A DNA stretch of 64,000 nucleotides, taken from positions 32,001 through 96,000 of the forward strand of contig JACQQD010000009.1 of the NCBI GenBank assembly GCA_016207165.1, read 5' to 3'. The position numbers were made by a program, and so were the translations under genes. Every line of letters starts with the position of its first letter. Position 1 is the stretch's first letter. The notes beneath the pieces are model-generated. The model searched no databases. It was not told the origin of the DNA and was given only the letters and a program-made list of their open reading frames with translations. This document shows, one piece after another, positions 1-64,000 of this stretch. The stretch is from Candidatus Micrarchaeota archaeon. Its GTDB lineage: Archaea > Micrarchaeota > Micrarchaeia > Norongarragalinales > Norongarragalinaceae.

Positions 1-18
1 CACGAGGCCGATCCGCGT

Positions 19-324
19 ATGAGCGCGTACCGTCCCCCGGAGCCGGCTGGCCCTGTCCGCGTGCGGTTGCCGCGTCCTGGCGAAATCGTGGGCGTCGTCA
101 CGGAGCTGGTCGGCGGCGCGCGCATGCGGGTGCAGTGCGAGGACGGAAAGGACCGTTTGGCGCGGGTGCCTGGAAAGATCCGCCGGCGTATTTGGGTTCG
201 GTCCGGTGATTACGTGTTGATCAAGCCGTGGTCGGTGGAAGGCGATGAGAAGTGCGACATCGTGTTCCGTTACACGAAAGTCCAGTCCGACGCGCTTCGG
301 GCCAAAGGGCATTTGAAGATGTAG
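19..324 (+). CDS. eif1a: Translation initiation factor aIF-1A
   Basis: OB-fold motifs VRLPRPGEIVGVV, RVPGKIRRRIWVRSGDYV, CDIVFRYTK; adjacent to RIO1 as is usual in archaea. Confidence 0.95.
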   Translation: MSAYRPPEPAGPVRVRLPRPGEIVGVVTELVGGARMRVQCEDGKDRLARVPGKIRRRIWVRSGDYVLIKPWSVEGDEKCDIVFRYTKVQSDALRAKGHLKM

Positions 325-348
325 GTTGGCGGGAGACGGCTTTTTTTC

Positions 349-1101
349 ATGGCGCGGCGGTTGTCCAAACGGAAGCGTCCAAGGCTGGAGGACAAACCCC
401 AAAAAGAACGCAATCCCATCGCGCACCGCGTGTTTGATGACAAGACCATCGACGTCCTTCTGCACTTGTTGAACAACGGCGTGATTTCCTCGCTGGATTA
501 CCCGGTTTCCTCTGGAAAGGAAAGCATCGTGTTTCGCGCCACGACGCCGGAGGGCTTTGCGGCGGTCAAGATCTTCAAGTACGAGACGTCGGCGTTCCGC
601 CGATTCGCCGAGTACCTTGAAGGCGACCCGCGTTTTACCATGAAGCCGACGCTGCGCGCGCGGGTGCAGGTGTGGGCGAAAAAGGAGTTTCTCAACCTCA
701 AGACGTGCCACGGCGTGGGGGTGCGCGTGCCGGAGCCTTTTGCGGTCCGCGAGAACGTGGTGGTCATGGAATTCATTGGAGAAAACGGCGTGGCCGCGCC
801 TAGGCTTGAAGCAATCACTTTGGAGGATCCCCAAGCCGTGGCGGAGGATTTGGTGTTTCAGGCGTCGAAAGTGTACCGGGAGGCGCGCATCGTGCACGCG
901 GATTTAAGTTCGTTCAACGTGCTTTTTGCGGAGAAGCCGGTTATCATTGACTGGGCGCAGGGCGTGTCGGTACGCCACCCGCGTGCCGAGGAGTTTTTGG
1001 AGCGGGACGCGCGCAACGTGGCGGCGTTTTTCAGTCGGCAGAAAGTGGATGTGGATTCAAACGCGGTTCTGTCCGCGATCCGCGACGGCCAGGGTTTATA
1101 A
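349..1101 (+). CDS. rio1: RIO1-family Ser/Thr kinase
   Basis: SSGKESIVF, AVKIFK, VHADLSSFNVL, IIDWAQ motifs. Confidence 0.95.
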   Translation: MARRLSKRKRPRLEDKPQKERNPIAHRVFDDKTIDVLLHLLNNGVISSLDYPVSSGKESIVFRATTPEGFAAVKIFKYETSAFRRFAEYLEGDPRFTMKPTLRARVQVWAKKEFLNLKTCHGVGVRVPEPFAVRENVVVMEFIGENGVAAPRLEAITLEDPQAVAEDLVFQASKVYREARIVHADLSSFNVLFAEKPVIIDWAQGVSVRHPRAEEFLERDARNVAAFFSRQKVDVDSNAVLSAIRDGQGL

Positions 1102-1124
1102 GTTTCGCATTCGTTAAGTCGCTT

Positions 1125-2150
1125 ATGCGCGCGGGACTGGCTTTGGTGTTGTTGGCGGCGTTTTCCGGGGTTTTCGTCCAGTCCGAGGCCCTGGAGTGCA
1201 CGGACTTTCTGACGTTTAACTTTCAGGGCGCCGCGAAGGTGCCCGAGAACGCGTTTGACTACAATTCGTCGGTGCTCGCGTTGCGCGTGAGCTCGGGCCG
1301 CGAGCAGGCGTTTAACTTTTCAAACGTCAGCCACAAGTATTTCTACGTGTCCTTGGAGGACTACGCGTTCCGAAGTTCCAAGTCCGGGGACGTGTATTAC
1401 CAGAACACGGCGGGCAACGACCCCCGGAACTACTATTTTTCGGTGTGGAACGCGTCGCGTGTCCCTTGGTTTTGTGGCGAGGAAAAATTGGCGGACTTGA
1501 CGGTGTCCACGGAAACGCTTTCCGGCCGGTTTTATTCCGCTGACGGCGCATTGCTTCCCATTGCCGACGTGTTGGTGGTGGGTTTGGAGACGCCGTTTGA
1601 CGGCGCTTTCCTGGTCACGGATTATGCGTCGACCGGCAAAATTTACGTGGTGGCCGATGCCGGCCAGGACGTGTTGCAGAAAGGCTACTTGCTGTATGAC
1701 GCCGGCAACAACCAGTTTTTCGCGTCGGCGTTCAAGTCGCTTCGGTTCCGCGTGCCTTCGGATCCGGCGACGTTCTGCCGCAACTACGCGGGGTATTGTT
1801 TGGACGCTTCAGGCGCGCACGCCGACGCGTGCCTGAACGCGAGGAATTTGGAGCAGTTCTTCTGCAACAAGGGCGCCTGCATTTCCAACGTGACGGCGTG
1901 CACGGGCGCGTGCGAAGTGGGGTTGTGCGTGGCGGCGACTCCGACGCCGTCGGTTCTGCCGTCCGTCACCGTGGCGCCGACGTTCGTGCCCACCTTTGAG
2001 CCCACGGCGTCCGTGGTGGCGCCCACGGCGGCTCCGGCTGCTTCGGCGCAAACCGATTCGGGTTTGCTGGTTCCCATCGTCGTTGTTTTGGCCATTGGCG
2101 GCATCGCGTACTACTTTTTGTTCATGAAGAAAGCCCCGAGAGGGTTGTAG
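1125..2150 (+). CDS. Secreted, C-terminally anchored surface protein with Cys-rich module and Pro/Thr linker
   Basis: Signal peptide; DACLNARNLEQFFC...CTGACEVGLC module; PT-rich linker; TM helix and basic tail ending PRGL. Confidence 0.8.
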   Translation: MRAGLALVLLAAFSGVFVQSEALECTDFLTFNFQGAAKVPENAFDYNSSVLALRVSSGREQAFNFSNVSHKYFYVSLEDYAFRSSKSGDVYYQNTAGNDPRNYYFSVWNASRVPWFCGEEKLADLTVSTETLSGRFYSADGALLPIADVLVVGLETPFDGAFLVTDYASTGKIYVVADAGQDVLQKGYLLYDAGNNQFFASAFKSLRFRVPSDPATFCRNYAGYCLDASGAHADACLNARNLEQFFCNKGACISNVTACTGACEVGLCVAATPTPSVLPSVTVAPTFVPTFEPTASVVAPTAAPAASAQTDSGLLVPIVVVLAIGGIAYYFLFMKKAPRGL

Positions 2151-2154
2151 TTTC

Positions 2155-2814
2155 ATGGCGTTTGTGGTGTTGAACCTCAAAACCTACGTGGAAAGCACGG
2201 GACAAAACGCGCTTTTTTTGTTGGAGGCCGCGGCAACCGCTCGGACGAATCATTCCCTGGTTTTCTGCCCGTCGCCGTTGGATGCGTCCTTGGTGGCGCG
2301 GTCGCGGACCGGCGGCCAGCCGCTTTTGTTTGGGCAGTACGCCGACGCCAACTCGTCGGGCGCGTTCACCGGTTCCGCGCCGTTGGATCAATTCAAGAAA
2401 CTGGGTTTTGAGGGCACGTTGTTGAATCATTCGGAGAAGAAAATCCCCCATCCCCAGATCCAGAAAACCGTTGAGGCCGCCAAAAAGCTGGGTTTGAAGG
2501 CGTTGGTGTGCGCGGATTCAGTGGCCGAGGCGAAAAAAGTGGCGGCGTTTCGGCCTTGGGCGGTGGCCATCGAGCCGCCGGAACTCATTGGCTCCGGGGT
2601 CTCCGTGTCGTCGGTGCAACCCGAATTGGTTCGGGACGGCGTTTCGGCCGTCAAGGCCGTGGATGGATCCGTGAAGGCGTTCGTGGGCGCGGGAGTGTCG
2701 AATCGATCGGATTTCGTGACTTCCTTGCAGTTGGGAGCCGAAGGCGTTTTGCTTGCGTCCGCGTTTGCCAAGGCCAAGGACCCGGAGAAGTGGCTCAAGG
2801 ATTTCTTGGGTTAA
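2155..2814 (+). CDS. tpiA: Triosephosphate isomerase, archaeal type
   Basis: NLKTY, LLNHSE, AIEPPELIGSG, GAGVS, GVLLASA motifs; 219 aa. Confidence 0.95.
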   Translation: MAFVVLNLKTYVESTGQNALFLLEAAATARTNHSLVFCPSPLDASLVARSRTGGQPLLFGQYADANSSGAFTGSAPLDQFKKLGFEGTLLNHSEKKIPHPQIQKTVEAAKKLGLKALVCADSVAEAKKVAAFRPWAVAIEPPELIGSGVSVSSVQPELVRDGVSAVKAVDGSVKAFVGAGVSNRSDFVTSLQLGAEGVLLASAFAKAKDPEKWLKDFLG

Positions 2815-2953
2815 TCGTTGTGGTTTTCGAATCGTTGAATCATTTTTTGCTTTTCTTTTTCTGAACGCAAAGTGCCCCTGGCCGTTTTGTTTCCTCTCGT
2901 TTCAGGGGGCGTGGCTTTGGGATGCGTGGATTTTATGGGTCTACTTTTTTTCC

Positions 2954-4675
2954 TTACATTTTTTCCAGGGCTTCGATGCCCAATAGCTTGAGGCAAATGG
3001 AAAGCACGTTTTTCGTGTTGGAGGCGATGTGCAGGCGCTGGGTTTTCAGGGAGTCGCTTGCGCTCAATACGGGCGACGCGCCGTAGAATTGGGTGAATGC
3101 TTTGGCGACGCTTAACGCGTACTCGCACAAGGCGTGGGGTTGCAACGTTTCGGCGGTGTAGGTGACGGCTTCGGGGAACTCCGCCAGTTTTTTGAGTAGG
3201 TTTTTCTCGGACTGGTTCAAGTCCAGTTTCTTGGATGGTTTGGGAAGAAGGACGCCTGACTGTTTGTCTTTGGGGTTTTTGGTTTTCGTTTCTCTTGTTT
3301 TCGGGTTTGGCTTGTTTTGTTTGCCGGATTTTTCTCTGGCGTATTTTTCCAGGATGCTGGCGGCGCGCACGTGGGCGTATTGGATGTAGGCGGAGGTGTC
3401 GCCTTCGAATTGGACTTCGGCTTTGGGGTCAAAGGTGATGTCTTTTTCCAGGCGAACCTTCAAAACGCCGTATTTGAGGGCGGCGATGCCCACCGCTTTG
3501 GCGGTTTGTTTGGGGTTGCCGCTTTGCGATTTTTCCCGGACTTGGCGTTCGGCTTCCGCCACGACTTCTTGGATGACGTCTTCCAATAGGATGACTCGGC
3601 CTTGGCGCGTGGACATTTTTCCTTCGGCCAAGCGGATCAATCCGAATCCTTTGTGGTGGTAGTCTTCCGCGTATTTTCGCCCCATTTCTTTGAGCAGGGT
3701 TTGGAGTTGGCGGAAGTGGAGGTTTTGTTCGGAGGCGGTGATCACCCAGCTTTGCGCGAACGCGTATTTTTGCCATTTCCAGTCCGCCAACGCGAGGTCC
3801 GACGTGAGGTATACCGGCGTGTCGTTGCTGCGAAGCAGGACCGTGTTGGGCAAGCCGAATGGTTCAAGGACAGCGATGGTGGTGTCGTCCGGTTCTTTCT
3901 TGGCCAACCCCTTTTGGAGGGCTTCTTTGACGCATTTCCGCGCGTCGTTTTCCAAGGCGGTTTCCAGGGGGTATTCGTCGAAGGAGACGTCCAGCGCGTC
4001 GTAGTTTTTCTTGAAGGCCTTGAGGCTGAGTTCGCGGATTTCGGTGAGCTGTTTTTGGTGGTCTTGGATGTGTTCCAAGACGTTCCGGCTTTTTTCCTTG
4101 AGGGCGTCGTTGGAATCGATTTCCTTCTTGATTTTGACGTAGTATTCCAGGAGGTCTTTTTCGTCGCGGACTTTCGGCAAGTCCTTGAATTCTTCGATGG
4201 CCACGATGAGTTCGGCGATGTGGGCGCCCCGGTCGTTGAGGTAGTTCAATCGCACGACGTCTTTTCCAGTCCAGTCCAGGGCGTTGGCGCAGACGTCGCC
4301 GACGATGGTGGAGCGGATGTGCCCTAAATGCATGGGTTTGCCGGGGTTGGGTTGCGAGTACTCCAAGACCCATCGTCCTTTTTGCGGGGTTTGGGTACCG
4401 TAGTTTGGCGCCGCGGATTCCTCTAGCACGCGGGCGTAAAACGCGTCGGAAAAAAGCACGTTGGCGTACGGGCCGCTGGCCTTGACGGATTGAAATTCGG
4501 GGGGCAACGTCTTGGAGGCGATGTCTTGGGCGATGTCTTGGGGTGCCTTCTTCCGGGTTTTCGCGAGGGCGAAGCACGGAATGCTTAAGTCGGCTAGGTC
4601 CGGGTTCTTGGGCGTCTCCACCGGCGCGTCCACGGCCTTTTCCAGCTTGGTTTTGGCGTCTTTTAGGGCGTACAC
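2954..4675 (-). CDS. argS: Arginyl-tRNA synthetase
   Basis: EYSQPNPGKPMHLGH (HIGH), GKMSTRQG, YIQYAHVRAASIL, C-terminal LGIEALEKM. Confidence 0.96.
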   Translation of the reverse strand: MYALKDAKTKLEKAVDAPVETPKNPDLADLSIPCFALAKTRKKAPQDIAQDIASKTLPPEFQSVKASGPYANVLFSDAFYARVLEESAAPNYGTQTPQKGRWVLEYSQPNPGKPMHLGHIRSTIVGDVCANALDWTGKDVVRLNYLNDRGAHIAELIVAIEEFKDLPKVRDEKDLLEYYVKIKKEIDSNDALKEKSRNVLEHIQDHQKQLTEIRELSLKAFKKNYDALDVSFDEYPLETALENDARKCVKEALQKGLAKKEPDDTTIAVLEPFGLPNTVLLRSNDTPVYLTSDLALADWKWQKYAFAQSWVITASEQNLHFRQLQTLLKEMGRKYAEDYHHKGFGLIRLAEGKMSTRQGRVILLEDVIQEVVAEAERQVREKSQSGNPKQTAKAVGIAALKYGVLKVRLEKDITFDPKAEVQFEGDTSAYIQYAHVRAASILEKYAREKSGKQNKPNPKTRETKTKNPKDKQSGVLLPKPSKKLDLNQSEKNLLKKLAEFPEAVTYTAETLQPHALCEYALSVAKAFTQFYGASPVLSASDSLKTQRLHIASNTKNVLSICLKLLGIEALEKM

Positions 4676-4727
4676 CTATGGTTTCCTCATAAGGGTTTTT
4701 ATTGCTTCAAGCGGTTAGGTTCTCACT

Positions 4728-7700
4728 ATGCTGTCGGACCTCTTAAAGCCTTTTCTGAGGTTTTACTTTCTTTTGGAGGAACACTACTACAAGGGTTTGG
4801 AGGCCATCGAAGAAAAATTCAGTGTGCCGGTGTTTGATTCGTTTGTCGACCCGTTGGAGTCCCGAGGCATTCCCTCGTTTTTCGTCGTGATCTTGCTCTT
4901 TTTGTTGTTGGCCGGTTCCGCGTTGGTGGTGTTAACCCAGTCGCAGCCCGCGGGCCTCCAAGTGCTGGTGTATGGAAAGACCAGCTCGATTTCCGGCCAG
5001 CCCCTGGATGGCGCTTTGGTGGAGTTGTCCGATGAAACCGGGGTTTTGGACTCGCAAAAAACGCGTCGGGGCCTGGTGTCCTTTGAAAACCTGAAAAGCA
5101 AGGCGTATACTGTTCGTGTGACGAAAGAAGGTTTTGAGTCTGGGCAACGCGCGGCCAACCCGGTGGAATCCAACGTGGTCCGCTTGGAATTGTCCTGCCA
5201 GAACGCGCAAACCTGCGCGGAACTGGAGGCGTTGGCTCGCAGCGGTGGCGGCGGCGGGTCGGTGGCTACGTCGACGCCCAGGCCGCCGGGTTCCGGTGGG
5301 GGTTTAACGCCGGGACTCACGTTTAGCAACCCCGAAAACGGAGTGGATCCCGAATCCCCGGTGGGCCGACTCTTGATTTTGGTGCGGGACGAGGACGGCA
5401 ACTTGCTGGAAGGCAACGCGAAAGTCTACGATTCCAAGAGCGGGGCACTCATTGAAGACGTGCCGGTGTCGCAGGGCTCCGGAGTTTTGCCGAGTCTTCG
5501 CGTCGGGCGCAAGGTGTTCGTCAACGTCTTTTCAACGGGTTTTTCGCCGTTCTTGGGCAAGTCCAAACCTATCGTCATTGCGCCGGCCACCAACAAAGTC
5601 ACCGTGGTTCTGGAAGCCGGTGGCCCCACCCTGTCTTCCGGCGTTCGGGTGGTGGACCCCGAAAACGCGCCGGTTTCCGGTGCGCAGGTGTCCGTCTATT
5701 TGGCGGACCACTCCGAAGTTTTGTACTCGGATTACTCGGATGCCGAGGGCTTTGTCGAACTGGAGTTGGGCGAGGGATCCTATTTTGCCGTGGCGCGCGC
5801 CGAGGGATACTTGATGAATTATTCGCCCCGCTTTGAAGGCGGGGACACGGCGACCATTGTCTTGCCGCTGCGTGGCGGGGGGCCTGGTGGAGGCGGTTGT
5901 GACGGGCCGTGCGAGAATGAAGCGCATTTGAACGTTCACGCCGTGGATGACCTAGGTGTTGATGCGTCGTATGCCGACGTGGTGCTGCAGCAGAAAACCG
6001 ATTTTGGTTCCTGGTTTGTCGTGGAACCCGCCGAGTATGCCGGCGCTTCGGGCCGCGTTCTTTTCACGGGCTTGGTGCCCCAATCCCAAGTGCAAGTCAT
6101 CGCCACTCTTTACGATTTGAACGGCTCGGCGCAGGCGACGCTGGTTCAGGGGCTCAACGAGTTGGAAGTCGTTTTGTCCAAGCCGCCTTTCCAGGTGCGG
6201 GCGTATGCCGTTGATGCCTTGGCCAATGCGTACGTTTCCGACGCGCGCTTTGACGCCTTGGTCAACGGTGAATTGGTGGGGCAATGCCAGGGCAACGGTT
6301 GTTTGTTGACCGTGATTTCCGCGGAGAATGTTTACGTCAACGCGTCCGCGGACGGCTTCGTGTCGTCCGGAAACGCGTTTTACTTGTACGAAGGACTTGA
6401 CTCCAACGTCACCTTGTATTTGGTCAACCAATCGGCTTTGGAGGACGTGCACGTCCAGTGGCAGGGGTTGTATGGCTCCAACGGCCGGGAAGTCTCCGAA
6501 CTTCGCCCCGGCCGCATGTACGAGGCGCGTTTGCAGGTTTTTTCCAAGAACGCGGACGCCACCGGAGTCGTCTTGGACACGCAGAACGACGATGCACCCG
6601 TTTCCGGCCTGACGCCGAACGGTTTTGAGCAGAAGGGTTCGTACGCGGGTAGTTGTTTTGCCCAAGACGCCGACTTTGAGTATCCCCGGCAAGCGTGGGT
6701 GGACGTCAGGTACGCGGGAACCGTCAACGGCCAAGTGCAATTCAATTTCACGTTGGACCCCGACATCACGCTGGATGCCGCCACGAAGACCAAGGTCTTG
6801 GAATTGGCTTACCGCGCCTACGTGGTTCGCGGAAGCGATTACTTGCGTAATCCTTTTGACGCCTCGTTGTCCACGCGCCCGCACGAGGACCACCCGTCGG
6901 GCTGTTCCGGCCAGACGGCGGTCTACGTCCAGAACGTGACGGTCAAAAGCGATTCGACGACGTGCAACGCGTTGGGTTGCGTGACCTTGAACTTTAGGCA
7001 GGGCCAACGTTTTGCGCCCACTTTGTTTGAGGCGGACAACCAAGTGCTCTTCAATTCAACGAAACTGGATCCATTGTACGTGTTCTACACCGTGGAGTTT
7101 TTCTCTGGCCCCACGACGTCCACGCGTCTTGTGGCAGATTGGCCTGACAATCGTCTGGTGTTTATCAACGCCACGCACCCCGTGGTTGGCGACTCGGTGT
7201 TGGGCAACTCCAAGCGTTGCGAGTTCTCCGACGCCAAAAAACAGCGTTCCATCTCGCTTTGGGCCTCGTCTTTGGAACTGGATTTGAGGGATTTGGCTTT
7301 GTGTAGCAATTATGCGCCGCCCACGCGTTCTCGGCCTTTGCGGTTTGACGGCGTGGCGTACGCCCGTGCCTTGGAGGCGGGTTCCTCCGACGTGGCGCTC
7401 ACGCTGTCCAATGGCACCGACTCGGTGTCCCAGCCAGCGTCGTTTTCCGTGTCGGGCTTTGGCGTGGCTGCCAATGAATTCGGCATCGTGGAAGCCAGGC
7501 TCTCGCAGGTCCAGAACGCGTTGCCGGATGCCGCCGTGTTTCCCGTGTTGTCCACTGGCGAGTGCACGGCGGCGCAGGTGGCTGGAGGTACGTGCGACGT
7601 GGGTTTCGTTCAAGCGGATTACCGTTTCACGGCGTTATCCAATTCCGGTTTTCAATCCGACGTTCGTGCTTCCGACGGGTTGCAAGTGCATCAAAACGCG

Positions 7701-10700
7701 GCGCCCCAGGCCGCTTCGGCGGGTGCGCCGGGCACGGCCGTTGAGGGCCACGCGCTGTTGTTGGTTCCGGCCAATGAGGGACTTCAGTGGTTGAACATCA
7801 CCAAGTCTTTGGGCAACCAGGCCACCGTTCTTTCCCGCGTCATCACGTTGGATGGCGGCGTATCGTTTAACGGTTCTTCGCCATTCCCGCCGGGTTGGGA
7901 CACGTGCAACGGCTTCGTGGGAATCCAGTACGACCCTTCCAAGAATCCCAAGTTGTCGCTGGGCCAAGGGTGCAGCGATTTGGGTTTCCGCGTCACGCCC
8001 GTGTTTCCGGCGGACGCCGTGTTTTTGAACATGTCGATTCCCGATTTCGGCCGCGTCGTTGCACGCGCGGCGGCCACGGACGGGTCCCATGCATGCTATG
8101 AAGTCTGTGAAATTGACCGCAACGGCTTTGTCTATGGTTGCGAGGGCTTTGGGAAAAGCTTGTTTAACAACGTGCAGTACCTCGTCCGGTACAACCCCGA
8201 GTTGTTGGACGTTTGCCCGTCGGCGTACAAAGTCAAGGGCAACCGGATTGCCGCGTCGCAAATCACGGTGGAGTTCGCGTACACCGGCGACCAGGAAGCG
8301 TCGCGAAACGTGACGTTGCACGTGTTGGCGGACAATTCCGACAAGAGCCTCTACATTTCGCCGGTGTACACCTTTTATGGCTCCAGTTCGGAAGTGCTTT
8401 ACCCTCAGTTGTGGTCGGTGACCAACTACAAGCAACTCGGCAAGCGCAGCATCGTGTTCACTCAGCCTGGCAACATCGCCGTGTCTTTTGACGGTCCGGG
8501 AGTCAAGGTGTTCGCCGTATCCCAGGCGGGAACCGTTCAAGCGTTTGAGGGTTCGGACCGCTCTGCGCCGATTTTCGATTCCGCAAACCCCCAAAGCCCC
8601 GTCAAAACGGTTTCCAAGTACGGAGAGGCGTTGGCGTCCAGCCAACAGCAATTTGACGTGTCCACGCCGTATGCCGAAGCGTTGTCTTCGGCGTTGACGG
8701 AGTCGTTGTCCCAGAACGCGTTTCTTCAAAGCGAAGTCGCCGAAAAATTGAGTGCGTCGGTGCCGAGGGTGGCGGAGCGCACGGCGTATTGGCGCAGCAG
8801 CCAAGTCATTCGCTACTGCCAGCAGTCCCAGGCGTGCGTGGACTCGTATTACACGTTGGACGGCTGTTGCAAGGAATCCGTGGAGGACTGGAAGAATTAC
8901 ACGGTGCGCATCGATTACAGGCAAGAATCCTGCACGTTCTGCAACAACACGTTCAACCCGTCCTGCACCGACACGTCTCTGGAACACCTTCGAGGATACC
9001 TTCAATGCTCCTACGAGGCCACTCCTTCGTCCTCCTTCCAATGCGACCAGCGGTGCACGGCCAAGTCGTTGTTCCCGTTGGACGTGCAGCAGGGCATCGA
9101 CAACCAGTTGGGGGTGGGCGGCACCGGCATCACGTACGACGTGCTTCAAGGCAAGTACCTTTCGTACGGCGACTCCTTGGGCGGGCGCACGTGCCGCGTC
9201 GAGTTCTCTTCGCTCAATGCCTTCGTCAAGCAGGGCACCACGTTTACGTATTACTTGCCTTCGCAGCCCAAAACCGAGGTGCTCAAGGAGGAGTTGGAGC
9301 GTTGCTTGGCCAATGGCGATTGTCCGTTGACGCTCAAACCGTCGGCGAATCCCTCCCCGCTTCCATTTTTAGGGGCCCAACCGGCTCAACTAGTTCAATG
9401 CGTTTCCGATGCCAACCAGGACGGGTTGCATCAATTCAGCGAAAGCGTGGTGGACGCGTCTTGGCAGGTTCAATACCGGCAATTCGGGGGACAAATCGAC
9501 AAGGAGTTCTACAAGTGTCCGGCGGGACGCATTGCGGCGGTGGCGGAAGTCTCGTTTTTCTTTGAGGCGCGCCAGAACGGCGTGATTGCTTCCCGGACGG
9601 TGGCTACGGCGGCGGACATAGAGCGGTGCCGGCAAGGCACTTGTCCTTTTGTGGTCACGCCGCCCAACACGCCGGTTGTAGGAGGAGGCGTGCCCATTTG
9701 TTTTGCGGATTCCAATGGCAACGGTTTTGTTGAAACCAACCGGCAAAGCGAACTGAGTTCTTTACAACCTGCTGTGGCCTCCGGTTTCCAGGGCGGTGTG
9801 TACCAGTGTCCGTCCGGCACGCGGTTGGCCGTGGCGAATTTCTGCGTGTCGTCGTGCGAGAATTATTGTTCGGCGCCCAACTGCGACGCGTCGTTGGCGT
9901 GCCTTTCCAGCGGGGTCAAGAACGTGCCGACGGGCGGGACGGAACGCCTCTTCAACGGGTGGCTCAACGAAAGCCCGGTGGTGCCCGTGAACTTGGATGC
10001 GTCGCATTTGTCGCGTGGCAAACCCAATGTGCCGGCGGCGTGGTTTCCCGACGCGTTTTTGGAATCCGACGGAAAGCCTCTGTTCACGCATTCGTATGTG
10101 GTGAACTCCAAGACTCAGCCCAATTCGGTGGCGTCGTTAACCAAGGTGCTTTCCGTTCAGGGATGCGGGCCGGCGGGGGATTACCCGTACGACCAGACGC
10201 TTCTGCCGGAGCAGGGCCTATATGAAATCAGGGACTACAACGTGTTGGACGTCTCCGGTTCCACGTGGGTGGCTCAAGCCAATGCCGTGACGCTTTTGCG
10301 GCAGAATTACTTGGGGGACAAGTCGGCGGTGTGCCGCAAGCCCCAGTGGGATACGCAGTTGTGTGAGGTGTCGTTTGTGGATTCCTCTTCGCAGTACGGC
10401 GGGTGCTTCAACTCGATTCTGCAGTATCAGGGCTCTTCCAAGAAGTTGGGTGCGGACGTGCCTTTGGTGGGGGGTTTGGGTTACGGCGTCAAGAATGGCG
10501 TAGGCTTTGGCGTGGCGCCCAACGGGCACGCGTTTGCGTTGTTTGAGCCGGGATACGGCGAGGACAAGTGCGAGGACAAGAATAAAGTGCATTATGACTA
10601 TCAGACGTTGAACCACTGGAATCCGGATGGAAAAAACACGGGCGACCGCAAGTTCACGTGGCGGCAGGACTTGGGTTGCCACAGTGATTGCGGGTGCAAG

Positions 10701-11072
10701 AAGGGCGGGTACGGTTTGCTGGCCATTATTTTGGGGATTTTGGTGGCGGCTTTGTTCATTTTCGCTCTGCCGGCTTTGACGGGCGGATACACGGCACTGA
10801 TCATTGGTGGCGCCTCCATCGAGTTTTCCACGATTGGTTTGCTGGCTGGCGCGGCGATAGCTGGCGTGGGTTCCGGTGTGGGAGAGGTGGCTGGGGCGGT
10901 GGCGTCAAGCGTGATTCAGACGGTCAGCCAGGGCGCCATTGGCGTGGATTGCCAGTCGTGGGGTTTCTCGGGAGCGGTGGCGTACGCGTGCAAGGGAACG
11001 ATTTGGCAGATTTCCGCGGGCTTCGTCGCGCTTTTGTCTTGGATTCCCCGAAAGAAAAGGAAAGCCAATTAG
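4728..11072 (+). CDS. Giant (2114 aa) surface protein: N-terminal anchor, carboxypeptidase-regulatory-like beta domains, Cys-rich modules, C-terminal Gly-rich hydrophobic segments
   Basis: Long uninterrupted ORF; TM near residues 50-70; repeated PLDGALVEL/PVSGAQVSV...EGY modules; many Cys and NxS/T sequons. Confidence 0.85.
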   Translation: MLSDLLKPFLRFYFLLEEHYYKGLEAIEEKFSVPVFDSFVDPLESRGIPSFFVVILLFLLLAGSALVVLTQSQPAGLQVLVYGKTSSISGQPLDGALVELSDETGVLDSQKTRRGLVSFENLKSKAYTVRVTKEGFESGQRAANPVESNVVRLELSCQNAQTCAELEALARSGGGGGSVATSTPRPPGSGGGLTPGLTFSNPENGVDPESPVGRLLILVRDEDGNLLEGNAKVYDSKSGALIEDVPVSQGSGVLPSLRVGRKVFVNVFSTGFSPFLGKSKPIVIAPATNKVTVVLEAGGPTLSSGVRVVDPENAPVSGAQVSVYLADHSEVLYSDYSDAEGFVELELGEGSYFAVARAEGYLMNYSPRFEGGDTATIVLPLRGGGPGGGGCDGPCENEAHLNVHAVDDLGVDASYADVVLQQKTDFGSWFVVEPAEYAGASGRVLFTGLVPQSQVQVIATLYDLNGSAQATLVQGLNELEVVLSKPPFQVRAYAVDALANAYVSDARFDALVNGELVGQCQGNGCLLTVISAENVYVNASADGFVSSGNAFYLYEGLDSNVTLYLVNQSALEDVHVQWQGLYGSNGREVSELRPGRMYEARLQVFSKNADATGVVLDTQNDDAPVSGLTPNGFEQKGSYAGSCFAQDADFEYPRQAWVDVRYAGTVNGQVQFNFTLDPDITLDAATKTKVLELAYRAYVVRGSDYLRNPFDASLSTRPHEDHPSGCSGQTAVYVQNVTVKSDSTTCNALGCVTLNFRQGQRFAPTLFEADNQVLFNSTKLDPLYVFYTVEFFSGPTTSTRLVADWPDNRLVFINATHPVVGDSVLGNSKRCEFSDAKKQRSISLWASSLELDLRDLALCSNYAPPTRSRPLRFDGVAYARALEAGSSDVALTLSNGTDSVSQPASFSVSGFGVAANEFGIVEARLSQVQNALPDAAVFPVLSTGECTAAQVAGGTCDVGFVQADYRFTALSNSGFQSDVRASDGLQVHQNAAPQAASAGAPGTAVEGHALLLVPANEGLQWLNITKSLGNQATVLSRVITLDGGVSFNGSSPFPPGWDTCNGFVGIQYDPSKNPKLSLGQGCSDLGFRVTPVFPADAVFLNMSIPDFGRVVARAAATDGSHACYEVCEIDRNGFVYGCEGFGKSLFNNVQYLVRYNPELLDVCPSAYKVKGNRIAASQITVEFAYTGDQEASRNVTLHVLADNSDKSLYISPVYTFYGSSSEVLYPQLWSVTNYKQLGKRSIVFTQPGNIAVSFDGPGVKVFAVSQAGTVQAFEGSDRSAPIFDSANPQSPVKTVSKYGEALASSQQQFDVSTPYAEALSSALTESLSQNAFLQSEVAEKLSASVPRVAERTAYWRSSQVIRYCQQSQACVDSYYTLDGCCKESVEDWKNYTVRIDYRQESCTFCNNTFNPSCTDTSLEHLRGYLQCSYEATPSSSFQCDQRCTAKSLFPLDVQQGIDNQLGVGGTGITYDVLQGKYLSYGDSLGGRTCRVEFSSLNAFVKQGTTFTYYLPSQPKTEVLKEELERCLANGDCPLTLKPSANPSPLPFLGAQPAQLVQCVSDANQDGLHQFSESVVDASWQVQYRQFGGQIDKEFYKCPAGRIAAVAEVSFFFEARQNGVIASRTVATAADIERCRQGTCPFVVTPPNTPVVGGGVPICFADSNGNGFVETNRQSELSSLQPAVASGFQGGVYQCPSGTRLAVANFCVSSCENYCSAPNCDASLACLSSGVKNVPTGGTERLFNGWLNESPVVPVNLDASHLSRGKPNVPAAWFPDAFLESDGKPLFTHSYVVNSKTQPNSVASLTKVLSVQGCGPAGDYPYDQTLLPEQGLYEIRDYNVLDVSGSTWVAQANAVTLLRQNYLGDKSAVCRKPQWDTQLCEVSFVDSSSQYGGCFNSILQYQGSSKKLGADVPLVGGLGYGVKNGVGFGVAPNGHAFALFEPGYGEDKCEDKNKVHYDYQTLNHWNPDGKNTGDRKFTWRQDLGCHSDCGCKKGGYGLLAIILGILVAALFIFALPALTGGYTALIIGGASIEFSTIGLLAGAAIAGVGSGVGEVAGAVASSVIQTVSQGAIGVDCQSWGFSGAVAYACKGTIWQISAGFVALLSWIPRKKRKAN

Positions 11073-11109
11073 CCGGATTTTTGCGTTTTGGGGCGTTGCG
11101 GGTTTTTCC

Positions 11110-12600
11110 ATGGTTTTTTCCGTTTTTTCCCGGTTGGAGAAAAGCAAGGTGGGCGTGGCCCCGCTTTTTTTCGTTCTTTTGTCCGCGGTGCTGGCCCGCA
11201 TCGTCTTGGAGTGGGTTTTGGAGGCGGGCCACCAGTTGCAGTCTCCGGCGTCGTTGTTCTTGTTTTTGTCGTATTTTTCGGTGACGCTTTGCGGCGTCGT
11301 GCTTCTGCTTTGGCTTTTTTCCGGAAAGCCTTTGGTGGGGGTTGTCCGGGTGGTGGCGGGGTTTTCGTGGTTGCTTTGGGTGCCGCCGGTCTTTGACTTT
11401 TTGTGGTCAGGCGGGAAAGGGTATGCTTTGAGTTTCGTGTTTTCCGTCGCCGGCTTTTGGGAGGCTTTTTCCTCGTTTTGCGCGTCGTGCGTGGGGGTTT
11501 CGCCCGGACTTCAAGCCGAGGTTTTCTTGTTGTTGTTCGTCGCTTTCGCTTACGTTTTTTGGGCGTCAAAAAGTCTGTTTCGGGGGGTTTTAGCGGTTTT
11601 GGGGGTGTACGCGTGGGTGCTTTTCGGCGCCTTGTTTCCGGGTTTCTTGATGGGTTTTTTCGGGCATGCGTTCCAGGACGCGTTCTTGTTTAGGGAGACG
11701 TTGTCGGCGTATGCCGTGGCGTTGTCGGCTTTCTTTTTCGCGTTTTTGGCTTCAGACAAGAAAGTGGCGGCCGCGTTCTGGAGCCGGTTGCGGTTGGAGC
11801 GGTCCCTGCATTACGCGGGCGTGGCGTTGTTTGGGGCGGTGTTGGGTTTTTCGTTTTGGGAGCATTCGTTTCCAGGTGTTTTGCTGCCTTTGGCCGCTTT
11901 GCTTTTCAGCGTGTTTTTCGCGTTTGAGGCTGCGGTGTGGGTCAACGACGCCTTCGATGAACGCATTGACCGCATTTCAAGTCCGAAGCGCGTGAAACTG
12001 GCGTCGTTGCTTGAACCTTACCAGGGCTTTTTTCTGGCCGCCTTTTTGGTGTTAAGCTTGGTGGCCGGTTTGGCGGCAGGTTTTGGGGTCTGGTTGTGGG
12101 TGGGCTTTGCCTTGGCGTTGAGCGCCGCGTATTCGGTGCCGCCGCTTCGCCTGCGCTGGCATTTCCTGTCGTCAAGTCTGGTCATCGCCTTGTGTTCCAC
12201 CGTCGTTTTCGTGGCGGGTTTTTCTTTGGGGTTGCTGGAGCCGGAGACCGTGCTTGCGGTGGTGCCGGTGGAGTGGGTAGCCATGGTTTTTGGCTTCGTT
12301 TTCTTGGCGTCGCCTCTGGTCTGCCTCAAGGACGCGGACGGGGATAAAAAGGCGGGGGTATTGACGTTGGCGTCTTGGCTGGGTCTGAGGCGCGCCTGGT
12401 GGGCGGTGTTGGGGTTGACTGTGTCGGCCGTGGCGTGGGCGGCGTATTTCGCGGCGCTTTCCTGGGTTTGGGCGGCGTTGTTTGCCGTGGCGGTGGCGGT
12501 TTGCTTTGTTTGGACGCGGTTTGCCGCCGTCAAGTTGGAGCCGTTGGCGTTTTTGTTGGAGTACGCGTTTCTGGTTGTCGTGGCGTTGCACTTGGTATAG
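11110..12600 (+). CDS. UbiA-family prenyltransferase with extra N-terminal multi-pass membrane domain
   Basis: NDAFDERIDRIS and LKDADGDKKAGVLTL Asp-rich motifs, YSVPPLRLR; ATG 11110 chosen because the upstream extension overlaps the previous gene. Confidence 0.8.
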   Translation: MVFSVFSRLEKSKVGVAPLFFVLLSAVLARIVLEWVLEAGHQLQSPASLFLFLSYFSVTLCGVVLLLWLFSGKPLVGVVRVVAGFSWLLWVPPVFDFLWSGGKGYALSFVFSVAGFWEAFSSFCASCVGVSPGLQAEVFLLLFVAFAYVFWASKSLFRGVLAVLGVYAWVLFGALFPGFLMGFFGHAFQDAFLFRETLSAYAVALSAFFFAFLASDKKVAAAFWSRLRLERSLHYAGVALFGAVLGFSFWEHSFPGVLLPLAALLFSVFFAFEAAVWVNDAFDERIDRISSPKRVKLASLLEPYQGFFLAAFLVLSLVAGLAAGFGVWLWVGFALALSAAYSVPPLRLRWHFLSSSLVIALCSTVVFVAGFSLGLLEPETVLAVVPVEWVAMVFGFVFLASPLVCLKDADGDKKAGVLTLASWLGLRRAWWAVLGLTVSAVAWAAYFAALSWVWAALFAVAVAVCFVWTRFAAVKLEPLAFLLEYAFLVVVALHLV

Positions 12601-12689
12601 CAAGCCAAGAAAGTTTCCCGACTACTTTCTTGGCTTGCTAGACAGCAAGACCGGCCTATTTCGTCGTCTTATTTGCCGGTCTTGCTGTA
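12596..12689 (+). repeat. Double-hairpin element, diverged copy (94 bp)
   Basis: TA-TAGCAAGCCAAGAAAGT/ACTTTCTTGGCTTGCTA-GA-CAGCAAGACCGGC/GCCGGTCTTGCTG-TA; same architecture as the reverse complement of the 14796 and 21703 copies. Confidence 0.85.
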
Positions 12690-12739
12690 AGCTGACAACT
12701 CTTTTAAACGCGGGACTCGTCAAAGGCTTTGGAATCGAA

Positions 12740-13258
12740 ATGGACCTCAAGAAAATCATTCGGGAAATGCTCAAGAAGGGCATGTCCGAAGAGCAGGTCA
12801 AGGACAACCTCCGCGAATTGGGGGTGGAAAATCCCGATGAAGTCTTTGCCGAGGCCACCGAGCAAATGGCGGAGGTTCGGACTCCCGGGCGCTTGCCTCC
12901 GGATTCGCCTCCTGTAAAGCAAAGTGACGTCGGCATGCGGGAAGTCGGTTTATCCCAATCTGAAGAAGAAGGCGGGCACGACTTGTTTGAAGCGGAAGAA
13001 CAGCCCAAGGCCGACAAACCCGGGTTTTCGTTCACGCGCGTTTCCGGCGAAGGCGAACAAGAGGAGCACGTGGGCCGAAGCCGTCCGGCGGCGGAAAGTG
13101 TCGGCGACTTGATGCAGTCCGTCCCGGAAACGTCGCTTTCCGATTTGGATGCCGTGGAGCGGAAACTGGATCAAACCATTGCGTTGTTGGGGGCGCTTAA
13201 AGACGTCAACCAGAAGATTCTACAGGCCCAGCGGGATATATTGTTGCGGCTGAAATAA
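12740..13258 (+). CDS. Hypothetical protein: N-terminal helical module, acidic linker, C-terminal coiled coil
   Basis: MDLKKIIREMLKKGMSEEQVKDNLRELG start; heptad-like C-terminus; TTTTAAA box upstream. Confidence 0.7.
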   Translation: MDLKKIIREMLKKGMSEEQVKDNLRELGVENPDEVFAEATEQMAEVRTPGRLPPDSPPVKQSDVGMREVGLSQSEEEGGHDLFEAEEQPKADKPGFSFTRVSGEGEQEEHVGRSRPAAESVGDLMQSVPETSLSDLDAVERKLDQTIALLGALKDVNQKILQAQRDILLRLK

Positions 13259-13261
13259 CGG

Positions 13262-13684
13262 TTAGTGGTGGTTGTGCCGGGCGTGTTTCTTGATGTGGTC
13301 CAGCTCGCGCTCGATTTTGCTGAATTTTTTGTCGAGGTGGCTTTGCAGTGAGTCGAATTTTGGGTTGATTTTCTTGTGGATGCCGACGTTGCTGTAGTCG
13401 CTGGACAGCATGCTTTGCTCCACCATGCTGTTGACCAGGTGCGTGTAGAAGTTGTGGGCGGGCGAGTGCGTCGAAGTTTGAATGACTACGGGTTGCTGTG
13501 GTGCTAGGTCGATGACGGCTTTGCCGTCGCCCGCGTCCAGAATCGACGGTCCCCGGGAAGCGAAGCGCTCGGAGAGCACCAAGCCCACGGCCAGCAAGAG
13601 AAACGTCAAGACGATCCATTCGATGCCCGACAGGATGCCGACCACGGCTCCACCCAACAAACCGGCCAGCCAGTTGCGTTCCAT
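13262..13684 (-). CDS. Small membrane protein
   Basis: Two N-terminal hydrophobic helices; PVVIQ motif; abuts neighbouring genes. Confidence 0.75.
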   Translation of the reverse strand: MERNWLAGLLGGAVVGILSGIEWIVLTFLLLAVGLVLSERFASRGPSILDAGDGKAVIDLAPQQPVVIQTSTHSPAHNFYTHLVNSMVEQSMLSSDYSNVGIHKKINPKFDSLQSHLDKKFSKIERELDHIKKHARHNHH

Positions 13685-14059
13685 TTAGTGTCCCCCGTCT
13701 TTTTTGGGCGGGCGCAAGCCGAAGATCCATTGGACCAAAAAGTTGCCGACGTTGTGCCAAGCGGAACCGAAGTTGAAAAACGAGTACTCGAATTGCCGGT
13801 AGTCATGCCAGTCGTTTTTCAATTTAAACTTGATGAGTTTGGGCACGTCCGGCATCTTGTTTTCCACGATGATGGGGCCTTCAGGGCCATAGGGCTCCGA
13901 AATCTTGAGGTTGGCGGGCCCCGCGTCCTTCTTGGAGAAGCTGGAACTCAACAGCGCCAAGACCATCAAGGCAAAAACCAGTACCGCCAGAAACGTCAAC
14001 CCGCTTTGAAGGAAGAAAAAGCCGAGGGCCGCCAACACCAAGATCAAGACGAGGTTCAT
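13685..14059 (-). CDS. Small membrane protein (paralogue of 14063-14422)
   Basis: Two TM helices then PIIV...P..IK.....W motif and amphipathic C-terminal helix. Confidence 0.75.
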   Translation of the reverse strand: MNLVLILVLAALGFFFLQSGLTFLAVLVFALMVLALLSSSFSKKDAGPANLKISEPYGPEGPIIVENKMPDVPKLIKFKLKNDWHDYRQFEYSFFNFGSAWHNVGNFLVQWIFGLRPPKKDGGH

Positions 14060-14062
14060 GGC

Positions 14063-14422
14063 TTAGTGGTCACCTGCCTGTGTTTTTCCTGTTTTTCCGG
14101 TGATGATGCGGGCTACGATGCGAAAGGGCCAGGCCACCGCTCCACCCAAGTACGTCAAGAAGTCCGAGTAGCCGTCGGAGCCGTCCCAGGTGTGCTTGGC
14201 CGCAAGTTTGATGGTGTCGGGAATGGCGCCGCCGGAACTCGTCACGATGATGGGGCGCTGTTTTTGCGCGGCGGAAAGACCGGCGGCCCCCGATGGCGCG
14301 GTTTTGGACGTGAGGGCGCTGAGGATGCCGACGAGAAACACGACCAACGCGACGAACGGCAGGCCGACTTCCAACAAAACGTAGGCGATGCCGAACAACA
14401 AGGCGACGACGATTAAACTCAT
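14063..14422 (-). CDS. Small membrane protein (paralogue of 13685-14059)
   Basis: Two TM helices then PIIV...PDTIK...TW motif. Confidence 0.75.
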   Translation of the reverse strand: MSLIVVALLFGIAYVLLEVGLPFVALVVFLVGILSALTSKTAPSGAAGLSAAQKQRPIIVTSSGGAIPDTIKLAAKHTWDGSDGYSDFLTYLGGAVAWPFRIVARIITGKTGKTQAGDH

Positions 14423-14458
14423 GGGATAATGGTAAGGGGGTTTGCGGTTAAAAACCGT

Positions 14459-14770
14459 TTAGCCGTACATGCCGCCGCCGGGCATGTAGCCTTGGGGCGC
14501 CGGGTTGTCGCTGTCTTGGCGGGCCAAAAGCAGCATGATCAGAAACAGTCCGCCCAGGACCGCCAGGGTGACGGGGTTGTCCAGGGACGACGAAAACCCG
14601 CCCAAGCTGACGATGGCCACCAGTGCGCCGCCGATGACGGTGGCGATGAGCAGATACTTGCTTTTGGAGGTAAACACCAGGATCACTAAAAGGGCGATGG
14701 CGACGAGGTCCAAGCCGCTTTTGAGCGCCAAAAGCATGAGGATGATGATGAACAGGAACGTGAAATCCAT
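14459..14770 (-). CDS. Small multi-pass membrane protein
   Basis: About four hydrophobic segments and a Gly/Pro/Met tail. Confidence 0.75.
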   Translation of the reverse strand: MDFTFLFIIILMLLALKSGLDLVAIALLVILVFTSKSKYLLIATVIGGALVAIVSLGGFSSSLDNPVTLAVLGGLFLIMLLLARQDSDNPAPQGYMPGGGMYG

Positions 14771-14795
14771 GCCAGAACTACGCGGACCGCGTTTT

Positions 14796-14890
14796 TATAG
14801 CAATCCCCGAAAGCAACGCGACAAAATAGTCGGGGATTGCTATCTAGCAAACGGCGCGAAAGTTTCGGGAAACTTTCGCGGTTTGCTATA
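14796..14890 (-). repeat. Double-hairpin element (95 bp) with TATAGCAA/TTGCTATA inverted ends
   Basis: 93/95 identical to 21703-21797, both differences in a loop; two long stems. Confidence 0.95.
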
Positions 14891-14899
14891 ATGGTCCCG

Positions 14900-15217
14900 C
14901 TAGAGGTCGTGGGTGTTGGCTTCATAGGGCTGGCCGAAGCCACCCTTGGACTCCGTGACGCTCAAGGGCTCGGTGAGGCCCCACTCCCAGGGGCGGAAGC
15001 CCCAGAAGAATCCGTAACTAAACAAGCCCAAGAACATGATCCACTTGACGATGGGGTACGGAATGACTAAAACGAACGTGATGACGATGGTTACAAGCAA
15101 CGCGACGACTTTGTTGTTGATGATTTCCGGGTAGAAAAGCCGCGAATACATCATGAAAAAAACGATGAGGGTAGCCACGAAGTCGAAGGCCTCCAAAAGG
15201 GCAAGCGGCGCCGCCAT
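14900..15217 (-). CDS. Small membrane protein
   Basis: Three hydrophobic segments; ATG at 15217 follows an AT-rich promoter region. Confidence 0.7.
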   Translation of the reverse strand: MAAPLALLEAFDFVATLIVFFMMYSRLFYPEIINNKVVALLVTIVITFVLVIPYPIVKWIMFLGLFSYGFFWGFRPWEWGLTEPLSVTESKGGFGQPYEANTHDL

Positions 15218-15224
15218 GGATGAT

Positions 15225-15247
15225 TTTAAAGGACAGCAACCTTTAAA
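15225..15247. promoter_or_regulatory. Palindrome TTTAAAGG-N7-CCTTTAAA in a divergent promoter region
   Basis: Perfect 8-bp inverted repeat between divergent genes, overlapping TATA-like boxes. Confidence 0.4.
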
Positions 15248-15316
15248 TATAATGTTACCACCCATTAGTGTAAATAACTTTGTCGGGGCTCTTTTCGGGC
15301 CAAAAAGGATTGTTCC

Positions 15317-15610
15317 ATGGGTCTGGACACCACCACGGAAACCGCGTGGATGCTCATGACGTTCGCCCTGGTGCTGGGCTTTCTGTCAGCGGGGCCCATC
15401 AGCGATTCGCCGTTTGTGTGGGCGCCGGCCATGCTTATCACCGTTCCTTTTAACGCCTACATCGCGTTTGCCGACGGGTTTCCGCTCTTGGCGCCCCTGT
15501 TCTTTCTGGCCTTCATCTATTACTTCTTGAAGATCCTGGATCCAGCCGTGGGACAAGGCCTAGTCATGTTCATCGTGTTTGCCGTTCTGGCCGTATTGAC
15601 GGGCCTATAG
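15317..15610 (+). CDS. Small multi-pass membrane protein
   Basis: Highly hydrophobic 97-aa ORF. Confidence 0.7.
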   Translation: MGLDTTTETAWMLMTFALVLGFLSAGPISDSPFVWAPAMLITVPFNAYIAFADGFPLLAPLFFLAFIYYFLKILDPAVGQGLVMFIVFAVLAVLTGL

Positions 15611-15650
15611 CGGCAATAGGTTTTTCTTTTCCCTCCTTCTTTTGTTTTCC

Positions 15651-16265
15651 ATGAAGCCCAGTCCCCTTCACGCGCTTTGGGCCCTGTCCGCCCGCGCCAT
15701 GGCCTCTTCCGTCGAGCTTTCCGCCACCTTGGGCGTCTCCCAACAGACGGCATCTCGGTGGCTGTCCGAACTGGTTGACGAAGGATTCATTGAACGCGCC
15801 GCCGGCGCCTACCGCGTGACAAACGCCGGAAGGAAATACCTCCAGCAGTTGTCCCCGCAGGCGCCCAAGCAGATCACGGGCCGCGTCTTCACGGGTCTGG
15901 GAGAAGGCCGCTACTACCTGTCCCAAAAAGGCTACCAAGACCAGTTCGAGGCTTTGCTGGGTTTCAAGCCGTACCCGGGCACCTTGAACCTGCGCCTGGA
16001 TGACGCGGAAAACCGGCAGGCCAACGTGGCTCTGCGCGCCCAACCGGGCCGGTACCTGCGTGGCTTTTCCGTCAAGGAGCGGACCTTTGGCGGGGCCCGC
16101 TGCTATGCCTGCCGCATCAGTGGCCGCCACCTTGGCGCCGTGATCGTTCCGGAGCGCACGCACTACCCTGAGGACGTGGTCGAGCTTTTGTCGCCTTTCT
16201 TCCTTCGCAAAAAGCTGGGCCTCAAAGACGGCGACGCCATCCGCGTTGTACTCAAAAACGAGTAA
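15651..16265 (+). CDS. ribK: CTP-dependent riboflavin kinase with N-terminal wHTH (RbkR-type)
   Basis: ELSATLGVSQQTASRWL HTH; GRVFTGLGEGRYY, PYPGTLN, PERTHYP, LRKKLGLKDGD. Confidence 0.93.
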   Translation: MKPSPLHALWALSARAMASSVELSATLGVSQQTASRWLSELVDEGFIERAAGAYRVTNAGRKYLQQLSPQAPKQITGRVFTGLGEGRYYLSQKGYQDQFEALLGFKPYPGTLNLRLDDAENRQANVALRAQPGRYLRGFSVKERTFGGARCYACRISGRHLGAVIVPERTHYPEDVVELLSPFFLRKKLGLKDGDAIRVVLKNE

Positions 16266-16325
16266 CTACCTTTTTTTGGGTAACGCTTTTATTGGACCGC
16301 GGCCTAAATGCGTCGGGGACTTTTT

Positions 16326-16787
16326 GTGGCCAAACCAAGAATTGCCGTAGTCGACACCACGTTTTCCAGGGTGGACATGGGCGCCTTGGCGCTTTTGGCG
16401 TTGAAGGAGTTTGACGTGGACACCGTTCGCGTGACGGTTCCAGGAATCAAGGACTTGGCCGTCGAGTGCAAGCGCCAACTGGATGCGGGAGCCGACGTTG
16501 CTTTGGCTTTGGGCATGGTGGGCGGCGCGGACATTGACCGCCAATGCGCGCACGAGGCGTCCCTGGGAATCCAGTTTGCCAAGCTGTTGACCAACAAGCA
16601 CATCGTCGAGGTGTTCGTGCACGAAAAAGAGGCCCGAAACGAATCCGATTTGAAGTCTTTGTTTGTCGACCGCACCCAAAAACATGCCGAGAATGCGGCG
16701 CGCCTGGTCTTGCAGCCCGATTGGTTCACCCGACGCGCGGGAAAAGGACTGCGTCAGGGCCGCGACGACGTGGGGTCCATTTCATGA
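16326..16787 (+). CDS. ribC: Riboflavin synthase, archaeal type (lumazine synthase paralogue)
   Basis: VDTTFSRVDMG, TVPGIKDL, HEASLG, HIVEVFVHEKEA, AGKGLRQG; start may be GTG 16326 or ATG 16308. Confidence 0.92.
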   Translation: MAKPRIAVVDTTFSRVDMGALALLALKEFDVDTVRVTVPGIKDLAVECKRQLDAGADVALALGMVGGADIDRQCAHEASLGIQFAKLLTNKHIVEVFVHEKEARNESDLKSLFVDRTQKHAENAARLVLQPDWFTRRAGKGLRQGRDDVGSIS

Positions 16788-17248
16788 ACGAGTTTGAGCG
16801 CGTGGGTTTGGCCGTCAAGCAGAATGCCCAAAAGCCGGTTCGCGTGGCCATTGTCCGCTCGCTTTTCCGGGATGACTTGACGCAGGCCATGGAGGCCTTG
16901 GTGCGAACGCGTGCGCCGGAATTGAACGCGGAAATCACGGAAACTTTTTTGGCCCGGGGAGTCCTGGAAACGCCTTTTCTGGCTCGCCACGCCTTTCAGG
17001 ACGAAGCGGTGGACGCGGTGGTGGTCCTGGGCGTAGTCATTCGGGGGGAAACGGACCATGACCGCGTGGTGGTGGAACACGCCACCCGCGCCTTGGTGGA
17101 GTTGAGCTTGAAATCGGGAAAGCCGGTGGGCGTGGGAATCATCGGGCCCGGCGTAAGTCTGGGGGGCGCGGAAAAAAGAGTGACGGAGTATGCAACCGGC
17201 GCATTGGATGCCGTGGTGTGCTCCTGGAATTCGGTGCATGGACGATGA
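16784..17248 (+). CDS. ribH: 6,7-dimethyl-8-ribityllumazine synthase
   Basis: DAVVVLGVVIRGETDHD, KPVGVGIIGPG; ATGA overlap with ribC. Confidence 0.9.
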   Translation: MNEFERVGLAVKQNAQKPVRVAIVRSLFRDDLTQAMEALVRTRAPELNAEITETFLARGVLETPFLARHAFQDEAVDAVVVLGVVIRGETDHDRVVVEHATRALVELSLKSGKPVGVGIIGPGVSLGGAEKRVTEYATGALDAVVCSWNSVHGR

Positions 17249-18453
17249 ACGAAGGGATGGCCAACGCGTTGCAGGATTTGCGGGAAGGCAACATGGTGGT
17301 GTTGGTGGACGCCCACCGGGAAGCCGAGGGAGACGTGATGATGGCCGCGCAGAAGGCTAGGCCCGAGGACTTGGCGTTCATGCTGCGGCACGCACGCGGA
17401 TTCATTTGCATGACCTTGCGCGAGTCGCGGAGAAAAGAGTTGCGCATTTCCCGGATGGTGCCGCACAACACGGACCGCTTCCAGACGCCGTTTCTGGTTT
17501 CCGTTGGCGCGAAAACAGGTGGATCCGGCACGTCGGTGCACGACCGCCTCCAAGCGGCCAAACACGTCATGGATCCGGCGACCCATCAGGACGACTTGAC
17601 GGTTCCAGGCCACTTGCACCTTCTTTCCGCGAAGGATGACGGCGTTTTGTCGCGTTTAGGGCATACCGAGGCGGCCACGGACTTGGTGGCATTGGCGGGT
17701 TTGTCGCCGTACGCGTTTGTGTGCGAAATCATGAACGACGACGGCTCCATGGCCGACGCTTCCCAACTGAGGGCTTTTGCTGAAACGCATGGCTTGTCCA
17801 CGGTGACTTTGGAGGACGTGGTGGCATTGCGCAAGACCCATGTCCTTCCTGTTCAAGCCGATGCGCCTTGCTGCGTGGCGCGCGTGTCCGAGGCCAAACT
17901 TCCAACTCCTTTTGGCGACTTCACCATCTACGCGTATCGCGACGATGTGGAGTCAAAGACGCACTTGGCGTTGGTCAAGAAACCGCTTGGAAAACCTGTT
18001 TTCGTGCGGATGCATTCCAAGTGCGTCACCGGCGACGCGCTTTTTTCGGCGCGCTGCGATTGCGGGCCTCAACTGGAAGCCGCGTACCGCGTCATTTCAA
18101 AAAAGGGCGGCGTGATTCTGTATTTGGACCAGGAGGGCCGCGGCATCGGCTTGGAAAACAAGATCAAGGCGTACGCCTTGCAGGATGGGGGTTTGGATAC
18201 AGTGGAGGCCAACCACCAACTGGGCTTGCCGGTGGATGCGCGAGAGTACGCGGCGGCCGCGTGCATGTTGTTGGACCTCGGCATTTCGTCGGTGACGTTG
18301 TTGACGAACAACCCGCTGAAAGTCCGGGGCCTGGAGAAAAACGGGGTGGCGGTGGCCCAACGCGTTGCGCTGGAGACGGCGCCCACGCCCCAGAACCGTT
18401 CGTATCTGTCCACGAAGAAATCCAAGTTGGATCACGCGTTGACCAAGTTATGA
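17245..18453 (+). CDS. ribBA: Bifunctional DHBP synthase / GTP cyclohydrolase II (bacterial type)
   Basis: REAEGD, GHTEAATDL, CEIMNDDGSMA; RMHSKCVTGD...RCDCG, QEGRGIGL, LLTNNP. Confidence 0.95.
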   Translation: MNEGMANALQDLREGNMVVLVDAHREAEGDVMMAAQKARPEDLAFMLRHARGFICMTLRESRRKELRISRMVPHNTDRFQTPFLVSVGAKTGGSGTSVHDRLQAAKHVMDPATHQDDLTVPGHLHLLSAKDDGVLSRLGHTEAATDLVALAGLSPYAFVCEIMNDDGSMADASQLRAFAETHGLSTVTLEDVVALRKTHVLPVQADAPCCVARVSEAKLPTPFGDFTIYAYRDDVESKTHLALVKKPLGKPVFVRMHSKCVTGDALFSARCDCGPQLEAAYRVISKKGGVILYLDQEGRGIGLENKIKAYALQDGGLDTVEANHQLGLPVDAREYAAAACMLLDLGISSVTLLTNNPLKVRGLEKNGVAVAQRVALETAPTPQNRSYLSTKKSKLDHALTKL

Positions 18454-19523
18454 ACGACGCGGACTTCATGCGCCACGCGATTTCTTTGGCTCAAAACGTG
18501 TACCGCGCGTCGCCCAATCCGCGGGTGGGCTGCGTCCTTGTAAAAGACGGAAACATCATTGGGAAGGGCTTTCACGCCAAGCATGGGGGTCCGCATGCTG
18601 AGGCGGTGGCTTTGGAAGAAGCCGGGGTCAACGCCGCTGGCTCCACGGCGTTTGTGTCGTTGGAGCCGTGCGCGCACGCCGACAAGAAGACGCCGCCGTG
18701 CGCGCAGGCGTTGGTCCGTGCCGGCGTGTCGCGCGTGGTGGTGGGGGTGTTGGACGCCAACCCCAAAGTCAACGGACGCGGCATCGCGTTTCTCAAGGAA
18801 AACGGCGTGGCCGTGACGGAAGGCGTTTTGGAGGCCGAGGCGCTGGAAGTCAACCGGTTTTTTTTCAAATCCGTTTCCCTTCAGCGTCCGTGGGTGACGT
18901 TGAAGATGGCCTCCACCCTGGATGGAAAAATTTCGTCGTCGTCTCCGTGGCTGTCCAATGCGTCCTCGCGGAGAATCGTGCAGCGCCTGCGGGCGGAGCA
19001 TGATGCGGTGCTGGTGGGCAAGAACACGGTGTTAAGCGATGACCCGATGCTTTCGTGTCGGCTTCCCGATGCACTTCAGCCTTTGAAAGTCGTGGTGGAC
19101 TCCACGCTTCAGTGCCCATTGGATGCCCGCGTGTTTGCATCGGGCAACGCCGTTGTGGCCTGCACGACTCAGGCTCCCCTGGATCGCGTGGAGGCTTTCC
19201 GAGAAAAGGGGGTGGCGGTTTGGGTGCTGCCGAAATGCCCGCAGGGAGTTGACTTGGAGGCGTTGGTGAAGCGGTTGGGCGAGCAAAACGTGTTGAGTGT
19301 CTTTGTGGAAGGCGGGGGAAGGCTGGCATCTGCTTTTTTGGACTTGGATTTGGTGGACGAAGCCTACTTTTTCGTGGCGCCGCTTTTGGCGGGATCCGAT
19401 GCGGTGCCGTTGTATTCTTGTAAAAAGGAGAAGCGATTTGCAGGTGCTTTGGTGGCGGTGGTGGACGACGACGCGTGTTTCCGCGTGCGTCTACCCGCTG
19501 TAAAACCAGGCCATGACCAATAG
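18450..19523 (+). CDS. ribD: Bifunctional pyrimidine deaminase / reductase (bacterial type)
   Basis: PNPRVGC, HAE, LEPCAH...PPC Zn motif; ASTLDGKI, VEGGG. Confidence 0.95.
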   Translation: MNDADFMRHAISLAQNVYRASPNPRVGCVLVKDGNIIGKGFHAKHGGPHAEAVALEEAGVNAAGSTAFVSLEPCAHADKKTPPCAQALVRAGVSRVVVGVLDANPKVNGRGIAFLKENGVAVTEGVLEAEALEVNRFFFKSVSLQRPWVTLKMASTLDGKISSSSPWLSNASSRRIVQRLRAEHDAVLVGKNTVLSDDPMLSCRLPDALQPLKVVVDSTLQCPLDARVFASGNAVVACTTQAPLDRVEAFREKGVAVWVLPKCPQGVDLEALVKRLGEQNVLSVFVEGGGRLASAFLDLDLVDEAYFFVAPLLAGSDAVPLYSCKKEKRFAGALVAVVDDDACFRVRLPAVKPGHDQ

Positions 19524-19592
19524 GAAGGGAAACAGCCGCCAGAAGAAGGCTTCGGGCTTGTCTCCCAGGATGTGGACGGCGTGTTTCAGCAT
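19491..19592 (-). CDS. Candidate 33-aa membrane microprotein MLKHAVHILGDKPEAFFWRLFPFLLVMAWFYSG
   Basis: Not in the ORF track; follows the 19612-20007 stop, GGGAG upstream, one hydrophobic helix; overlaps ribD 3' end. Confidence 0.4.
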   Translation of the reverse strand: MLKHAVHILGDKPEAFFWRLFPFLLVMAWFYSG

Positions 19593-19611
19593 CGGGTTTG
19601 GCGTCTCCCTG

Positions 19612-20007
19612 TCAGCGTCTGTTTTTCTTTGCCTCGGTTTTCCTGGTCTTGGTTTTTTTCTGGTGCATGCCTAAAAGGGCGGCGGCTTGTTGTTCGAAGT
19701 GCTTGGCCAGCCGGCGCACCCCCAACATGAATTCGCCTTCGTACAATCCAGCCAAGGCGATGACGCCGAAGGCCACGCCGATGCCGAACCACTCGAAGAT
19801 GCGGTCTGACAAGATCACGGGTTTTCCGCGCAGCTCGTCGAAAAACGTGACGGGATACCGCCACTGGAGGTACTCGTAGACGAGGAACATGGCGGCGGCG
19901 ACCACCAGGATGACCAGCAACCTCCATTTGAGGTTGAACAGCTGCACGCGCTGGTGGTGCGCGATCTTGTAGAAGGACGCGTACTTTTTCAGGCGTTTAA
20001 GGGGCAT
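19612..20007 (-). CDS. Small membrane protein with Lys-rich tail
   Basis: Two TM segments; tightly packed with neighbours. Confidence 0.7.
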   Translation of the reverse strand: MPLKRLKKYASFYKIAHHQRVQLFNLKWRLLVILVVAAAMFLVYEYLQWRYPVTFFDELRGKPVILSDRIFEWFGIGVAFGVIALAGLYEGEFMLGVRRLAKHFEQQAAALLGMHQKKTKTRKTEAKKNRR

Positions 20008-20313
20008 TTAGCGGATTCCTCCGGGTTGGGTTTGTTTGGGTTGTGGAGTCAGGGTGTTGAACAGCATGGTGAACGTCGGCAACATGAACAGAAGCCCGCT
20101 GGTTAATAAAATCCACCCGAACACGCCGAGGCTGCCGATGAGGGGGTGCTCGATGACCAAAAAGTAGACGACGATGCCGGACACCACCAGGGTGAGAAGC
20201 GGGGAGAAGGCCAGTTTTTCCCGGACCCAGGAGTACCACCACCATCCCACGAAAAACAGGATCAGCCACTTGCCGATTTCCAGCCAGAATCCGATGTCGT
20301 CCAAGAGTCCCAT
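20008..20313 (-). CDS. Small membrane protein
   Basis: Three TM segments, WWWYSWVREKL. Confidence 0.75.
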   Translation of the reverse strand: MGLLDDIGFWLEIGKWLILFFVGWWWYSWVREKLAFSPLLTLVVSGIVVYFLVIEHPLIGSLGVFGWILLTSGLLFMLPTFTMLFNTLTPQPKQTQPGGIR

Positions 20314-20320
20314 GTTCACG

Positions 20321-20797
20321 TCACGATTGCATCAGTTGCATGCGCTGCATTTGCTGGAGTTGCTGGTTGCCGCCGCCGGACACCTGGTTTTGCGCCATTT
20401 GTTGCTGGAACCACTCCATCTCTTGCTGGCTGGCGTGGCCCCGCTCGATTTGTTCTTGGACGCGCTGCATTTTGGCCTGCATCTTGCGGGGGTCCGTCTC
20501 TTCGGCGGACGCCAGCCGGTCGCCCATCACGTGGTATCCCAGCAACGGAAACAAGCCGAACCACATGACTTGCTGGATTTGCATGCCGAACAAGAACAAG
20601 AACACGAACGCGGCCGTCAAAAGCACCACGGAAACGCCGTGGATGAAGATCAGAAAGCCGGTGACGGTGGCCGTGATGCCGAACAAAAGGGGCAAGTCGC
20701 GAAACGTCATGTACAGCCAGAACAAAATGTAGGTAAACGACAGGATTTGAACGACGAAACCCAGTTCCGCCAAGGTCTCGAAAATGCCCAGGACCAT
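20321..20797 (-). CDS. Membrane protein with Gln/Met-rich C-terminal tail
   Basis: 3-4 TM segments then QQQMAQNQ...QQLQQMQRMQLMQ. Confidence 0.75.
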   Translation of the reverse strand: MVLGIFETLAELGFVVQILSFTYILFWLYMTFRDLPLLFGITATVTGFLIFIHGVSVVLLTAAFVFLFLFGMQIQQVMWFGLFPLLGYHVMGDRLASAEETDPRKMQAKMQRVQEQIERGHASQQEMEWFQQQMAQNQVSGGGNQQLQQMQRMQLMQS

Positions 20798-20833
20798 GAA
20801 CGGTGTTACGCGTTTCCCACTTAAAAGAGTTGC

Positions 20834-21676
20834 TTACTTCTTTTTCCCCTTGCTTTTCGGCGGCGGCTTTTGGAGGGCTTCCTCGTATTGTGCAAGGGCG
20901 GCCAAGTCTTTTTTGTCCATGGTCTCGTCCCTCTTCATTTTTCCAAGCGCGTCTTTTTTTTCACGGTCCGTGACGGGGCGCATCAACCCCCTGCGGACCA
21001 TTTCGCTGGCGGGGTCCTTGGCGTTGCCCAAGGCCCTGGCTTTGGCGGGGTTGACGTGCCGGAATCCGTCCATGACTTCGTTGAACGCGGATGGATCGAT
21101 GCGGTCCTCTTCTTCCGAGGCCATGCCCAAGCGCCGGATGGCGTTTTGGATGTGCGCGTCAAGCGGGTCCTCTTCGCGTCCCATGGTGCGCAGGTCGTCT
21201 TTGGTGACGAAATTCAGGTTCGCCCTGGCGATACCCTCGCGCTGCTCGGCGTTGGGGTGGACTTGCGTCACCAATACCGGATAGGCGTTGCCGTGTTGCG
21301 CGTGGGCCAAAAAGGCCACGGCCATCTCACGCCCAAGCGCCTTGAATTCCTCCAATGTTTCGCGGTGTCTTTCCGCGTTGGCGTCGCCCTCCTCGGCATC
21401 CGGAATGTGGTAGTCGGACAAAACGATGTGCGCTGGCTGGTTCTTCAGGTGTTCCAAGGCGTCGGCAATGGTTCGTACCCCGTGAAGCTTGACAACCAGG
21501 TTGGCATGCCCGTGTTGCCTGCCCCATTGTTCAATTCTTTTTTTGCGGTTCCGAAACCATTCCCGTATCCGGTCCAATTCGTAGTCCTCGTTTTCCACGT
21601 GCAATACGTGAAGCACTTTAGGCGGTTCTTCCATTTCCCTCATTCGTCGCTGGAGTTCTTCCCGGCCTGGAGCCAT
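20834..21676 (-). CDS. Receiver (REC)-domain protein with uncharacterised C-terminal region
   Basis: VLHVENE acidic pocket, IVLSDYHIPD (phospho-acceptor Asp), VLVT and FVTK in canonical order. Confidence 0.65.
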   Translation of the reverse strand: MAPGREELQRRMREMEEPPKVLHVLHVENEDYELDRIREWFRNRKKRIEQWGRQHGHANLVVKLHGVRTIADALEHLKNQPAHIVLSDYHIPDAEEGDANAERHRETLEEFKALGREMAVAFLAHAQHGNAYPVLVTQVHPNAEQREGIARANLNFVTKDDLRTMGREEDPLDAHIQNAIRRLGMASEEEDRIDPSAFNEVMDGFRHVNPAKARALGNAKDPASEMVRRGLMRPVTDREKKDALGKMKRDETMDKKDLAALAQYEEALQKPPPKSKGKKK

Positions 21677-21702
21677 AACGGGTTACTGGATTGTTCGGGT
21701 TT

Positions 21703-21797
21703 TATAGCAATCCCCGAAAGTAACCCGACAAAATAGTCGGGGATTGCTATCTAGCAAACGGCGCGAAAGTTTCGGGAAACTTTCGCGGTTTGCTATA
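21703..21797 (-). repeat. Double-hairpin element (95 bp)
   Basis: Near-identical to 14796-14890. Confidence 0.95.
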
Positions 21798-21811
21798 ATG
21801 GGTTTCATGAT

Positions 21812-22258
21812 TCAAACCAATCGCCTTCCAAAGAACACGGCGACCCACACCACGAGCGCCAGAATCAAGAGCATGGCGCTTTTCTGGGCGTACTGTTTCC
21901 ATCGGCCGTCGCCCTGGTAGTCCTTGAGCAGGCCTTGGCCGAGGTACGTGGCAGACAACGCGACGATGACTTGCGGTAGCGCGAAAGCCAGGTACGTGGC
22001 GTCCACGGAGCCGGCGCTGTAAAGCGATGCGAACTTGGCCGCCTCGATTCCCAACGCCAACGGGGCGGAAAAACCGAAGAAAAGCGCGCTGAACACGAAG
22101 ACGAAGGTGAGGCTCAATAGTTCGCTTTGCACGTCGTTGGGGACAAACGCGTACGGCGGCTCCAATTGGATGGCTTGCGGCTGGCTCAAGTTGAATCCGT
22201 ACACCGCGAAAAAAACGCCGCAAAACACGATGACTGAAAACAACGCAATCCATTTCAC
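21812..22258 (-). CDS. Small multi-pass membrane protein
   Basis: Four hydrophobic segments; start overlaps the stop of the DUF424-like gene. Confidence 0.7.
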   Translation of the reverse strand: MKWIALFSVIVFCGVFFAVYGFNLSQPQAIQLEPPYAFVPNDVQSELLSLTFVFVFSALFFGFSAPLALGIEAAKFASLYSAGSVDATYLAFALPQVIVALSATYLGQGLLKDYQGDGRWKQYAQKSAMLLILALVVWVAVFFGRRLV

Positions 22259-22572
22259 AGGTAGTACACCTGGACGTGCGGCACTCCGGCGATTTTCTTG
22301 ACCGCCGACTTGTTGATGGGTAACGCCGAGAGAGCCGCTTGAACCGCTTTTTCGCCGACCACGTTGATGTTGCGCGCCTGCCGAAGCATCTCTCCGGCTT
22401 CCGCCGCCGTCACCGCGGTTCCTTCGTAGAATCCCCGGTAGGTCTTCAAGTCAATCACGGCGTCGCCTTGACGCAACACCTTGCCTAAAAGTGTGCGGTC
22501 GCATACCGCGGTCACCGACTTCTTGACGCCGTGGCCGTCCCGGCGTTCATGGATTTTGGCGACGAGGCTCAC
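22255..22572 (-). CDS. DUF424-family protein
   Basis: AKIHER...AVCDRTLLGK...FYEG...NVVGEKAV...IAGVPHVQ; GTG start overlaps the upstream stop. Confidence 0.85.
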   Translation of the reverse strand: MSLVAKIHERRDGHGVKKSVTAVCDRTLLGKVLRQGDAVIDLKTYRGFYEGTAVTAAEAGEMLRQARNINVVGEKAVQAALSALPINKSAVKKIAGVPHVQVYYL

Positions 22573-23486
22573 CGTTTTTTCACCTTGGGTTTGGCCTTTC
22601 CGGACTTTCGCACCGGCTTTTTGGGTTTCTTGGCTGGAGCGACGGAAACGCTCCGGGTTTGAGGCGTTGCCGCGGCTTGGGGTTTTTCCAAGGCGAGAAA
22701 CGCGTGCGCCACGAAATGCAGTTGCACGATTTCCGCGGCAAACACGACCAGCAACGCGATGAACACGGCGGCCAAAATAGACGGGACCAAGAGCAGGCCT
22801 AACGCCGACGCGTTGAATCCCACCACCGCCAACGCCAAAATGGCTAGAACCAGTAATCCCAAAAGTCCGGCCAGCATGACTCCGACGGCCAACAGGGTGG
22901 AGACCAACATGACGAGCAGCACGTCGATGGGTTCCCGCAGAAACACGTGCACGCTTTTCTTGATGGCGGCCCAGGCGGAGACGTCGGAGAGCACGACGTA
23001 AAAGTCCACGAACAAAAACGTGAGGCCCAGCGCCAGGGAGACGAGCAACCCCAGCGCTCCGAAGAGTCCCTCCAACGCTGGCACGGCCAGTCCGCCGAGG
23101 TTCAGGGGAATGGCCAACAGCACGTTGACGGCGGTGACAAACAACGCGGCGCCCACCAGCGACCAGAACCGGGGCTTGAAGTCGTTTAAGCTCTGCGTAA
23201 GGGTTCCGCCATGCACGGCGTTCTGGATGACGGCGCCGTACACTGCCAACCCGCCCAACACCAGGAACGCCAGCCAAACGAAGCCGAAAAAAATCAGGAG
23301 GCCCAATGATGACGCACTGGATAAAATGGTGGCGGGGTTCAAGGCGCCCAAGGCGTACGCCAGCGCGCCGAGAGTCAATAACGAAAGTACGGCGGCCACG
23401 GCAAAACCCAGGTACGCCCAAACCGCTTGGGAATGGCGGGCGTAATTCAAGGCGCTTCTGGCCAACGCCCCGTATTGCAAGTCCAT
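22569..23486 (-). CDS. Multi-pass membrane protein with Lys-rich tail
   Basis: About six TM helices, SAWAAIKKSV motif. Confidence 0.75.
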   Translation of the reverse strand: MDLQYGALARSALNYARHSQAVWAYLGFAVAAVLSLLTLGALAYALGALNPATILSSASSLGLLIFFGFVWLAFLVLGGLAVYGAVIQNAVHGGTLTQSLNDFKPRFWSLVGAALFVTAVNVLLAIPLNLGGLAVPALEGLFGALGLLVSLALGLTFLFVDFYVVLSDVSAWAAIKKSVHVFLREPIDVLLVMLVSTLLAVGVMLAGLLGLLVLAILALAVVGFNASALGLLLVPSILAAVFIALLVVFAAEIVQLHFVAHAFLALEKPQAAATPQTRSVSVAPAKKPKKPVRKSGKAKPKVKKR

Positions 23487-23546
23487 GATGGTTGGGTAAC
23501 GCCGTTGAACTTTTTAAACGGATGCGGGGGGGAGTCGGGTAACGGT

Positions 23547-24212
23547 TCAAGCCGTCCTTCTTCGGGCTAGGACTTCGCGGGCTTTTCGGACGCGCTCGGC
23601 AGTCTCATTCCAACGCTGGGCGGTGGGGTGGAAAACGACGTTGTCACGGTCGGCGGTGTGCCGGACTACTCCGTGCATGCGTTCCAAGTCCGCGAGTTTT
23701 ACGCTGGCCGTTCTGCGCAGTCTGCTTAACGTTTGCCTCCTTTGCCGGAATTCGTCCAGCCGGGTTAGGTTGCCCGCGGTGGGCCCAACGGTTTGGCGTT
23801 GGCTGGGAATGGCTTTGGGTTGAAACTTCAGCGCGTGCGCCGTAATTTGGTTTCTGAATTCAGGGTTGTTCCTGATTTTCTCAACGAATTCTTCGGCGGT
23901 CTGCTTGTTTTGAGGCGTCATCACCAAATCGAATTCGGGGTTCATCGTCTTGCGAATGATGTTCCGCCACACCAGCGGGTCGTTAATCAATGGAATGGGA
24001 ATGAGGCGGGACGCGGTGTAGACGATCGATTCAATGGGGAATTGTTTGAACCGCTCCGCCGTGGCTTGCGCGCTTTCCTCTAGGGCCTCGCTGGCGGCGC
24101 GAACAAATCCTTTCTTGGCCGGGTACGCCTTGCTTTTGGCCATCATGGACGCGAGGTCGTCGGTGGACAACGCTTTTTTGGGTGCATTGCTCGTCATGGC
24201 GTTTGGGTCCAT
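23547..24212 (-). CDS. Hypothetical basic protein
   Basis: 221-aa ORF filling the gap, TTTTAA box upstream; no recognised motif. Confidence 0.6.
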   Translation of the reverse strand: MDPNAMTSNAPKKALSTDDLASMMAKSKAYPAKKGFVRAASEALEESAQATAERFKQFPIESIVYTASRLIPIPLINDPLVWRNIIRKTMNPEFDLVMTPQNKQTAEEFVEKIRNNPEFRNQITAHALKFQPKAIPSQRQTVGPTAGNLTRLDEFRQRRQTLSRLRRTASVKLADLERMHGVVRHTADRDNVVFHPTAQRWNETAERVRKAREVLARRRTA

Positions 24213-24301
24213 GAATTGATGGCGTTTTTGGAATTAAAAGCCGCGTTTTCGGGTTTTCCAGGCCTGCGCCTTTTTAGTTCAAGCGCGTTCCAAATGTTTT
24301 C

Positions 24302-25051
24302 ATGAAGGAATTGGAAGATCTGTTGAAGGCGGCGGATGCCGCGGACGCCGTCTTGCTTAAGCACTTTCGAAAACCATTGAAAACGAAGCAGAAGCCGGAT
24401 GGGTCGTGGGTGACGCAGGCCGACGAGGAAGCCGAGAAAGCCGTACTGGCCGTGTTGCGGGACGCGTTCCCGGATTGCGGCGTTTTGGCCGAGGAATCCG
24501 GGGAATCCGGTTCCAACCTAAACCGGTGGGTCATCGACCCTTTGGACGGAACGCACTCGTACATGCGGGGCCTGCCGTTTTGCGGGCCGCTTTTGGCGTT
24601 CGAGAAAAACGGTGAAGTTCTTGCCGGCGTGATTTCCTTGCCCATGTTGAAAGAACGCGTGTGGGCGGAAAAAGGGAAAGGTTGTTTTTGGAACGGGAAA
24701 CAATGCAGGGTTTCAACGGTTTCAAATTTGACGGAGTCGTTTTTGACGTTTGAACTTAAACGCTCCACCGAGGAAGGATTCGGTCCCGCGTTGCTGGAGT
24801 TGTCGACCCAGGCCAAGAACGAGAAAGGGTATTCGGACGCCTACGCCTATTTCTTGGTGGCCACCGGCCAAGCGGAAGCCTTCATTGAAGGCTATCCGCA
24901 CCCGTGGGATGTGGCTGCTCCCCGCATTTGCCTCCAGGAAGCCGGAGGGAAAATGACGAAGCTGGCTGGAAAAAAGAACGGGTTGAACGTGGCCTCCAAC
25001 GCGGCGCTTCACAAAAATCTGTGTGATTTTCTTTCTTCTCGGCGGTCTTGA
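24302..25051 (+). CDS. Inositol monophosphatase family protein (HisN-like)
   Basis: VTQADEEAE, LAEE, WVIDPLDGT, WDVAA. Confidence 0.9.
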   Translation: MKELEDLLKAADAADAVLLKHFRKPLKTKQKPDGSWVTQADEEAEKAVLAVLRDAFPDCGVLAEESGESGSNLNRWVIDPLDGTHSYMRGLPFCGPLLAFEKNGEVLAGVISLPMLKERVWAEKGKGCFWNGKQCRVSTVSNLTESFLTFELKRSTEEGFGPALLELSTQAKNEKGYSDAYAYFLVATGQAEAFIEGYPHPWDVAAPRICLQEAGGKMTKLAGKKNGLNVASNAALHKNLCDFLSSRRS

Positions 25052-25092
25052 ATCGGTTTCTATTAATACGTTTGAATCGTTAATTGAGTCGT

Positions 25093-26832
25093 ATGGATTT
25101 CTCGGAACTCGTGGCGCTGTATGAGAAACTGGAGTCGACTCCCAAGCGCCTGGAAATGACGGATTATTTGGCCGCGTACTTCAAGGAAGTTCCGAAGACG
25201 AAGATCCGTCGCGTCGTGTACCTCATCCAAGGCATTTTAGTGCCGGAACACCAAGGCGTGGAACTGGGGGTGGCCGACAAGCTGTGCATGCGGGCCATCG
25301 CCAACGCATCGGGCCAGTCCATCAAAAACATTGAAGCCGCGTTCCGGAAAAAAGGCGACTTGGGGGTCGTGGCGCAGGACGCCATGTCCAAGAAGACGCA
25401 GACCACGCTGTCGTCAAGCGAGTTGTCGGTGGACAAGGTGTACGACAACTTGTTCAAGGTGGCTACGGCTTCTGGTGCGGGAAGCCAGGACCACAAGATC
25501 AAATTGTTATCCGAATTGTTTTCCAGCAGTGCGCCTTTGGAGGCCAAAGCCATTGCGCGGTTTGTCACCGGCTCACTTCGGTTGGGCGTTGCGGAGCCGA
25601 CCATCATTGACGCGCTGAGCGTTTGGAGCGTGGGGGATAAGTCAGCCAAAGAAGATTTGGAGCGCGCGTTCAACTTGACGTCGGATTTGGGTTGGGTGGC
25701 TGAGACCTTGTTTGAGAAGGGCATGGAATCGGTGAAAACGTTTTCGCCCACGCCGTTTCACCCCATTCGGCCCGCGTTGGCCGAGCGGTTGCCTTCCGCC
25801 GAGAAAATCATCGAGAAGCTGGGAACCGCCAGCGTGGAGGCCAAGTACGACGGGCTCCGGTTGCAAGTGCACAAAAAAGGCGATGAGGTCCGCATTTACT
25901 CGCGGCGGCAGGAAAACGTGACGCCCATGTTTCCGGATGTGGTGGCGGCCACGAAAAAGCAGTTTGCCGCCAAGGACGCCATTTTCGAGGGGGAAGCCAT
26001 TGGCGTGGATGCGGCCGGCAAATTCGTGGCGTTCCAGGAAACCGTGCAGCGAAAGCGCAAGCACGGCGTGGCCGAGGCCGCGCAACAAATTCCTCTGAAA
26101 TTGTTTTGCTTTGAGTTGTTGTACGCGGACGGCAGGGACTTGACGAACGAACCGTACCAATTGCGGAGAGAGGAGTTGGAAAAACGCGTCAGGAAGGGAA
26201 CTGTGTTGGATGTGGCGGCTACGCACCTGGTTTCGGATTCCAAGGAATTGGAAACGTTGTTCGACGCGTTCGTGGGCGAAGGCCTTGAAGGAGTGATGGC
26301 CAAAGACCTTGAAGCCCCGTACGTGGCGGGCGCCCGAAAGTTTGCGTGGATCAAACTCAAGCGCTCGTACGCGTCCAACTTGGCGGACTCGCTGGACGTC
26401 GTCGTCATCGGTTTTTACTACGGGAAAGGCAAGCGCACCAAATTCGGCTTTGGGGGACTGCTTACGGCGGTGTACGACGAATCGTCCAACCAATTCAAAA
26501 GCATTGCCAAAATCGGCACCGGATTTAACGAAGAGCAAATGAGTGCCTTTCGCGAACTCTTGGAAAAAGACGTGGTTCCGGAAAAGCCCAAGAACGTGGA
26601 TTGCCTCATCGTTCCCGACGAGTGGGTCAAGCCCAAGCACGTGGTGACCGTGGTGGCCGACGAATTGACGCGTTCCCCGACGCATACCGCGGGTTGGAAG
26701 GACCAGGAGGGCTTGGCGCTTCGTTTTCCAAGGCTCAAGGGCTTTGTCCGGGAGGACAAGGCGGCCAAACAAGCTACTACGGTCAAGGAAGTCCTGGATT
26801 TGTACGACTTGCAGCGGTCTCGGTCGGGTTGA
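25093..26832 (+). CDS. lig: ATP-dependent DNA ligase
   Basis: EAKYDGLRLQVH, EGVMAK, WIKLK, LRFPR; N-terminal DNA-binding domain. Confidence 0.97.
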   Translation: MDFSELVALYEKLESTPKRLEMTDYLAAYFKEVPKTKIRRVVYLIQGILVPEHQGVELGVADKLCMRAIANASGQSIKNIEAAFRKKGDLGVVAQDAMSKKTQTTLSSSELSVDKVYDNLFKVATASGAGSQDHKIKLLSELFSSSAPLEAKAIARFVTGSLRLGVAEPTIIDALSVWSVGDKSAKEDLERAFNLTSDLGWVAETLFEKGMESVKTFSPTPFHPIRPALAERLPSAEKIIEKLGTASVEAKYDGLRLQVHKKGDEVRIYSRRQENVTPMFPDVVAATKKQFAAKDAIFEGEAIGVDAAGKFVAFQETVQRKRKHGVAEAAQQIPLKLFCFELLYADGRDLTNEPYQLRREELEKRVRKGTVLDVAATHLVSDSKELETLFDAFVGEGLEGVMAKDLEAPYVAGARKFAWIKLKRSYASNLADSLDVVVIGFYYGKGKRTKFGFGGLLTAVYDESSNQFKSIAKIGTGFNEEQMSAFRELLEKDVVPEKPKNVDCLIVPDEWVKPKHVVTVVADELTRSPTHTAGWKDQEGLALRFPRLKGFVREDKAAKQATTVKEVLDLYDLQRSRSG

Positions 26833-27011
26833 ATTGAACCAAACGTAAGACATTTCGTTGACTGTCGAACTTTCTTTGTTTTTGGTTTTCGGGGTGTTGG
26901 TCTCTAGGGTATTTCCCGCCCAAAAATTCCGTGGTTTCAGAAAGGTATTTATATATCTTTGCGATTTTTAAATGGAATTCGTTTCACAGACGTTTTCAGA
27001 GGGCGATTAGC

Positions 27012-28085
27012 ATGATGGAAGACCTGGTTAAAGATGCGATGCGGAACCAACCCGCGCAACGCAGCAACATGGATGACTCCGTTGAGGAAATCAAGATTGT
27101 CGTGATCGGCGTAGGTGGAGGGGGCAACAACACCGTCAACCGCCTCAAGCGCCTCAACGTCCGCGGCGCCGAACTCATGGCTTGCAACACGGATCGCCAG
27201 CACCTCAACTTGTTGGACGAAAGCATCACTAAACTGCTCATCGGCAAAAGCGTGACCAAGGGCTTGGGAGCCGGCGGCTTTCCTGAAGTCGGCATGAAGT
27301 GCGCGGAAGTGGACCGGCCGGCTTTGGAGAAGGCGTTCCAGGGTTGCCACCTCGTCTTCGTCTGCTCGGGCATGGGCGGCGGAACCGGCACCGGAGCAGC
27401 ACCGGTGGTTGCGCAAGTCGCCAAGGAGCAGGGCGCCATCGTCGTTTCCATGGTCACCTACCCGTTCGCATTGGAGCGCGCCCGGGTTCGGAAGGCGGAC
27501 GACGGCATCCAACGCCTGCGTGAAGTCTCCGACTCCGTCATTATCCTGGACAACAACCGCTTGGTGCAGTTGGTGCCTAACCTCCCCATGAACCAGGCGT
27601 TTTTGGTGGCCGACGAGATTTTGGCCAAAGCCATTGGCGGCTTGGTGTTCACCATCACGCAACCCAGCTTAGTCAACATCGACTTTGCGGACGTCCGTGC
27701 GGTCATGACTCAAGGCGACGTCGGCATGATTGCCGTTGGTTCAGGCAAGGGTGCCAACAAGGTCGAGGACGCCGTGGAAGGCGTTTTGCAGAACCGCTTG
27801 TTGGACGTGGACTTTGCGGGTGCGTCCGGTGCATTGATTCACATTGCCGGCGGCAACGACTTGACGTTGGGTGACGCCATTAAAGCGGGTGAAATGATTA
27901 CCGAGCAGATGGACCCCAACGCGTCCGTCAAGTGGGGCGCGCGCCTGGTTCCGGAATACGATGGCAAGCTGGAAATCACGGCCATTGTCACGGGCGTCAA
28001 GTCGCCGCACGTGATGGGAAGGAAGGCCGCTCAAGCGCAAGCCGTCACCCAGAAAGCGGGTTACGACATTGAAATCATTGGATGA
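27012..28085 (+). CDS. ftsZ: Cell division protein FtsZ (FtsZ2-like), paralogue A
   Basis: GVGGGGNN, GMGGGTGTG, PFALERAR, NIDFADVR. Confidence 0.95.
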   Translation: MMEDLVKDAMRNQPAQRSNMDDSVEEIKIVVIGVGGGGNNTVNRLKRLNVRGAELMACNTDRQHLNLLDESITKLLIGKSVTKGLGAGGFPEVGMKCAEVDRPALEKAFQGCHLVFVCSGMGGGTGTGAAPVVAQVAKEQGAIVVSMVTYPFALERARVRKADDGIQRLREVSDSVIILDNNRLVQLVPNLPMNQAFLVADEILAKAIGGLVFTITQPSLVNIDFADVRAVMTQGDVGMIAVGSGKGANKVEDAVEGVLQNRLLDVDFAGASGALIHIAGGNDLTLGDAIKAGEMITEQMDPNASVKWGARLVPEYDGKLEITAIVTGVKSPHVMGRKAAQAQAVTQKAGYDIEIIG

Positions 28086-28112
28086 GTAAGAGTATCACGT
28101 TTACGACATGAA

Positions 28113-28287
28113 GGGCCGTTTGGTTTTTTGCGGCCCGGATGAAAAAGTGACTTGACGGATTTCGCCGTCAAGTTGCTTTTAACCTTCCAGAAGCGTTGAC
28201 CAGCGTTTTGGGAGGCAAATGCAACCCACCGGAAAAACAGAAGCGCTTTTTCCGATGAGTGAGCGGTAGCCATTCCAGGGGTGGCTA
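28113..28287 (+). other. Intergenic run of five hairpins (candidate structured RNA)
   Basis: Stems at 28113-28136, 28150-28173, 28183-28215, 28230-28254, 28267-28287; G-U pairs form on the + strand. Confidence 0.45.
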
Positions 28288-28326
28288 TGGCTTTGGTTTG
28301 AATCCCGTCGGAGATGGTGTGAAGGT

Positions 28327-29397
28327 ATGGCAATGGAAGGCATTTTGGCGGATGCGTTGAAGAGTTCGCCGACGCGTGAGGAAACGAAGAAAGAGTTTGA
28401 CTCGTCCCACATCAAGATCAGCGTGGTGGGCGTGGGCGGCGCGGGCACCAACACGGTGGCGCGTCTGCACAAGATGGGCATTCAAAGTGCCAGCACGATC
28501 GCGGTCAACACGGACCAGAATCACCTCAAGATGGTGGACTGTGATCGAAGGCTGTTGATTGGCGGCAAGATGACGCGCGGCTTGGGGGCCGGAGGCTTTC
28601 CTGAAGTCGGCATGAAGTGCGCGGAACAGGCGCGCGACCGATTCGCGGATTTGTTGAAGGATTCGGAACTCGTATTTATTTGCGCGGGCATGGGCGGCGG
28701 AACAGGCACCGGAGCGGCACCCGTCATTGCCGACGTGGCCAAGCAACACGGAGCCATGGTGGTTTCCATGGTCACCTACCCGTTCGCGTTGGAGCGCGCC
28801 CGCTTGGAAAAAGCGGACTGGGGTTTGGAGGCCTTGCGCAACGTTTCGGATACAACTGTAATCATCGACAACAACCGGTTGGTCTCGTACGTGCCGAATT
28901 TGCCGATGAACCAGGCGTTTGCTGTGGCGGACACCTTGGTGGCGCGGTCCGTCAAGGGCATTGCTGACACCATCATGCTTCCCAGCTTGATGAACATTGA
29001 CTTTGCGGACGTGCGCATGATCATGGGCAACGCCGGAGTGGCCATGATTTCAGTTGGCGAAGGCCAGGGCAACAACAAGGTGGAGGCCGCGGTGAAAAAC
29101 ACGCTGGAACACCCCTTGCTGGATGTCGACTACGCGGGCTCCAAAGGCGCTTTGGTGTTGGTCCAAGGCGGCAGCCAATTGACGTTGGGTGAAGCCATTG
29201 CCGTGGGCGAGGGCATCACCGAGAATTTCGACCCCAACGCCTACGTCAAGTGGGGTGCGCGCCTGGTTCCTGAAATGGGTGACCGCATTTCCGTGATGAG
29301 CATCGTGACGGGAGTCACCTCGCCGCACGTGGTCGGCAAGGAAAAGCGCGAGCCCAAGAACGAAAAAGCCTTCGGGTTGGACCTCGTCCAGTTCTAA
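28327..29397 (+). CDS. ftsZ: Cell division protein FtsZ (FtsZ2-like), paralogue B
   Basis: GVGGAGTN, GMGGGTGTG, PFALERAR, NIDFADVR. Confidence 0.95.
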   Translation: MAMEGILADALKSSPTREETKKEFDSSHIKISVVGVGGAGTNTVARLHKMGIQSASTIAVNTDQNHLKMVDCDRRLLIGGKMTRGLGAGGFPEVGMKCAEQARDRFADLLKDSELVFICAGMGGGTGTGAAPVIADVAKQHGAMVVSMVTYPFALERARLEKADWGLEALRNVSDTTVIIDNNRLVSYVPNLPMNQAFAVADTLVARSVKGIADTIMLPSLMNIDFADVRMIMGNAGVAMISVGEGQGNNKVEAAVKNTLEHPLLDVDYAGSKGALVLVQGGSQLTLGEAIAVGEGITENFDPNAYVKWGARLVPEMGDRISVMSIVTGVTSPHVVGKEKREPKNEKAFGLDLVQF

Positions 29398-29469
29398 GCC
29401 CAACGGGTTGGAACCGTTGGTCCAGAGGACCAACGGATTTCTCCTGTGGGCTTGTTTTTTTTTCTTTTC
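29396..29469 (+). terminator. Hairpin plus T-tract after ftsZ
   Basis: CCGTTGGTCC/GGACCAACGG stem nested in AAGCCCA/TGGGCTT, followed by a 9-T run. Confidence 0.55.
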
Positions 29470-29511
29470 ACGCTTTCGGAACCCACCTTCTCTGACGGGT
29501 CTCTGAAATAC

Positions 29512-29616
29512 GGGAAAAGGGGACTGGATCCGCTAACTGGCCGTCCAAGGTCTTTTGAACGCCTTCGGGTGTTCGCTCTCTGGGGACGCGTCGGGGATCC
29601 TTTTCCCCTTTCTCCC
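29512..29616 (+). ncRNA. Candidate rod-shaped RNA with cUUCGg apical loop
   Basis: GGGAAAAGGGGA pairs with TCCCCTTTCTCCC; inner GGATCC/GGATCC; GAACGCC-TTCG-GGTGTTC. Confidence 0.4.
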
Positions 29617-29694
29617 ACTTTTATATTGGGACCAGCAACGCGCAAAGATTCTTGCCCTGTCTGAAGCGCAAGTGTTTGGATACGTTTTAGGCAG

Positions 29695-30345
29695 TTAAGC
29701 GAAATGTTTGGAGCACACGTTTTGGACGTGTGGAACCAGTTCCATCAAGTCGTCGCCATCCAATGCCAAGCTCGCTTTCTGTTTCACGGCGGGTTTGGCG
29801 TTAAAGGCGATGGAGTGCGCCGAGTTTTCAAACATGGAGACGTCCGTCGCGCCGTCGCCAACCGAAATGGTGCGTTCCGGTGGAATGCCGGTCTGGTTTT
29901 GAATTTGCAAAAGCAAGTCGCCTTTGTTGTCCGTGACGCGGGCGATGCATTGTCCGGTCAGGACTTTGTTTTGGACTACGAGTTCGTTGGCGTGCACGTA
30001 GTCAAAGACGCGTCCGTGGGGCAAAATCGACAGCACGTTGGAAAACGAGCCGGTGATGACGGCGATTTTGAAGCTGTTTTTCTTGAGCCAGGAAACAAAG
30101 GGCAAAAAATTGTCACGGTACTGGATGCGGGAGGCCACGGCGTGCAAGTCGTTTTGGGTCAGGCCGGCCAATGCCCTGGTTTTCAGGTGGATGGTTTCGC
30201 TGAAACGGTGTTTTCCTTCCATGGTTTCCCGGGTGATTTTGGCGACGTAGGCACGCTTTCCGGCGAGGTCCGCAAGTTCGTCGATGATTTCCTGGCGGAT
30301 GAGCGTCGAATCGAAATCAAATGAGATGAGGCGTTCTTCAAGCAC
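29695..30345 (-). CDS. serB: Phosphoserine phosphatase
   Basis: FDFDSTLI, ITGSF, VGDGATD HAD motifs; downstream of serA. Confidence 0.9.
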   Translation of the reverse strand: MLEERLISFDFDSTLIRQEIIDELADLAGKRAYVAKITRETMEGKHRFSETIHLKTRALAGLTQNDLHAVASRIQYRDNFLPFVSWLKKNSFKIAVITGSFSNVLSILPHGRVFDYVHANELVVQNKVLTGQCIARVTDNKGDLLLQIQNQTGIPPERTISVGDGATDVSMFENSAHSIAFNAKPAVKQKASLALDGDDLMELVPHVQNVCSKHFA

Positions 30346-31303
30346 GCTGAACCACCGGGAGTTGGTTGACGGAGGCAACGGGCTGGCCGTTCAAGGCATC
30401 CAATAGAAGCTGTGCGGCCAGGACCGAAGCGTTGCGCTGGCTTTCCTGCGTTGAGGCGCCCAAGTGCGGCGTGGCGACCACGCGGGGGTGGGCCACGAGT
30501 TTTGCGGACGTGCTTTCAAGGGGGATGGGCTCCTTTTCAAAGACGTCCAGTCCCGCGGCCGCGACTTTTCCGGTGTTTAGCGCATTCAGGAGGGCTTGCT
30601 CGTTGATGATGCCGCCGCGGGCCGCGTTGACCAGCATTATGCCGTCCTTCATTTGGTTGAACGCGTGGACGTCAAGCAAGTTGCGGGTGGAGTCGTTCAG
30701 CGGTGCGTGGATGGAGAGGATGTCGCTTTGCGTGTACAGTTCCTCCAATGAAGCCATGGTCACGTGCATGGCGGCGGCTTTTTCTTCGGCCAGGAAGGGG
30801 TCGTACGCCAGGACGTGAGCACCGAAGGCGTTCAGGATTTTGGCCACGATTTTGCCGACGGCGCCCACGCCGATTAGTCCCACGGTTTTTCCGGCGATTT
30901 CCGTGCCCGTGAATTTCGTTCGCTCCCATTGGTTTTGCTTCATGGTTTCCAGGGCGGGTTTGAGTTGGCGGATGGCGGCCAGCAACAACGCCACGGCCAT
31001 TTCGGCGGCGGCTTGCGCGTTGGCTCCCGGCGCGTTGACCACCATTATTCCAAGGCGCGTGGCTTCTGGGACGTTGATGTTATCCACGCCGGTTCCCGCT
31101 CTGCCGACGGCTTTCAGGTTTTTTCCGGCGGAAAGAACGGCGGCGGTGACCTGGGTGCCGCTGCGTACCATGAGGGCGTCGTATCCTGGAATTTTTCCGG
31201 TGAGTTGGGCCTCGTCCATCCCGTAGGCTTCGTCCACGGCCGCCTGGCTTTTCAGTAGGGTCAGGGCGTCGGGGTGGATTTTGTCGGTGACGAGGACTTT
31301 CAT
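30338..31303 (-). CDS. serA: D-3-phosphoglycerate dehydrogenase (short form, no ACT domain)
   Basis: MKVLVTD, RAGTGVDNI, GLIGVGAVG, NAARGG, TPHLGAST. Confidence 0.9.
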   Translation of the reverse strand: MKVLVTDKIHPDALTLLKSQAAVDEAYGMDEAQLTGKIPGYDALMVRSGTQVTAAVLSAGKNLKAVGRAGTGVDNINVPEATRLGIMVVNAPGANAQAAAEMAVALLLAAIRQLKPALETMKQNQWERTKFTGTEIAGKTVGLIGVGAVGKIVAKILNAFGAHVLAYDPFLAEEKAAAMHVTMASLEELYTQSDILSIHAPLNDSTRNLLDVHAFNQMKDGIMLVNAARGGIINEQALLNALNTGKVAAAGLDVFEKEPIPLESTSAKLVAHPRVVATPHLGASTQESQRNASVLAAQLLLDALNGQPVASVNQLPVVQRA

Positions 31304-32385
31304 TGCGCGGTCACCAATTCCGTTGGATGCATGACGCGCATCAGTGCTTCGGTGCAATGCGCCATGCTTCGGCATTCTTGGGGGCCGATGTGGGCGATGC
31401 GCAGCATTTTTTCTTTCCAGACGCCTTGGCCGCCGGCGATCTGGATGCCTTGTTTCGCCAAGGCGTTTTTGATTTCTTTGGCTTGGTCTGTGAGAAACGC
31501 GGTGATGGTGGCGGATTGGAAGCCTTGTTCGGCAAAGTTCTCAAATCCGGTGGCTTCCACGGCCTCTCGGGCCATGCGCGCCGCGTCCTCGTGCAGTTGA
31601 ATGCGGGCGTCCAGTCCCTCTTCAAACAATTCCTGCAACGCGTTCTGAAGGCCGTAAAACGTGGGCAAACTGGGGGTGTACGGCGTTTCGTTTCGCTCGT
31701 AGAATTTCTTGTAGCGTTTGAGGTCCAAGCCGTAGGTAGGAATGCGTTTTTTGGATTCGATTTCTTGCATGGCTTCGCTTGAAACCATCACAAACCCCAG
31801 TCCCGGCGGCGCCGCCAGGCTTTTCTGGGAGGCGGAGGTGCACGCGTCGATGCCCCACCCCTTGCAATCCAGTTCCATGCCGCCCAAGGAACTGACGGCG
31901 TCCACGAGGATGCGGGCGCCGTTTTTCTTTGCCACGCTCGCCACGCCTTTCACGTCGTTGGTCACTCCGGTGGCCGTCTCGTTTTGCACCATGCACACCC
32001 AATCCGGTTTTTGTTCTTCAATGGCTTTCGCCGCGCGCTCGGCGTTGATGCCTTTCCCGTCTTGGATGTGGAGCGCTTGGGTGCCCTCCGGGTTGTAAAT
32101 GCGGCAGGCCTGGTACAGCCGTTCCCCGAACTCGCCGTTGACCAAGCACAGTGTTTTGGTTTCAGGAACCAGGTTGGCCACGGCCGCTTCATTGGCCAGG
32201 GTGCCTGAACCGGTGATGCAATACGCTTGGGCTGCGTCGGGGGCTTTGAAAACCTGTTCCAATTTTTGCGTGCAGTCCAAAAACGTGGCGCGAAAATCCG
32301 GGGATCGGTGCGAGATCATGGGTTTCTGCATGCCTTCCAAAACAGAATCGTTGACGGGGACGGGTCCTGGGACAAACCATTTCAC
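31300..32385 (-). CDS. Class V PLP aminotransferase, probable phosphoserine aminotransferase
   Basis: PGPVP, ISHRS, NETATGV, VDAVSS, SQKSLAAPPG; first gene of the serA-serB operon. Confidence 0.85.
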   Translation of the reverse strand: MKWFVPGPVPVNDSVLEGMQKPMISHRSPDFRATFLDCTQKLEQVFKAPDAAQAYCITGSGTLANEAAVANLVPETKTLCLVNGEFGERLYQACRIYNPEGTQALHIQDGKGINAERAAKAIEEQKPDWVCMVQNETATGVTNDVKGVASVAKKNGARILVDAVSSLGGMELDCKGWGIDACTSASQKSLAAPPGLGFVMVSSEAMQEIESKKRIPTYGLDLKRYKKFYERNETPYTPSLPTFYGLQNALQELFEEGLDARIQLHEDAARMAREAVEATGFENFAEQGFQSATITAFLTDQAKEIKNALAKQGIQIAGGQGVWKEKMLRIAHIGPQECRSMAHCTEALMRVMHPTELVTAQ

Positions 32386-32513
32386 GAAAAACCACCTGGA
32401 AACGTTTTGGGGGTATGGGTGGTTTCGAGGTATTTAAGCGTGCTCCACTTTTGGCCAATTGTTTAGGCATTTTTTCGATAGTTTTATTAGTTTTTGGAGT
32501 GTTTACTTCATTG

Positions 32514-32966
32514 ATGGAATTCAGGTTGGATGAAAAGGACCGGGCGATTTTGTCGGAATTGCGGCGGGACGGATCGCTTTCGGAGAAGAAGCTGGCCCAA
32601 AAGACCGGCATTGCCATGACCACCGTTCACCACCGGTTGGTTCGTTTGAAGCGCGAGGGCGTCATCACGCAGTATACCGTTCGATTGAATTTCGCGAAAA
32701 TCGGCCAGCCCATCACCGCGTACGTGTTGGTCAAGGCCGCGCCGCAGGCGGACCAAAAAAAATTGATGGAGTACTTGGCGAAGCTACCGAACATTTTCGA
32801 GGTGGCCATGGTCACCGGGGAGTTTGATTTGTTGTGCAAGGCGCGCGTGTCGAGCATGGAGGCGCTGAATTCCTTGATCGTACGGCATTTGCGTAAGCAG
32901 AAGGCCGTCAACGAAACGCGGACCATGATTTCGTATGAAACCGTCGAGCTTTCCGGCATGGGCTGA
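32514..32966 (+). CDS. Lrp/AsnC transcriptional regulator
   Basis: LDEKDRAILSEL...TTVHHRLVRLKREGVI HTH; VTGEFDL RAM domain; divergent from the serine operon. Confidence 0.92.
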   Translation: MEFRLDEKDRAILSELRRDGSLSEKKLAQKTGIAMTTVHHRLVRLKREGVITQYTVRLNFAKIGQPITAYVLVKAAPQADQKKLMEYLAKLPNIFEVAMVTGEFDLLCKARVSSMEALNSLIVRHLRKQKAVNETRTMISYETVELSGMG

Positions 32967-32974
32967 ACGGTTCT

Positions 32975-34528
32975 TTACGTGAGCAGCGTTTGCCTGAAGT
33001 TTTCGGGGTCAACTGGTTCAAAGCGGGCGAAGAAGTGGTCAAACCCGTTGTTTTCGAAGTTTCCGGTGATGCGCACGCCGCTTGAAAGCTCTTTTCGGCG
33101 TTTGGAAAAGTCGGCGAAGCACGCGGCCGTGTACAGCATGTGCTCGGAGGCGTAGGTGAGGCGGGGGATGGCCAACCGCAGGAAATCGTTTTTGGCGGGG
33201 GCCAGGCGTTTTCCATTCCCATCTTTTTTGGCGTACATGACGTCGCCGATTTCGACGCCTCGGATGCCGTATTTGGCAAATAACGCGAGGCTGAGCGTCC
33301 AGCCGCGGTATTGGTCTTCCGGCACGCCGTCAAGGAATTCGCGGGCGTCCACGTACACGGCGTGGCCGCCGCAGGGGTGAACCAAGGGCACGCCGGCGGC
33401 ATGCAGCAGTCGGTGGAGGTACTGGACTTGGCCGACGCGCTGGCGGAGGTAGTCTTCTTGCGTGGTTTCGCGTAGTCCTTGGGCGGTGATTTCCAAGTCG
33501 CGTCCGGCCAGGCCTCCGTAGCTGATGAATCCGTCGCGCATGATGGTCAGGGTCTTGGCGTGGTAGGCGACTTTGTCGCCCGCGAAACCGTTGCGGATCA
33601 AGATCGCGCCGCCGATGTTGGCTTTCGCGTCTTTTTTGGCCGAAAACGTGGCGCCGTCGACGTAGGAGAACATGTCGCGGACGATGTCACGGATGGTTTT
33701 CTGGTTTTGTCCGGGTTCTTTTTGTTGGATGAAGTACGCGTTTTCGGCGAACCGGCACGCGTCGAAAAACAGGGGCACGTGGTTTGCGTCGCAGATTTGC
33801 CGCGTGGCCTGGATGTTCTCCAGGGAGACGGGTTGGCCGCCACTGGTGTTGTTGGTGATCGTCAGGAAAACCGCTCCCACGCCGCCTTGGGCGATGCGTT
33901 CTTTGAGGCGGTTTGGCTCCAAGTTGCCTTTGAAGGGTGCGTCGTGGTCCAGGGGTTTTTCGTAGGCTTCGCAGTACAAGTTTTCCGGGGCGTGGCCGGT
34001 GATGTTTGTAACCCAGCCGTGCGTGGTGTCAAAGGCGGTGTTGAACACGATTTTCTGGTTTTCCTTGACGATTCCGGCTTTTTTGAGCGCTTCCAAGAAC
34101 GTGCTTTCCGCGGACCGGCCTTGGTGCGCCGGAAGGATGGTGAACTCGTTTCCGCAGACTTCCTTAAAGGCGTTTTCAAATTCCAAAAAGCTCTTCGAGC
34201 CCGCGTACCATTCCGTGGCCTGCATCAAGGCGGCCCACTGCTTGTCGCTCATGCTTCCGGTTCCGGAATCCGTGAGAAAGTCCACGAGCACGCCCGTGTT
34301 TTCTCCGACGTGGAAAACGTTGTACCCCGCGTTCTTGAGTGCGTCCAAGCGTTGTTCGGTGCTCATGGCGGTTCCGGCCACGTGCTGGGTGGACTTGATT
34401 AAAAACGGCTGTGCTTCGGCTTGCGGCATGAGGGATTGAATGGCGTTCGTGGTTTCTTCCAGGCTTTGCGAACCGTTTTCAAGTTTTTCCAGTTCCAGTT
34501 GGATGATTTTTGAAAGGGCCTGGTTCAT
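32975..34528 (-). CDS. tnaA: Tryptophanase-like PLP beta-eliminating lyase
   Basis: DFLTDSGT, HQGRSAE, FDTT, TNNTSGGQPVS, DACRFAEN, SAKKD, RLAIPR, HFFARF. Confidence 0.8.
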   Translation of the reverse strand: MNQALSKIIQLELEKLENGSQSLEETTNAIQSLMPQAEAQPFLIKSTQHVAGTAMSTEQRLDALKNAGYNVFHVGENTGVLVDFLTDSGTGSMSDKQWAALMQATEWYAGSKSFLEFENAFKEVCGNEFTILPAHQGRSAESTFLEALKKAGIVKENQKIVFNTAFDTTHGWVTNITGHAPENLYCEAYEKPLDHDAPFKGNLEPNRLKERIAQGGVGAVFLTITNNTSGGQPVSLENIQATRQICDANHVPLFFDACRFAENAYFIQQKEPGQNQKTIRDIVRDMFSYVDGATFSAKKDAKANIGGAILIRNGFAGDKVAYHAKTLTIMRDGFISYGGLAGRDLEITAQGLRETTQEDYLRQRVGQVQYLHRLLHAAGVPLVHPCGGHAVYVDAREFLDGVPEDQYRGWTLSLALFAKYGIRGVEIGDVMYAKKDGNGKRLAPAKNDFLRLAIPRLTYASEHMLYTAACFADFSKRRKELSSGVRITGNFENNGFDHFFARFEPVDPENFRQTLLT

Positions 34529-34537
34529 GGTCTTTCC

Positions 34538-34897
34538 TCAATCGATGACGCCGCCGCCTTCCTCGTGCCGTACGATGAGTTGGAGTAAATTGTTGGCCAT
34601 GTCGAATCCTTGCGCTTTGCACGTCAAAACGCTCAGGGCAATTGGTTCCCCGCGTTTCTGGGCCAACGAAATCTGTTCGCTCGTTACATGATGGATTTCT
34701 TGGCGGCCAGGAACCAATACGTATATTGACTTAGGCAACTTGGTTTCGTGGGGCCGGCGCCGGATATCCCTCACGAACATGCCGTCTGATGGTTTGAAGC
34801 CGACGTTTGGCCCGTTGGTGGGCCTCCAATCTTCTGAAGGCGTCCAATTACGGAGTTTCGCGTGTTCGACAAGACGTTGAATGTTTTCGTTGATCAT
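34538..34897 (-). CDS. Hypothetical protein
   Basis: 119-aa ORF filling the gap between co-oriented genes. Confidence 0.55.
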   Translation of the reverse strand: MINENIQRLVEHAKLRNWTPSEDWRPTNGPNVGFKPSDGMFVRDIRRRPHETKLPKSIYVLVPGRQEIHHVTSEQISLAQKRGEPIALSVLTCKAQGFDMANNLLQLIVRHEEGGGVID

Positions 34898-34929
34898 GGT
34901 GTCCTTGGGGTACTTTGGGCGCCCAGATA

Positions 34930-35799
34930 TTAAACCCTTGATTTGTTTTGTCCCTGCCGCGTCAACACGACGACTCCAAACCCGATGAGGGCGGCGCCGG
35001 CCAATTGAATGGCGGTCATGGATTCGCCGAGAAACGCCATGGCGATGAGGGCGGTGGAGATGCCGGCGGTGAAGTTGGCCAGCGAGGAAATCGAGGGGCC
35101 TTCCGCGTCAATGGCGCGGAACAAAAACAGGATGGCCAACGCGGTGGTTAGGCTTGAACCCACGACTTCCAGCCAAACCGGTTGCAGGGTGTGCAATTGG
35201 TTAGGCGCCAACACGACGACGAGGCCCAGCACGAACAAGGCGCTGAAGAAAAAACGGGCGTAGCTGACGGAGTCCGGCTTCGTGTGGTCCATGATTTTCT
35301 TGCTGTACGCGTTGTTGAACGCCAGACACAAAACGGCTCCGAACACCGAAGCGTCTCCGATGTTGACAGTGGAAAAGTCTTGCCGGAAGGCAAGCAATGC
35401 CGCGCCGGCGGTCATGACAACCAAAATGGCGTAGAAATGCTTGGGCAGGGATTCCTTGACGAGGGCTTTGGAGAACACGACGGTGAACACCGGAATGAGG
35501 GCCAACAGAAAGCCGAGGTTGGTGGCGGTGGTGTGGACGAGGCCGAACATGATGAACAAGTACCCCAAACCCGATGACGTGATGCCGTTGACGGCCAATT
35601 CTTTGGGGTATTTTCGGATGGCGTCCACGGTTTTTTGGTTGAGGAAGAACGGCGTTAACGCCAAAACGGCGACGAGGTTGCTGGCCAAAGCAAACCAGTA
35701 AATGTTGGCTCCGGCGTCCACCGCGATCTTGGTCAGGATGACGGAGGCGCCGGTCAGTATGGAGAACGCGGCGAGGTTTTTCACGGCGTCGGGTTTCAT
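34930..35799 (-). CDS. EamA/DMT-family transporter
   Basis: About ten TM helices in two repeats; LIPVFTVVFS..LVKE, FLGE..T..QLAGAALI. Confidence 0.9.
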   Translation of the reverse strand: MKPDAVKNLAAFSILTGASVILTKIAVDAGANIYWFALASNLVAVLALTPFFLNQKTVDAIRKYPKELAVNGITSSGLGYLFIMFGLVHTTATNLGFLLALIPVFTVVFSKALVKESLPKHFYAILVVMTAGAALLAFRQDFSTVNIGDASVFGAVLCLAFNNAYSKKIMDHTKPDSVSYARFFFSALFVLGLVVVLAPNQLHTLQPVWLEVVGSSLTTALAILFLFRAIDAEGPSISSLANFTAGISTALIAMAFLGESMTAIQLAGAALIGFGVVVLTRQGQNKSRV

Positions 35800-35864
35800 G
35801 GAAGCGTTCACGGCAAACCGGCTTTTATAGGCGTTTGGGCAATAGCTTGTCCGAGTGATTTTTT

Positions 35865-36419
35865 GTGTCTTTAGAAAAAACCATTGCGCGCATTGACGGG
35901 GAATTGTCGGAAAAGGAAAAGCGCCAGGACGTCGTTTTGGCGGATTCGCGGGTCGTGATTCGAAACTGCGCGAAAGCGATCCGGCACCTTCATACGGGCG
36001 ACATGGCGGAGGCCAAGAAAGTCGTCAAGGCGTTGGACGCCGACGTGGCGGCTTTGAAAAAAGTGGCCCAGGACTTTGAGCACATTGCTTCCAGCGCGTA
36101 CCAGGAGTACGTGGAAATCAAGTGCCTGCTTTCGTTGTTGGAGAAAAAAGAGCTTCCGACTCCTGGTGACCTCAAGGTGGATGACCAGAGTTATTTGGCG
36201 GGGTTGGCGGACTGCGTGGGAGAGCTTCGGCGGTCGCTTCAATTGGCGCTGAAGGCCGGAAAGAAAAAAGACGCGGATTACTTGTTTGGAAAAATGAATT
36301 ACATTTACGACCATTTGATGTTGCTGAAGTACTCCAGTTCCCTGGTGGGGCCCTTGAAGCGGAAGCAGGACATGATTCGAAGCCAAGTCGAACAAGCGCG
36401 AAGCGAGCTCTTGCGATAG
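35865..36419 (+). CDS. Translin/TRAX-family protein
   Basis: SRVVIR, AYQEYVE, YLAGLADCVGELRR, LKRKQD. Confidence 0.9.
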   Translation: MSLEKTIARIDGELSEKEKRQDVVLADSRVVIRNCAKAIRHLHTGDMAEAKKVVKALDADVAALKKVAQDFEHIASSAYQEYVEIKCLLSLLEKKELPTPGDLKVDDQSYLAGLADCVGELRRSLQLALKAGKKKDADYLFGKMNYIYDHLMLLKYSSSLVGPLKRKQDMIRSQVEQARSELLR

Positions 36420-36548
36420 GAATTTGATTCGCGCGCAAGTCGGGGGTTCGGGGAAGCGTAGGACTATAGGGGGCGGAGCCCCCTGTGGTCCGGCAACGAC
36501 ATGATTCGAAGCCAAGTCGAACAAGCGCGAAGCGAGCTTTTGCGTTAG
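36369..36548 (+). repeat. 51-bp direct repeat (36369-36419 and 36498-36548) duplicating the translin 3' end
   Basis: 49/51 identical, both ending TAG; 78-bp G-rich spacer. Confidence 0.92.
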
Positions 36549-36557
36549 TTGCCGCGT

Positions 36558-36764
36558 TTACTCTTGGTTGAACGTTTTTTCGTCCGGCGTTTCCGTGTTG
36601 GACTGAATTTGATTGGCTGGTTTCACGGTTTTTTCTTGTTTCGCGTCTTCGCTTTGGTTTTCGTCGTGCCCGACTTCGGCCTGGAATTGGATGGTGGAGT
36701 AGATGCCGACGATTAGAAGTCCGATTAAAATGATGACGCCGGCGGTGGCCAGGTTCAGTTTCAT
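36558..36764 (-). CDS. Small single-TM protein
   Basis: N-terminal hydrophobic helix and polar tail. Confidence 0.6.
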   Translation of the reverse strand: MKLNLATAGVIILIGLLIVGIYSTIQFQAEVGHDENQSEDAKQEKTVKPANQIQSNTETPDEKTFNQE

Positions 36765-36806
36765 GAATAAAACGCACCTCTGGTTTTCATAGCTTTTTTT
36801 GGGGTT

Positions 36807-37409
36807 TTATGGTTTTCGGGCCTCGAACACGACGAGGTGCTCGAAGAAGAAATCCGCTTTTGCGACTTCTTGTACGGTCAAGCCTTTTTTTTCCAGGGCT
36901 TTTTGCGTGATTTCGTTGCCGGATTGGCCGTCGGTCGCCGAAACGGAGCTGTTCAGGATGTATGCCGCACCGTCTTGGGCCAAGTGCTTGTCGAATTGGT
37001 CCAAAAAGGGATTGATCAGGCGGCGTCCGTCCGCTCCGCCGTCCAATGCTTTGTTGAGGGGTTCCCCAAGTTTCTCCGCTTCAGCGGTGGGTAAGTACGG
37101 AGGATTGAAGAACAGGGTTTCAAAGTTGCCGCGGATGTTGGAGAACAGGTCGGTCAACACGGTCTCAAAGGGCTGGTGTAACTGGTTTTGCGCCACGTTT
37201 TTTTTCACGGCTTCCAGCGCCAACGGGTTTTGGTCGGCGAAGGTGACGCGAATGATGGGGCGCGTCATGGCGTAAAGGCCCACGATGCCGCTGCCGCAGC
37301 ACATGTCCAGCACCCGGCCTTGGGCGTTTTTAGCGGCGGTTTCGGCCAACAAGTGCGAGTCTTCTCGGGGCGCGTAGACGTGGGGTGGCGTGTGGATGGT
37401 GAGGGGCAT
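36807..37409 (-). CDS. HemK2/Mtq2-type N5-glutamine methyltransferase
   Basis: VYAPREDSHLL, LDMCCGSG, FNPPYLP, ALDGGADG. Confidence 0.9.
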   Translation of the reverse strand: MPLTIHTPPHVYAPREDSHLLAETAAKNAQGRVLDMCCGSGIVGLYAMTRPIIRVTFADQNPLALEAVKKNVAQNQLHQPFETVLTDLFSNIRGNFETLFFNPPYLPTAEAEKLGEPLNKALDGGADGRRLINPFLDQFDKHLAQDGAAYILNSSVSATDGQSGNEITQKALEKKGLTVQEVAKADFFFEHLVVFEARKP

Positions 37410-37429
37410 GACGCGGGATATCCCTGTTT

Positions 37430-39505
37430 TTAGGTGCGTTGTTGGCGGGCGACTTCGTCGAGGTGCTCTTTTCGGAGCATGAAGGCTACGGCCACCAGGA
37501 CCAGCATGAGGATGATGACGGCGATCAAGAGCCCGCTGAGGCTGAACAGCCGGCTCTCGGCGTTCAGCGGCACTTGGACGGTTTGGCTTTGCACGCCTTC
37601 CTGGGATTGGGCTTGGACCGTCAGCGGGGCGGCGGCCAGGGCCGTGAACGTCACGGTTTGCTGTTCGCCGGGTTCAAGCTGTGAAATGGTTTGGATGCTT
37701 CCGCCGGAGTTCACGTTGACTTGGTTTAACGTCTTCAATCCGTTGTTGTAGACCACGACGGTGTACGTCACGTCGTTTCCGTTGCGGTTGACGGTGGTGA
37801 CGGCCACGTCCAAGTGGGAGGGGGCTTCGCGGATTTGAAGCACGGTGGCGATTCTCGTTTTTTCGCCTTCATCGCTTTCCGCCGTGATTTGGATTTGGCG
37901 TTGCTGGGTGGACTGGTCTACGGGTATGTTGAAGGCGATGTCAAATGGCGCGGTTTTGCCGGGCACGATGTGCTTTTGTTCCGCGGATTGCGTCACCCAA
38001 TTTTCCGGCAATCCGTCCACGCGGACGCGGACGTTCGTCTGGGTTTTGGCGTGGGCGTTGGTCACGGCCACGCGTTCCGGTTCCGTAATGCCTGCGTAGA
38101 CGTCGTATACTTCGGGTTTGATTTCCAAAAAGCTTTTGCCGGGTTGCAGGCTCGAGGAAACGACCATGTACGCGTTCAAGGATTTTCTCACGCGGCCGTC
38201 GCTGACGGTGACGTCCAATTTGTGTTCGCCCAGTTGCGCTTGTTTGGTGCTGCCCACGGCAAGGGTGACGGCCTTGATTTGGCTGGGCGAGAGGGTGAAC
38301 GAGGGGGCGTCGACGCGGAAGTCAAATTCGGCGGGAGGATTGGCGGTCACGGTGTACGTGCGCGCGATGGTGCCGGTGTTTCGGACCGTGAACGCGATTG
38401 GGCTTTGCTCGCCGCGCGTGATGGGGTAGGATTCGTTGGCAAACACGGTGAAGTCGCGTTGCGCGTCCACGACGAAGCACAGGGGTTGCTCGAAAACGAC
38501 GTAATCCTGGTAGCGGCCGCGGAGAATCACGTGGTACTCGTCTAGCACCGTGGTGGACGGCGGATTGAGGATCCATTTGAGTTCTTGGTAGTCGCCGGGC
38601 GCGATGTCCAGGGCTTGGGTGTCCAAGTGCGACGCGTCGCGGGAGTACTGGTTGCCGACGAGTTCGAATTCAAAGGGGCCTTGGACTTCCCCGTCGTTGC
38701 GCAACCGGAACGTGTGCGTGGTTTCTTGTTCGTGTTTGACCAGTAGGCAACTGGAAGGCGTGTCCTGGAGTTGGAGTTTTAAAAGGTCGGAAAAGACGAA
38801 GACTTGGCGTTTGACCAAAAACGAGTGTTCGCAGCAACCCGAACCGTCAAACGCGTTGATGACGAACAACACTTCGTACGTGTTTCGGGGGGTGCCAGCC
38901 GGAATGTTGACTTTGGCTGTCACCGTTTTTTCGCCTTGCGCGGGAACATCGATGTCCACGTAGTCAAAGTCCGTGGACTTTTCCAGGGGGCTGATGACTT
39001 TGAGGCGGGCAAATCCGCGTTCGTTTTGGTGGTTGCGGATGGAGACTTCAAAGGAAACGGTTTGTCCGGGTCTGGCCGACGAGTTGCCTTCGGGAAACAC
39101 GCGGACGCCAAACGCCTTGGTTTCCAGCGGGTCGGCGGTCCGCACGTCGAGGCTGAAATTCAGGACGTCGCAGGCCACGCTGTCGGACGTCACGGTCACG
39201 GGGATGGAGTGGTTGCCGGTCTTGTCGGCGTCTACAACCAGAGTCAGGGTCCGGGTTTCCGATGGCGTGAGAACGGCTTGCGAGGAGGGCTGGAATGTGC
39301 AGGTGAGGCCTTGCGGACAGGTGCCGGACAATTGAACGAGTTGGGGCTGGAGGCCTTCGTTGAAAAGCGTAATGGGGTACGCGGCTTGGAGTCCTTGCGT
39401 GGTTTGCGCCGAAAGCGTGGTGGACACGTCTAAAAAGTTGCACGACGCCGATACGAGCGGCAAAAGCAATAGCACCAGCCAGTAGCGGGCGTACATGGAT
39501 TCCAT
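37430..39505 (-). CDS. Surface protein with tandem Ig-like (NEW3/CARDB-like) domains and C-terminal TM
   Basis: Signal peptide; repeated F.V.N.G...L.PGE modules; C-terminal TM. Confidence 0.8.
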   Translation of the reverse strand: MESMYARYWLVLLLLPLVSASCNFLDVSTTLSAQTTQGLQAAYPITLFNEGLQPQLVQLSGTCPQGLTCTFQPSSQAVLTPSETRTLTLVVDADKTGNHSIPVTVTSDSVACDVLNFSLDVRTADPLETKAFGVRVFPEGNSSARPGQTVSFEVSIRNHQNERGFARLKVISPLEKSTDFDYVDIDVPAQGEKTVTAKVNIPAGTPRNTYEVLFVINAFDGSGCCEHSFLVKRQVFVFSDLLKLQLQDTPSSCLLVKHEQETTHTFRLRNDGEVQGPFEFELVGNQYSRDASHLDTQALDIAPGDYQELKWILNPPSTTVLDEYHVILRGRYQDYVVFEQPLCFVVDAQRDFTVFANESYPITRGEQSPIAFTVRNTGTIARTYTVTANPPAEFDFRVDAPSFTLSPSQIKAVTLAVGSTKQAQLGEHKLDVTVSDGRVRKSLNAYMVVSSSLQPGKSFLEIKPEVYDVYAGITEPERVAVTNAHAKTQTNVRVRVDGLPENWVTQSAEQKHIVPGKTAPFDIAFNIPVDQSTQQRQIQITAESDEGEKTRIATVLQIREAPSHLDVAVTTVNRNGNDVTYTVVVYNNGLKTLNQVNVNSGGSIQTISQLEPGEQQTVTFTALAAAPLTVQAQSQEGVQSQTVQVPLNAESRLFSLSGLLIAVIILMLVLVAVAFMLRKEHLDEVARQQRT

Positions 39506-39614
39506 GTGCTTTTTTGGCTTTAAATAGACCACTGAATCGGGGTTGCATTTGAGCTGAAAAACGCGGGAACGGGGGGAATATGGGGGTGTGTGTCGCGTTG
39601 GCCCCAATCGGCTG

Positions 39615-40742
39615 TTACTTGTTGGCGGGCCAGCGTCCGCGCACTTCCATGGCCGCCTGAACGCGTTCTTGCGCGATTTGAAGCGCGATGGCTCGCGAGT
39701 ACTTCTTTTCGTCTCGGCGGCGTTGGAGCACCGTTTTGGTGTTGGTCGTGATCTTGCGTTTGACGACGTCGAACATTTGTTCGGGAGTCATGTGTTCCGT
39801 TTCGCACCAGGATGAGATCACGCCGCCGGCGTTGGCCAGAAAGTCAGGCAAGACGATGAGGCCTTTCTTTTCGAGTTCCTCCTCGATTTTGGGGGCGATG
39901 GGCAGGTTGGCGCCCTGCGAGATGACTTTGGCTTTGACTTTGGCTTTGTTGGCGTCGGTAACCACGTCGGGCCGAGCTCCGGGCACCAAGACGTCGCATT
40001 GGACTTCGAACAAGGCTTTGGCGTCCAATTTTTGGCCGTCTTTGTAGTTCGTGACTTTCCCGGTTTCCATCTTGACTTTTTCAAGTTGGTCCACGTCCAA
40101 TCCTTTGGGGTTGTATATGGTGCCGGACGAGTCGGAAACCGCCACGGTCTTGACGCCGTGGTCGCGGAAGAATCGAGCCGTAAACACGCCGACGTTGCCG
40201 AATCCTTCAATGGCGCAGGTGGCGCCTTGCGGCTGCATTTTCAATTCGTCCATGGCGCAAAGTGCGGAGTGCACTACGCCAAAACCGGTGGAACCCAGTT
40301 CGTGGGGCAGTCCTTGGATGGCGGAGGGTTTTCCGGTGACTACGCGGTAGTCTCCTGCTTCATCCATCATCCACGCCATCTCTTTTTCCGTGACGTTCAT
40401 GTCTGGTCCGCCGATGTAGACGTCGGGCAGTACGATTCTGAGTTTTTCCATGAAGGCGCGCATGAAGGCTTGCTTGTCGACTTTTTTTGGGTCTGCTTTG
40501 ATGCCGGATTTGCCGCCGCCAAATGGAATGTCGGCCAACGCGTTTTTCCACGTCATGGCTCTGGCCAATCGGCAGACTTCTTGCGTGGAAATGTCGGGGA
40601 CCATGCGGATGCCGCCTTTGGCGACTCCGCGGGCCGTGTTGTCGATGCAGGCCACGCCTTCCATGCCGGTTTTGGGGTCGTAGACGTTGATGACGTATTC
40701 AGGGCCCCATTGATCGGGCGTGATTTCGGGGGTAGACAACAT
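39615..40742 (-). CDS. gdhA: Glu/Leu/Phe/Val dehydrogenase, probable glutamate dehydrogenase
   Basis: KGGIRM, AMTWKNA, GGGKSGI, GPDMN, GFGNVG, PDFLANAGGVI. Confidence 0.88.
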   Translation of the reverse strand: MLSTPEITPDQWGPEYVINVYDPKTGMEGVACIDNTARGVAKGGIRMVPDISTQEVCRLARAMTWKNALADIPFGGGKSGIKADPKKVDKQAFMRAFMEKLRIVLPDVYIGGPDMNVTEKEMAWMMDEAGDYRVVTGKPSAIQGLPHELGSTGFGVVHSALCAMDELKMQPQGATCAIEGFGNVGVFTARFFRDHGVKTVAVSDSSGTIYNPKGLDVDQLEKVKMETGKVTNYKDGQKLDAKALFEVQCDVLVPGARPDVVTDANKAKVKAKVISQGANLPIAPKIEEELEKKGLIVLPDFLANAGGVISSWCETEHMTPEQMFDVVKRKITTNTKTVLQRRRDEKKYSRAIALQIAQERVQAAMEVRGRWPANK

Positions 40743-40906
40743 GGCGTTTCGGCACCTCAAATGCTTTTTTTTTGTTTTTGTTGGCTGCTTCGCATTAAAA
40801 GAGTTGGGTTGATTTTCTTTCTTCCCTTTCTTCGTGCGGCGCTTACCGCTTTATCGGGAAAACTTATTTAAGGATTGATTTGTTCGACAATGCGCGTTGG
40901 CGCTGC

Positions 40907-41377
40907 TTACCTCCGGTGTCGTTCGATGAATTCGGGGTTGAGCGCCAGGGGTTCCCGGGCTCTTGATTGCAATAGGATGTCTTGCTGTTTGAGCGGGTGC
41001 ACCCAGTTTCTCCGGAATGAGTCGTAGCCTGTGGGGGCCAGTTCGCCCATTTGTTCACCCACGGCGTCTTGCAGTTCAGTAAGCGTGAATTGCCGCTCGT
41101 GTTCGCCGCGTGCCATGGCATGCATTCTCTGAAGCAGAAGCGTCAAAGCGATTTTGGCGCGGACTTCTTTTTCATGGAGTTCCTCGAGGATTCGCGGTTG
41201 AACTCCTGGAATGCGGTGGTCCCACTCCGCAAGAAGTGCGCCGAGATGAGGGATGAGCCGTTGGGTCCGTTCATCCATTTTTGGCTTGGCGGATTTTTTC
41301 CCGGCTTGAAGTCCTCCCAAGTTGGTCGTCTCGCGGTTTCGGACCGTTCGCCTGTAATTGGGTCCTCGCGTGGCCAT
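40907..41377 (-). CDS. Hypothetical Arg-rich protein, possible winged-helix C-terminus
   Basis: 156-aa ORF directly after glyA; FTLTELQDAV...SFRRNWVHPLKQQDIL. Confidence 0.55.
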   Translation of the reverse strand: MATRGPNYRRTVRNRETTNLGGLQAGKKSAKPKMDERTQRLIPHLGALLAEWDHRIPGVQPRILEELHEKEVRAKIALTLLLQRMHAMARGEHERQFTLTELQDAVGEQMGELAPTGYDSFRRNWVHPLKQQDILLQSRAREPLALNPEFIERHRR

Positions 41378-41387
41378 ATGCTTGTTT

Positions 41388-42632
41388 TCACAAGTCCTCG
41401 TACAAGGGAAACTGTTTGCACAAGTAAAGCACGCCGCGTTTGACGGCTTCCAGTTCAGACGGTTTGTCCCAGCCTCGGATGGCGCGGGCCATTAATTGGC
41501 CGACTTCCTGCATTTCCGACTCTTTCATGCCGCGGGTGGTCAGAACCGGCGTGCCGAGGCGGATGCCGGATGGGTCAAAGGGTTTTCTTGGGTCAAAGGG
41601 AATGGTGTTGGCGTTCACCGTGATGTGGGCTTGGTCCAACGCGGTTTCCGCTTGCTTGCCGGTGACGTTCAGGGGACGCAAGTCGGCGAGAAGCAGGTGG
41701 TTGTCGGTTCCGCCGGTTACAAGCCGGATGCCTTCCGCACTCAAGGATTCGCCCAAGGCTTTGGCGTTCTTGACGATTTGCCGGGCGTAGTCTTTGAACT
41801 CGGGTTTAAGCGCTTCCGCAAAGGCCACGGCTTTTCCGGCGATGATGTGTTCATGGGGTCCGCCTTGCATTCCGGGAAAAACGGCTTTGTCGATGGGTTT
41901 GGCAAATTGTTCCTTGCACATGATCATGGCCCCCCGCGGTCCGCGAAGGGTCTTGTGTGTGGTGGTTGTCACCACGTCGGTGAAGGGAAACGGTGACGGG
42001 TGAACTCCGCCTACAACCAGGCCGGCGATGTGGGAAATGTCGGCCATGGAAATGGCGCCCACGCTTTGAGCGATTTCGGCGAAGCGCTTGAAGTCGATTC
42101 GTCTTGGATACGCGGTGGCGCCGGAAACAATCATTTTCGGCTTTTCAGTTTTAGCCTGTTTTTCGATGGCGTCGTAATCTAAAAGCTCCGTGTCTTTTTG
42201 TACGCCGTATTGCACGAACTGGTATGCTTTTCCGGAAAAATTGACGGCGTGCCCGTGCGTGAGGTGGCCGCCTTCGCTTAGCGACATGCCCATGATTTTG
42301 TCGCCCAATTGCAGTAACGCGAAATAGACTTCCAGGTTGGCTGGCGAACCGGAGTAGGGCTGGACGTTGACGTGTTCCGCGCCAAACAGTTTTTTGGCGC
42401 GTTCAATGGCCAAGTCTTCCATTTGGTCGATGACTTCGTTCCCGCCGTAGTATCTTTTGTGGGGGTATCCCTCGGAGTATTTGTTGTTCAGGACGGAGCC
42501 CATGGCTTCCAGAACGGATGGAGACACCATATTTTCCGAGGGGATCATCTCGAATACGGTCTGCTGGCGCTTGATTTCGGATTGGATGATTTGCGCGACC
42601 TTGGAGTCGGTCTTCTGGACGTGTTCAAGCAT
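41388..42632 (-). CDS. glyA: Serine hydroxymethyltransferase (bacterial-like)
   Basis: [42 protein letters not shown]. Confidence 0.97.
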
Positions 42633-42690
42633 TCGAAAAAACCACCTTGTGTTGGCTTTGCGGCGTGAAATCTTTTAAGGCTTATGTACG

Positions 42691-45600
42691 TCACCGTGCA
42701 AACAACGTGCTTCCAACCAGGATGCCGTTGGCCCAGTACGTTCCCGTCGGGCCGTCCGGCAGAATGTCGTAGGTGGCCCCGGTTTCATAGGACTCCACAC
42801 GGATTCGGGTCACTCGTCCATGGTCGACGTCGTCGCCAATTTTCAGTTCATCCACGTTGCGTCCGTCGGAAAGGGGATGCCCTTGTGATATCCGCGCTTG
42901 CCGTCCATCATCCAAGACGAGGTGAACGATTTTTTGTCCAGGTTGCGTGCTTCGGCTCGTGGCCTTCAAAACGACGCCCACGGTTTTCTTTCCTTCCGCG
43001 TTCGTGGTGTACACGGCATCTCCTTGGCGTAGTTGCTCGACGGGCACCGGGCCTTTCGGCGTGTCGATGCGCGTTCCTTTGGCCAGGCAAATCGGGCAAT
43101 TCAATGCACTTGCCGTTTTTTCGTTGATGGTGGCCGTTTGGCTGGCCACCGTTCCCTTCACCAAATACGTTCCCCCGCCTTGGTTTTGCGTGCCGGAAAT
43201 TTTTTCGTGCGTGGAAAAGTCAAATCCGTTGCCGTTGCTTGTCATTCCAATGGCGCGCAAGCGCTTGTATTCCCTGTAGACCTCCAGTTTTTGGTCGTCC
43301 GTAAGCGTCTGGACGCCGGCCAGATTCAGGTGGCGTAAAATGACGGCGTATTCAACGGCGTCTTCGGGCGCTGAAACGTATTCTTGGGCGTGCTGTTTTT
43401 CCAGGTCCAAGCTCCCTATGGGGTAGTAATCGCGGTCGCAAAAGTCAACGCTTCCAGTCAGCGCCGCCTTGACGGAATACCTGGACTCCGCCAAGTCTCC
43501 GGGAGACGGATTTGGGGTGCATACTGGAGCAACCGGGCAGCCGTTGGCATCGGTTTGGCCATTGGGGTAAGTGAGGGTTCCCCCGATGCAGCCGGGCATG
43601 GCGACGGTCGGGCACACCGGCGCGCCCATGGTGCAGGTTGCTCCCGCGGAGCCGTCGTAGTAAATCATGTAGCCTTTGCCGGGCTCCAATGGCGTAGAGG
43701 GGTCGACGTTTTGGAATTGCGCGGATTGGCTGGGCAAGCCCAGAGCGGTGCGCACGAAGATGGATGGAGTTGTAGCCGGTGGAGGAGTTGGTGAAGGGGT
43801 CGCGCTCGGTGAGACCGTGGGTGCACCCGCGAGGCAACATTGGTAGGCTTGCAGTTGTCCGGAGCCGCAGGCGGCGGCCGCGACGCCGTCTGGATCAGAA
43901 ACCAACCAATTGGTTGGACACTGGCCTTGGAGCCGGCATTCGCCGTTCTGCGTGGTGCAGGCGTTGGGGGTGGGACTTGGCGTGGTGGCGGTTCCGGTGG
44001 GTAGGCTAAGTTTGTGGAGTTTTCCGGTGCTAGTCCACGTGCTGGTCAATAAGTTGTATTGGCCGGGGACGCTGGCGTAGCCCACGGAGCCGGGAGCCAA
44101 GACCCAGGATCCGACGCCTTCCGGTGTCGGGTACGCGGCGGCCAAAACCGTCATGTCGGACAAGCGCACGCCCGTCCAGCCGCTTTGGGAACCCAGCACG
44201 TAGGCGATGTCGTTGTTGGCGTCGACCACAGCGGAAAGGGCGTTTGGGACGCTGGCCGAGGCGACTAAGGTAAAGTCGTTGGCGCGTCGTTTATTCAATG
44301 CCCCGTTGTGCACGTAGTAGACGACGCCTCCGGATTGGTCGTTGACGGCGCCGACGGGGCTGCCGATGGGGCTGTTGGTTTGGCTGGCGGTTTGCAGGGT
44401 GGCCACGTTGATTTTTCGTGCGGTTTTGTCCGCCAGGATCGTCGAACCCGTATATATGTTGACGGTGTCGGTGACGGCGCCGATGAGGAGGTTGTCGGGA
44501 ATTCCGGATTGCTGGGCGACAATGTTCAACGTGACGGGATCCATTTTCACGAGTTGTTGGTCGCTGGTTTCCGCGTACAAGTTGGGCCCGATGGACAACG
44601 CGTTCTTGATGGCGGTGCTGGGATATTCTTTCGTGGATTGCTGGGTCAAGTCCGACGCCCGGTAGCGGGTAATCTTGGTGGAATACGTTCCTCCGAATCC
44701 GCCGAAGTTGCTGGCGGGGGTGGTGACTTGCCAGTAGTAGACGTTGCCGCTTTGCTCGTGGTAGTACAGGAATCCGTAGGGGCCGCCGTCCGTTGGGATG
44801 GCGACTTGGTTCTGGATTTGCAGGGTGTCCAACCGGATTTTCAGGATTTTAGTCACGACGGGGTAGACGGTTCCTTCTTGAAGCGTGCCATAGGCGTATA
44901 CGCCGTCGGAGTCCACGGCTAATTGTGTGATGTCGGCTTGGGGTGGGGTGAGTTCCAAGGTTTGAGTGATGGTGAACGCGTTGGGCGTCGGGGTTGGTGT
45001 AGGAGTTGGGCTTGAACTTGCTGTTGGCGTAGCGCATTGGTATTGATAGCACGGGCACGGAGCGGAGGCGCAAGATGGACACAATGGTTGGTTGCGTTGC
45101 TGGCAGGTTTGCCCGCTTTGGCATTGCGTGAGTCCATCGGGGCAGAGGAATGTGTTTGGCGTCGGAGTGGGCGTTGCGGTCGGTGTAACGTAGGCCGGGC
45201 AATTTCCTCGGATGGCGTTGAACGTGGCGGGTTGCGGCGGGCCTGCGATGAAGGTGTAGCCGGTTCTTAGAATGGGGGCATAGGTTTGGGCGGGTTTGTC
45301 TTCCCACGTCAGGCTGCAGGCTTGTTCTCCGTACACGAGGTATCCGACGGGGTACTGAAGCGAAGGCAATTGGTTTTGGTTCAGGGGCGAGAGTTCACCG
45401 AGGCCCTGGATGTATTCGAGGAACAAGTATTTGCCGAAGGGGTCCCGGCATGAGGTGGACAATAGCGCGCCGTCGCCCAAGGGTCCGATGGCGGTAAAGC
45501 CGGCGGGTATGTTGACCGTCTTTTTGGGGATTGGAGGCGGGCACTCGCCGGGAACGTACGGAATGGCGTCCGCGAGGCGGGCTTCGCAGGCGTTGGAGAA

Positions 45601-47496
45601 TTGCTGGGTTTCCTGGTAGCATACCGGCGCGTATTGACCTTGGCAGTTAAGGTTGGCGCACGCGCCCGTGCTCCACGGCGTGGCGCCGGGTGTTTTTTCG
45701 GCTTCGCAGGCGTTTATATACGTTACAAAGTCAAATCCGCAGACCAATGGGCCTTCGGTGCCGCATGCACAGTTTTCTCCTTGGCACGTTTCTCCGCCGA
45801 CGTTGACCGTCACGCACTTTTTGATGAGGTCCACGGACGTCAGCCGTAGCGTGATGCCAGTGCTTTTGGCCAGGTTGTCGTTTTCCTTGGAGTACTTGCC
45901 TAACATGTAGGTGCAGGCCGCGGAGTACGTGCTGCAGGCGATGGCTTTGCTGCGCTGTCCGGTTTGCGGGTCCAAGGTGTCGCTGGTGCTTTCGACTTGG
46001 AACACGGCGCGCTCCAAGGCGATGTCTTTGAGGGAGTAGTTGTAGATGACTTCGCCAAGGCCTCCGGGATTGAATTCCAGGCCTTCGTTCAGGCACACTT
46101 TTCTCGGCGTGCCGCCGGTGGGCGGCTTGAGGGGTGGATCAATGGGTTTGGGCAAGTCCAGGGTGACTGCGTTGCTTCCGGATTGCAGGGTGACGTCTTT
46201 GGAAACGGAGGGCTCGCCCACTACCGACGTGGCACTGACCAGCACGCTTACCAGACTCAGGTCGGTGAATCGCGCGATGCCGCTTTCGTCGGCCACTTGC
46301 GTGCGGTAGTCGATGGTTTGGTCGAATACTTTCTTGAGCACGGCCACGCGGGCTTGGGCGGCGGGGGTCGCGTCGTTGTTTCGCACGGTCACAGTCAAGT
46401 CCGCCAATTGGGTGCCGGCGGGAAGGGCTTCCAACGTCAAGGTGACGTCGTTTCCGGGTTCGAATTGGGCCGCCTTATCATTGAAGCCGTCTTTGGAGGC
46501 CAGCACGCCGTACGTTTTTCCTTTTTCCAGGGTCGCCTCGATGCGCCCGGATCCTTCCGTTAATTGGTCGAGGATGGCGGGGCTGGCAAAGACTTGGATG
46601 CGTGCCCCGGAAACGGGTTGGCCGTCTTGGTTTACCACGTTGATGCGGCTTGTGCCGGTGTTGGGTCCGGTTGTCGCGGTCAAGAGTACTTCCGTTGTCA
46701 CTTCGGCGGCGTTAATCGAAACGCCTTGGATGTCGCTTGGAACAAACCCTTGCTTTCGGGCTTGAAGGGACACCGTTGAACCTTGCTTGACGCCGAATTG
46801 GAGGGTGCCGTCGCTCTCCGTGGAGCCTTGCGCCAGAAACGTTCCGGTGGCGCCGTCGTACAGCGTCACCACGGCGTTTCCGATGGGTTGGCTGGTGGTT
46901 TTGTCTTTGACGGTGACGTTCAGGCGGGCGTCCGCCACGTAATGCGTTGGCCTTGGAGTTGGAGTACTTTCACTGCCTCCGGTTGGCGTGGGCGTGGGGC
47001 TGCCGGACCCGCCTCCGGGAATGGTGGGCTGGGGTTTGGGGGTGGGAAGCGGCGGTATTTTGGGCGGGTTGGCAAAATCCAGTTTCCTGGGGTCCGGTTT
47101 TTCCTTGAGCTTGATTTGTTTGCCGTCGGGGTCTTGCGGGTCGTAGTGGCCGATGGCGTCGTCGTAGCCGTTGCGCGTGACTTTGTACGTGTAGCGTTGG
47201 TTGGGGTCGACTCCGGGAAACATCGCTTTGCCGTTTTCGTCCGTCACGGCTTCCCCGATTTTGTTGCCGTTCTCGTCGAAGAGTTCCACCAACGCGCCGG
47301 CCAAGGGGTTGCCGTTCTCGTCGGTAATCGTCAACGTCAGGCTCTGGGTGGACTTGTAGTACAAGTAGCCTCCGAAGAGAAGGACGAGCAGTATGATGAC
47401 TCCCGACAGGATGGTGACGGCTTTTTTTTCGTCCATGTCTTGGACGACGTCATCCAGTTTCTCGGTCAAATCCTTCCAAATGTCCGACAAGCTCAA
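42691..47496 (-). CDS. 1601-aa N-anchored surface protein with beta-sandwich domains, two Kazal-like modules, a beta-propeller-like region and a C-terminal Hint domain
   Basis: TM near residues 26-45; Kazal VCGFDFVTYINAC and PVCY...FSNAC; Hint CLAKGTRIDTP...SQGHP...TYDI...ANGILVGST. Confidence 0.88.
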   Translation of the reverse strand: MSLSDIWKDLTEKLDDVVQDMDEKKAVTILSGVIILLVLLFGGYLYYKSTQSLTLTITDENGNPLAGALVELFDENGNKIGEAVTDENGKAMFPGVDPNQRYTYKVTRNGYDDAIGHYDPQDPDGKQIKLKEKPDPRKLDFANPPKIPPLPTPKPQPTIPGGGSGSPTPTPTGGSESTPTPRPTHYVADARLNVTVKDKTTSQPIGNAVVTLYDGATGTFLAQGSTESDGTLQFGVKQGSTVSLQARKQGFVPSDIQGVSINAAEVTTEVLLTATTGPNTGTSRINVVNQDGQPVSGARIQVFASPAILDQLTEGSGRIEATLEKGKTYGVLASKDGFNDKAAQFEPGNDVTLTLEALPAGTQLADLTVTVRNNDATPAAQARVAVLKKVFDQTIDYRTQVADESGIARFTDLSLVSVLVSATSVVGEPSVSKDVTLQSGSNAVTLDLPKPIDPPLKPPTGGTPRKVCLNEGLEFNPGGLGEVIYNYSLKDIALERAVFQVESTSDTLDPQTGQRSKAIACSTYSAACTYMLGKYSKENDNLAKSTGITLRLTSVDLIKKCVTVNVGGETCQGENCACGTEGPLVCGFDFVTYINACEAEKTPGATPWSTGACANLNCQGQYAPVCYQETQQFSNACEARLADAIPYVPGECPPPIPKKTVNIPAGFTAIGPLGDGALLSTSCRDPFGKYLFLEYIQGLGELSPLNQNQLPSLQYPVGYLVYGEQACSLTWEDKPAQTYAPILRTGYTFIAGPPQPATFNAIRGNCPAYVTPTATPTPTPNTFLCPDGLTQCQSGQTCQQRNQPLCPSCASAPCPCYQYQCATPTASSSPTPTPTPTPNAFTITQTLELTPPQADITQLAVDSDGVYAYGTLQEGTVYPVVTKILKIRLDTLQIQNQVAIPTDGGPYGFLYYHEQSGNVYYWQVTTPASNFGGFGGTYSTKITRYRASDLTQQSTKEYPSTAIKNALSIGPNLYAETSDQQLVKMDPVTLNIVAQQSGIPDNLLIGAVTDTVNIYTGSTILADKTARKINVATLQTASQTNSPIGSPVGAVNDQSGGVVYYVHNGALNKRRANDFTLVASASVPNALSAVVDANNDIAYVLGSQSGWTGVRLSDMTVLAAAYPTPEGVGSWVLAPGSVGYASVPGQYNLLTSTWTSTGKLHKLSLPTGTATTPSPTPNACTTQNGECRLQGQCPTNWLVSDPDGVAAAACGSGQLQAYQCCLAGAPTVSPSATPSPTPPPATTPSIFVRTALGLPSQSAQFQNVDPSTPLEPGKGYMIYYDGSAGATCTMGAPVCPTVAMPGCIGGTLTYPNGQTDANGCPVAPVCTPNPSPGDLAESRYSVKAALTGSVDFCDRDYYPIGSLDLEKQHAQEYVSAPEDAVEYAVILRHLNLAGVQTLTDDQKLEVYREYKRLRAIGMTSNGNGFDFSTHEKISGTQNQGGGTYLVKGTVASQTATINEKTASALNCPICLAKGTRIDTPKGPVPVEQLRQGDAVYTTNAEGKKTVGVVLKATSRSTQPGQKIVHLVLDDGRQARISQGHPLSDGRNVDELKIGDDVDHGRVTRIRVESYETGATYDILPDGPTGTYWANGILVGSTLFAR

Positions 47497-47612
47497 GGAA
47501 TGTCTCTACCCCGTTTGAGGTTTTACCACGGTTTACGCGTTAAAAACGGTTTTGATTTCCTGGATTTCACTGGAAACGTTTATTTTACCTGGAATTGATT
47601 GATTTGCTTTGC

Positions 47613-48203
47613 ATGGCTGAAGAAAGCGATTTTGTTAGAAGAGCCAAGAAAGCACACGGCCTGACCTCACAAAGTCCCCCCGGTTTTCCCGATCTCCGGC
47701 TTGCGCGCATTGCCGCCGCGCACCACAAACCTGAAGCTTCCGTTGAACCTCGAACATTGCAGGAAGGCACGCTTGCGGGAATGAAGGAAGCCCTCGATTC
47801 CGTGCGTCACCGCAAAATGGTTCCACACTGGAGAGATGAACTTAAAAAAGCGGGTTTTGACTCTGCACACAATGAGGCGTTGGCGGAATTTCTGGCGCAC
47901 GCCTCCCACCGCGGAAATAGTGCAGCCGCCAAAAATTTGCTTTACGCCTTGATGCGGTTGGAGACCTTGGAGGCGTGGGAGGACCACCTCCAGTTTTTGG
48001 AAGGCATGGCCAGCGACCGGGACTTCGTGCGCGCGGTCATGGATCACGTCAAGACGCAGAATTGGCCGGATTACACGGATTCGGAGACGCCGGATGGACG
48101 GGTGCGCGAGCATTTGGGCGACTTCAAGAACGCGTTGGAAAGGCTGCGCATGCCGCCTAAATGGAGGCCAGAAAAAAAGGCGTCACGCCGGAGAGGCTCG
48201 TGA
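47613..48203 (+). CDS. Hypothetical protein
   Basis: 196-aa ORF divergent from the surface protein; no recognised motif. Confidence 0.55.
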   Translation: MAEESDFVRRAKKAHGLTSQSPPGFPDLRLARIAAAHHKPEASVEPRTLQEGTLAGMKEALDSVRHRKMVPHWRDELKKAGFDSAHNEALAEFLAHASHRGNSAAAKNLLYALMRLETLEAWEDHLQFLEGMASDRDFVRAVMDHVKTQNWPDYTDSETPDGRVREHLGDFKNALERLRMPPKWRPEKKASRRRGS

Positions 48204-48804
48204 CGAAGGCATCGGCTTTCCTTTTTTCTTGTTGGATGCGCCGGTTTTCCACCATGACGACTTTCATTCCGGCCTTTTTCGCTCCAAGCAATCCGGCGTT
48301 GGAGTCCTCAATGACCACGCATTCCTTGGCGGGCACGCGAAGTTTTTCGGCCGCCTTGAGGAAAATGTCTGGCGACGGCTTTCCGTGCCGCACTTGGTCG
48401 CCGCCCACCACGGCGTCAAAAGCGTTTTCCAAACCGATTTTCGGCAACAGCAATTCCAGAAGCCACGTGTTGGTGGAGGAAGCCAAGGCCAGGGGGTAGC
48501 CGGATTTTTTTAGCGACAGAACCAATTCGGTGGCGCCGGGTAGGCTTCTCGCGGTCTTCAGGATGACGTCCAAGTATATTTCGTCGCGTTCCAGGTTGAG
48601 GGCCTCGATTTGCTTGGCCGATACGGTGATGCCGGCTTTTTCGTGGACGCGCCGGATGTTTTCCCTTGCGGGAATGCCGGTGACTTCCTGCGGAGTTTCG
48701 TCAAACGGAATTTTGTGCCGCCGCATGAGTTCGGAAAAAGATTCAAAGTGCTGGGGTTCGGAGTCCAGAATCACGCCGTCAAAGTCGAAGATGACGGCCT
48801 TCAA
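48157..48804 (-). CDS. HAD-family phosphatase (beta-PGM/CbbY-like)
   Basis: IFDFDGVILDSE, LASS, GKPSPDIF, IEDSNAG. Confidence 0.9.
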   Translation of the reverse strand: MKAVIFDFDGVILDSEPQHFESFSELMRRHKIPFDETPQEVTGIPARENIRRVHEKAGITVSAKQIEALNLERDEIYLDVILKTARSLPGATELVLSLKKSGYPLALASSTNTWLLELLLPKIGLENAFDAVVGGDQVRHGKPSPDIFLKAAEKLRVPAKECVVIEDSNAGLLGAKKAGMKVVMVENRRIQQEKRKADAFVTSLSGVTPFFLASI

Positions 48805-49658
48805 TCCAACCGCCTTAGGATTTGGTCCACGGCAAAGGCGATGTCTTGGGCTTCCGCCACCTGGACGCGGAGCTTCGAGACGAGTTGGCGGAGTTGCTTG
48901 ACGGTTCCAATGAGAAGCACGTCGGACTTCTCGATTTTATTGGAGATGCAGTCCTTGTGCACGGCCGCGTCGCCTCCCAAAGCCAGCATTTCCTGTTTGA
49001 GGATGTTGGCCATGGTCGCGCGCACGTTTTCCAGTCGAATGACCAACGAAATGGTTTTTTGCGCCATGGACTTGACGGAATACGTGTCCTGTACCCCGAT
49101 GTCGCGCATGCGTTTTTCGGCGTGTCCGATGGACGGAATTGTTTCCAGGGTGGCGTGGACTGCCGGGAGTTTGGAATCCATTTTCTTCACGGATTTTTTT
49201 TCTTGTTCGGGTAATTCGTCCCAGAGTTGTTGCACGGTTTTCTTCAGGACGGGGTGCAAGAGATGGGGTGCCACGTCTTTTAACGGCGCCAGGACGAACG
49301 CCCTCTCCGCGATTTTTGGGTGCGGGACGATGAATCCGTCCTGGTTGCCGACGAACGCGTCGTAGAACAAAAAGTCGATGTCAATGTTTCTTGGACCGTT
49401 TTTGGATTGCTTTTTTTTGCCGAGTCTTTTTTCCACGCTTTGGATGGCGGCCACCACTTCCTTGACGGGTTTCTCGGTGTAGGCTTTCACCACGGCGTTG
49501 AGGAACTCAGGTTGGTCCGCGTTGTATTTGGGTTTCGTTTCGTAGATGGGGGAACCGTTCACGTTGGCAAAATCCTGTCCCAGGGCGTGGACGGCGCGTT
49601 GGAGGTTTTGTTCGCGGTTGCCGACGTTGGAGCCCAAACCCAAGTAAACGTAAGCCAT
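48801..49658 (-). CDS. folK: HPPK (FolK) fused to a C-terminal domain like the FolP N-terminal extension
   Basis: YLGLGSNVG, FLNAV, GPRNIDIDFL, VPHP...RAFVLAPL; then ANILKQEMLALGGDAAV. Confidence 0.9.
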   Translation of the reverse strand: MAYVYLGLGSNVGNREQNLQRAVHALGQDFANVNGSPIYETKPKYNADQPEFLNAVVKAYTEKPVKEVVAAIQSVEKRLGKKKQSKNGPRNIDIDFLFYDAFVGNQDGFIVPHPKIAERAFVLAPLKDVAPHLLHPVLKKTVQQLWDELPEQEKKSVKKMDSKLPAVHATLETIPSIGHAEKRMRDIGVQDTYSVKSMAQKTISLVIRLENVRATMANILKQEMLALGGDAAVHKDCISNKIEKSDVLLIGTVKQLRQLVSKLRVQVAEAQDIAFAVDQILRRLD

Positions 49659-49736
49659 GTGAGGTTTGTGCACGCCAACGTTTTTCTGGGCTTTGCCCCT
49701 CGTAGGTGCCGGGCGGTCTCCTTCTTTTTCGGGCGT

Positions 49737-50897
49737 TTAGAGGCCCTTGGGCTTCTTCTTTTTGATGCGCGTGAAAAGGGCGTATCCGCCAGCGGTCAAT
49801 AGAATGACTAACCCGATGATCCAGGCGCTGCCTTCAAAGGCGGCCGTCACCAAACCCGTGAGTCCGCCGGGTGCCGGAGTGGCCGTGGCTTGAATGGTTG
49901 GAGCAGGCAATGCGGCCTGCGCGGGTGCTGGAGTTGCGGTGGCCTGCGCTGTTGGCGAAGGTGCGACTGGAGCCGGAGTGGCTGTCGTGCTTCTGGACGA
50001 GGGCGGCAGGCCCCCCGTTCCGCCTCCGCTGCTGGTAGTTGTGCCTGCGGCAGGAGCAGTTGGGCTGGGGCTTGCGGAAGGCGAGGGAGTGGGCGTCGCG
50101 CCTCCAGGGGGCGCTGGCGGGGAGCCGACGACGCCGTACGGCGTTCCGGCGGCGATGGTGAACGTGACGCGGTTGTTGGCAATATCCAGGGTGAACGGCG
50201 TGATTTGAACCCACTTTGTGCCGTCAAACCTCATGGGGACAATAGCGCTTTCGTCGATGCCCGCGTCGTTGTAGCAGAGCGTGACTTGGGTTGCAGCTCC
50301 GGTGACCGAGATTTCGTAGCCGCCCAAAAACGTGTTCCCGGCCCCGATTCCCACGGTTCCCGGAAGCGCGCTGCTGTTAAGCGCAGTGACGTTGTTGATG
50401 GTTACCGCTGTAGGCGTCGAAACGTTGATGTTCATGTCCAGGCAAGTGCCTGAGACGTGGATGGGCGAGTCGGGAAGGGCCAACAGGTGCACGTCACTGA
50501 GCGAGCCGTTGACGGTGACGTTTTGTTGAGCCGGAAACGCAAAACTCAAGTCCAGTTGCGTGATGGCGCTGGATTCAAATGATGCGGTCTGGCTGGCTTG
50601 GACCCGTCCGATGAAAAACGTGACGGTTTGGCCTTGCTGCAATTCGTCGCCTTGGACCAATAGTTTGGTTTGGCTCGATGACGGTCCGCCGTACGTTCCG
50701 GCTTGTTCGCTTTGCACGCTTCCAGCGTTTTGGGCGTTAACCATTGCGGACACCAGGGTGCCGACAGGAATGCCGACGCCGTTTGCGGTCGCGTTACCAA
50801 AAAACAGGTGCGGCAATTGGGGCGCCGCACCCACCGGCAACGCGAAGACCAGCGCCAATGCCGTCAACGCCAGAAAAGCGTGTTTCAACACCATCAT
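49737..50897 (-). CDS. Secreted, C-terminally anchored surface protein
   Basis: Signal peptide; PHLFFGNAT domain; PT/A linker; TM and KKKKPKGL tail. Confidence 0.8.
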   Translation of the reverse strand: MMVLKHAFLALTALALVFALPVGAAPQLPHLFFGNATANGVGIPVGTLVSAMVNAQNAGSVQSEQAGTYGGPSSSQTKLLVQGDELQQGQTVTFFIGRVQASQTASFESSAITQLDLSFAFPAQQNVTVNGSLSDVHLLALPDSPIHVSGTCLDMNINVSTPTAVTINNVTALNSSALPGTVGIGAGNTFLGGYEISVTGAATQVTLCYNDAGIDESAIVPMRFDGTKWVQITPFTLDIANNRVTFTIAAGTPYGVVGSPPAPPGGATPTPSPSASPSPTAPAAGTTTSSGGGTGGLPPSSRSTTATPAPVAPSPTAQATATPAPAQAALPAPTIQATATPAPGGLTGLVTAAFEGSAWIIGLVILLTAGGYALFTRIKKKKPKGL

Positions 50898-50974
50898 GTC
50901 AGTTTTGCACCAAAATTTCCTGTTTTTTAAAAATTAAAAGGGTGCCGGACACGAAGCGTGCCCGGCTTCCATTT

Positions 50975-52534
50975 TCAATCGTCCTGGCCCACGAACAGCG
51001 GCGTGGTCGTCTGGCCTGGCAGGGTGTCGTCGTTCTGCAGGAACGTCCAGTACCCGCCGAAGTTGTAGACGCTTTGCTCGCAGCTGTTGTCCGGTGAGGC
51101 GCCGGATTCCTCAATGTTCGGAATCCAGCTGAACCCGTTCTGGCTGAAATACCACGAGCCCCAGTCGGTGGAGTAACTGAGGTACTGTTGAGGACTGACG
51201 ACCAACTCCAACGCGCGGTTTCCGCTGGCATCGTAGACGACCGGGTTGAAGGTTTGCCCAATGCACGTGTTCCCTTGGACGTAAATGTAGGACAGGCGGC
51301 AGTTTCCAGGAGAGTATTCTTCTTCGCAGTAATACTCTTCGGGGTACTCCCAGTAGTCCGACAGTTCCAACGTGGGCCCAACCAGGCTCCAGCCTTCGGC
51401 CAATGGTTTGCTGGGAGGCGAGGTCACGCCGCGGTCGATGACCAACCCGAGTTGGTTGCGGGCCGTGGAGTGGAAGTAGTATCCCTCCAACGGCTCCATG
51501 GATCCGTCGGTGACCAGTTGCCAGGCTTGGGATGCGCTGTCAAAGGATAGTACGGCGTCAACGCTTTCCGCCATGAAGACTTGGTCTTGTTCCAAGGCGA
51601 TGGGGCTGGAGCGCAGAGTCCAGCCCTGTTCCAATGGTACGGTCAAGTCCGTGATGGTGACGGTGAGGCTGGTTTCCGCTTGGTTTCCTTCGCGGTCCGC
51701 CACGGTGACGGGCAGTTCAAATTCGCCCAATGCGATTTTCTGGGACAAAAAGAAGCCCATGTCGTCGTAGCTGATGACTTCATAGTCAAGCAGGCCCGAG
51801 ATGTCCGTCAGCGGACAGTACCAGAATGAATATTGAGGGTCTCTGTCTCCGCCGTAGAACTCACGGATTTCGTAATTTGCTAAATAGCTCTGCCATTGCT
51901 CTTCATTGAAGCTTTCCACGTCCGATATGCGGGCGAACATGGCGTTCAGAACCGTGCTTAGGTTCAAGGTTACCGAGTTGATGCCTGATTCCTCGTCGAA
52001 AGTCTCAATGTTGATGTACGTGCACTTGGGGTCGTAAAAGTATGCGCCATCGGCTCCGTAGTCTTCCAAGTCCAAAAAGCTGTGATCCAGTTCAGCGCTT
52101 TCGATGGTGGGAGCCTCGTTGTCGACGAGGATGAATACGGAAGAGGCGGTTTCCACGGCTTCGCCGGGGCCCTCTATGGTTTCAAACGTTGAATTGACTT
52201 GAAGGACGACGTCAAAAAAGTTGCCGCTTTCAAAGGCGTTGGTGTCCCACGTGGCCAGGGTGCTTTCTTCAATTTGCTCGGTTCCGCCTCCAAGGCGTGT
52301 GCAGCCATCGAAGTTGTCCCGTTCCCCGGATGGGCACACGAACACGTCGAACAGGAAGCTGGTCAGGGGGTCTTCGCCGTTGTAAAGCGCGGAGCCTTGC
52401 ACGTTGACGGTGCCGCTGACGGTGTCCTCAGTTCCAGGAGACGTGATGCTGGCGAAGCTGGGCCCTTGAGCCGAAACGAAAACTGCGGCAAACAACAGTA
52501 GCGCAAATCCGAACGACAATGCCTTCATGAACAC
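50975..52534 (-). CDS. Secreted, highly acidic surface protein
   Basis: Signal peptide; Ig-like SITSP...VSGTVNVQGSA; LEQGWTL/LAEGWSLVG modules; strongly Asp/Glu-rich. Confidence 0.8.
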   Translation of the reverse strand: MFMKALSFGFALLLFAAVFVSAQGPSFASITSPGTEDTVSGTVNVQGSALYNGEDPLTSFLFDVFVCPSGERDNFDGCTRLGGGTEQIEESTLATWDTNAFESGNFFDVVLQVNSTFETIEGPGEAVETASSVFILVDNEAPTIESAELDHSFLDLEDYGADGAYFYDPKCTYINIETFDEESGINSVTLNLSTVLNAMFARISDVESFNEEQWQSYLANYEIREFYGGDRDPQYSFWYCPLTDISGLLDYEVISYDDMGFFLSQKIALGEFELPVTVADREGNQAETSLTVTITDLTVPLEQGWTLRSSPIALEQDQVFMAESVDAVLSFDSASQAWQLVTDGSMEPLEGYYFHSTARNQLGLVIDRGVTSPPSKPLAEGWSLVGPTLELSDYWEYPEEYYCEEEYSPGNCRLSYIYVQGNTCIGQTFNPVVYDASGNRALELVVSPQQYLSYSTDWGSWYFSQNGFSWIPNIEESGASPDNSCEQSVYNFGGYWTFLQNDDTLPGQTTTPLFVGQDD

Positions 52535-52695
52535 TCCCCCACCCGCCGTATTGAGACGAAGTCTTTAAACGGCGTAAGCCAATGCACGACCCGTCAGCTA
52601 TATCTGTTTCTATATAAACACTATAGTTATTTTTTTAACAAATGGGACTGCGGTGTGTGTGAAACAAAAGCCACTGGTTTCCATCGGCAACTCGG

Positions 52696-53859
52696 TTACC
52701 GCTGGATTTGAACGGATGCTTGGGCTGTGTTTTTGAGTGCCGAGGGCTTGACCGCCCGTACGGTCACGCGTTTGGCTCCGAGTTTTTTGACGGCGTCGGC
52801 GACCGCTTCGCCCAGAGATTCCAGGAGGTTGAAGTGTCGGCTTTCCGCGGCGTTTTTCGCGGCTGAAACGATGGCGCGGTAGTCCAACGTTTTTTTCAAG
52901 TCGTCGGTCTTCACGGCTTTTTTGAGGTCCAAGAACGCGTGCACGTCTACGACGACGTCTTGGACCGATTTTTTTTCCCACGCGAGCACTCCGACGTGGG
53001 CTTTAACCCGCAGGTTTTCCACGCGGATGCCGTCCTCAGGTGAATCCGCTTGGATGGCCCACGCCACGTCCACGGCTTTTTGGCAGGCCGCCACGTCGTG
53101 AACGCGCAACACGTTCGCCCCGTTCAAGACGCATGCCGTGACCGCGGCCAGCGTGCCTTCCAGGCGGTTGGACGCCTTTTCTCCCGTGATTTTGCCGATG
53201 AAGCTTTTGCGGGACACGCCGATGCACACGGGGTAACCGAATTGAAATTGCTTCAAGTTGGCAAGCAATTCCAGGTTGTGCTCCAAGGTTTTCCCAAACC
53301 CGATGCCGGGGTCAATCAGGATGCTTTGGATGCCGTTTTTTTTGGCTTGGCGGGCTTGCATCAATAGAAATGCCTTGACTTCTTCCACCACGTCTTGGTA
53401 TTTCGGGTTTTCCTGCATGGTCTGCGGCGTGCCTTGCATGTGCATGATGACGGCCCCGGCTTTCGCGTCCGATACCGCGTCCATCATTTCCGGGTTCGTC
53501 AGTCCCGTGACGTCGTTCACCATGTGCGCCCCGGCGTGCAAGGCGGCTTTTGCGACGTCGGGCTTGTACGTGTCCACGGAAATCATGGCTTGTGTTTCTT
53601 GGGCGAGTCGTTCAATCACGGGTAGGATGCGTTTTTTCTCTTCGGCCATGGAGACGGCTTTCGCGCCGGGCCGGGTGCTTTCGCCGCCGACGTCGATGAT
53701 GGCGGCGCCTTCCTGGATCATTTGTTTGGCGTGCTTTACGGCCGCTTCAAGGTCCTTGAATTTGCCGCCGTCGGAAAAACTGTCGGGCGTGACGTTCAAA
53801 ATCCCCATGAGCTTCGGGCGGGAGAGGTCAAGCACTTTGTTTTTGGCGTGAAATTTCAT
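52696..53859 (-). CDS. folP: Dihydropteroate synthase fused to C-terminal dihydroneopterin aldolase (FolP-FolB)
   Basis: GILNVTPDSFSDGG, GGESTRPG, DPGIGFGK, SRKSF, RVHDV; then HVGVLAWEK...TLDY...LLESL...KP. Confidence 0.93.
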   Translation of the reverse strand: MKFHAKNKVLDLSRPKLMGILNVTPDSFSDGGKFKDLEAAVKHAKQMIQEGAAIIDVGGESTRPGAKAVSMAEEKKRILPVIERLAQETQAMISVDTYKPDVAKAALHAGAHMVNDVTGLTNPEMMDAVSDAKAGAVIMHMQGTPQTMQENPKYQDVVEEVKAFLLMQARQAKKNGIQSILIDPGIGFGKTLEHNLELLANLKQFQFGYPVCIGVSRKSFIGKITGEKASNRLEGTLAAVTACVLNGANVLRVHDVAACQKAVDVAWAIQADSPEDGIRVENLRVKAHVGVLAWEKKSVQDVVVDVHAFLDLKKAVKTDDLKKTLDYRAIVSAAKNAAESRHFNLLESLGEAVADAVKKLGAKRVTVRAVKPSALKNTAQASVQIQR

Positions 53860-54637
53860 TTTGAACGAACTCCTGGAATGCGTGTTGAAGCGTTTGCGTG
53901 GTTTTCCCTGCCCTGATTTTTTTCCCGTCTACTTTGGTTAGGGAAACGACTTGTTTGAGGGTGGAGGTGAGAAACGCTTCATCGGCTCCAAAGAGTTGTT
54001 CTTTGGATAGGGATTCTTGGCGGACGTCGAACCCGTTTTGTTTGGCCAATTCGATGACGGCGTGGCGCGTGATGCCTTCCAGAACGCCGTCTTTCGGCGT
54101 GGTGATCGTGTTGCCGTGGATGCAAAAGAGGTTGCTGGTGGTTCCTTCCAACACGTTTCCTTTTTGGGTGAAGATGGCTTCGTCGCATCCCGCTTTTTTG
54201 GCTTGCTTTCTCGCCAGCACTGACGTGAGGCAGTTGAGGGTCTTGGCTTTGGCGACATCGCGGTGGAACGGCACGGTCACCGCGGAAAACGTTTTCGGGA
54301 TTTGGCCGAGGGGTTTGGCCATCACGATGAGGCTTGGCGTTGCCGTTCCCCAGTCGCTTTGGCTTCCGGCGGTCAAGACCACGCGGAGGGCGGCTTGACT
54401 GAGGCGGTTGGCTTGAATGGTTTTTTGAATGGCGTTTTGGAGGTCTTTTTTTTCGGGTGCCGGCAACTGGATTTCGCGGGCGGACTGTTGTAAGCGTTCG
54501 ATGTGCTCGTCCATCTTGAAGGCGGTGCCTTGGTAGACGCGGAGGGTCTCGTACACGCCGTACCCGTACAAAAGGCCTTCGTCAAATACGTTGATGTGAG
54601 CGTCTTGAACCATCTGCCCACTGACGAAAACCAGCAT
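53828..54637 (-). CDS. pabC: Class IV PLP enzyme, probable aminodeoxychorismate lyase
   Basis: GLLYGYGVYETLR, AKTLNCL, EGTTSNLF, LEGITR, ADEAFLTS; lies between pabB and folP. Confidence 0.75.
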   Translation of the reverse strand: MLVFVSGQMVQDAHINVFDEGLLYGYGVYETLRVYQGTAFKMDEHIERLQQSAREIQLPAPEKKDLQNAIQKTIQANRLSQAALRVVLTAGSQSDWGTATPSLIVMAKPLGQIPKTFSAVTVPFHRDVAKAKTLNCLTSVLARKQAKKAGCDEAIFTQKGNVLEGTTSNLFCIHGNTITTPKDGVLEGITRHAVIELAKQNGFDVRQESLSKEQLFGADEAFLTSTLKQVVSLTKVDGKKIRAGKTTQTLQHAFQEFVQNEISRQKQSA

Positions 54638-54685
54638 GAATTGTTGGGTGGCGTGCCCGATTAAAAGCTGTTCTTGTCCGAGTCG

Positions 54686-54952
54686 TTAATTTTTTTGAAG
54701 TCTTTTAATGGCTTCAAAAACCTCTTTTTCAGCCATTCTGGCAATTTTGAAATACCCGGTTCCGTACGGTTCAAGCGGCGTATGTTCTACGTGGTAACCT
54801 TTTTCCATGAGGCTGGTCATGATGTTTTGCAAGTCAAATTGTTTGCCGCCGCGTATTTCCTCGTATTTGACGCAGTAGTACGGTCCCTCCACCCAAACGT
54901 GTCGTATGTTGGCATGCGGGCACAGCTTCCTTTCAAGTATTTTGTGCGGCAT
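54686..54952 (-). CDS. Hypothetical 88-aa protein
   Basis: Fills the gap between pabB and pabC on the same strand. Confidence 0.55.
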   Translation of the reverse strand: MPHKILERKLCPHANIRHVWVEGPYYCVKYEEIRGGKQFDLQNIMTSLMEKGYHVEHTPLEPYGTGYFKIARMAEKEVFEAIKRLQKN

Positions 54953-54997
54953 TTGATCAGTCTACTTCACGATGACGGCGGACTTAACTCTTCTTTT

Positions 54998-56368
54998 CTA
55001 GCGCAGAGCCAGCTTCATGGCTTCCGCTTTGTCCAAGCTTTCTTGGTACTCTTTTTCCGGTACGGAGTCCGCCACGATGCCGCCCCCGGCGTGAAAATAC
55101 GCGGTTTGCTTTCCGTTTTCGTCTTTCTTAAAATACAGCGTGCGGATGAGGATGTTAAACGCCGCGTCGCCGTTCCAACCGATGAATCCCAATGAACCGG
55201 TGTAGGGCCCGCGGGCAACGGGTTCGACTTCCCTGAGGATTTGCATGGTTCTGACTTTGGGGCAGCCCGTGATGGTTCCTCCGGGAAACAAGGCGGAAAG
55301 CGCGTCAAAGGCGGTGGCGTCTTTTTTGAGGGTGCCTTGGATTTGGCTGACCAGATGCATGACGTGGGAATAGCGTTCCACGGTGAAGCCTTCTTGAACC
55401 AAAACGGTGCCGGTGAGGCTGATTTTTCCGACGTCGTTGCGTTCCAAGTCGACCAGCATGGCGTGTTCCGCGTTTTCTTTCGCGTTTTGTTTGAGTTCCA
55501 GTTCCAGTTGCTGGTCTTTGGCCTTGGTTTTGCCTCGTGGGCGAGTGCCGGCGATGGGTCGCGTAGTGACGGTTTGGCCGTTGATGGAGAACAAGAGTTC
55601 CGGGGACGCGGAGGCGATGGTCGTTTCTGGCGTGGTGAAGTAGGCGGCGTAGGGGGAGGGATTGATTTGGTTTAGTTTGATGAACACGTCGAATGGGTTC
55701 TTGGTGGTTTCCGCTTGGAAGCGTTGAGACAAATTGGCTTGAAAGGTTTCTCCGGTCTTGATTTTTTCTTTTATGGCGTTGACGGCGGCGAGGTATTGTT
55801 TTTGGGTGAAGTTGGACGCGATGTTTCCGGTTTTGCCTTTACGGGTTCTGGTTTTCGGTTTCCGGTTTTTTGGATTGATTTCTTGGAGTAGTTTCAGGCT
55901 TTTTTCTTGATCGCCGAATGAGAGCACTTTTTTTTTCTGGTGGTCAAAGGCCAGGCCGTGGTCGAAGAACAAAAAGTGCAGCCATGGCAGGTGGAGGTCG
56001 TCGGTTTTGGGTTTTGGGGCGTCTTCCAAATAATGCAGTGCCTCGTAGGACGGGTAGCCGACCATGCCGCCTTGGAAGGGCGGGCCGTGTTCGGACCACG
56101 TTTTGTTTTTGCGGTGGATTTCGTAGAGTTCTTTCAGGATTTCAAGGGGTTTTCTTGGGTCGGGTTTGCCGTTGACCCAACACGTGGCGCCGCGGGCCTT
56201 GAATTCGAGGAAGGGGTTGACGCAGAGGTACGACCAGCGGGCCGGGGGTTCAAGCGAACTTGACGGATGGGTCGTTACGTTCGTTTGTGGGGGGGAGTAA
56301 AGAAGGACGGCGTTTTCCGGGTTGAGGGCTGCAAACGCGTCCAGGGGGTTGAACCAAAAAGGGGGCAT
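54998..56368 (-). CDS. pabB: Aminodeoxychorismate synthase component I (MST family)
   Basis: PFQGGMVG, ASPEL, RPIAGTRPRG, EHAMLVDLERND, FPGGTITGCPK, GGGIVADS; folate context. Confidence 0.85.
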   Translation of the reverse strand: MPPFWFNPLDAFAALNPENAVLLYSPPQTNVTTHPSSSLEPPARWSYLCVNPFLEFKARGATCWVNGKPDPRKPLEILKELYEIHRKNKTWSEHGPPFQGGMVGYPSYEALHYLEDAPKPKTDDLHLPWLHFLFFDHGLAFDHQKKKVLSFGDQEKSLKLLQEINPKNRKPKTRTRKGKTGNIASNFTQKQYLAAVNAIKEKIKTGETFQANLSQRFQAETTKNPFDVFIKLNQINPSPYAAYFTTPETTIASASPELLFSINGQTVTTRPIAGTRPRGKTKAKDQQLELELKQNAKENAEHAMLVDLERNDVGKISLTGTVLVQEGFTVERYSHVMHLVSQIQGTLKKDATAFDALSALFPGGTITGCPKVRTMQILREVEPVARGPYTGSLGFIGWNGDAAFNILIRTLYFKKDENGKQTAYFHAGGGIVADSVPEKEYQESLDKAEAMKLALR

Positions 56369-56373
56369 TGCGT

Positions 56374-57957
56374 CTATCCGTATTTTTCCTTGACTTGCCT
56401 GATTTTCTCGTCGATTTTCTTCTCGGATTCGATGCGTTCCAAGCCGGTTTGGTTGCGGTGCACGAACTTCATGTATTTGGTCAGGCGGGGCTGGGCTTTG
56501 GCGGCTTCGTCGGCCATGGCTACCGCAACGCGTCGGTAGTCGGGGTGGCCTTGGGGCATGGAGCGTAGTTCCACGAGGTGGTAAAGCGCCCGCAGGTTCA
56601 ATGTGAAGTACCACTGGAGTCGAAACGCCATGGGCACGACGTACTGGGCCTGTCCGGGTTGGTCTTTGAATTCGTTGTACGCGTTTTGGGCCGAAAGCAG
56701 GGGGGCGGTGAATTGTTCTTTCAGGTCCGCGTCCACGATTTCAGGCGGCAGGTCAAAGCCGTGGTTGGTGGTCAAAAGCTGGCGGTGTTGGGTGAGCATG
56801 CGGTGCCTCTGCAAGTCGCGGTACGCGCCGTAGTTGGCTTGTATTGAAAATGTGTAGTTGGCGTGTTCAAAGGCTCGGCCGGGTTTGTGGCGGCGGTTCT
56901 GGCGGTGGGCGCAATACGCGTCAAGGACGTGCTGTTTTTGGTCGGGCGTCATTTTGGAAACGGTTTGCTTGAGCGTGGCCAAGTCGGCGTGGCTGGATTC
57001 GTATAATATGGCGGCCACGATTTTGTCTTCCGCCTTTTCGTCGTATTCCACTAGGATGACTTCCCTGTTTTGGGTGGAAGAAGGCGTGGCGATGGCTTGG
57101 AGTTGCGCCTGGGTTTGCTGGAAGAAGGCCTGCGTGGCTTTTCCGTGCTTGTCGTTGGCTCGCTTGACGAACGACGGAACTACTTTTTCGAGTTCGGCGT
57201 GCATGGCGGCGGCCGTGTCGCGGGCTTCCTGGAGCGGGGAGGCATACATTTTCAAGAGCAGGTATTCAAAGGCGCGTCCGTTGCCGAAAAGCCCCACGTT
57301 GGTTTGCGTGGCCGCCGGCAGCAAGCCCCGGAGGATGTCGCAGACTTTGGCGCGGGTAGCGCTTTGGTAGGCGCGGTCAGAGGAATCGGTTTGAGGGAAT
57401 TTTTCCTGGACGTATTTGGTGACGGGGTCCATCAAGGTGGTGTACGCGTCAAAGAGTGCGTCGCAGGTTTTCTCGTAGAGCGCGGAGTCGGTTTCCATCA
57501 GCAGCGGTTCGCGGTAGTAGGCGTATTTCCCGTTTTTTTTCTGGTTGAAGTAGACGTACCGCGTGCTTTTCTCTAAGGGGCTCAACCCGATTCGTCCGTC
57601 TTCCAGGATTTTGGTGACCACGTTGGACGTATTCTCGATGGCGATGTGGGCTCCGCCGAGTTCCGCCACCGAATCGTCGCCGAATCCGACCAGGACGCGG
57701 TCGTAGAATTGTTCGGCTTTTTGGATGGCCACCGTCTCGTCTTTTGTTGGCGCGGAAACGATTTGGTCAAATGCCATGTCTTGGTCCTGGATGAATTCGT
57801 CCAAGAGCACGCGGCGCAGGCTCTTGGTGGTGCGGCTGTACCTGGAAAACAAGGCGCCTTTGACGACTTCCGGGAGGTTGCGCAGGGCGAAGACGTCTTG
57901 GTCTAAGTTGGTAAAATAGGGCTTGAGGATGGCTTGCTCTTTGTCGTTGAACTCCAT
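56374..57957 (-). CDS. thyX: FAD-dependent thymidylate synthase, long two-domain form
   Basis: GALFSRYSR, GFGDDSVAEL, EKSTRY, RDLQRHR, ELRSMPQGHPDYR. Confidence 0.9.
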   Translation of the reverse strand: MEFNDKEQAILKPYFTNLDQDVFALRNLPEVVKGALFSRYSRTTKSLRRVLLDEFIQDQDMAFDQIVSAPTKDETVAIQKAEQFYDRVLVGFGDDSVAELGGAHIAIENTSNVVTKILEDGRIGLSPLEKSTRYVYFNQKKNGKYAYYREPLLMETDSALYEKTCDALFDAYTTLMDPVTKYVQEKFPQTDSSDRAYQSATRAKVCDILRGLLPAATQTNVGLFGNGRAFEYLLLKMYASPLQEARDTAAAMHAELEKVVPSFVKRANDKHGKATQAFFQQTQAQLQAIATPSSTQNREVILVEYDEKAEDKIVAAILYESSHADLATLKQTVSKMTPDQKQHVLDAYCAHRQNRRHKPGRAFEHANYTFSIQANYGAYRDLQRHRMLTQHRQLLTTNHGFDLPPEIVDADLKEQFTAPLLSAQNAYNEFKDQPGQAQYVVPMAFRLQWYFTLNLRALYHLVELRSMPQGHPDYRRVAVAMADEAAKAQPRLTKYMKFVHRNQTGLERIESEKKIDEKIRQVKEKYG

Positions 57958-57996
57958 GAGCAAAGTTTGTTAAGCGGCCGGTCAAACTTTAATCTT

Positions 57997-59214
57997 ATGC
58001 ATGTCCGCGAAGCGCGCCGGTGGCTGGAGGACTTGGCGCAGCCGGATTCGTGGCATTTGTCGCGCATGGAGCACTTGGTCAAGGACTCGGGCTTGGATTT
58101 GAATCGCTTTGAGTCCGTGTCCGTGGCCGGCACCAACGGCAAGGGCTCCACGTCGGCGTTCATTGCTTTCATTTGCAGGGCCGCAGGGCTGAAAACGGGT
58201 TGGTACACGTCCCCTCATTTGTTGGATGTGCGGGAACGCATTTGGGTGGACGGCCGGTTCATTTCCGAGAAGGAGTTCGCGGCCGTGGCGTCTTGGGCCC
58301 AGCCGTTGGTGGAAAAGCACCACGCCAGTTACTTTGAGGCCCTCACGTTGATGGCGTTCAAGCATTTCTTGGATCAAGGCGTGAAAATCGCCGTGCTGGA
58401 GGCGGGTTTGGGCGGCCGCTTGGATGCCACGGCGGTGGCCAAAGCCCAAACCAGCGTGGTGACGAACATCGCGTTGGAGCACAAGCTGCGTTTGGGCAAC
58501 AGTTTGACGAAGATCGCGTATGAAAAAGCCGGCATCATCCAGCCAAATGCCGTGGTTTTTACCGCCGCAAAGGGCGAGGCTTTTGACGTACTTGGAAAGG
58601 CCGCCGCGGAAAAAAAGGCGACGCTTTCCAAGGTGCCGCCGTTGCCGGTGGTGCAATCCACGCCGCTCGGCGTGCGGCTTGGGGCCAAAACGGTTCATTT
58701 GGGTTTGGATGGGTTGTTCCAAGCTGAGAATGCGGCGTTGGCCGTCGCCGTAGCCGGGGCGCTTAAGCGAAAAGGCTTCAGCATTTCCGTTGAGGCCGTG
58801 GCGTCGGGTCTAACATACGCGGTGATTCCCGGAAGGATGCAACGCATTGGCCGGTTCGTGGTGGATGGCGCGCACAACCCCGCGGCCATGGATGCGTTGG
58901 TTTCTTCCTTGCTTTCGCTGTATCCCGGAAAGCGTTGGCACGTCGTGTTCGGGGTTTTGGACGACAAGGATTACCCGGAGATGGTCCAGACGCTCTGCCG
59001 CCTGCCGTTGGACTCCGTCATGGTCGTCACTCCGAATTCGCCGCGGGGCTTGGATGCCGACACTCTTCTACCGTTTTTTTCCGAGCGCAAGGTTGACGCA
59101 GGCTTGGGTTCCGTGGACGCGTTGCCGGGGTTGTCCGGCGACGTGCTGGTGTGCGGTTCCTTGGTGTTGGCTGGCGAGGCCCTGGAAAAACTTGGAAAGC
59201 GCGTGGTGGCTTAG
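57997..59214 (+). CDS. folC: Folylpolyglutamate / dihydrofolate synthase
   Basis: VAGTNGKGS, YTSPHL, EAGLGGRLDAT, EKAGII, DGAHNP, CGSLVL. Confidence 0.95.
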   Translation: MHVREARRWLEDLAQPDSWHLSRMEHLVKDSGLDLNRFESVSVAGTNGKGSTSAFIAFICRAAGLKTGWYTSPHLLDVRERIWVDGRFISEKEFAAVASWAQPLVEKHHASYFEALTLMAFKHFLDQGVKIAVLEAGLGGRLDATAVAKAQTSVVTNIALEHKLRLGNSLTKIAYEKAGIIQPNAVVFTAAKGEAFDVLGKAAAEKKATLSKVPPLPVVQSTPLGVRLGAKTVHLGLDGLFQAENAALAVAVAGALKRKGFSISVEAVASGLTYAVIPGRMQRIGRFVVDGAHNPAAMDALVSSLLSLYPGKRWHVVFGVLDDKDYPEMVQTLCRLPLDSVMVVTPNSPRGLDADTLLPFFSERKVDAGLGSVDALPGLSGDVLVCGSLVLAGEALEKLGKRVVA

Positions 59215-61076
59215 CGTTTCTTGCGCGGGGTTTTGCCGCCGTATTTTTGGTTGAGTTTTTCGTAGGTTTTCTCGCTGATTTTTCCTTCTAAAAGGCGTTG
59301 TTCCAACAAATCGATGCGCTGTGTCTTGCTTAATGGTTGGGGTTTCTGGGTGTAGGCGACCAGAAAGCCGACTAGAACCACCAGGACGATGACGAGTACC
59401 GCGCCTAGGAACGCGTTGGGCGTGAAGCCGGCGTTCTGAACCGTGATTTGAACCGATCCGTCGGGGGCGCTGGTTGGAAGGTCTTGGGGCGCGGAGTCGT
59501 TCTCGCGGACGTGCAATTGGTTGAGGTTGGTTTGCAGTTCTTCGGCAAGTACCTTGAGTTTGATGGCGTTGACGACGTGGGTGACGTCGTCGAGGCGTTC
59601 GGCTTCCTGGACGCTGTACAGGGCGTGGGCGTAATAGAGTTGGCCCCAGGCGGTTTCCTGGAATTGGCTCAGGTCGTCGCGTTTCGGCAAAAGAGGGTTC
59701 AGCGGCAGTTCTCCGCGGGTGGCAATGAGGCCGCGGGCTTTGGAGAACGCGATGGCAAAGGAGGCGTCAAAGGAGGCCGTCAAGTAGTCGCCTTGATCCA
59801 AGGCGATTTGCGCGGTGTCCAAGTGGAAGATGGATTCGGAGTCCAAGGGGTTTTGGCTGACGGTCTGGTTGGCTTGCGCGACCCGCGTTTCCGCGTAGGT
59901 TTTCCAGGCGTTGGGGTTCACGGCGCTGCCTCCAAGTTCCGTGGCGGCTTGGTTCATTTCCTTTGCGGCGTCAAACCAGTTCTGCGCGGCGGCTAAGTCT
60001 TCGGTTAGCGACAACGCGTTTTCCGCCAGCGCCGAGCGCTCGCGGATGTCCTGCACGCGTTGTTGTGCCCAGTACCAGCGAAGCCGGGCGCCGGCGAGCC
60101 ACTCCAGGTTCTGGTTGGTGGGCGCGGCAAACCGGTACGCGTTCATCTGGTTTTCCAGTTGGTCCACGCGGGCCAAAAGGTCTTGTTTGGATAGGTTAGA
60201 CAAGCCGAAGGCTTGTGCCTGGATGTTGGTGATGAAGGCTTCGTTGGCGGCGGAGTAGTAGTATCCGTTGGAAATCAGGGTGTTGGACGTGTTGAGGCCT
60301 TGGCGGAGCACGTGGGCGATGATGGTGTCGGGTTGCACGGCTTGGAGGTTGGCCTGCATTTTCCGGACTTGGTCTTCGGCCAGCGCCTTGAGCGTGTCCA
60401 CTTCGCTTGTTTGCGCGTCCGCCACCGAGTAGAGGTTCAGGGGAGGCTCGAGGCGGGGGGTGACGTTGATGCGTTCTCCGTTGGGGGTGAAGGTGTACTC
60501 GATGGATTCCTCGAAGCTCTTGGATTCCACGACTTGCATGCTCCACTGGTTTTCCGCGTATTGGGCGAGGTCCACGCCGTTTTGAATGCTTTGCCCCAAT
60601 GGAATCAAGACCAGCTTGATGCCGGTTTTCTGGGAGGCTTGGACTTTCTCTAGGATGCCTCCGACTTGTCCGATGGCGCCCGTGGATTCAATGGTTCCCG
60701 TAGCCGTCATGTCGGTGCGTGGTTTTTTTCCGGTGAATTCCGCGTAGGCCAAGAGGGCGAGGGCGTGGCCTCCGGAGGGGCCGTCGACGACTTCCGTGTT
60801 GGCGATGATTTTGAAGAACACGTCGTATTTTTTGAGGTCGACTCCGGCTTTTTGGGCGGCTTGTTGTGCCGCGACTTTCGCCGAGTTCTGGGTTTCCACG
60901 GAGATGAAGGGTTCCACGTCGACAAAAACGCCGCCGGAACCGGGTTGGACGCGGGCTTCAATGGTGGTCACGATGCCTTGGCCGTCGGTGGTCACCGCGG
61001 GCACGGCCATGCTGGTCAGGCCTGACGCCAGCGTGGACAGCACCAGGAGCAATGCCGCAAGAAAACGGTAGTTCAT
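59211..61076 (-). CDS. Exported S16 (Lon-like) serine protease with helical region and C-terminal TM
   Basis: Signal peptide; VDGPSGG (Ser) and GGILEKVQA (Lys) dyad; no AAA domain. Confidence 0.88.
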   Translation of the reverse strand: MNYRFLAALLLVLSTLASGLTSMAVPAVTTDGQGIVTTIEARVQPGSGGVFVDVEPFISVETQNSAKVAAQQAAQKAGVDLKKYDVFFKIIANTEVVDGPSGGHALALLAYAEFTGKKPRTDMTATGTIESTGAIGQVGGILEKVQASQKTGIKLVLIPLGQSIQNGVDLAQYAENQWSMQVVESKSFEESIEYTFTPNGERINVTPRLEPPLNLYSVADAQTSEVDTLKALAEDQVRKMQANLQAVQPDTIIAHVLRQGLNTSNTLISNGYYYSAANEAFITNIQAQAFGLSNLSKQDLLARVDQLENQMNAYRFAAPTNQNLEWLAGARLRWYWAQQRVQDIRERSALAENALSLTEDLAAAQNWFDAAKEMNQAATELGGSAVNPNAWKTYAETRVAQANQTVSQNPLDSESIFHLDTAQIALDQGDYLTASFDASFAIAFSKARGLIATRGELPLNPLLPKRDDLSQFQETAWGQLYYAHALYSVQEAERLDDVTHVVNAIKLKVLAEELQTNLNQLHVRENDSAPQDLPTSAPDGSVQITVQNAGFTPNAFLGAVLVIVLVVLVGFLVAYTQKPQPLSKTQRIDLLEQRLLEGKISEKTYEKLNQKYGGKTPRKKR

Positions 61077-61162
61077 TGGAACTTCACGTAACGCAGGGCC
61101 TCCTCAAAAACGTTGCGCTGAACCTCGTATGCATGGAGCATGCTTTGTTTCAGGGGGCCGGT

Positions 61163-61426
61163 TTATTTGCCCAGGGCTTTTTTGAGTCCGCGGTAATCGG
61201 ATTCGTGCATGGCCACGGACACGCTTTCCTTGTTGCCGAACAAGTCGTAGTACGAGATTTGCACTTGGACTTTGTTCAGAGCCAAGTCCCCGGTTTTTTC
61301 CACGCTGATGACGTACGTGGTCTTGATGCGGACGGTTCGGCCGGCTTGGATGGTCAACACGTCGTCCGACACGCTGACGGACCCCGTGCCTTTGTCGGTG
61401 AACACCGTGTATTGCGCCGCCTTCAT
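61163..61426 (-). CDS. Small beta-rich hypothetical protein (PH-like pattern)
   Basis: Beta-strand-rich sequence with a terminal helix; divergent from rtcB. Confidence 0.55.
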   Translation of the reverse strand: MKAAQYTVFTDKGTGSVSVSDDVLTIQAGRTVRIKTTYVISVEKTGDLALNKVQVQISYYDLFGNKESVSVAMHESDYRGLKKALGK

Positions 61427-61503
61427 ACCACGATCTTGGGGTGGCACGTTTTTAAAGATTCCTCGCCCAAGAATACCTTGTAAAACCTTATTGTGTGATG
61501 GCC

Positions 61504-64000
61504 ATGCAACCCCAAGAAATTTCTCCCGGTATCTTCGAATTTGCGGCGGAAGGCAAAATGAATGTGCCCGTTCGGCTGGTGGCCCAGCCCCACATGCTTT
61601 CGCACGTCATGTCCGACCGGACGTTGAGCCAAGCCAAGAACGTGGCCACGCTTCCCGGACTCTTGGAGGCGTCGTTTGTCATGCCGGACGCCCACGAAGG
61701 CTACGGGTTTCCCATCGGCGGCGTGGCCGCTTTTGACGCGGAAGAGGGCGTTGTTTCTCCTGGCGGAATTGGTTATGACGTGAATTGCTTGGATCCGGGC
61801 AGCCGAATTTTGACGGAGTTTGGCTCCGTGAAAACGATTGGGTCACTTGAATCAACGTTTGCCGATACCGATGTCTCGGGCGCGTATTCACTTTCGCTTC
61901 AAAAACAGGGCGGACGTCTTGCATCTTTGGATGGCTCAGCGCTCACTTCCCAAGCGTTGTTGGCGGTGATGAAGAAACCGGCTGACAAGAAAATGTTGAA
62001 AGTCACAACGAAAACGGGCAAAGAACTCATTTGCTCGGAGGACCATCCTTTGCGATTGGGTACTTCTCTTAAACCGGCTGGACAACTGCGCGTCGGTGAT
62101 TCGCTTTCAGTCAAGTACTTTGAAGGCGTCGACCACGAGCCGATTGAGAAGGAAGAACATACCGCGCTACTGGCCAGGATTCTCGGATACTTCTTTGGCG
62201 ACGGGACGTTGTGCTTTTGCGGAAAAAAACTGCGTGCCGCGGCCTACGGTAAAAAGGAAGACATGGATCAGTTGGCCGAGGACATTTCACGTCTGGGTTT
62301 TCATCCTCGAGTGATTACTCGCACGAGAAATCACGTGATTTCAAGCCGATACGGCGTGAAGACGTTTACCGGAACCACCAGTGAAGTCTACGTGTCTCAA
62401 AACGCGTTTTGCGAAATGCTTAGAATTGCGGGAATGCCGGTCGGAAACAAGTCGTTCTCAGAATATTACGTTCCGCAATGGATCATGGATTCGCCGCGCT
62501 GGATTCAACGGCTTTTCCTGTCTGGATTTTTTGGCGCCGAACTTTCCTCACCCCGAACGCACACAAAAACCGGTTTTGACATGCCTGTTTTAAGCATGAA
62601 CAAAAATGAACTGTACAAAGCCAATGCACGATTTTTTCTCATTCAGGTCATGCGGTTGTTGGAAGGCTTTGGCGTGCAAACAAGCAAGATTTCCGAACGG
62701 TTCGAAGACAACAACCGGAAAGGACCCGTTATCCGGTTGCGTCTGCTGATTTCCGGTGATGAGCAAAACCTAATCACTTTGTGGACGAAAGTTGGCTTCT
62801 CGTATAACCATGAGAAACAACAATTAGCAGAAATTGCCTGCCGGTACATCCTCTTAAAGCGAACGGCGAACAGGCAACGTGTTCAAGCCAATGCCCAAAT
62901 CCAATCGTACAAATGCAAAGGATTAACGTTGGGTGAGATTCAGAAGAGTCTGTCACCATCCGGCTTAACTTCTGGATTTGTTGAGAAGTGCTTCCAGAAA
63001 AACACGCCCAAGCGAATTCCACTTGATTTCATTTCATTTGAGGACTTCAAACGCCGCGCATTTCTTGAGTTATCCGCTTTCGGCGCGTTGCAGGACCCGG
63101 TAGAATCCATTCAAGAAATTCTTTACCAGGGAGACGTTTACGACATCACCGTTGCAAAAACACATAATTTCATTGCCAACGGCATCTTCGTGTCCAATTG
63201 CGGCGTTCGCCTGCTTCGCACCAATTTGGCGTTCGACGAAGTCAGACCCGAGTTGGGTGCCTTGACGGATGCCTTGTTCCGAAACGTCCCGGCTGGGGTG
63301 GGAACCTTAAGCAAGGTGCGTTTCACGCCCAAGGAATTAGAGGATTTTGCGGTGCACGGCCTGGATCACGCCATTGATCAGGGCTTTGGCGTGGCGGAAG
63401 ACAAGGCGCACTGCGAGGAAAACGGCGTTTTTCGGGAAGCGGATTATTCCAAGGTGTCGGATTTGGCCAAGAAACGCGGGGCCCCGCAGTTGGGGACCTT
63501 GGGCTCCGGCAACCACTTCCTGGAAATCCAGCGTGTCGAAAAAGTTTTTGACGCCGAGAAAGCCAGGGCCTTCGGTTTGGAGCAAGGCCAAGTCACCGTC
63601 ATGATTCACTCCGGTTCGCGGGGCTTCGGCCACCAGATTTGCGACGATAACATCCGCGTCATGCTTCGCGCCGCAGAGAAGTACGGCATTTTTTTGCCGG
63701 ACCGCGAATTGTGTTGCGCGCCGCTTTCATCCCCGGAGGCGCAAGACTATCTGGGGGCCATGCGGTGTGCCGGCAATTACGCGTTCTGCAACCGCCAGTT
63801 CATGACGCATTGGGTGCGTGAAACGCTTTCCGAGGTATTCCGCAAAGACTGGAGGGACTTGGGCGTGGAACTGGTGTACGACGTGTGCCACAACATCGCC
63901 AAATTCGAAAAGCACGACGTCCAAGGCCAGATGCGGGAGGTCTGCGTACACCGCAAAGGCGCCACGCGCGCGTTCTGGAAGGGCCGCTCCGAAATTCCGT
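61504..64000 (+). CDS. rtcB: RNA ligase RtcB with intein; 3' end beyond the window
   Basis: Translated by hand (absent from the ORF track): MPDAHEGYGFPIGG, GYDVN/CGVR, GTLGSGNHFLE, HSGSRGFG, HNIAK, HRKGATRA. Confidence 0.95.
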   Translation, partial: MQPQEISPGIFEFAAEGKMNVPVRLVAQPHMLSHVMSDRTLSQAKNVATLPGLLEASFVMPDAHEGYGFPIGGVAAFDAEEGVVSPGGIGYDVNCLDPGSRILTEFGSVKTIGSLESTFADTDVSGAYSLSLQKQGGRLASLDGSALTSQALLAVMKKPADKKMLKVTTKTGKELICSEDHPLRLGTSLKPAGQLRVGDSLSVKYFEGVDHEPIEKEEHTALLARILGYFFGDGTLCFCGKKLRAAAYGKKEDMDQLAEDISRLGFHPRVITRTRNHVISSRYGVKTFTGTTSEVYVSQNAFCEMLRIAGMPVGNKSFSEYYVPQWIMDSPRWIQRLFLSGFFGAELSSPRTHTKTGFDMPVLSMNKNELYKANARFFLIQVMRLLEGFGVQTSKISERFEDNNRKGPVIRLRLLISGDEQNLITLWTKVGFSYNHEKQQLAEIACRYILLKRTANRQRVQANAQIQSYKCKGLTLGEIQKSLSPSGLTSGFVEKCFQKNTPKRIPLDFISFEDFKRRAFLELSAFGALQDPVESIQEILYQGDVYDITVAKTHNFIANGIFVSNCGVRLLRTNLAFDEVRPELGALTDALFRNVPAGVGTLSKVRFTPKELEDFAVHGLDHAIDQGFGVAEDKAHCEENGVFREADYSKVSDLAKKRGAPQLGTLGSGNHFLEIQRVEKVFDAEKARAFGLEQGQVTVMIHSGSRGFGHQICDDNIRVMLRAAEKYGIFLPDRELCCAPLSSPEAQDYLGAMRCAGNYAFCNRQFMTHWVRETLSEVFRKDWRDLGVELVYDVCHNIAKFEKHDVQGQMREVCVHRKGATRAFWKGRSEIP
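61786..63198 (+). mobile_element. 471-aa intein with LAGLIDADG homing endonuclease in rtcB
   Basis: Starts CLDPGSRIL, SEDHP block B, ILGYFFGDG and FLSGFFGAE, ends HNFIANGIFVSN/C; frame intact; looks more AT-rich than the exteins. Confidence 0.93.

Follow-up and report, generated by a model that had tools for sequence, protein, structure and literature searches.

DPANN archaea have very small genomes and few recognisable mobile elements. Archaea do harbour non-autonomous MITEs, the SM elements of Sulfolobus, which are reportedly moved in trans by IS transposases; these are said to be recognisable deletion derivatives of resident IS elements, one class of them reportedly being derived from a TA-targeting element of the IS630 family. 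In the Delihas review (PMC2229807), the Correia (NEMIS) elements of Neisseria and RUP of Streptococcus pneumoniae are described with properties shared by the repeat reported here: a common form of less than 200 bp, no coding capacity, terminal inverted repeats, 5'-TA-3' termini with an apparent TA duplication, a mostly intergenic location with some copies fused to ORF ends, and short as well as long forms. The ends of Correia elements can form promoter-like boxes (PMC2649163), a likeness to the ends of the Micrarchaeota elements. Short palindromic units with compensated changes, alternating composites and high copy number in intergenic DNA are likewise common to our repeat and to REP/BIME/REPIN systems with RAYT, as Nunvar et al. 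2010 (PMC2817692) describe them. Rickettsia palindromic elements (RPE) resemble it in being palindromic, in occurring in small host-dependent genomes without a known transposase and in being tolerated in or beside coding regions (PMC2229807). Among the best matches of a literature search, no such repeats were described in Micrarchaeota or DPANN.

Hairpin repeats in the window and in the genome

The host is a small-genome groundwater archaeon of Candidatus Micrarchaeota. In the window, the 64,000-nucleotide stretch analysed here, the first-pass annotation had placed three copies of a double-hairpin element, and all three were found at those coordinates and on those strands, each 94-95 bp long and bounded by TA (G000 denotes this genome, R1 the covariance model used below):

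12596..12689, plus strand: copy 1, a 94-bp doublet with TA at both ends and two units joined by GA
12598-12640: first unit of copy 1, in inverted orientation, with a 17-bp stem and a shortened loop; R1 match G000:C9:44598-44640
12643-12687: second unit of copy 1, with a 13-bp stem and a 19-nt loop; R1 match G000:C9:44643-44687
14796..14890, minus strand: copy 2, a TA-bounded 95-bp doublet of two units
14845-14888, minus strand: degenerate unit of copy 2, whose loop pairs with itself and which has a bulge of 2 nt
14798-14842, minus strand: other unit of copy 2, with a 13-bp stem and a 19-nt loop
21703..21797, minus strand: copy 3, likewise a 95-bp doublet, composed of the units 21752-21795 and 21705-21749

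Copies 2 and 3 are 97.9% identical across 95 nt. Copy 1 follows the same plan in other letters, with GACCGGC/GCCGGTC for TCCCCGA/TCGGGGA and CAGCAA/TTGCTG for TAGCAA/TTGCTA, so that the compensatory stem swaps claimed for this diverged copy are borne out. Folded as single-stranded DNA, each window copy forms two hairpins at -32.4 to -35.2 kcal/mol, compared to shuffle means of -8.5 to -11.7 kcal/mol (z = -8.9 to -11.7; none of 200 shuffles was as good). Folding is just as good for the opposite strand, since a doublet has its units in opposite orientations and yields the same hairpins from either strand.

Three copies proved to be an underestimate for the 1.27-Mb genome, where about 46 hairpin units at 29 loci were detected with nhmmer and 66 matches with R1 (E<=0.1, both strands counted). 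A unit of 43-46 nt consists of YAGCAA, a 7-nt variable arm, a conserved 18-19-nt loop (CTATTnnGTCGGGwwACTT or CTATTCGTCGTGAAATTT), the complementary arm and TTGCTR, and contains a perfect 13-bp inverted repeat. The usual element is built as TA, inverted unit, GA, unit and TA, with a length of about 91 bp (common form 90-95 bp); long forms of 149-205 bp contain extra nested hairpins. There is no ORF inside the element, and the common form stays below 200 bp, in agreement with the description of MITEs in PMC2229807. Both ends read YAGCAA-N7-AAGTnnCCGAC inward, and each of these terminal inverted repeats is a hairpin in its own right. Composite elements have units of alternating orientation, as in BIMEs, and occur as doublets and as a four-unit array (L109). 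Three single units, at C8:17799, C8:76446 and C8:150024, have non-complementary arms. The G+C content of the units is 0.30-0.53, that of the host genome 56%.

The covariance-model search yielded many more copies, and the stems covary strongly. In 27 units from G000, selected for at most two arm mismatches, 99.7% of cells pair and seven of the 13 pairs are changed on both sides, with a covariation score of 0.538 compared to 0.154 after shuffling (none of 500 shuffles scored as high). For 87 matches in other genomes, which were chosen and aligned by a pairing-rewarding model and include some sites counted on both strands, 97.1% of cells pair, all 13 pairs covary and the score is 0.521 compared to 0.132. 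G-U pairs occupy one of 299 cells in the first alignment and 16 of 942 in the second, and this near-absence fits the earlier suggestion that purely Watson-Crick stems hint at recognition at the DNA level. Perfectly compensated variable arms do not fit what is expected from sequence-specific binding of a transposase to inverted repeats. Across the whole window Rfam gave no match at gathering score; at E<=1 only mir-1255 was returned (E 0.21, 22 bits, gathering score 63).

Presumed insertion sites and neighbouring genes

TA is present on both sides of 26 of the 27 complete elements in G000 and also of elements in relatives, in agreement with the terminal 5'-TA-3' of MITEs and with the TA target of IS630/Tc1-mariner. 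T adjoins the TA (as A on the far side) at 31 of 54 ends, the T frequency of the genome being 0.22. The two TAs could represent a duplication, or the element may carry its own TA and insert beside another; on one metagenome contig, two doublets have a single TA in common.

Comparison of orthologous loci revealed empty sites in relatives. The sites of copies 1 and 3 are both empty in G001 and G002, that of copy 2 in G002 and G009, and a further site, G000:C7:19815, in G001, G002 and G009. At the copy 2 site G001 contains a different element, which is inverted, lies 9 nt upstream of the start of the G000 copy and has another stem base (TAGTCG/CGACTA). None of the five sites compared is shared in the same form, the empty sites being from species 30% diverged and not from the same lineage. 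When the G001 element and one TA were removed in silico, the sequence GAC TTA TAG CGT resulted, with the stop exactly where G000, G002 and G009 stop; the same operation at C7:19815 gave an ORF ending in PTQTRT-stop, compared to PAQTT-stop in G001. In four metagenome runs contigs end at element copies and none joins across an element; since contigs break at repeats, the lack of insertion polymorphism across these runs is uninformative.

The family is carried by 13 of the 68 genomes of the order and is absent from the other 55; a phylum sample of 151 genomes contained only one match outside the order. An exact-pattern scan of a public species-genome collection matched only three assemblies, all of them Candidatus Micrarchaeota MAGs, and 32 metagenome contigs match as well. 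Across the families of the order, the loop keeps its sequence. Between genus-mates, element copies are 88-94% identical, while identity in the flanking genes is 65-72% (81% in one stretch).

The window copies have the following neighbours, the hydrophobicity of the ORFs upstream of copies 2 and 3 being judged by eye:

10939..12600, plus strand: UbiA-family ORF of 553 aa, ending with the first TAG of copy 1 (12598-12600) as its stop
14900..15265, minus strand: hydrophobic ORF of 121 aa upstream of copy 2, stop 9 nt before the element
14792..14799, minus strand: TATAAAAA, in which the final TA of copy 2 is joined by the TA flanking it and by AAAA of the host
14459..14770, minus strand: ORF of 103 aa downstream of copy 2, ATG at 14770
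21812..22258, minus strand: hydrophobic ORF of 148 aa upstream of copy 3, stop 14 nt before the element
21700..21706, minus strand: TATAAAA, composed of the copy 3 end, the flanking TA and host A's, starting 30 nt before the ATG at 21676
20834..21676, minus strand: ORF of 280 aa downstream of copy 3, ATG at 21676

Two observations of the first-pass annotation hold here: the copies start within about 15 nt of a stop (0, 9 and 14 nt for copies 1, 2 and 3), and one of them, copy 1, supplies a TAG, which terminates the UbiA-family ORF. The orthologues of this ORF in G001 and G002, where the element is absent, are six residues longer; with copy 1 and one TA removed in silico, its end would read LHLVS-stop. 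Further ORFs receive their stops from elements, among them those of 983, 561 and 529 codons. At the other end of copy 2, TATAAAAA starts 29 nt before the ATG, the usual TATA-box position in this genome, and an orthologous TATAAAAA is found at the same distance from the start in G001 and G009. An AT-rich peak at -32 to -25 precedes 444 ATG starts, as estimated roughly from crude ORF calls, and the distance from element end to ATG is 27-32 nt for copy 2, copy 3, C9:27419 and C8:150024.

All three window copies are co-oriented right after a stop, as had been claimed, but the rule does not extend to the genome, where both orientations and every gene context occur. Relative to the adjoining gene end, approximately six copies are co-oriented and eight anti-oriented (rough numbers based on crude ORF-derived gene calls), at least five doublets are flanked by the starts of two divergently transcribed genes, without a gene end in the vicinity, and other copies are located at convergent gene ends or inside the 3' ends of ORFs. 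The apparent rule is a small-sample effect of the preference for T-TA-A, which is found in stop codons and TATA boxes.

Probable mode of spread and alternative explanations

The repeats probably form a family of MITE-like, non-autonomous mobile DNA elements in Micrarchaeota whose modular build resembles that of BIMEs or REPINs. Dispersed copies, TA ends, empty sites, patchy occurrence and likeness between species all support the REP/MITE-like mobile unit that had been put forward next to a 3'-UTR RNA. Elements would insert at TA, preferably T-TA-A, leaving TA on both sides, as seen at a few sites and presumed for the others. In a genome of this G+C content, T-TA-A targets would be concentrated in two places, the stop codons (TAA/TAG) and the TATA boxes of leaderless genes; this clustering would account for copies that directly follow a stop or lie about 28 nt ahead of a start codon. 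With ends of the type TTGCTA-TA and TA-TAGCAA, an insertion would restore a TATA-like box to the adjacent gene and offer an in-frame TAG or TAA to the truncated ORF; insertions may be tolerable for these reasons. Movement would be catalysed in trans, by an enzyme that the searches of this assembly did not find. A TA duplication would point to a DDE transposase of IS630/Tc1-mariner type, and the strict pairing of variable arms either to a step in which the ends are single-stranded and folded into hairpins or to correction of the palindromes from a template.

No transposase had been seen in the window, and searches for five families (Y1_Tnp, DDE_3, TnpB zinc-ribbon domain, DDE_Tnp_1, rve) gave no match in G000 either, which is 90% complete. 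DDE_3 had no match in G000, G001, G002, G009, G030 and G035 (71-90% complete); it is present in nine of the 68 genomes of the order, in only three of the 13 carriers and in none of 25 genomes of the family that holds the high-copy genomes. No R1 match (E<0.01) adjoins any transposase gene examined. A parent IS with matching ends was not found, G000 containing no large repeat and IS ends in relatives being unrelated. The sole exception among the latter is one IS630 copy in G052, which begins TATAG.

We consider it rather unlikely that the family is moved by a machinery recognising the hairpin fold and not the sequence, whose enzyme would belong to none of the known transposase families or come from an unbinned virus or plasmid. 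Hairpin-templated copying or repair would in that case leave the compensated, fast-varying arms as a side effect, and the elements would be portable gene-boundary cassettes of a reduced archaeal genome, presenting a TATA box outward and a stop codon inward and reshaping promoters and C-termini in DPANN archaea.

A REP/BIME-type system, in which hairpins are cut and moved as single-stranded DNA by an HUH tyrosine (Y1) transposase of RAYT or IS200/IS605 type and paired units correspond to a BIME or REPIN, is improbable. It would account for the alternating units, for palindromes kept by complementary changes as in REPs (Nunvar et al., PMC2817692), and for the equal folding of both strands with hardly any G-U pairs. 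However, Y1_Tnp, which occurs in 18 of the 68 genomes of the order, is present in only two of the 13 carriers and is absent from high-copy genomes; none was found in G000, G001, G002, G009, G030 and G064. No R1 match lies beside four Y1 genes taken from relatives, and no rayt (Y1) gene with an inverted REP on either side was found. The units begin TA-YAGCAA, with no GT(A/G)G head beside the palindrome. In PMC2817692, moreover, RAYTs were found only in proteobacterial lineages, and IS200/IS605 elements have neither inverted repeats nor duplications such as the TA on both sides here.

There is equally little chance that the repeats are a DNA signal that serves the host, for example as a portable promoter or TATA module, as a palindrome bound by a protein or as a cruciform site; selection would then maintain them, and they would spread by recombination instead of transposition. 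The TATA(A)-like boxes formed by element ends at the usual -32 to -25 of several genes, the conserved loop and the higher conservation of element copies than of genes are consistent with such a role; however, no compared site is shared in the same form among relatives, most genomes of the order do without the family, copies also occupy convergent gene ends and ORF 3' ends, and the orthologous promoters have TATAAAAA already and function in the element's absence.

That the repeats act in cis as a structured RNA of 3' untranslated regions, be it a stabiliser, a processing site or a terminator, is very unlikely indeed: the window copies are co-oriented with gene ends 0-14 nt upstream and form very stable hairpins with covarying stems, but orientation is mixed genome-wide, doublets also lie between divergent starts, G001 has its element at the copy 2 site in the opposite orientation, both strands fold equally well, G-U pairs are nearly absent and Rfam has no match.

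Comparison with described repeat families

Dozens of near-identical hairpin repeats are kept in this lineage at positions that differ between close relatives. For these uncultured organisms, the family offers a ready marker of rearrangement at strain level. It probably also causes contig breaks when their genomes are assembled, and it is a natural experiment on the tolerance of insertions at the TATA boxes and stop codons of leaderless archaeal genes. Variable, strictly complementary arms around a conserved loop are unusual in a putatively TA-duplicating element and raise the question of what the enzyme recognises.

Unlike the Sulfolobus SM elements, the Micrarchaeota repeat has no parent IS among those found, and its architecture is a hairpin pair. 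RPE are single long stem-loops of 105-146 bp, often in frame inside genes and with inconsistent TA ends (PMC2229807). REP/BIME/REPIN systems differ in that our repeat lacks the GT(A/G)G head, has TA on both sides and conserved loops of 18-19 nt, resides in an archaeal host and is not accompanied by a RAYT or Y1 gene in its high-copy genomes. RUP has IS630-Spn1, whereas no IS with ends matching the Micrarchaeota repeat is known. Judged by the descriptions of Correia and RUP, the repeat is set apart from both by terminal repeats that are perfect 13-bp hairpins with a conserved loop, by folding as two hairpins and not as one long end-to-end stem, by arms that vary with strict compensation, by not being A+T-rich, and by its DPANN host.

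Double hairpins in the window and their family in the genome

Three copies of a double hairpin were described in the first-pass annotation, each placed directly after a stop codon. Position, alignment and folding bear this out, and the three-copy observation holds far beyond chance. The copies and some other features of the window are:

4728-11072 (+), ORF of 2114 aa
12596-12689 (+), copy 1, doublet, 0 nt from the gene end
14796-14890 (-), copy 2, doublet, 9 nt from the gene end
17679-18346, segment with raised metagenome depth
21703-21797 (-), copy 3, doublet, 14 nt from the gene end
22255-23550 (-), ORF of 431 aa
27261-27956 and 28579-29274, similar stretches of about 700 bp

Two of 95 positions distinguish copies 2 and 3, and copy 1 shares their plan but not their stem letters. 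As single-stranded DNA, each copy folds into two adjacent hairpins with -32.4 to -35.2 kcal/mol, compared to shuffle means of -8.5 to -11.7 (z -8.9 to -11.7; 0 of 200 shuffles as good), and the complementary strand of each copy folds equally well. One copy had been said to supply a stop codon; this is copy 1, which contains the TAG (12598-12600) of a UbiA-family ORF.

The sole Pfam match of the 2114-aa ORF is a carboxypeptidase regulatory-like domain, and it likely encodes a large surface protein. In the 431-aa ORF the match to DUF424, an archaeal family, is confined to the C-terminal residues 345-430, and the start of this ORF may be over-extended. Between the two similar stretches, which lie 1.3 kb from each other, identity is 72%, and a third relative is located on contig C12; these are probably paralogous genes. 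At 17679-18346 the summed contig depth is several-fold higher in four metagenome runs, and loose ends are numerous at 17722, 17754 and 18130; this suggests a conserved gene segment common to other community members.

The element is not limited to the three copies listed in the first pass. In the source genome (G000; 1.27 Mb, 12 contigs, 56% G+C, estimated to be 90% complete), of which the window covers C9:32001-96000, 46 units at 29 loci were detected by blastn, a hairpin scan and nhmmer. The proposed covariance-model search was performed with R1, a model built from 27 units of this genome, and yielded 66 matches at E<=0.1, a count that includes both strands of palindromic sites. A unit consists of five parts:

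Part 1, YAGCAA
Part 2, variable arm of 7 nt
Part 3, loop of 17-19 nt with two main types, CTATTTTGTCGGGTTACTT-like and CTATTCGTCGTGAAATTT
Part 4, arm complementary to part 2
Part 5, TTGCTR

The commonest form is a doublet of 94-95 bp, TA-(inverted unit)-GA-(unit)-TA. Single units and truncated remnants also occur, including three single units with non-pairing arms drawn from different stem types (C8:17799, C8:76446 and C8:150024). Long forms of 149-205 bp contain additional small hairpins, nested in the loop, in the stem or between units. In four long forms outside the window (C7:5930-6077, C7:33181-33328, C8:128003-128207 and C12:35217-35367) the nested module comprises two mini-hairpins joined by GCATGC, with 8-10-bp stems, 3-5-nt loops and TGA...TCA-like ends. 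This module sits in the loop or stem without obvious duplication, and its stems show compensated variation too; two flanking hairpins were found at just 4 of the 455 GCATGC sites of the genome, which are the four long forms. A 200-bp composite, likewise outside the window (C1:46982-47181), has four extra perfect hairpins between the end units. Metagenome contigs contain four units in a row, arranged as two doublets with one common TA (L109:12288-12470; also L111, L113 and L115), as expected if a new copy enters the TA beside an old one.

Empty sites and the TA target

The first pass had proposed a comparison with orthologous loci, and empty sites were found for all three window copies and for one additional locus. 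At the site of copy 1 the genus-mates G001 and G002 have no element, and their UbiA orthologues are six residues longer. Neither G002 nor G009, a member of another genus, has an element at the site of copy 2, and that of copy 3 is empty in G001 and G002. At C7:19815, where an ORF of 983 codons ends inside the element, all three relatives have an empty site. G001 does have an element in the copy 2 spacer; since it is inverted, starts at the stop codon instead of 9 nt after it and has a different stem base (TAGTCG/CGACTA), it represents an independent insertion. Between species, element copies are 88-94% identical, compared to 65-72% for the flanking genes (one stretch 81%). These data, together with the TA ends and the patchy occurrence in relatives, strengthen the earlier reading as a REP/MITE-like mobile unit.

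TA is present on both sides of 26 of the 27 complete elements in G000. At 31 of 54 ends this TA is adjoined by T (by A on the far side), against a frequency of T in the genome of 0.22, and this enrichment indicates a preferred target T-TA-A. Removal of the G001 element with one TA retained yields GAC TTA TAG CGT, with the stop exactly at the position seen in G000, G002 and G009; if both TAs or neither are kept, this alignment is lost. The same operation at C7:19815 results in ...PTQTRT*, compared to ...PAQTT* in G001, and in a metagenome contig one TA is common to two doublets. A reconstruction of stop codons over all elements did not separate the duplication models, as flanks were often A-rich and spurious ORFs common. 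A putative duplication of TA on insertion is supported by the sequence comparisons, though not proven. It is also possible that the element brings one TA of its own, in place of a duplication.

Pairing and gene context

Stem pairing was analysed in two sets of units. In the G000 set (27 units, 23 of them distinct) pairing holds for 99.7% of cells, a fraction that is partly built in because no unit with more than two arm mismatches was taken; both sides vary in 7 of the 13 pairs. Covariation scores 0.538 in this set versus 0.154 for shuffled data, and 0 of 500 shuffles came as high as the set itself. When the partner is shifted by one to three columns, pairing falls to 24-50%. The set from other genomes (87 R1 matches, 73 distinct), which was picked and aligned by a pairing-rewarding model and has some sites entered on both strands, shows pairing in 97.1% of cells, covariation in 13 of 13 pairs and a score of 0.521 versus 0.132. 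The structure is therefore preserved through compensatory stem changes, as the first pass had proposed. G-U or U-G pairs make up 1 of 299 cells in the G000 set and 16 of 942 in the other, in agreement with the earlier hint at DNA-level recognition. Pairing that is almost entirely Watson-Crick, the equal folding of the two strands and the facing units of the doublet point to a structure conserved at the DNA level rather than in RNA.

The first pass had also considered a structured RNA in the 3' UTR, and all three window copies are indeed co-directional with the genes they follow. Genome-wide this orientation does not persist: by crude ORF calls, about six doublets within approximately 60 nt of the end of a long open frame are co-oriented with the sense strand and eight are anti-oriented, and at least five lie between divergent gene starts. 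With equal strand folding and nearly absent G-U pairs, the RNA reading is not supported. For a mobile DNA element, the position after stops would follow from the target, as T-TA-A sites in a G+C-rich genome would be concentrated in stop codons and TATA boxes. Several ORFs, including those of 983, 561 and 529 codons, now end at a TAG or TAA supplied by the element.

Upstream of 444 long ATG-started ORFs of G000 there is one AT-rich peak, at -32 to -25 relative to the ATG, and none closer to the start codon, which suggests that most genes are leaderless with a canonical TATA box. TATAAAAA (from -29, copy 2) and TATAAAA (from -30, copy 3) each combine the end of the element with the TA beside it and A's of the host, and comparable distances between element end and start were found at C9:27419 and C8:150024. 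Since TATAAAAA is present at equal distance in G001 and G009 without an adjoining element, the insertion appears to have landed in the candidate box and rebuilt it.

Distribution, mobilising enzyme and known repeat families

Of 68 genomes belonging to the order, 13 carry the element by R1 (E<=0.01), with 75 matches in G001, 40 in G009, 28 in G002, 20 in G064, 14 in G035 and 10 in G030. Other families of the order show the TA-hairpin-linker-hairpin-TA plan again, with different stem-base words. Among 151 genomes sampled from the phylum (E<=1e-4), a single genome outside the order, G174, has a weak match. This member of another order of the same class contains six 58-nt matches (e.g., C54:34107-34164; E 5e-6 to 9e-5), which may be a distant variant with a longer loop. 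When prokaryotes were scanned for the exact pattern with one genome for each species, 10 stretches were found; they belong to 3 assemblies, each with the title "Candidatus Micrarchaeota archaeon". Exact-pattern matches are present on 32 metagenome contigs; viral contigs as well as phage and plasmid records gave no match. Among sequencing runs, four DNA runs of one study and no RNA run are listed as containing the stretch; in these four, contigs end at elements and none joins across one.

No transposase had been noticed in the window, and this holds across G000 for the five families searched (Y1_Tnp, DDE_3, TnpB zinc-ribbon domain, DDE_Tnp_1 and rve); large repeats were not found there either. 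From metagenome-assembled genomes, IS elements in several copies, plasmids and viruses frequently drop out, which makes this absence weak evidence. Y1_Tnp is present in 18 of the 68 genomes of the order but in only 2 of the 13 carriers, and DDE_3 in 9 genomes, three of them carriers, and in none of the 25 genomes of the family with high copy numbers. No convincing R1 match was found beside the Y1_Tnp or DDE_3 genes examined in the order, and the IS630/Tc1 or HUH transposase with matching ends suggested in the first pass was not detected in the relatives examined.

IS elements of relatives were rejected as parents, since no relation to YAGCAA is seen in their inverted repeats, apart from one IS630 copy in G052 with ends that start with TATAG. 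This DDE_3 element (L077:1399-2495, 1097 bp) has inverted repeats beginning TATAGATAACTGCG, its likeness to the hairpin elements is confined to the first five letters, and it may serve only as a lead. A weak R1 match (E 0.04) beside an IS630 copy in G041 is a separate hairpin of unrelated sequence just outside the IS end (L079:1322-1369; 13-bp stem, 20-nt loop). The ORF between two elements at C12:35423-36028, examined for a possible RAYT-like arrangement, was rejected as a partner: it reads as a SAM methyltransferase by eye. With homologues in relatives at just 36-45%, it was of no use for the comparison of empty sites. ORFs between spaced units on metagenome contigs L105, L114, L117 and L103 were judged by eye to be ordinary genes, and no autonomous copy was seen among these contigs; one inter-unit ORF in the metagenome contigs (860 aa) looks P-type-ATPase-like.

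A DDE enzyme of the IS630/Tc1-mariner type, favoured by the putative TA duplication, could act in trans. The compensated arms suggest that a hairpin step, or palindrome correction through the mechanism of template switching, would be involved. The family would be of greater interest if the missing enzyme proves unusual.

No Rfam family matches the element, and the literature matches listed include no description of such repeats in Micrarchaeota or DPANN. An H/ACA-like double-hairpin sRNA, CRISPR repeats and integron attC sites were rejected, as arrays, an internal pocket loop and an Rfam match are all lacking. We consider the TA-flanked double-hairpin repeats of this one Micrarchaeota order a genuine family of mobile elements that had not been catalogued before. 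Compared to REP/RAYT systems (PMC2817692), it has no GT(A/G)G head and flanks no rayt gene, and it has TA on both sides. In its workings the Micrarchaeota element is much like Correia and RUP elements; the former can give rise to promoters at their termini (PMC2649163). The MITE criteria of Delihas include size, lack of coding capacity, inverted repeats, TA termini and duplication (PMC2229807); the element is likewise small and non-coding with inverted repeats and TA termini, and no parent IS was found. It shares alternating palindromic units with BIMEs, and the family is of the MITE/BIME kind.

Follow-up and report, generated by a model that had tools for sequence, protein, structure and literature searches.

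Asn-less Hint domains make thioesters. To our knowledge, a natural use is known for few of them, namely the attachment of cholesterol to Hedgehog and, in Tetrahymena, ubiquitin-like conjugation. The nearest described class to the locus discussed here is the type B bacterial intein-like (BIL) domain, which excerpts of a review treat as cleaving only (PMC4031507). In Hedgehog, the Hedge domain is passed to cholesterol (PMC5874633). In BIL2 of Tetrahymena BUBL, the preceding ubiquitin-like domain is conjugated to lysines without ATP (PMC8616854). Finally, a Cys(-3)-Cys1 disulfide blocks step 1 in the P. abyssi MoaA intein and in an engineered DnaE intein (PMC10663303).

The locus described here places a Hint domain at the tip of an archaeal surface protein. 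The Hint makes up one half of a conserved 269-aa cassette and is preceded in it by a 134-aa alpha/beta domain (the pre-Hint domain). Judging by its residues, the C-terminal Hint very probably cuts itself off. This self-cleavage may also activate the new end of the stalk chemically.

Protein layout and the terminal Hint domain

The gene lies on the minus strand of the window, i.e., the whole 64,000-nucleotide stretch of DNA that was analysed (Table 1). Translation gives 1601 aa with no stop inside. The residue numbers presuppose that translation begins at the TTG at 47496. In the database the protein (P0271) is 1581 aa long and starts 20 residues downstream of this TTG, and residues 1-20 can be aligned to the N-terminal ends of two homologues, P0273 and P0274. 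A Kyte-Doolittle scan of the protein finds one hydrophobic segment, at residues ~26-47, which agrees with the earlier claim that the sole anchor is N-terminal. The two Cys-rich modules are probably of a diverged Kazal type. Kazal_2 scores 15.6 bits (E 0.018) and does not reach the gathering cut-off of 22.8, and P0273 and P0274 have precomputed matches to the Kazal families PF07648/PF00050. The suggestion that these modules might shield the protein from proteases is conjectural. The surrounding genes in the window are those of folate and serine metabolism.

Table 1. Features of the surface protein gene, in window coordinates
Feature	Residues	Position	Strand	Basis or remark
Whole gene, surface protein	1601 aa	42691..47496	-	TTG start; stop codon 42691-42693; homologous stalk proteins P0272-P0274
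Lone N-terminal transmembrane segment	26-47	47356..47421	-	Kyte-Doolittle scan and translation check
Four CarboxypepD_reg / prealbumin-like Ig-type domains	~49-460	46117..47352	-	Pfam PF13620, E 1.1e-27, 4 stretches
Two Cys-rich Kazal-like modules	571-652	45541..45786	-	Kazal_2 sub-threshold
Pre-Hint domain, alpha/beta, with FCDRDYYP and YREYKRL motifs	1333-1466 (134 aa)	43099..43500	-	AlphaFold2; Chloroflexota matches
CxxC (Cys-Pro-Ile-Cys) across the predicted scissile bond Ile1469|Cys1470	1467-1470	43087..43098	-	Translation; conservation
Mini-Hint domain	Cys1470 to Ser1596	42709..43089	-	Pfam Hint_2; Foldseek to inteins, BIL, Hedgehog
Block B Ser-Gln-Gly-His, TxxH equivalent	1537-1540	42877..42888	-	Ser 279/284, His 284/284
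Block F TYDILPD, invariant Asp		42754..42774	-	Asp 284/284
Terminal Ser-Thr-Leu, register of intein Asn / +1 positions	1596-1598	42703..42711	-	Ser 283/284, Thr 274/284, Leu 274/283
Tail TLFAR, five residues past Ser1596, no C-extein		42694..42708	-	Translation

The preliminary description placed a 132-aa Hint domain at the very C-terminus, from Cys1470 (codon 43087-43089) to Arg1601. Translation, Pfam and fold all bear this out. Pfam Hint_2 (PF13403) scores 36.8 bits in the whole protein and 42.5 bits with the domain alone, above the gathering threshold of 28.4, although only positions 1-51 of the 147 in the profile are covered. PT-HINT (PF07591) reaches 15.5 bits against a cut-off of 27.7 (E 0.021), with no domain downstream of the Hint, and Pfam Hint (PF01079) 12.6 bits against 29.7 (E 0.1). 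Intein_splicing did not reach its Pfam threshold in scans of the whole protein or of the domain. AlphaFold2 models the last 269 aa with a pLDDT of 92.6, and a Foldseek search of the PDB with this cassette model gave 63 matches at E<=0.001. The top matches are mini-inteins, BIL domains and Hedgehog (TMt 0.76 for 2lwy, 0.72 for 6tmm and 0.66 for 1at0; maximum 0.77; probability 1.00). As modelled, the domain has a HINT fold, an assignment of high confidence.

The endonuclease, the His-Asn end and the C-extein are all missing, as had been noted before. At 132 aa the domain is too short to hold an endonuclease. The C-terminus reads ...YWANGILVGS-TLFAR, with Gly-Ser in place of His-Asn and five residues past the Ser at the Asn position. 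The placing of Ser1596 in the Asn register is deduced from an alignment of ANGIL to an intein and from the block G consensus. The nucleophilic Cys of the HINT superfamily, at Cys1470, and the S-x-x-H of block B are both present. A second Hint_2 match in the same genome (L002) is an ordinary LAGLIDADG intein that ends His-Asn|Cys.

Conservation and distribution of the cassette

Conservation was counted over 284 aligned domains of the family (283 at some positions). Every one of them has Cys1, the His of block B and the Asp of block F (284/284 each), and the block B Ser is present in 279/284. With these step-1 residues nearly invariant, a Hint that had been claimed to form a thioester through Cys1 and the block B His does look competent for an N-S acyl shift. 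The other end of the domain is conserved as well. Ser takes the Asn position in 283/284, so there is no Asn cyclisation, and it is followed by Thr (274/284) and Leu (274/283). A pattern found this end motif in 266 family proteins, and in 188 of them the Ser-Thr is followed by 2-4 residues. Given the Ser and these short tails, cleavage would release nothing but the Hint.

The residues before the scissile bond follow the same trend: Cys(-3) is kept in 278/283, Pro(-2) in 280/283 and Ile in 261/283. Furthermore, CPxC is kept with the Hint in proteins that have no pre-Hint domain. The earlier suggestion that CPIC could confer redox control gains support from this conservation and from the tie between CPxC and the Hint, but the gating itself is an extrapolation from the motif.

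How widespread is the cassette? A survey of the FCDRDYYP domain plus Hint across taxa, which the preliminary description had recommended, uncovered a large uncharacterised family, chiefly of Chloroflexota lipoproteins. It comprises 1712 cluster representatives at E<=1e-3, the best 150 of which were covered here. A search with a 10-row alignment located 412 loci in species-representative genomes. The majority of the family are lipoproteins of ~300-350 aa with one copy per genome, and the taxonomic range takes in Chloroflexota, CPR bacteria and archaea. Members with a name are annotated only as hypothetical or as "Hint domain-containing protein". Going by its sequences, the cassette is a large, unnamed and uncharacterised family with CPIC and the terminal Ser-Thr-Leu as hallmarks. 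Literature searches found nothing relevant on Hint domains in Chloroflexi lipoproteins and nothing on a Hint domain with a thioester in archaeal surface proteins. No Hint domain was among the best matches listed for DPANN, Micrarchaeota or CPR, a search for Hint_2/PF13403 found only the unrelated HINT2 gene, and one for prokaryotic Hint autoprocessing via a thioester found only reviews.

In a 401-genome sample of the archaeon's phylum, the full cassette occurs in genome G000 only and strong Hint-only matches occur in 3 genomes. A protein query did not find the cassette in 40 related genomes. It does not sit at a fixed site of a conserved host protein. Rather, the stalk is variable, and in its homologues the cassette is absent (P0272 and P0274) or elsewhere. 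In the closest relative, P0273, it is internal, with 414 aa after it. A breakable joint therefore fits P0273 as well as an activation device does.

The pre-Hint domain is modelled with confidence by AlphaFold2 (pLDDT 94.1, pTM 0.87) and yet resembles nothing to a significant degree. Its invariant residues, numbered within the cassette, are Cys21, Asp22, Asp24, Pro27, Tyr75 and Lys79. Pfam assigned 0 families to the domain from the window and gave three singleton matches (E>=0.043) among 17 members. NCBIfam returned nothing meaningful, Foldseek against the PDB no match at E<=0.001 and the ESM Atlas no usable match. When VIA-align compared the domain with 48,161 chains, the highest Z was 4.8, which is below the tool's own noise level; the folds concerned are alpha+beta ones of the VirB8, NTF2 and cystatin-like kind. 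An NTF2-like identity was dropped for this reason. Without a significant fold match, no binding pocket can be claimed for the domain. No ubiquitin-like chain is among the Foldseek and VIA rows listed, although absence there does not amount to exclusion.

Fate of the predicted thioester

Our best reading is that the cassette is a thioester module of the BIL/Hedgehog type, gated by redox state and limited to a single turnover. After export, an N-to-S acyl shift at Ile1469|Cys1470 would turn the peptide bond into a thioester. Cys1467-x-x-Cys1470 would be the redox gate, with Cys1 blocked in the disulfide form. With Ser in place of the Asn and next to no sequence beyond it, neither splicing nor succinimide cleavage would be possible. 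The sole outcome would be loss of the 132-aa Hint, leaving a stalk that ends ...Cys-Pro-Ile on the pre-Hint domain. The acyl group could then go to an outside nucleophile, for which an amine or hydroxyl of the cell's own envelope or of a partner cell would serve. The protein, anchored at its N-terminus, would thereby be joined covalently at its distal end as well, to the surface that bears the acceptor. C-terminal activation is taken here to be the purpose by analogy with the logic of Hedgehog and Tetrahymena BUBL. We infer cleavage, thioester and gating, and with the greatest reserve transfer and its acceptor. That the last 269 residues are an autoprocessing cassette that passes its activated C-terminus to an outside nucleophile is thus a tentative proposal, to which we give somewhat less than an even chance.

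Several observations weigh on the transfer step. All-against-all ORF clustering of 80 loci revealed no conserved partner gene. The cassette itself forms a cluster present in 75 of the loci, and the next largest occurs in 12, with a response-regulator-like N-terminus by reading. The lack of a conserved neighbour, along with a setting here among genes of folate and serine metabolism, means that no acceptor is indicated, and this counts against transfer. So does the absence, unlike in Hedgehog, of an adduct-recognition region after the Hint. The preliminary description had gone further and proposed ligation to a host or matrix molecule. Of ligation, or of an acceptor for it, there is no sign. Host attachment is not the general role of the cassette either, since it is found mainly in small lipoproteins of free-living Chloroflexota. 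Ligation of the stalk's end to a host may be one option among others.

What if the chemistry is the same but the acceptor is water? The Hint would then be a self-removing pro-domain, an aid to folding, export or masking of the pre-Hint domain, and the stalk would end in the Ile1469 carboxylate. An exposed extracellular thioester may simply hydrolyse. The conserved catalytic residues are in keeping with this, as are excerpts of reviews in which type B BILs cleave without splicing (PMC4031507, PMC7765530). The same goes for the failure to find an acceptor, a partner gene or an adduct-recognition region in 80 loci and in fold searches. However, Hint-less forms that end at the cut site should then be common. 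The pre-Hint domain is present in 30 of 401 sampled Chloroflexota genomes. Of these matches, 28 run on into a full Hint, 2 break off within the Hint and none stops at the cut site. This disfavours the view of the Hint as a disposable appendage, from which frequent loss would be expected. In addition, a Ser-Thr-Leu end this well conserved (283/284, 274/284 and 274/283) would have no role in simple hydrolysis. We consider water as the intended acceptor somewhat unlikely.

The Ser-Thr-Leu end might instead point to an internal acceptor. Thr1597 or Ser1596 could produce a branched ester that joins stalk and Hint, or Cys1467 could close a small thiolactone ring of Cys-Pro-Ile at the newly made C-terminus. 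Both the Ser in the Asn register (283/284) and the +1 Thr (274/284) are conserved like catalytic residues, and Cys(-3) (278/283) is part of the Hint module and not of the pre-Hint domain. Excerpts of PMC4031507 give a +1 Thr, Ser or Cys as the step-2 nucleophile of class 1 inteins. The idea is derived purely from the positions of motifs, and we consider it improbable. We know of no precedent in Hint proteins for either a branched ester or a thiolactone product.

It is also conceivable that the Hint at the stalk tip has no catalytic activity and serves as a structural or binding domain. After all, the block G Asn and His are gone and only the first third of the Hint_2 profile can be aligned. 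Nevertheless, an inert domain is hard to reconcile with step-1 residues that are invariant across 284 family domains. Cys1 and the His and Asp of blocks B and F, respectively, are present in all of them, which argues for retained chemistry and makes inactivity highly improbable. A true splicing intein, or a pretoxin-type HINT that frees a C-terminal toxin, shares the fold and weak PT-HINT similarity (E 0.021) but is to all intents ruled out by the sequence itself: Asn, C-extein, endonuclease and toxin domain are all absent, the Hint has a tail of 5 residues, the protein that carries it is variable and not conserved, and PT-HINT and Intein_splicing stay below their Pfam thresholds.

To return to transfer to an outside nucleophile, a more specific version can be imagined. 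The cassette would be a sortase-independent, single-use covalent anchor. A reducing signal would break the disulfide between Cys(-3) and Cys1, the Hint would form a backbone thioester, and the pre-Hint domain would then present an acceptor such as an amine of the envelope or a hydroxyl of a lipid or glycan. Chloroflexota lipoproteins would in this way staple membrane to wall, and the stalk of a DPANN episymbiont would staple symbiont to host cell. Taken as a whole, we consider this scheme unlikely. Should an acceptor take over the acyl group, prokaryotes would have a new means of covalently fixing surface proteins that depends on neither ATP nor sortase, and if acyl transfer is true of the archaeon, its stalk could join symbiont and host covalently. 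Even with water as the acceptor, the cassette would be a natural, compact self-cleaving tag, probably redox-switched, of interest to protein engineers.

Comparison with known systems

The device appears less unprecedented than the preliminary description claimed. C-terminal, Asn-less, cleaving Hints on variable secreted proteins are already known, namely type B BILs and Hog, from excerpts of PMC4031507 and PMC7765530. What stands out is a large family with a full step-1 site, a CxxC over the scissile bond, a Ser-Thr-Leu end and an obligatory partner without a fold match.

PF13403 (Hint_2) is a family that we take to be the type B BIL. The likeness is considerable: in both cases the Hint sits in a variable, secreted protein, has an N-terminal Cys and the block B His, lacks a His-Asn end and is expected to cleave, as far as excerpts on the BILs and the residues seen here allow. 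Unlike type B BIL or Hint_2, the cassette has Cys-Pro-Ile before Cys1, the Ser-Thr-Leu end and, upstream, an obligatory domain of 134 aa that belongs to no Pfam family.

The Hog domain of Hedgehog is likewise an Asn-less C-terminal Hint (1at0, TMt 0.66), and its Cys1 thioester is resolved by an outside nucleophile that modifies the C-terminus of the preceding domain. The differences are that the protein here is prokaryotic and has a 5-residue tail, with no sterol or adduct-recognition region. BIL2 of BUBL is among the best structural matches (6tmm and 6y75, TMt 0.70-0.73). However, BIL2 ends in an Asn, as the crystallised N143A mutant shows, and follows a ubiquitin-like domain, whereas here there is a Ser and the preceding domain is alpha/beta.

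The redox-trapped inteins share the CxxC over the junction. Indeed, HMMER pairs CPGC-LSFGT (3nzm/4gig, the engineered CPGC Ssp DnaE) with CPIC-LAKGT. Those inteins splice and reside in cytoplasmic enzymes, whereas CPxC here is family-wide (278/283) in an exported, non-splicing Hint.

Lastly, the TED adhesins of Gram-positive bacteria are a functional analogue of the ligation reading in that, according to excerpts of PMC4450167, a surface thioester reacts covalently with its target. TEDs have an unrelated fold and hold a preformed, internal Cys-Gln side-chain thioester, whereas the cassette would make a backbone thioester once and lose its Hint in doing so.

The C-terminal Hint domain of the stalk and its surroundings

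The 3' end of the long stalk ORF encodes a Hint domain, as the preliminary description had proposed. Pfam Hint_2 scores 36.8 bits on the 1601-residue protein and 42.5 on the domain, above the gathering score of 28.4. The last 269 residues, hereafter the cassette (a 134-residue pre-Hint domain, then Hint), were modelled with AlphaFold2 at a pLDDT of 92.6. With this model, Foldseek gives a probability of 1.00 to mini-inteins, to the Clostridium thermocellum BIL (2lwy, TMt 0.76), to BIL2 of Tetrahymena (6tmm, TMt 0.72) and to Hedgehog (1at0, TMt 0.66), and sequence searches of the PDB align the domain weakly to inteins. Together, the profile score, model, structural matches and PDB alignments put the Hint identity far beyond chance.

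The codon of Cys1470, the Cys1 of the domain, lies where it had been placed, and 132 residues run from it to the C-terminus, which reads ...YWANGILVGS, then TLFAR and a stop. Inspection of these 132 residues found no His-Asn and no C-extein beyond those last five, and lack of space excludes an endonuclease, which agrees with the earlier claim that all three are missing. The claim of a single N-terminal anchor also holds, because a hydropathy scan finds one hydrophobic segment in the stalk (residues ~26-47). Residue numbers presuppose a TTG start; the database copy begins 20 residues later, and residues 1-20 can be aligned with homologues.

Features of the stalk gene and of other loci in the window
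Feature	Position in window	Strand	Remarks
Stalk ORF	42691-47496	minus	1601 residues, stop-free (translation)
Pre-Hint domain	43099-43500	minus	residues 1333-1466; folds alone with confidence
CPIC motif	43087-43089 (Cys1470 codon)	minus	residues 1467-1470 (translation)
Block A of stalk Hint		minus	CLAKGTRIDTP (sequence)
Block B of stalk Hint	42877-42888	minus	SQGH (Ser-x-x-His)
Block F of stalk Hint		minus	TYDILPD (sequence)
Folate/one-carbon cluster around stalk gene	41388-42632 and 48801-59214		glyA, HPPK, DHPS-FolB fusion, class IV aminotransferase, PabB/TrpE-like synthase, FolC
RtcB tRNA-splicing ligase with intein	61495-63999, cut by the window end	plus	Pfam RtcB E 4.6e-118; Intein_splicing E 1.8e-12
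tRNA-Gly(TCC)	14942-15034	minus	93 nt
Second giant ORF	4728-11072	plus	2114 aa; CarboxypepD_reg domains; no Hint match
Two adjacent FtsZ paralogues	26931-28085 and 28327-29397	plus	both above TIGR00065 cut-off

The genome (1.27 Mb, 12 contigs, about 90% complete) also encodes an ATP-dependent DNA ligase, which, like the long tRNA-Gly, the intein-bearing RtcB and the two FtsZ genes, is consistent with an archaeal origin. Housekeeping genes surround the stalk gene: glyA is the next one downstream, and genes of the folate pathway lie upstream; the cluster is seemingly much biosynthesis for a genome of this size. The second giant ORF is probably a further variable surface protein of the stalk's kind. 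The tRNA-Gly(TCC) probably bears an intron, since its length exceeds that of a plain tRNA. The archaeon's second Hint_2 match (L002, G000:C6:62390-65512) is an ordinary LAGLIDADG intein that ends in His-Asn followed by Cys, hosted by a small Cys-rich protein. Elsewhere in the phylum sample, one ORF (L099, G073:C3:22822-26193) has at least four tandem Hint domains followed by TM segments, each Hint ending in His-Asn-Lys-Gly-Gly-Cys and running directly into the next.

The cassette family and its conserved motifs

When the cassette was searched against 1.84 billion cluster representatives, 1712 proteins matched at E<=1e-3, 1126 at <=1e-10 and 196 at <=1e-30. Among the best 150 of the 1712, the match nearly always stops no more than a few residues short of where the subject ends. 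The preliminary description had thought the preceding domain plus Hint worth following across taxa, and ~134 of these 150 cover both, the other ~16 beginning to match only near Hint (table read by eye). A word-indexed search at E<=1e-5 returned 1264 proteins, 147-471 aa in length. Few of these have a name, which is then "hypothetical" or "Hint domain-containing protein", and they come from MAGs of Chloroflexota, Limnocylindria, Anaerolineales and Bacteroidota. The ESM Atlas leaves the picture unchanged. Species-representative genomes contain 412 loci that code for a relative. Of these, the 80 best are mainly from Chloroflexota, with a few from Dormibacterota, Methanoperedens, Methanosarcinaceae and others, and most of their products are 300-350 aa long and consist of a signal peptide with lipobox Cys, then a Pro/Thr/Ser linker, pre-Hint and Hint. 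The lipobox pattern was found in 129 of 283 family proteins, many of the 283 being fragments. All five Chloroflexota genomes checked have exactly one copy.

The pre-Hint domain is modelled as four helices on a four-stranded antiparallel sheet (pLDDT 94.1, pTM 0.87). Pfam has no family for it, Foldseek finds nothing at E<=0.001, and the best structure match (Z 4.8; VirB8, NTF2 and cystatin-like folds) is under the noise level stated for the tool. Conservation in the domain is highest at a lone Cys (247/251) within C-D-P-D-x-Y-P and in Y-R-E-x-K-x-L. In a sample of 401 Chloroflexota genomes there are 30 pre-Hint matches, none of which ends at the predicted cut site. A full Hint follows in 28; the other two proteins (L115 in G509, L119 in G672) stop 26-29 residues into Hint and are likely pseudogenes or frameshifts.

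For Hint itself, 284 family domains were aligned to a profile, these being the best-scoring search matches and so a non-random sample. Cys1, Leu at residue 2, the block B His and the block F Asp are present in 284/284, and the block B Ser in 279/284. Positions -3, -2 and -1 are Cys in 278, Pro in 280 and Ile in 261 of 283. Ser occupies the Asn position in 283/284, Thr +1 in 274/284 and Leu +2 in 274/283, in a register that rests on alignment of ANGIL to an intein and on the block G consensus. Two to four residues follow Ser-Thr in 188 of the 266 proteins where the end-motif pattern matched. CPxC accompanies Hint even where no pre-Hint domain precedes it: three proteins of ~270 aa from other genomes of the phylum sample have CP[IV]C...GST[LI] Hints behind unrelated domains, as do CPR-bacterial proteins with dockerin, Gmad2 or peptidoglycan-binding N-parts. 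Two Chloroflexota loci have Arg-Pro-Ile-Cys (L111, G529) and Tyr-Pro-Ile-Cys (L113, G565) in place of Cys-Pro-Ile-Cys. As natural variants that lack Cys(-3), they are possible controls for the idea of a redox gate.

The family is a large Hint subfamily that has no name. Its marks are a putative CxxC gate within the module, the Ser-Thr-Leu end and a partner domain that is obligatory, and in the archaeon the module sits at the tip of a giant stalk protein. A literature search with few subscription journals in its scope returned no paper that treats these Hints, or any Hint domain in a surface protein of DPANN archaea. A C-terminal, Asn-less, thioester-forming Hint is not new as a general idea, but the family and its motifs merit an experiment.

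Mobility of the cassette among stalk proteins

The position of the cassette varies among relatives of the stalk. It is absent from P0272 (61% identity over stalk residues 21-1300) and from P0274 (about 45% identity over most of residues 467-1332). P0273 has the first ~770 stalk residues in common, then a 70% identical cassette in mid-protein and 414 further residues. These include a GYM-x-YYDG domain, which precedes the cassette in the window's stalk. A cut within CPIC, before its last Cys, would sever the distal stalk part of P0273. This protein is a single record from a 9.6-kb contig and might be an assembly chimera. In P0002, a fragment of a further relative, the cassette comes after Cys-rich repeats similar to those at the C-terminus of P0272 (E 3e-28).

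In a quick maximum likelihood tree of 78 cassettes (without 5 of 76 locus ORFs, which have partial cassettes), the window's copy pairs with P0273 (SH-aLRT 99), and the pair then joins P0002, P0003, P0152 and P0153 (SH-aLRT 99). This group nests in a set whose members are mostly from Chloroflexota and Dormibacterota. The tree is unrooted, and therefore no direction of transfer is claimed. Among 401 sampled genomes of the archaeon's phylum only its own has the full cassette, and a protein query did not find it in 40 close relatives. The varying position and patchy presence mark the cassette as a shuffled module in a hypervariable surface-protein family, one that is probably exchanged horizontally. 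Reviews place BIL domains in the same setting (PMC7765530).

Fate of the thioester and known counterparts

In published accounts of Hint chemistry, Cys1, the block B Thr/Ser-x-x-His and the block F Asp bring about an N-S acyl shift and a thioester between positions -1 and 1, and without the terminal Asn neither succinimide cleavage nor splicing follows (PMC4031507, PMC10663303, PMC5874633). By analogy, the shift would take place at Ile1469-Cys1470, and the stalk would end at Ile1469 once Hint departs. What if the thioester itself is the purpose of the device? Cleavage of a terminal Hint releases no other part, and in the Chloroflexota sample no pre-Hint domain stands without Hint, so this seems a reasonable reading. 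A Cys1467-Cys1470 disulfide could close and block the reaction, as a disulfide of like kind is described to do in the MoaA intein and an engineered CPGC DnaE intein (PMC10663303; 3nzm/4gig).

The interpretation in the preliminary description, which had the thioester ligate to an outside molecule, finds partial support. The analysis shows the fold and architecture of the module and its conserved motifs, and transfer to an outside acceptor is our tentative, and favoured, reading. However, neither an acceptor nor a partner gene nor an adduct-recognition region came to light. In addition, type B BILs are known only to cleave, on the account in PMC4031507, and the internal cassette of P0273 suits a breakable joint equally well. 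Plain hydrolysis of the thioester is only somewhat less likely than transfer. An internal acceptor, giving a Thr1597/Ser1596 ester or a Cys1467 thiolactone, is improbable, and an inactive Hint domain is slightly less probable again.

How does the stalk Hint compare with known systems? It passes the Hint_2 threshold, yet only a third of that profile is aligned. An intein is ruled out by the missing Asn, C-extein and conserved host, and a pretoxin HINT by the absence of a toxin downstream. In its action the domain may instead resemble type B BILs and Hog domains, although the latter have an adduct-recognition region and this Hint does not. Transfer to an outside acceptor has its nearest precedent in BIL2 of Tetrahymena BUBL, where the thioester is described as conjugating the preceding domain (PMC8616854). 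For covalent adhesion, the functional analogue is the thioester-domain adhesins, as they are presented in PMC4450167.
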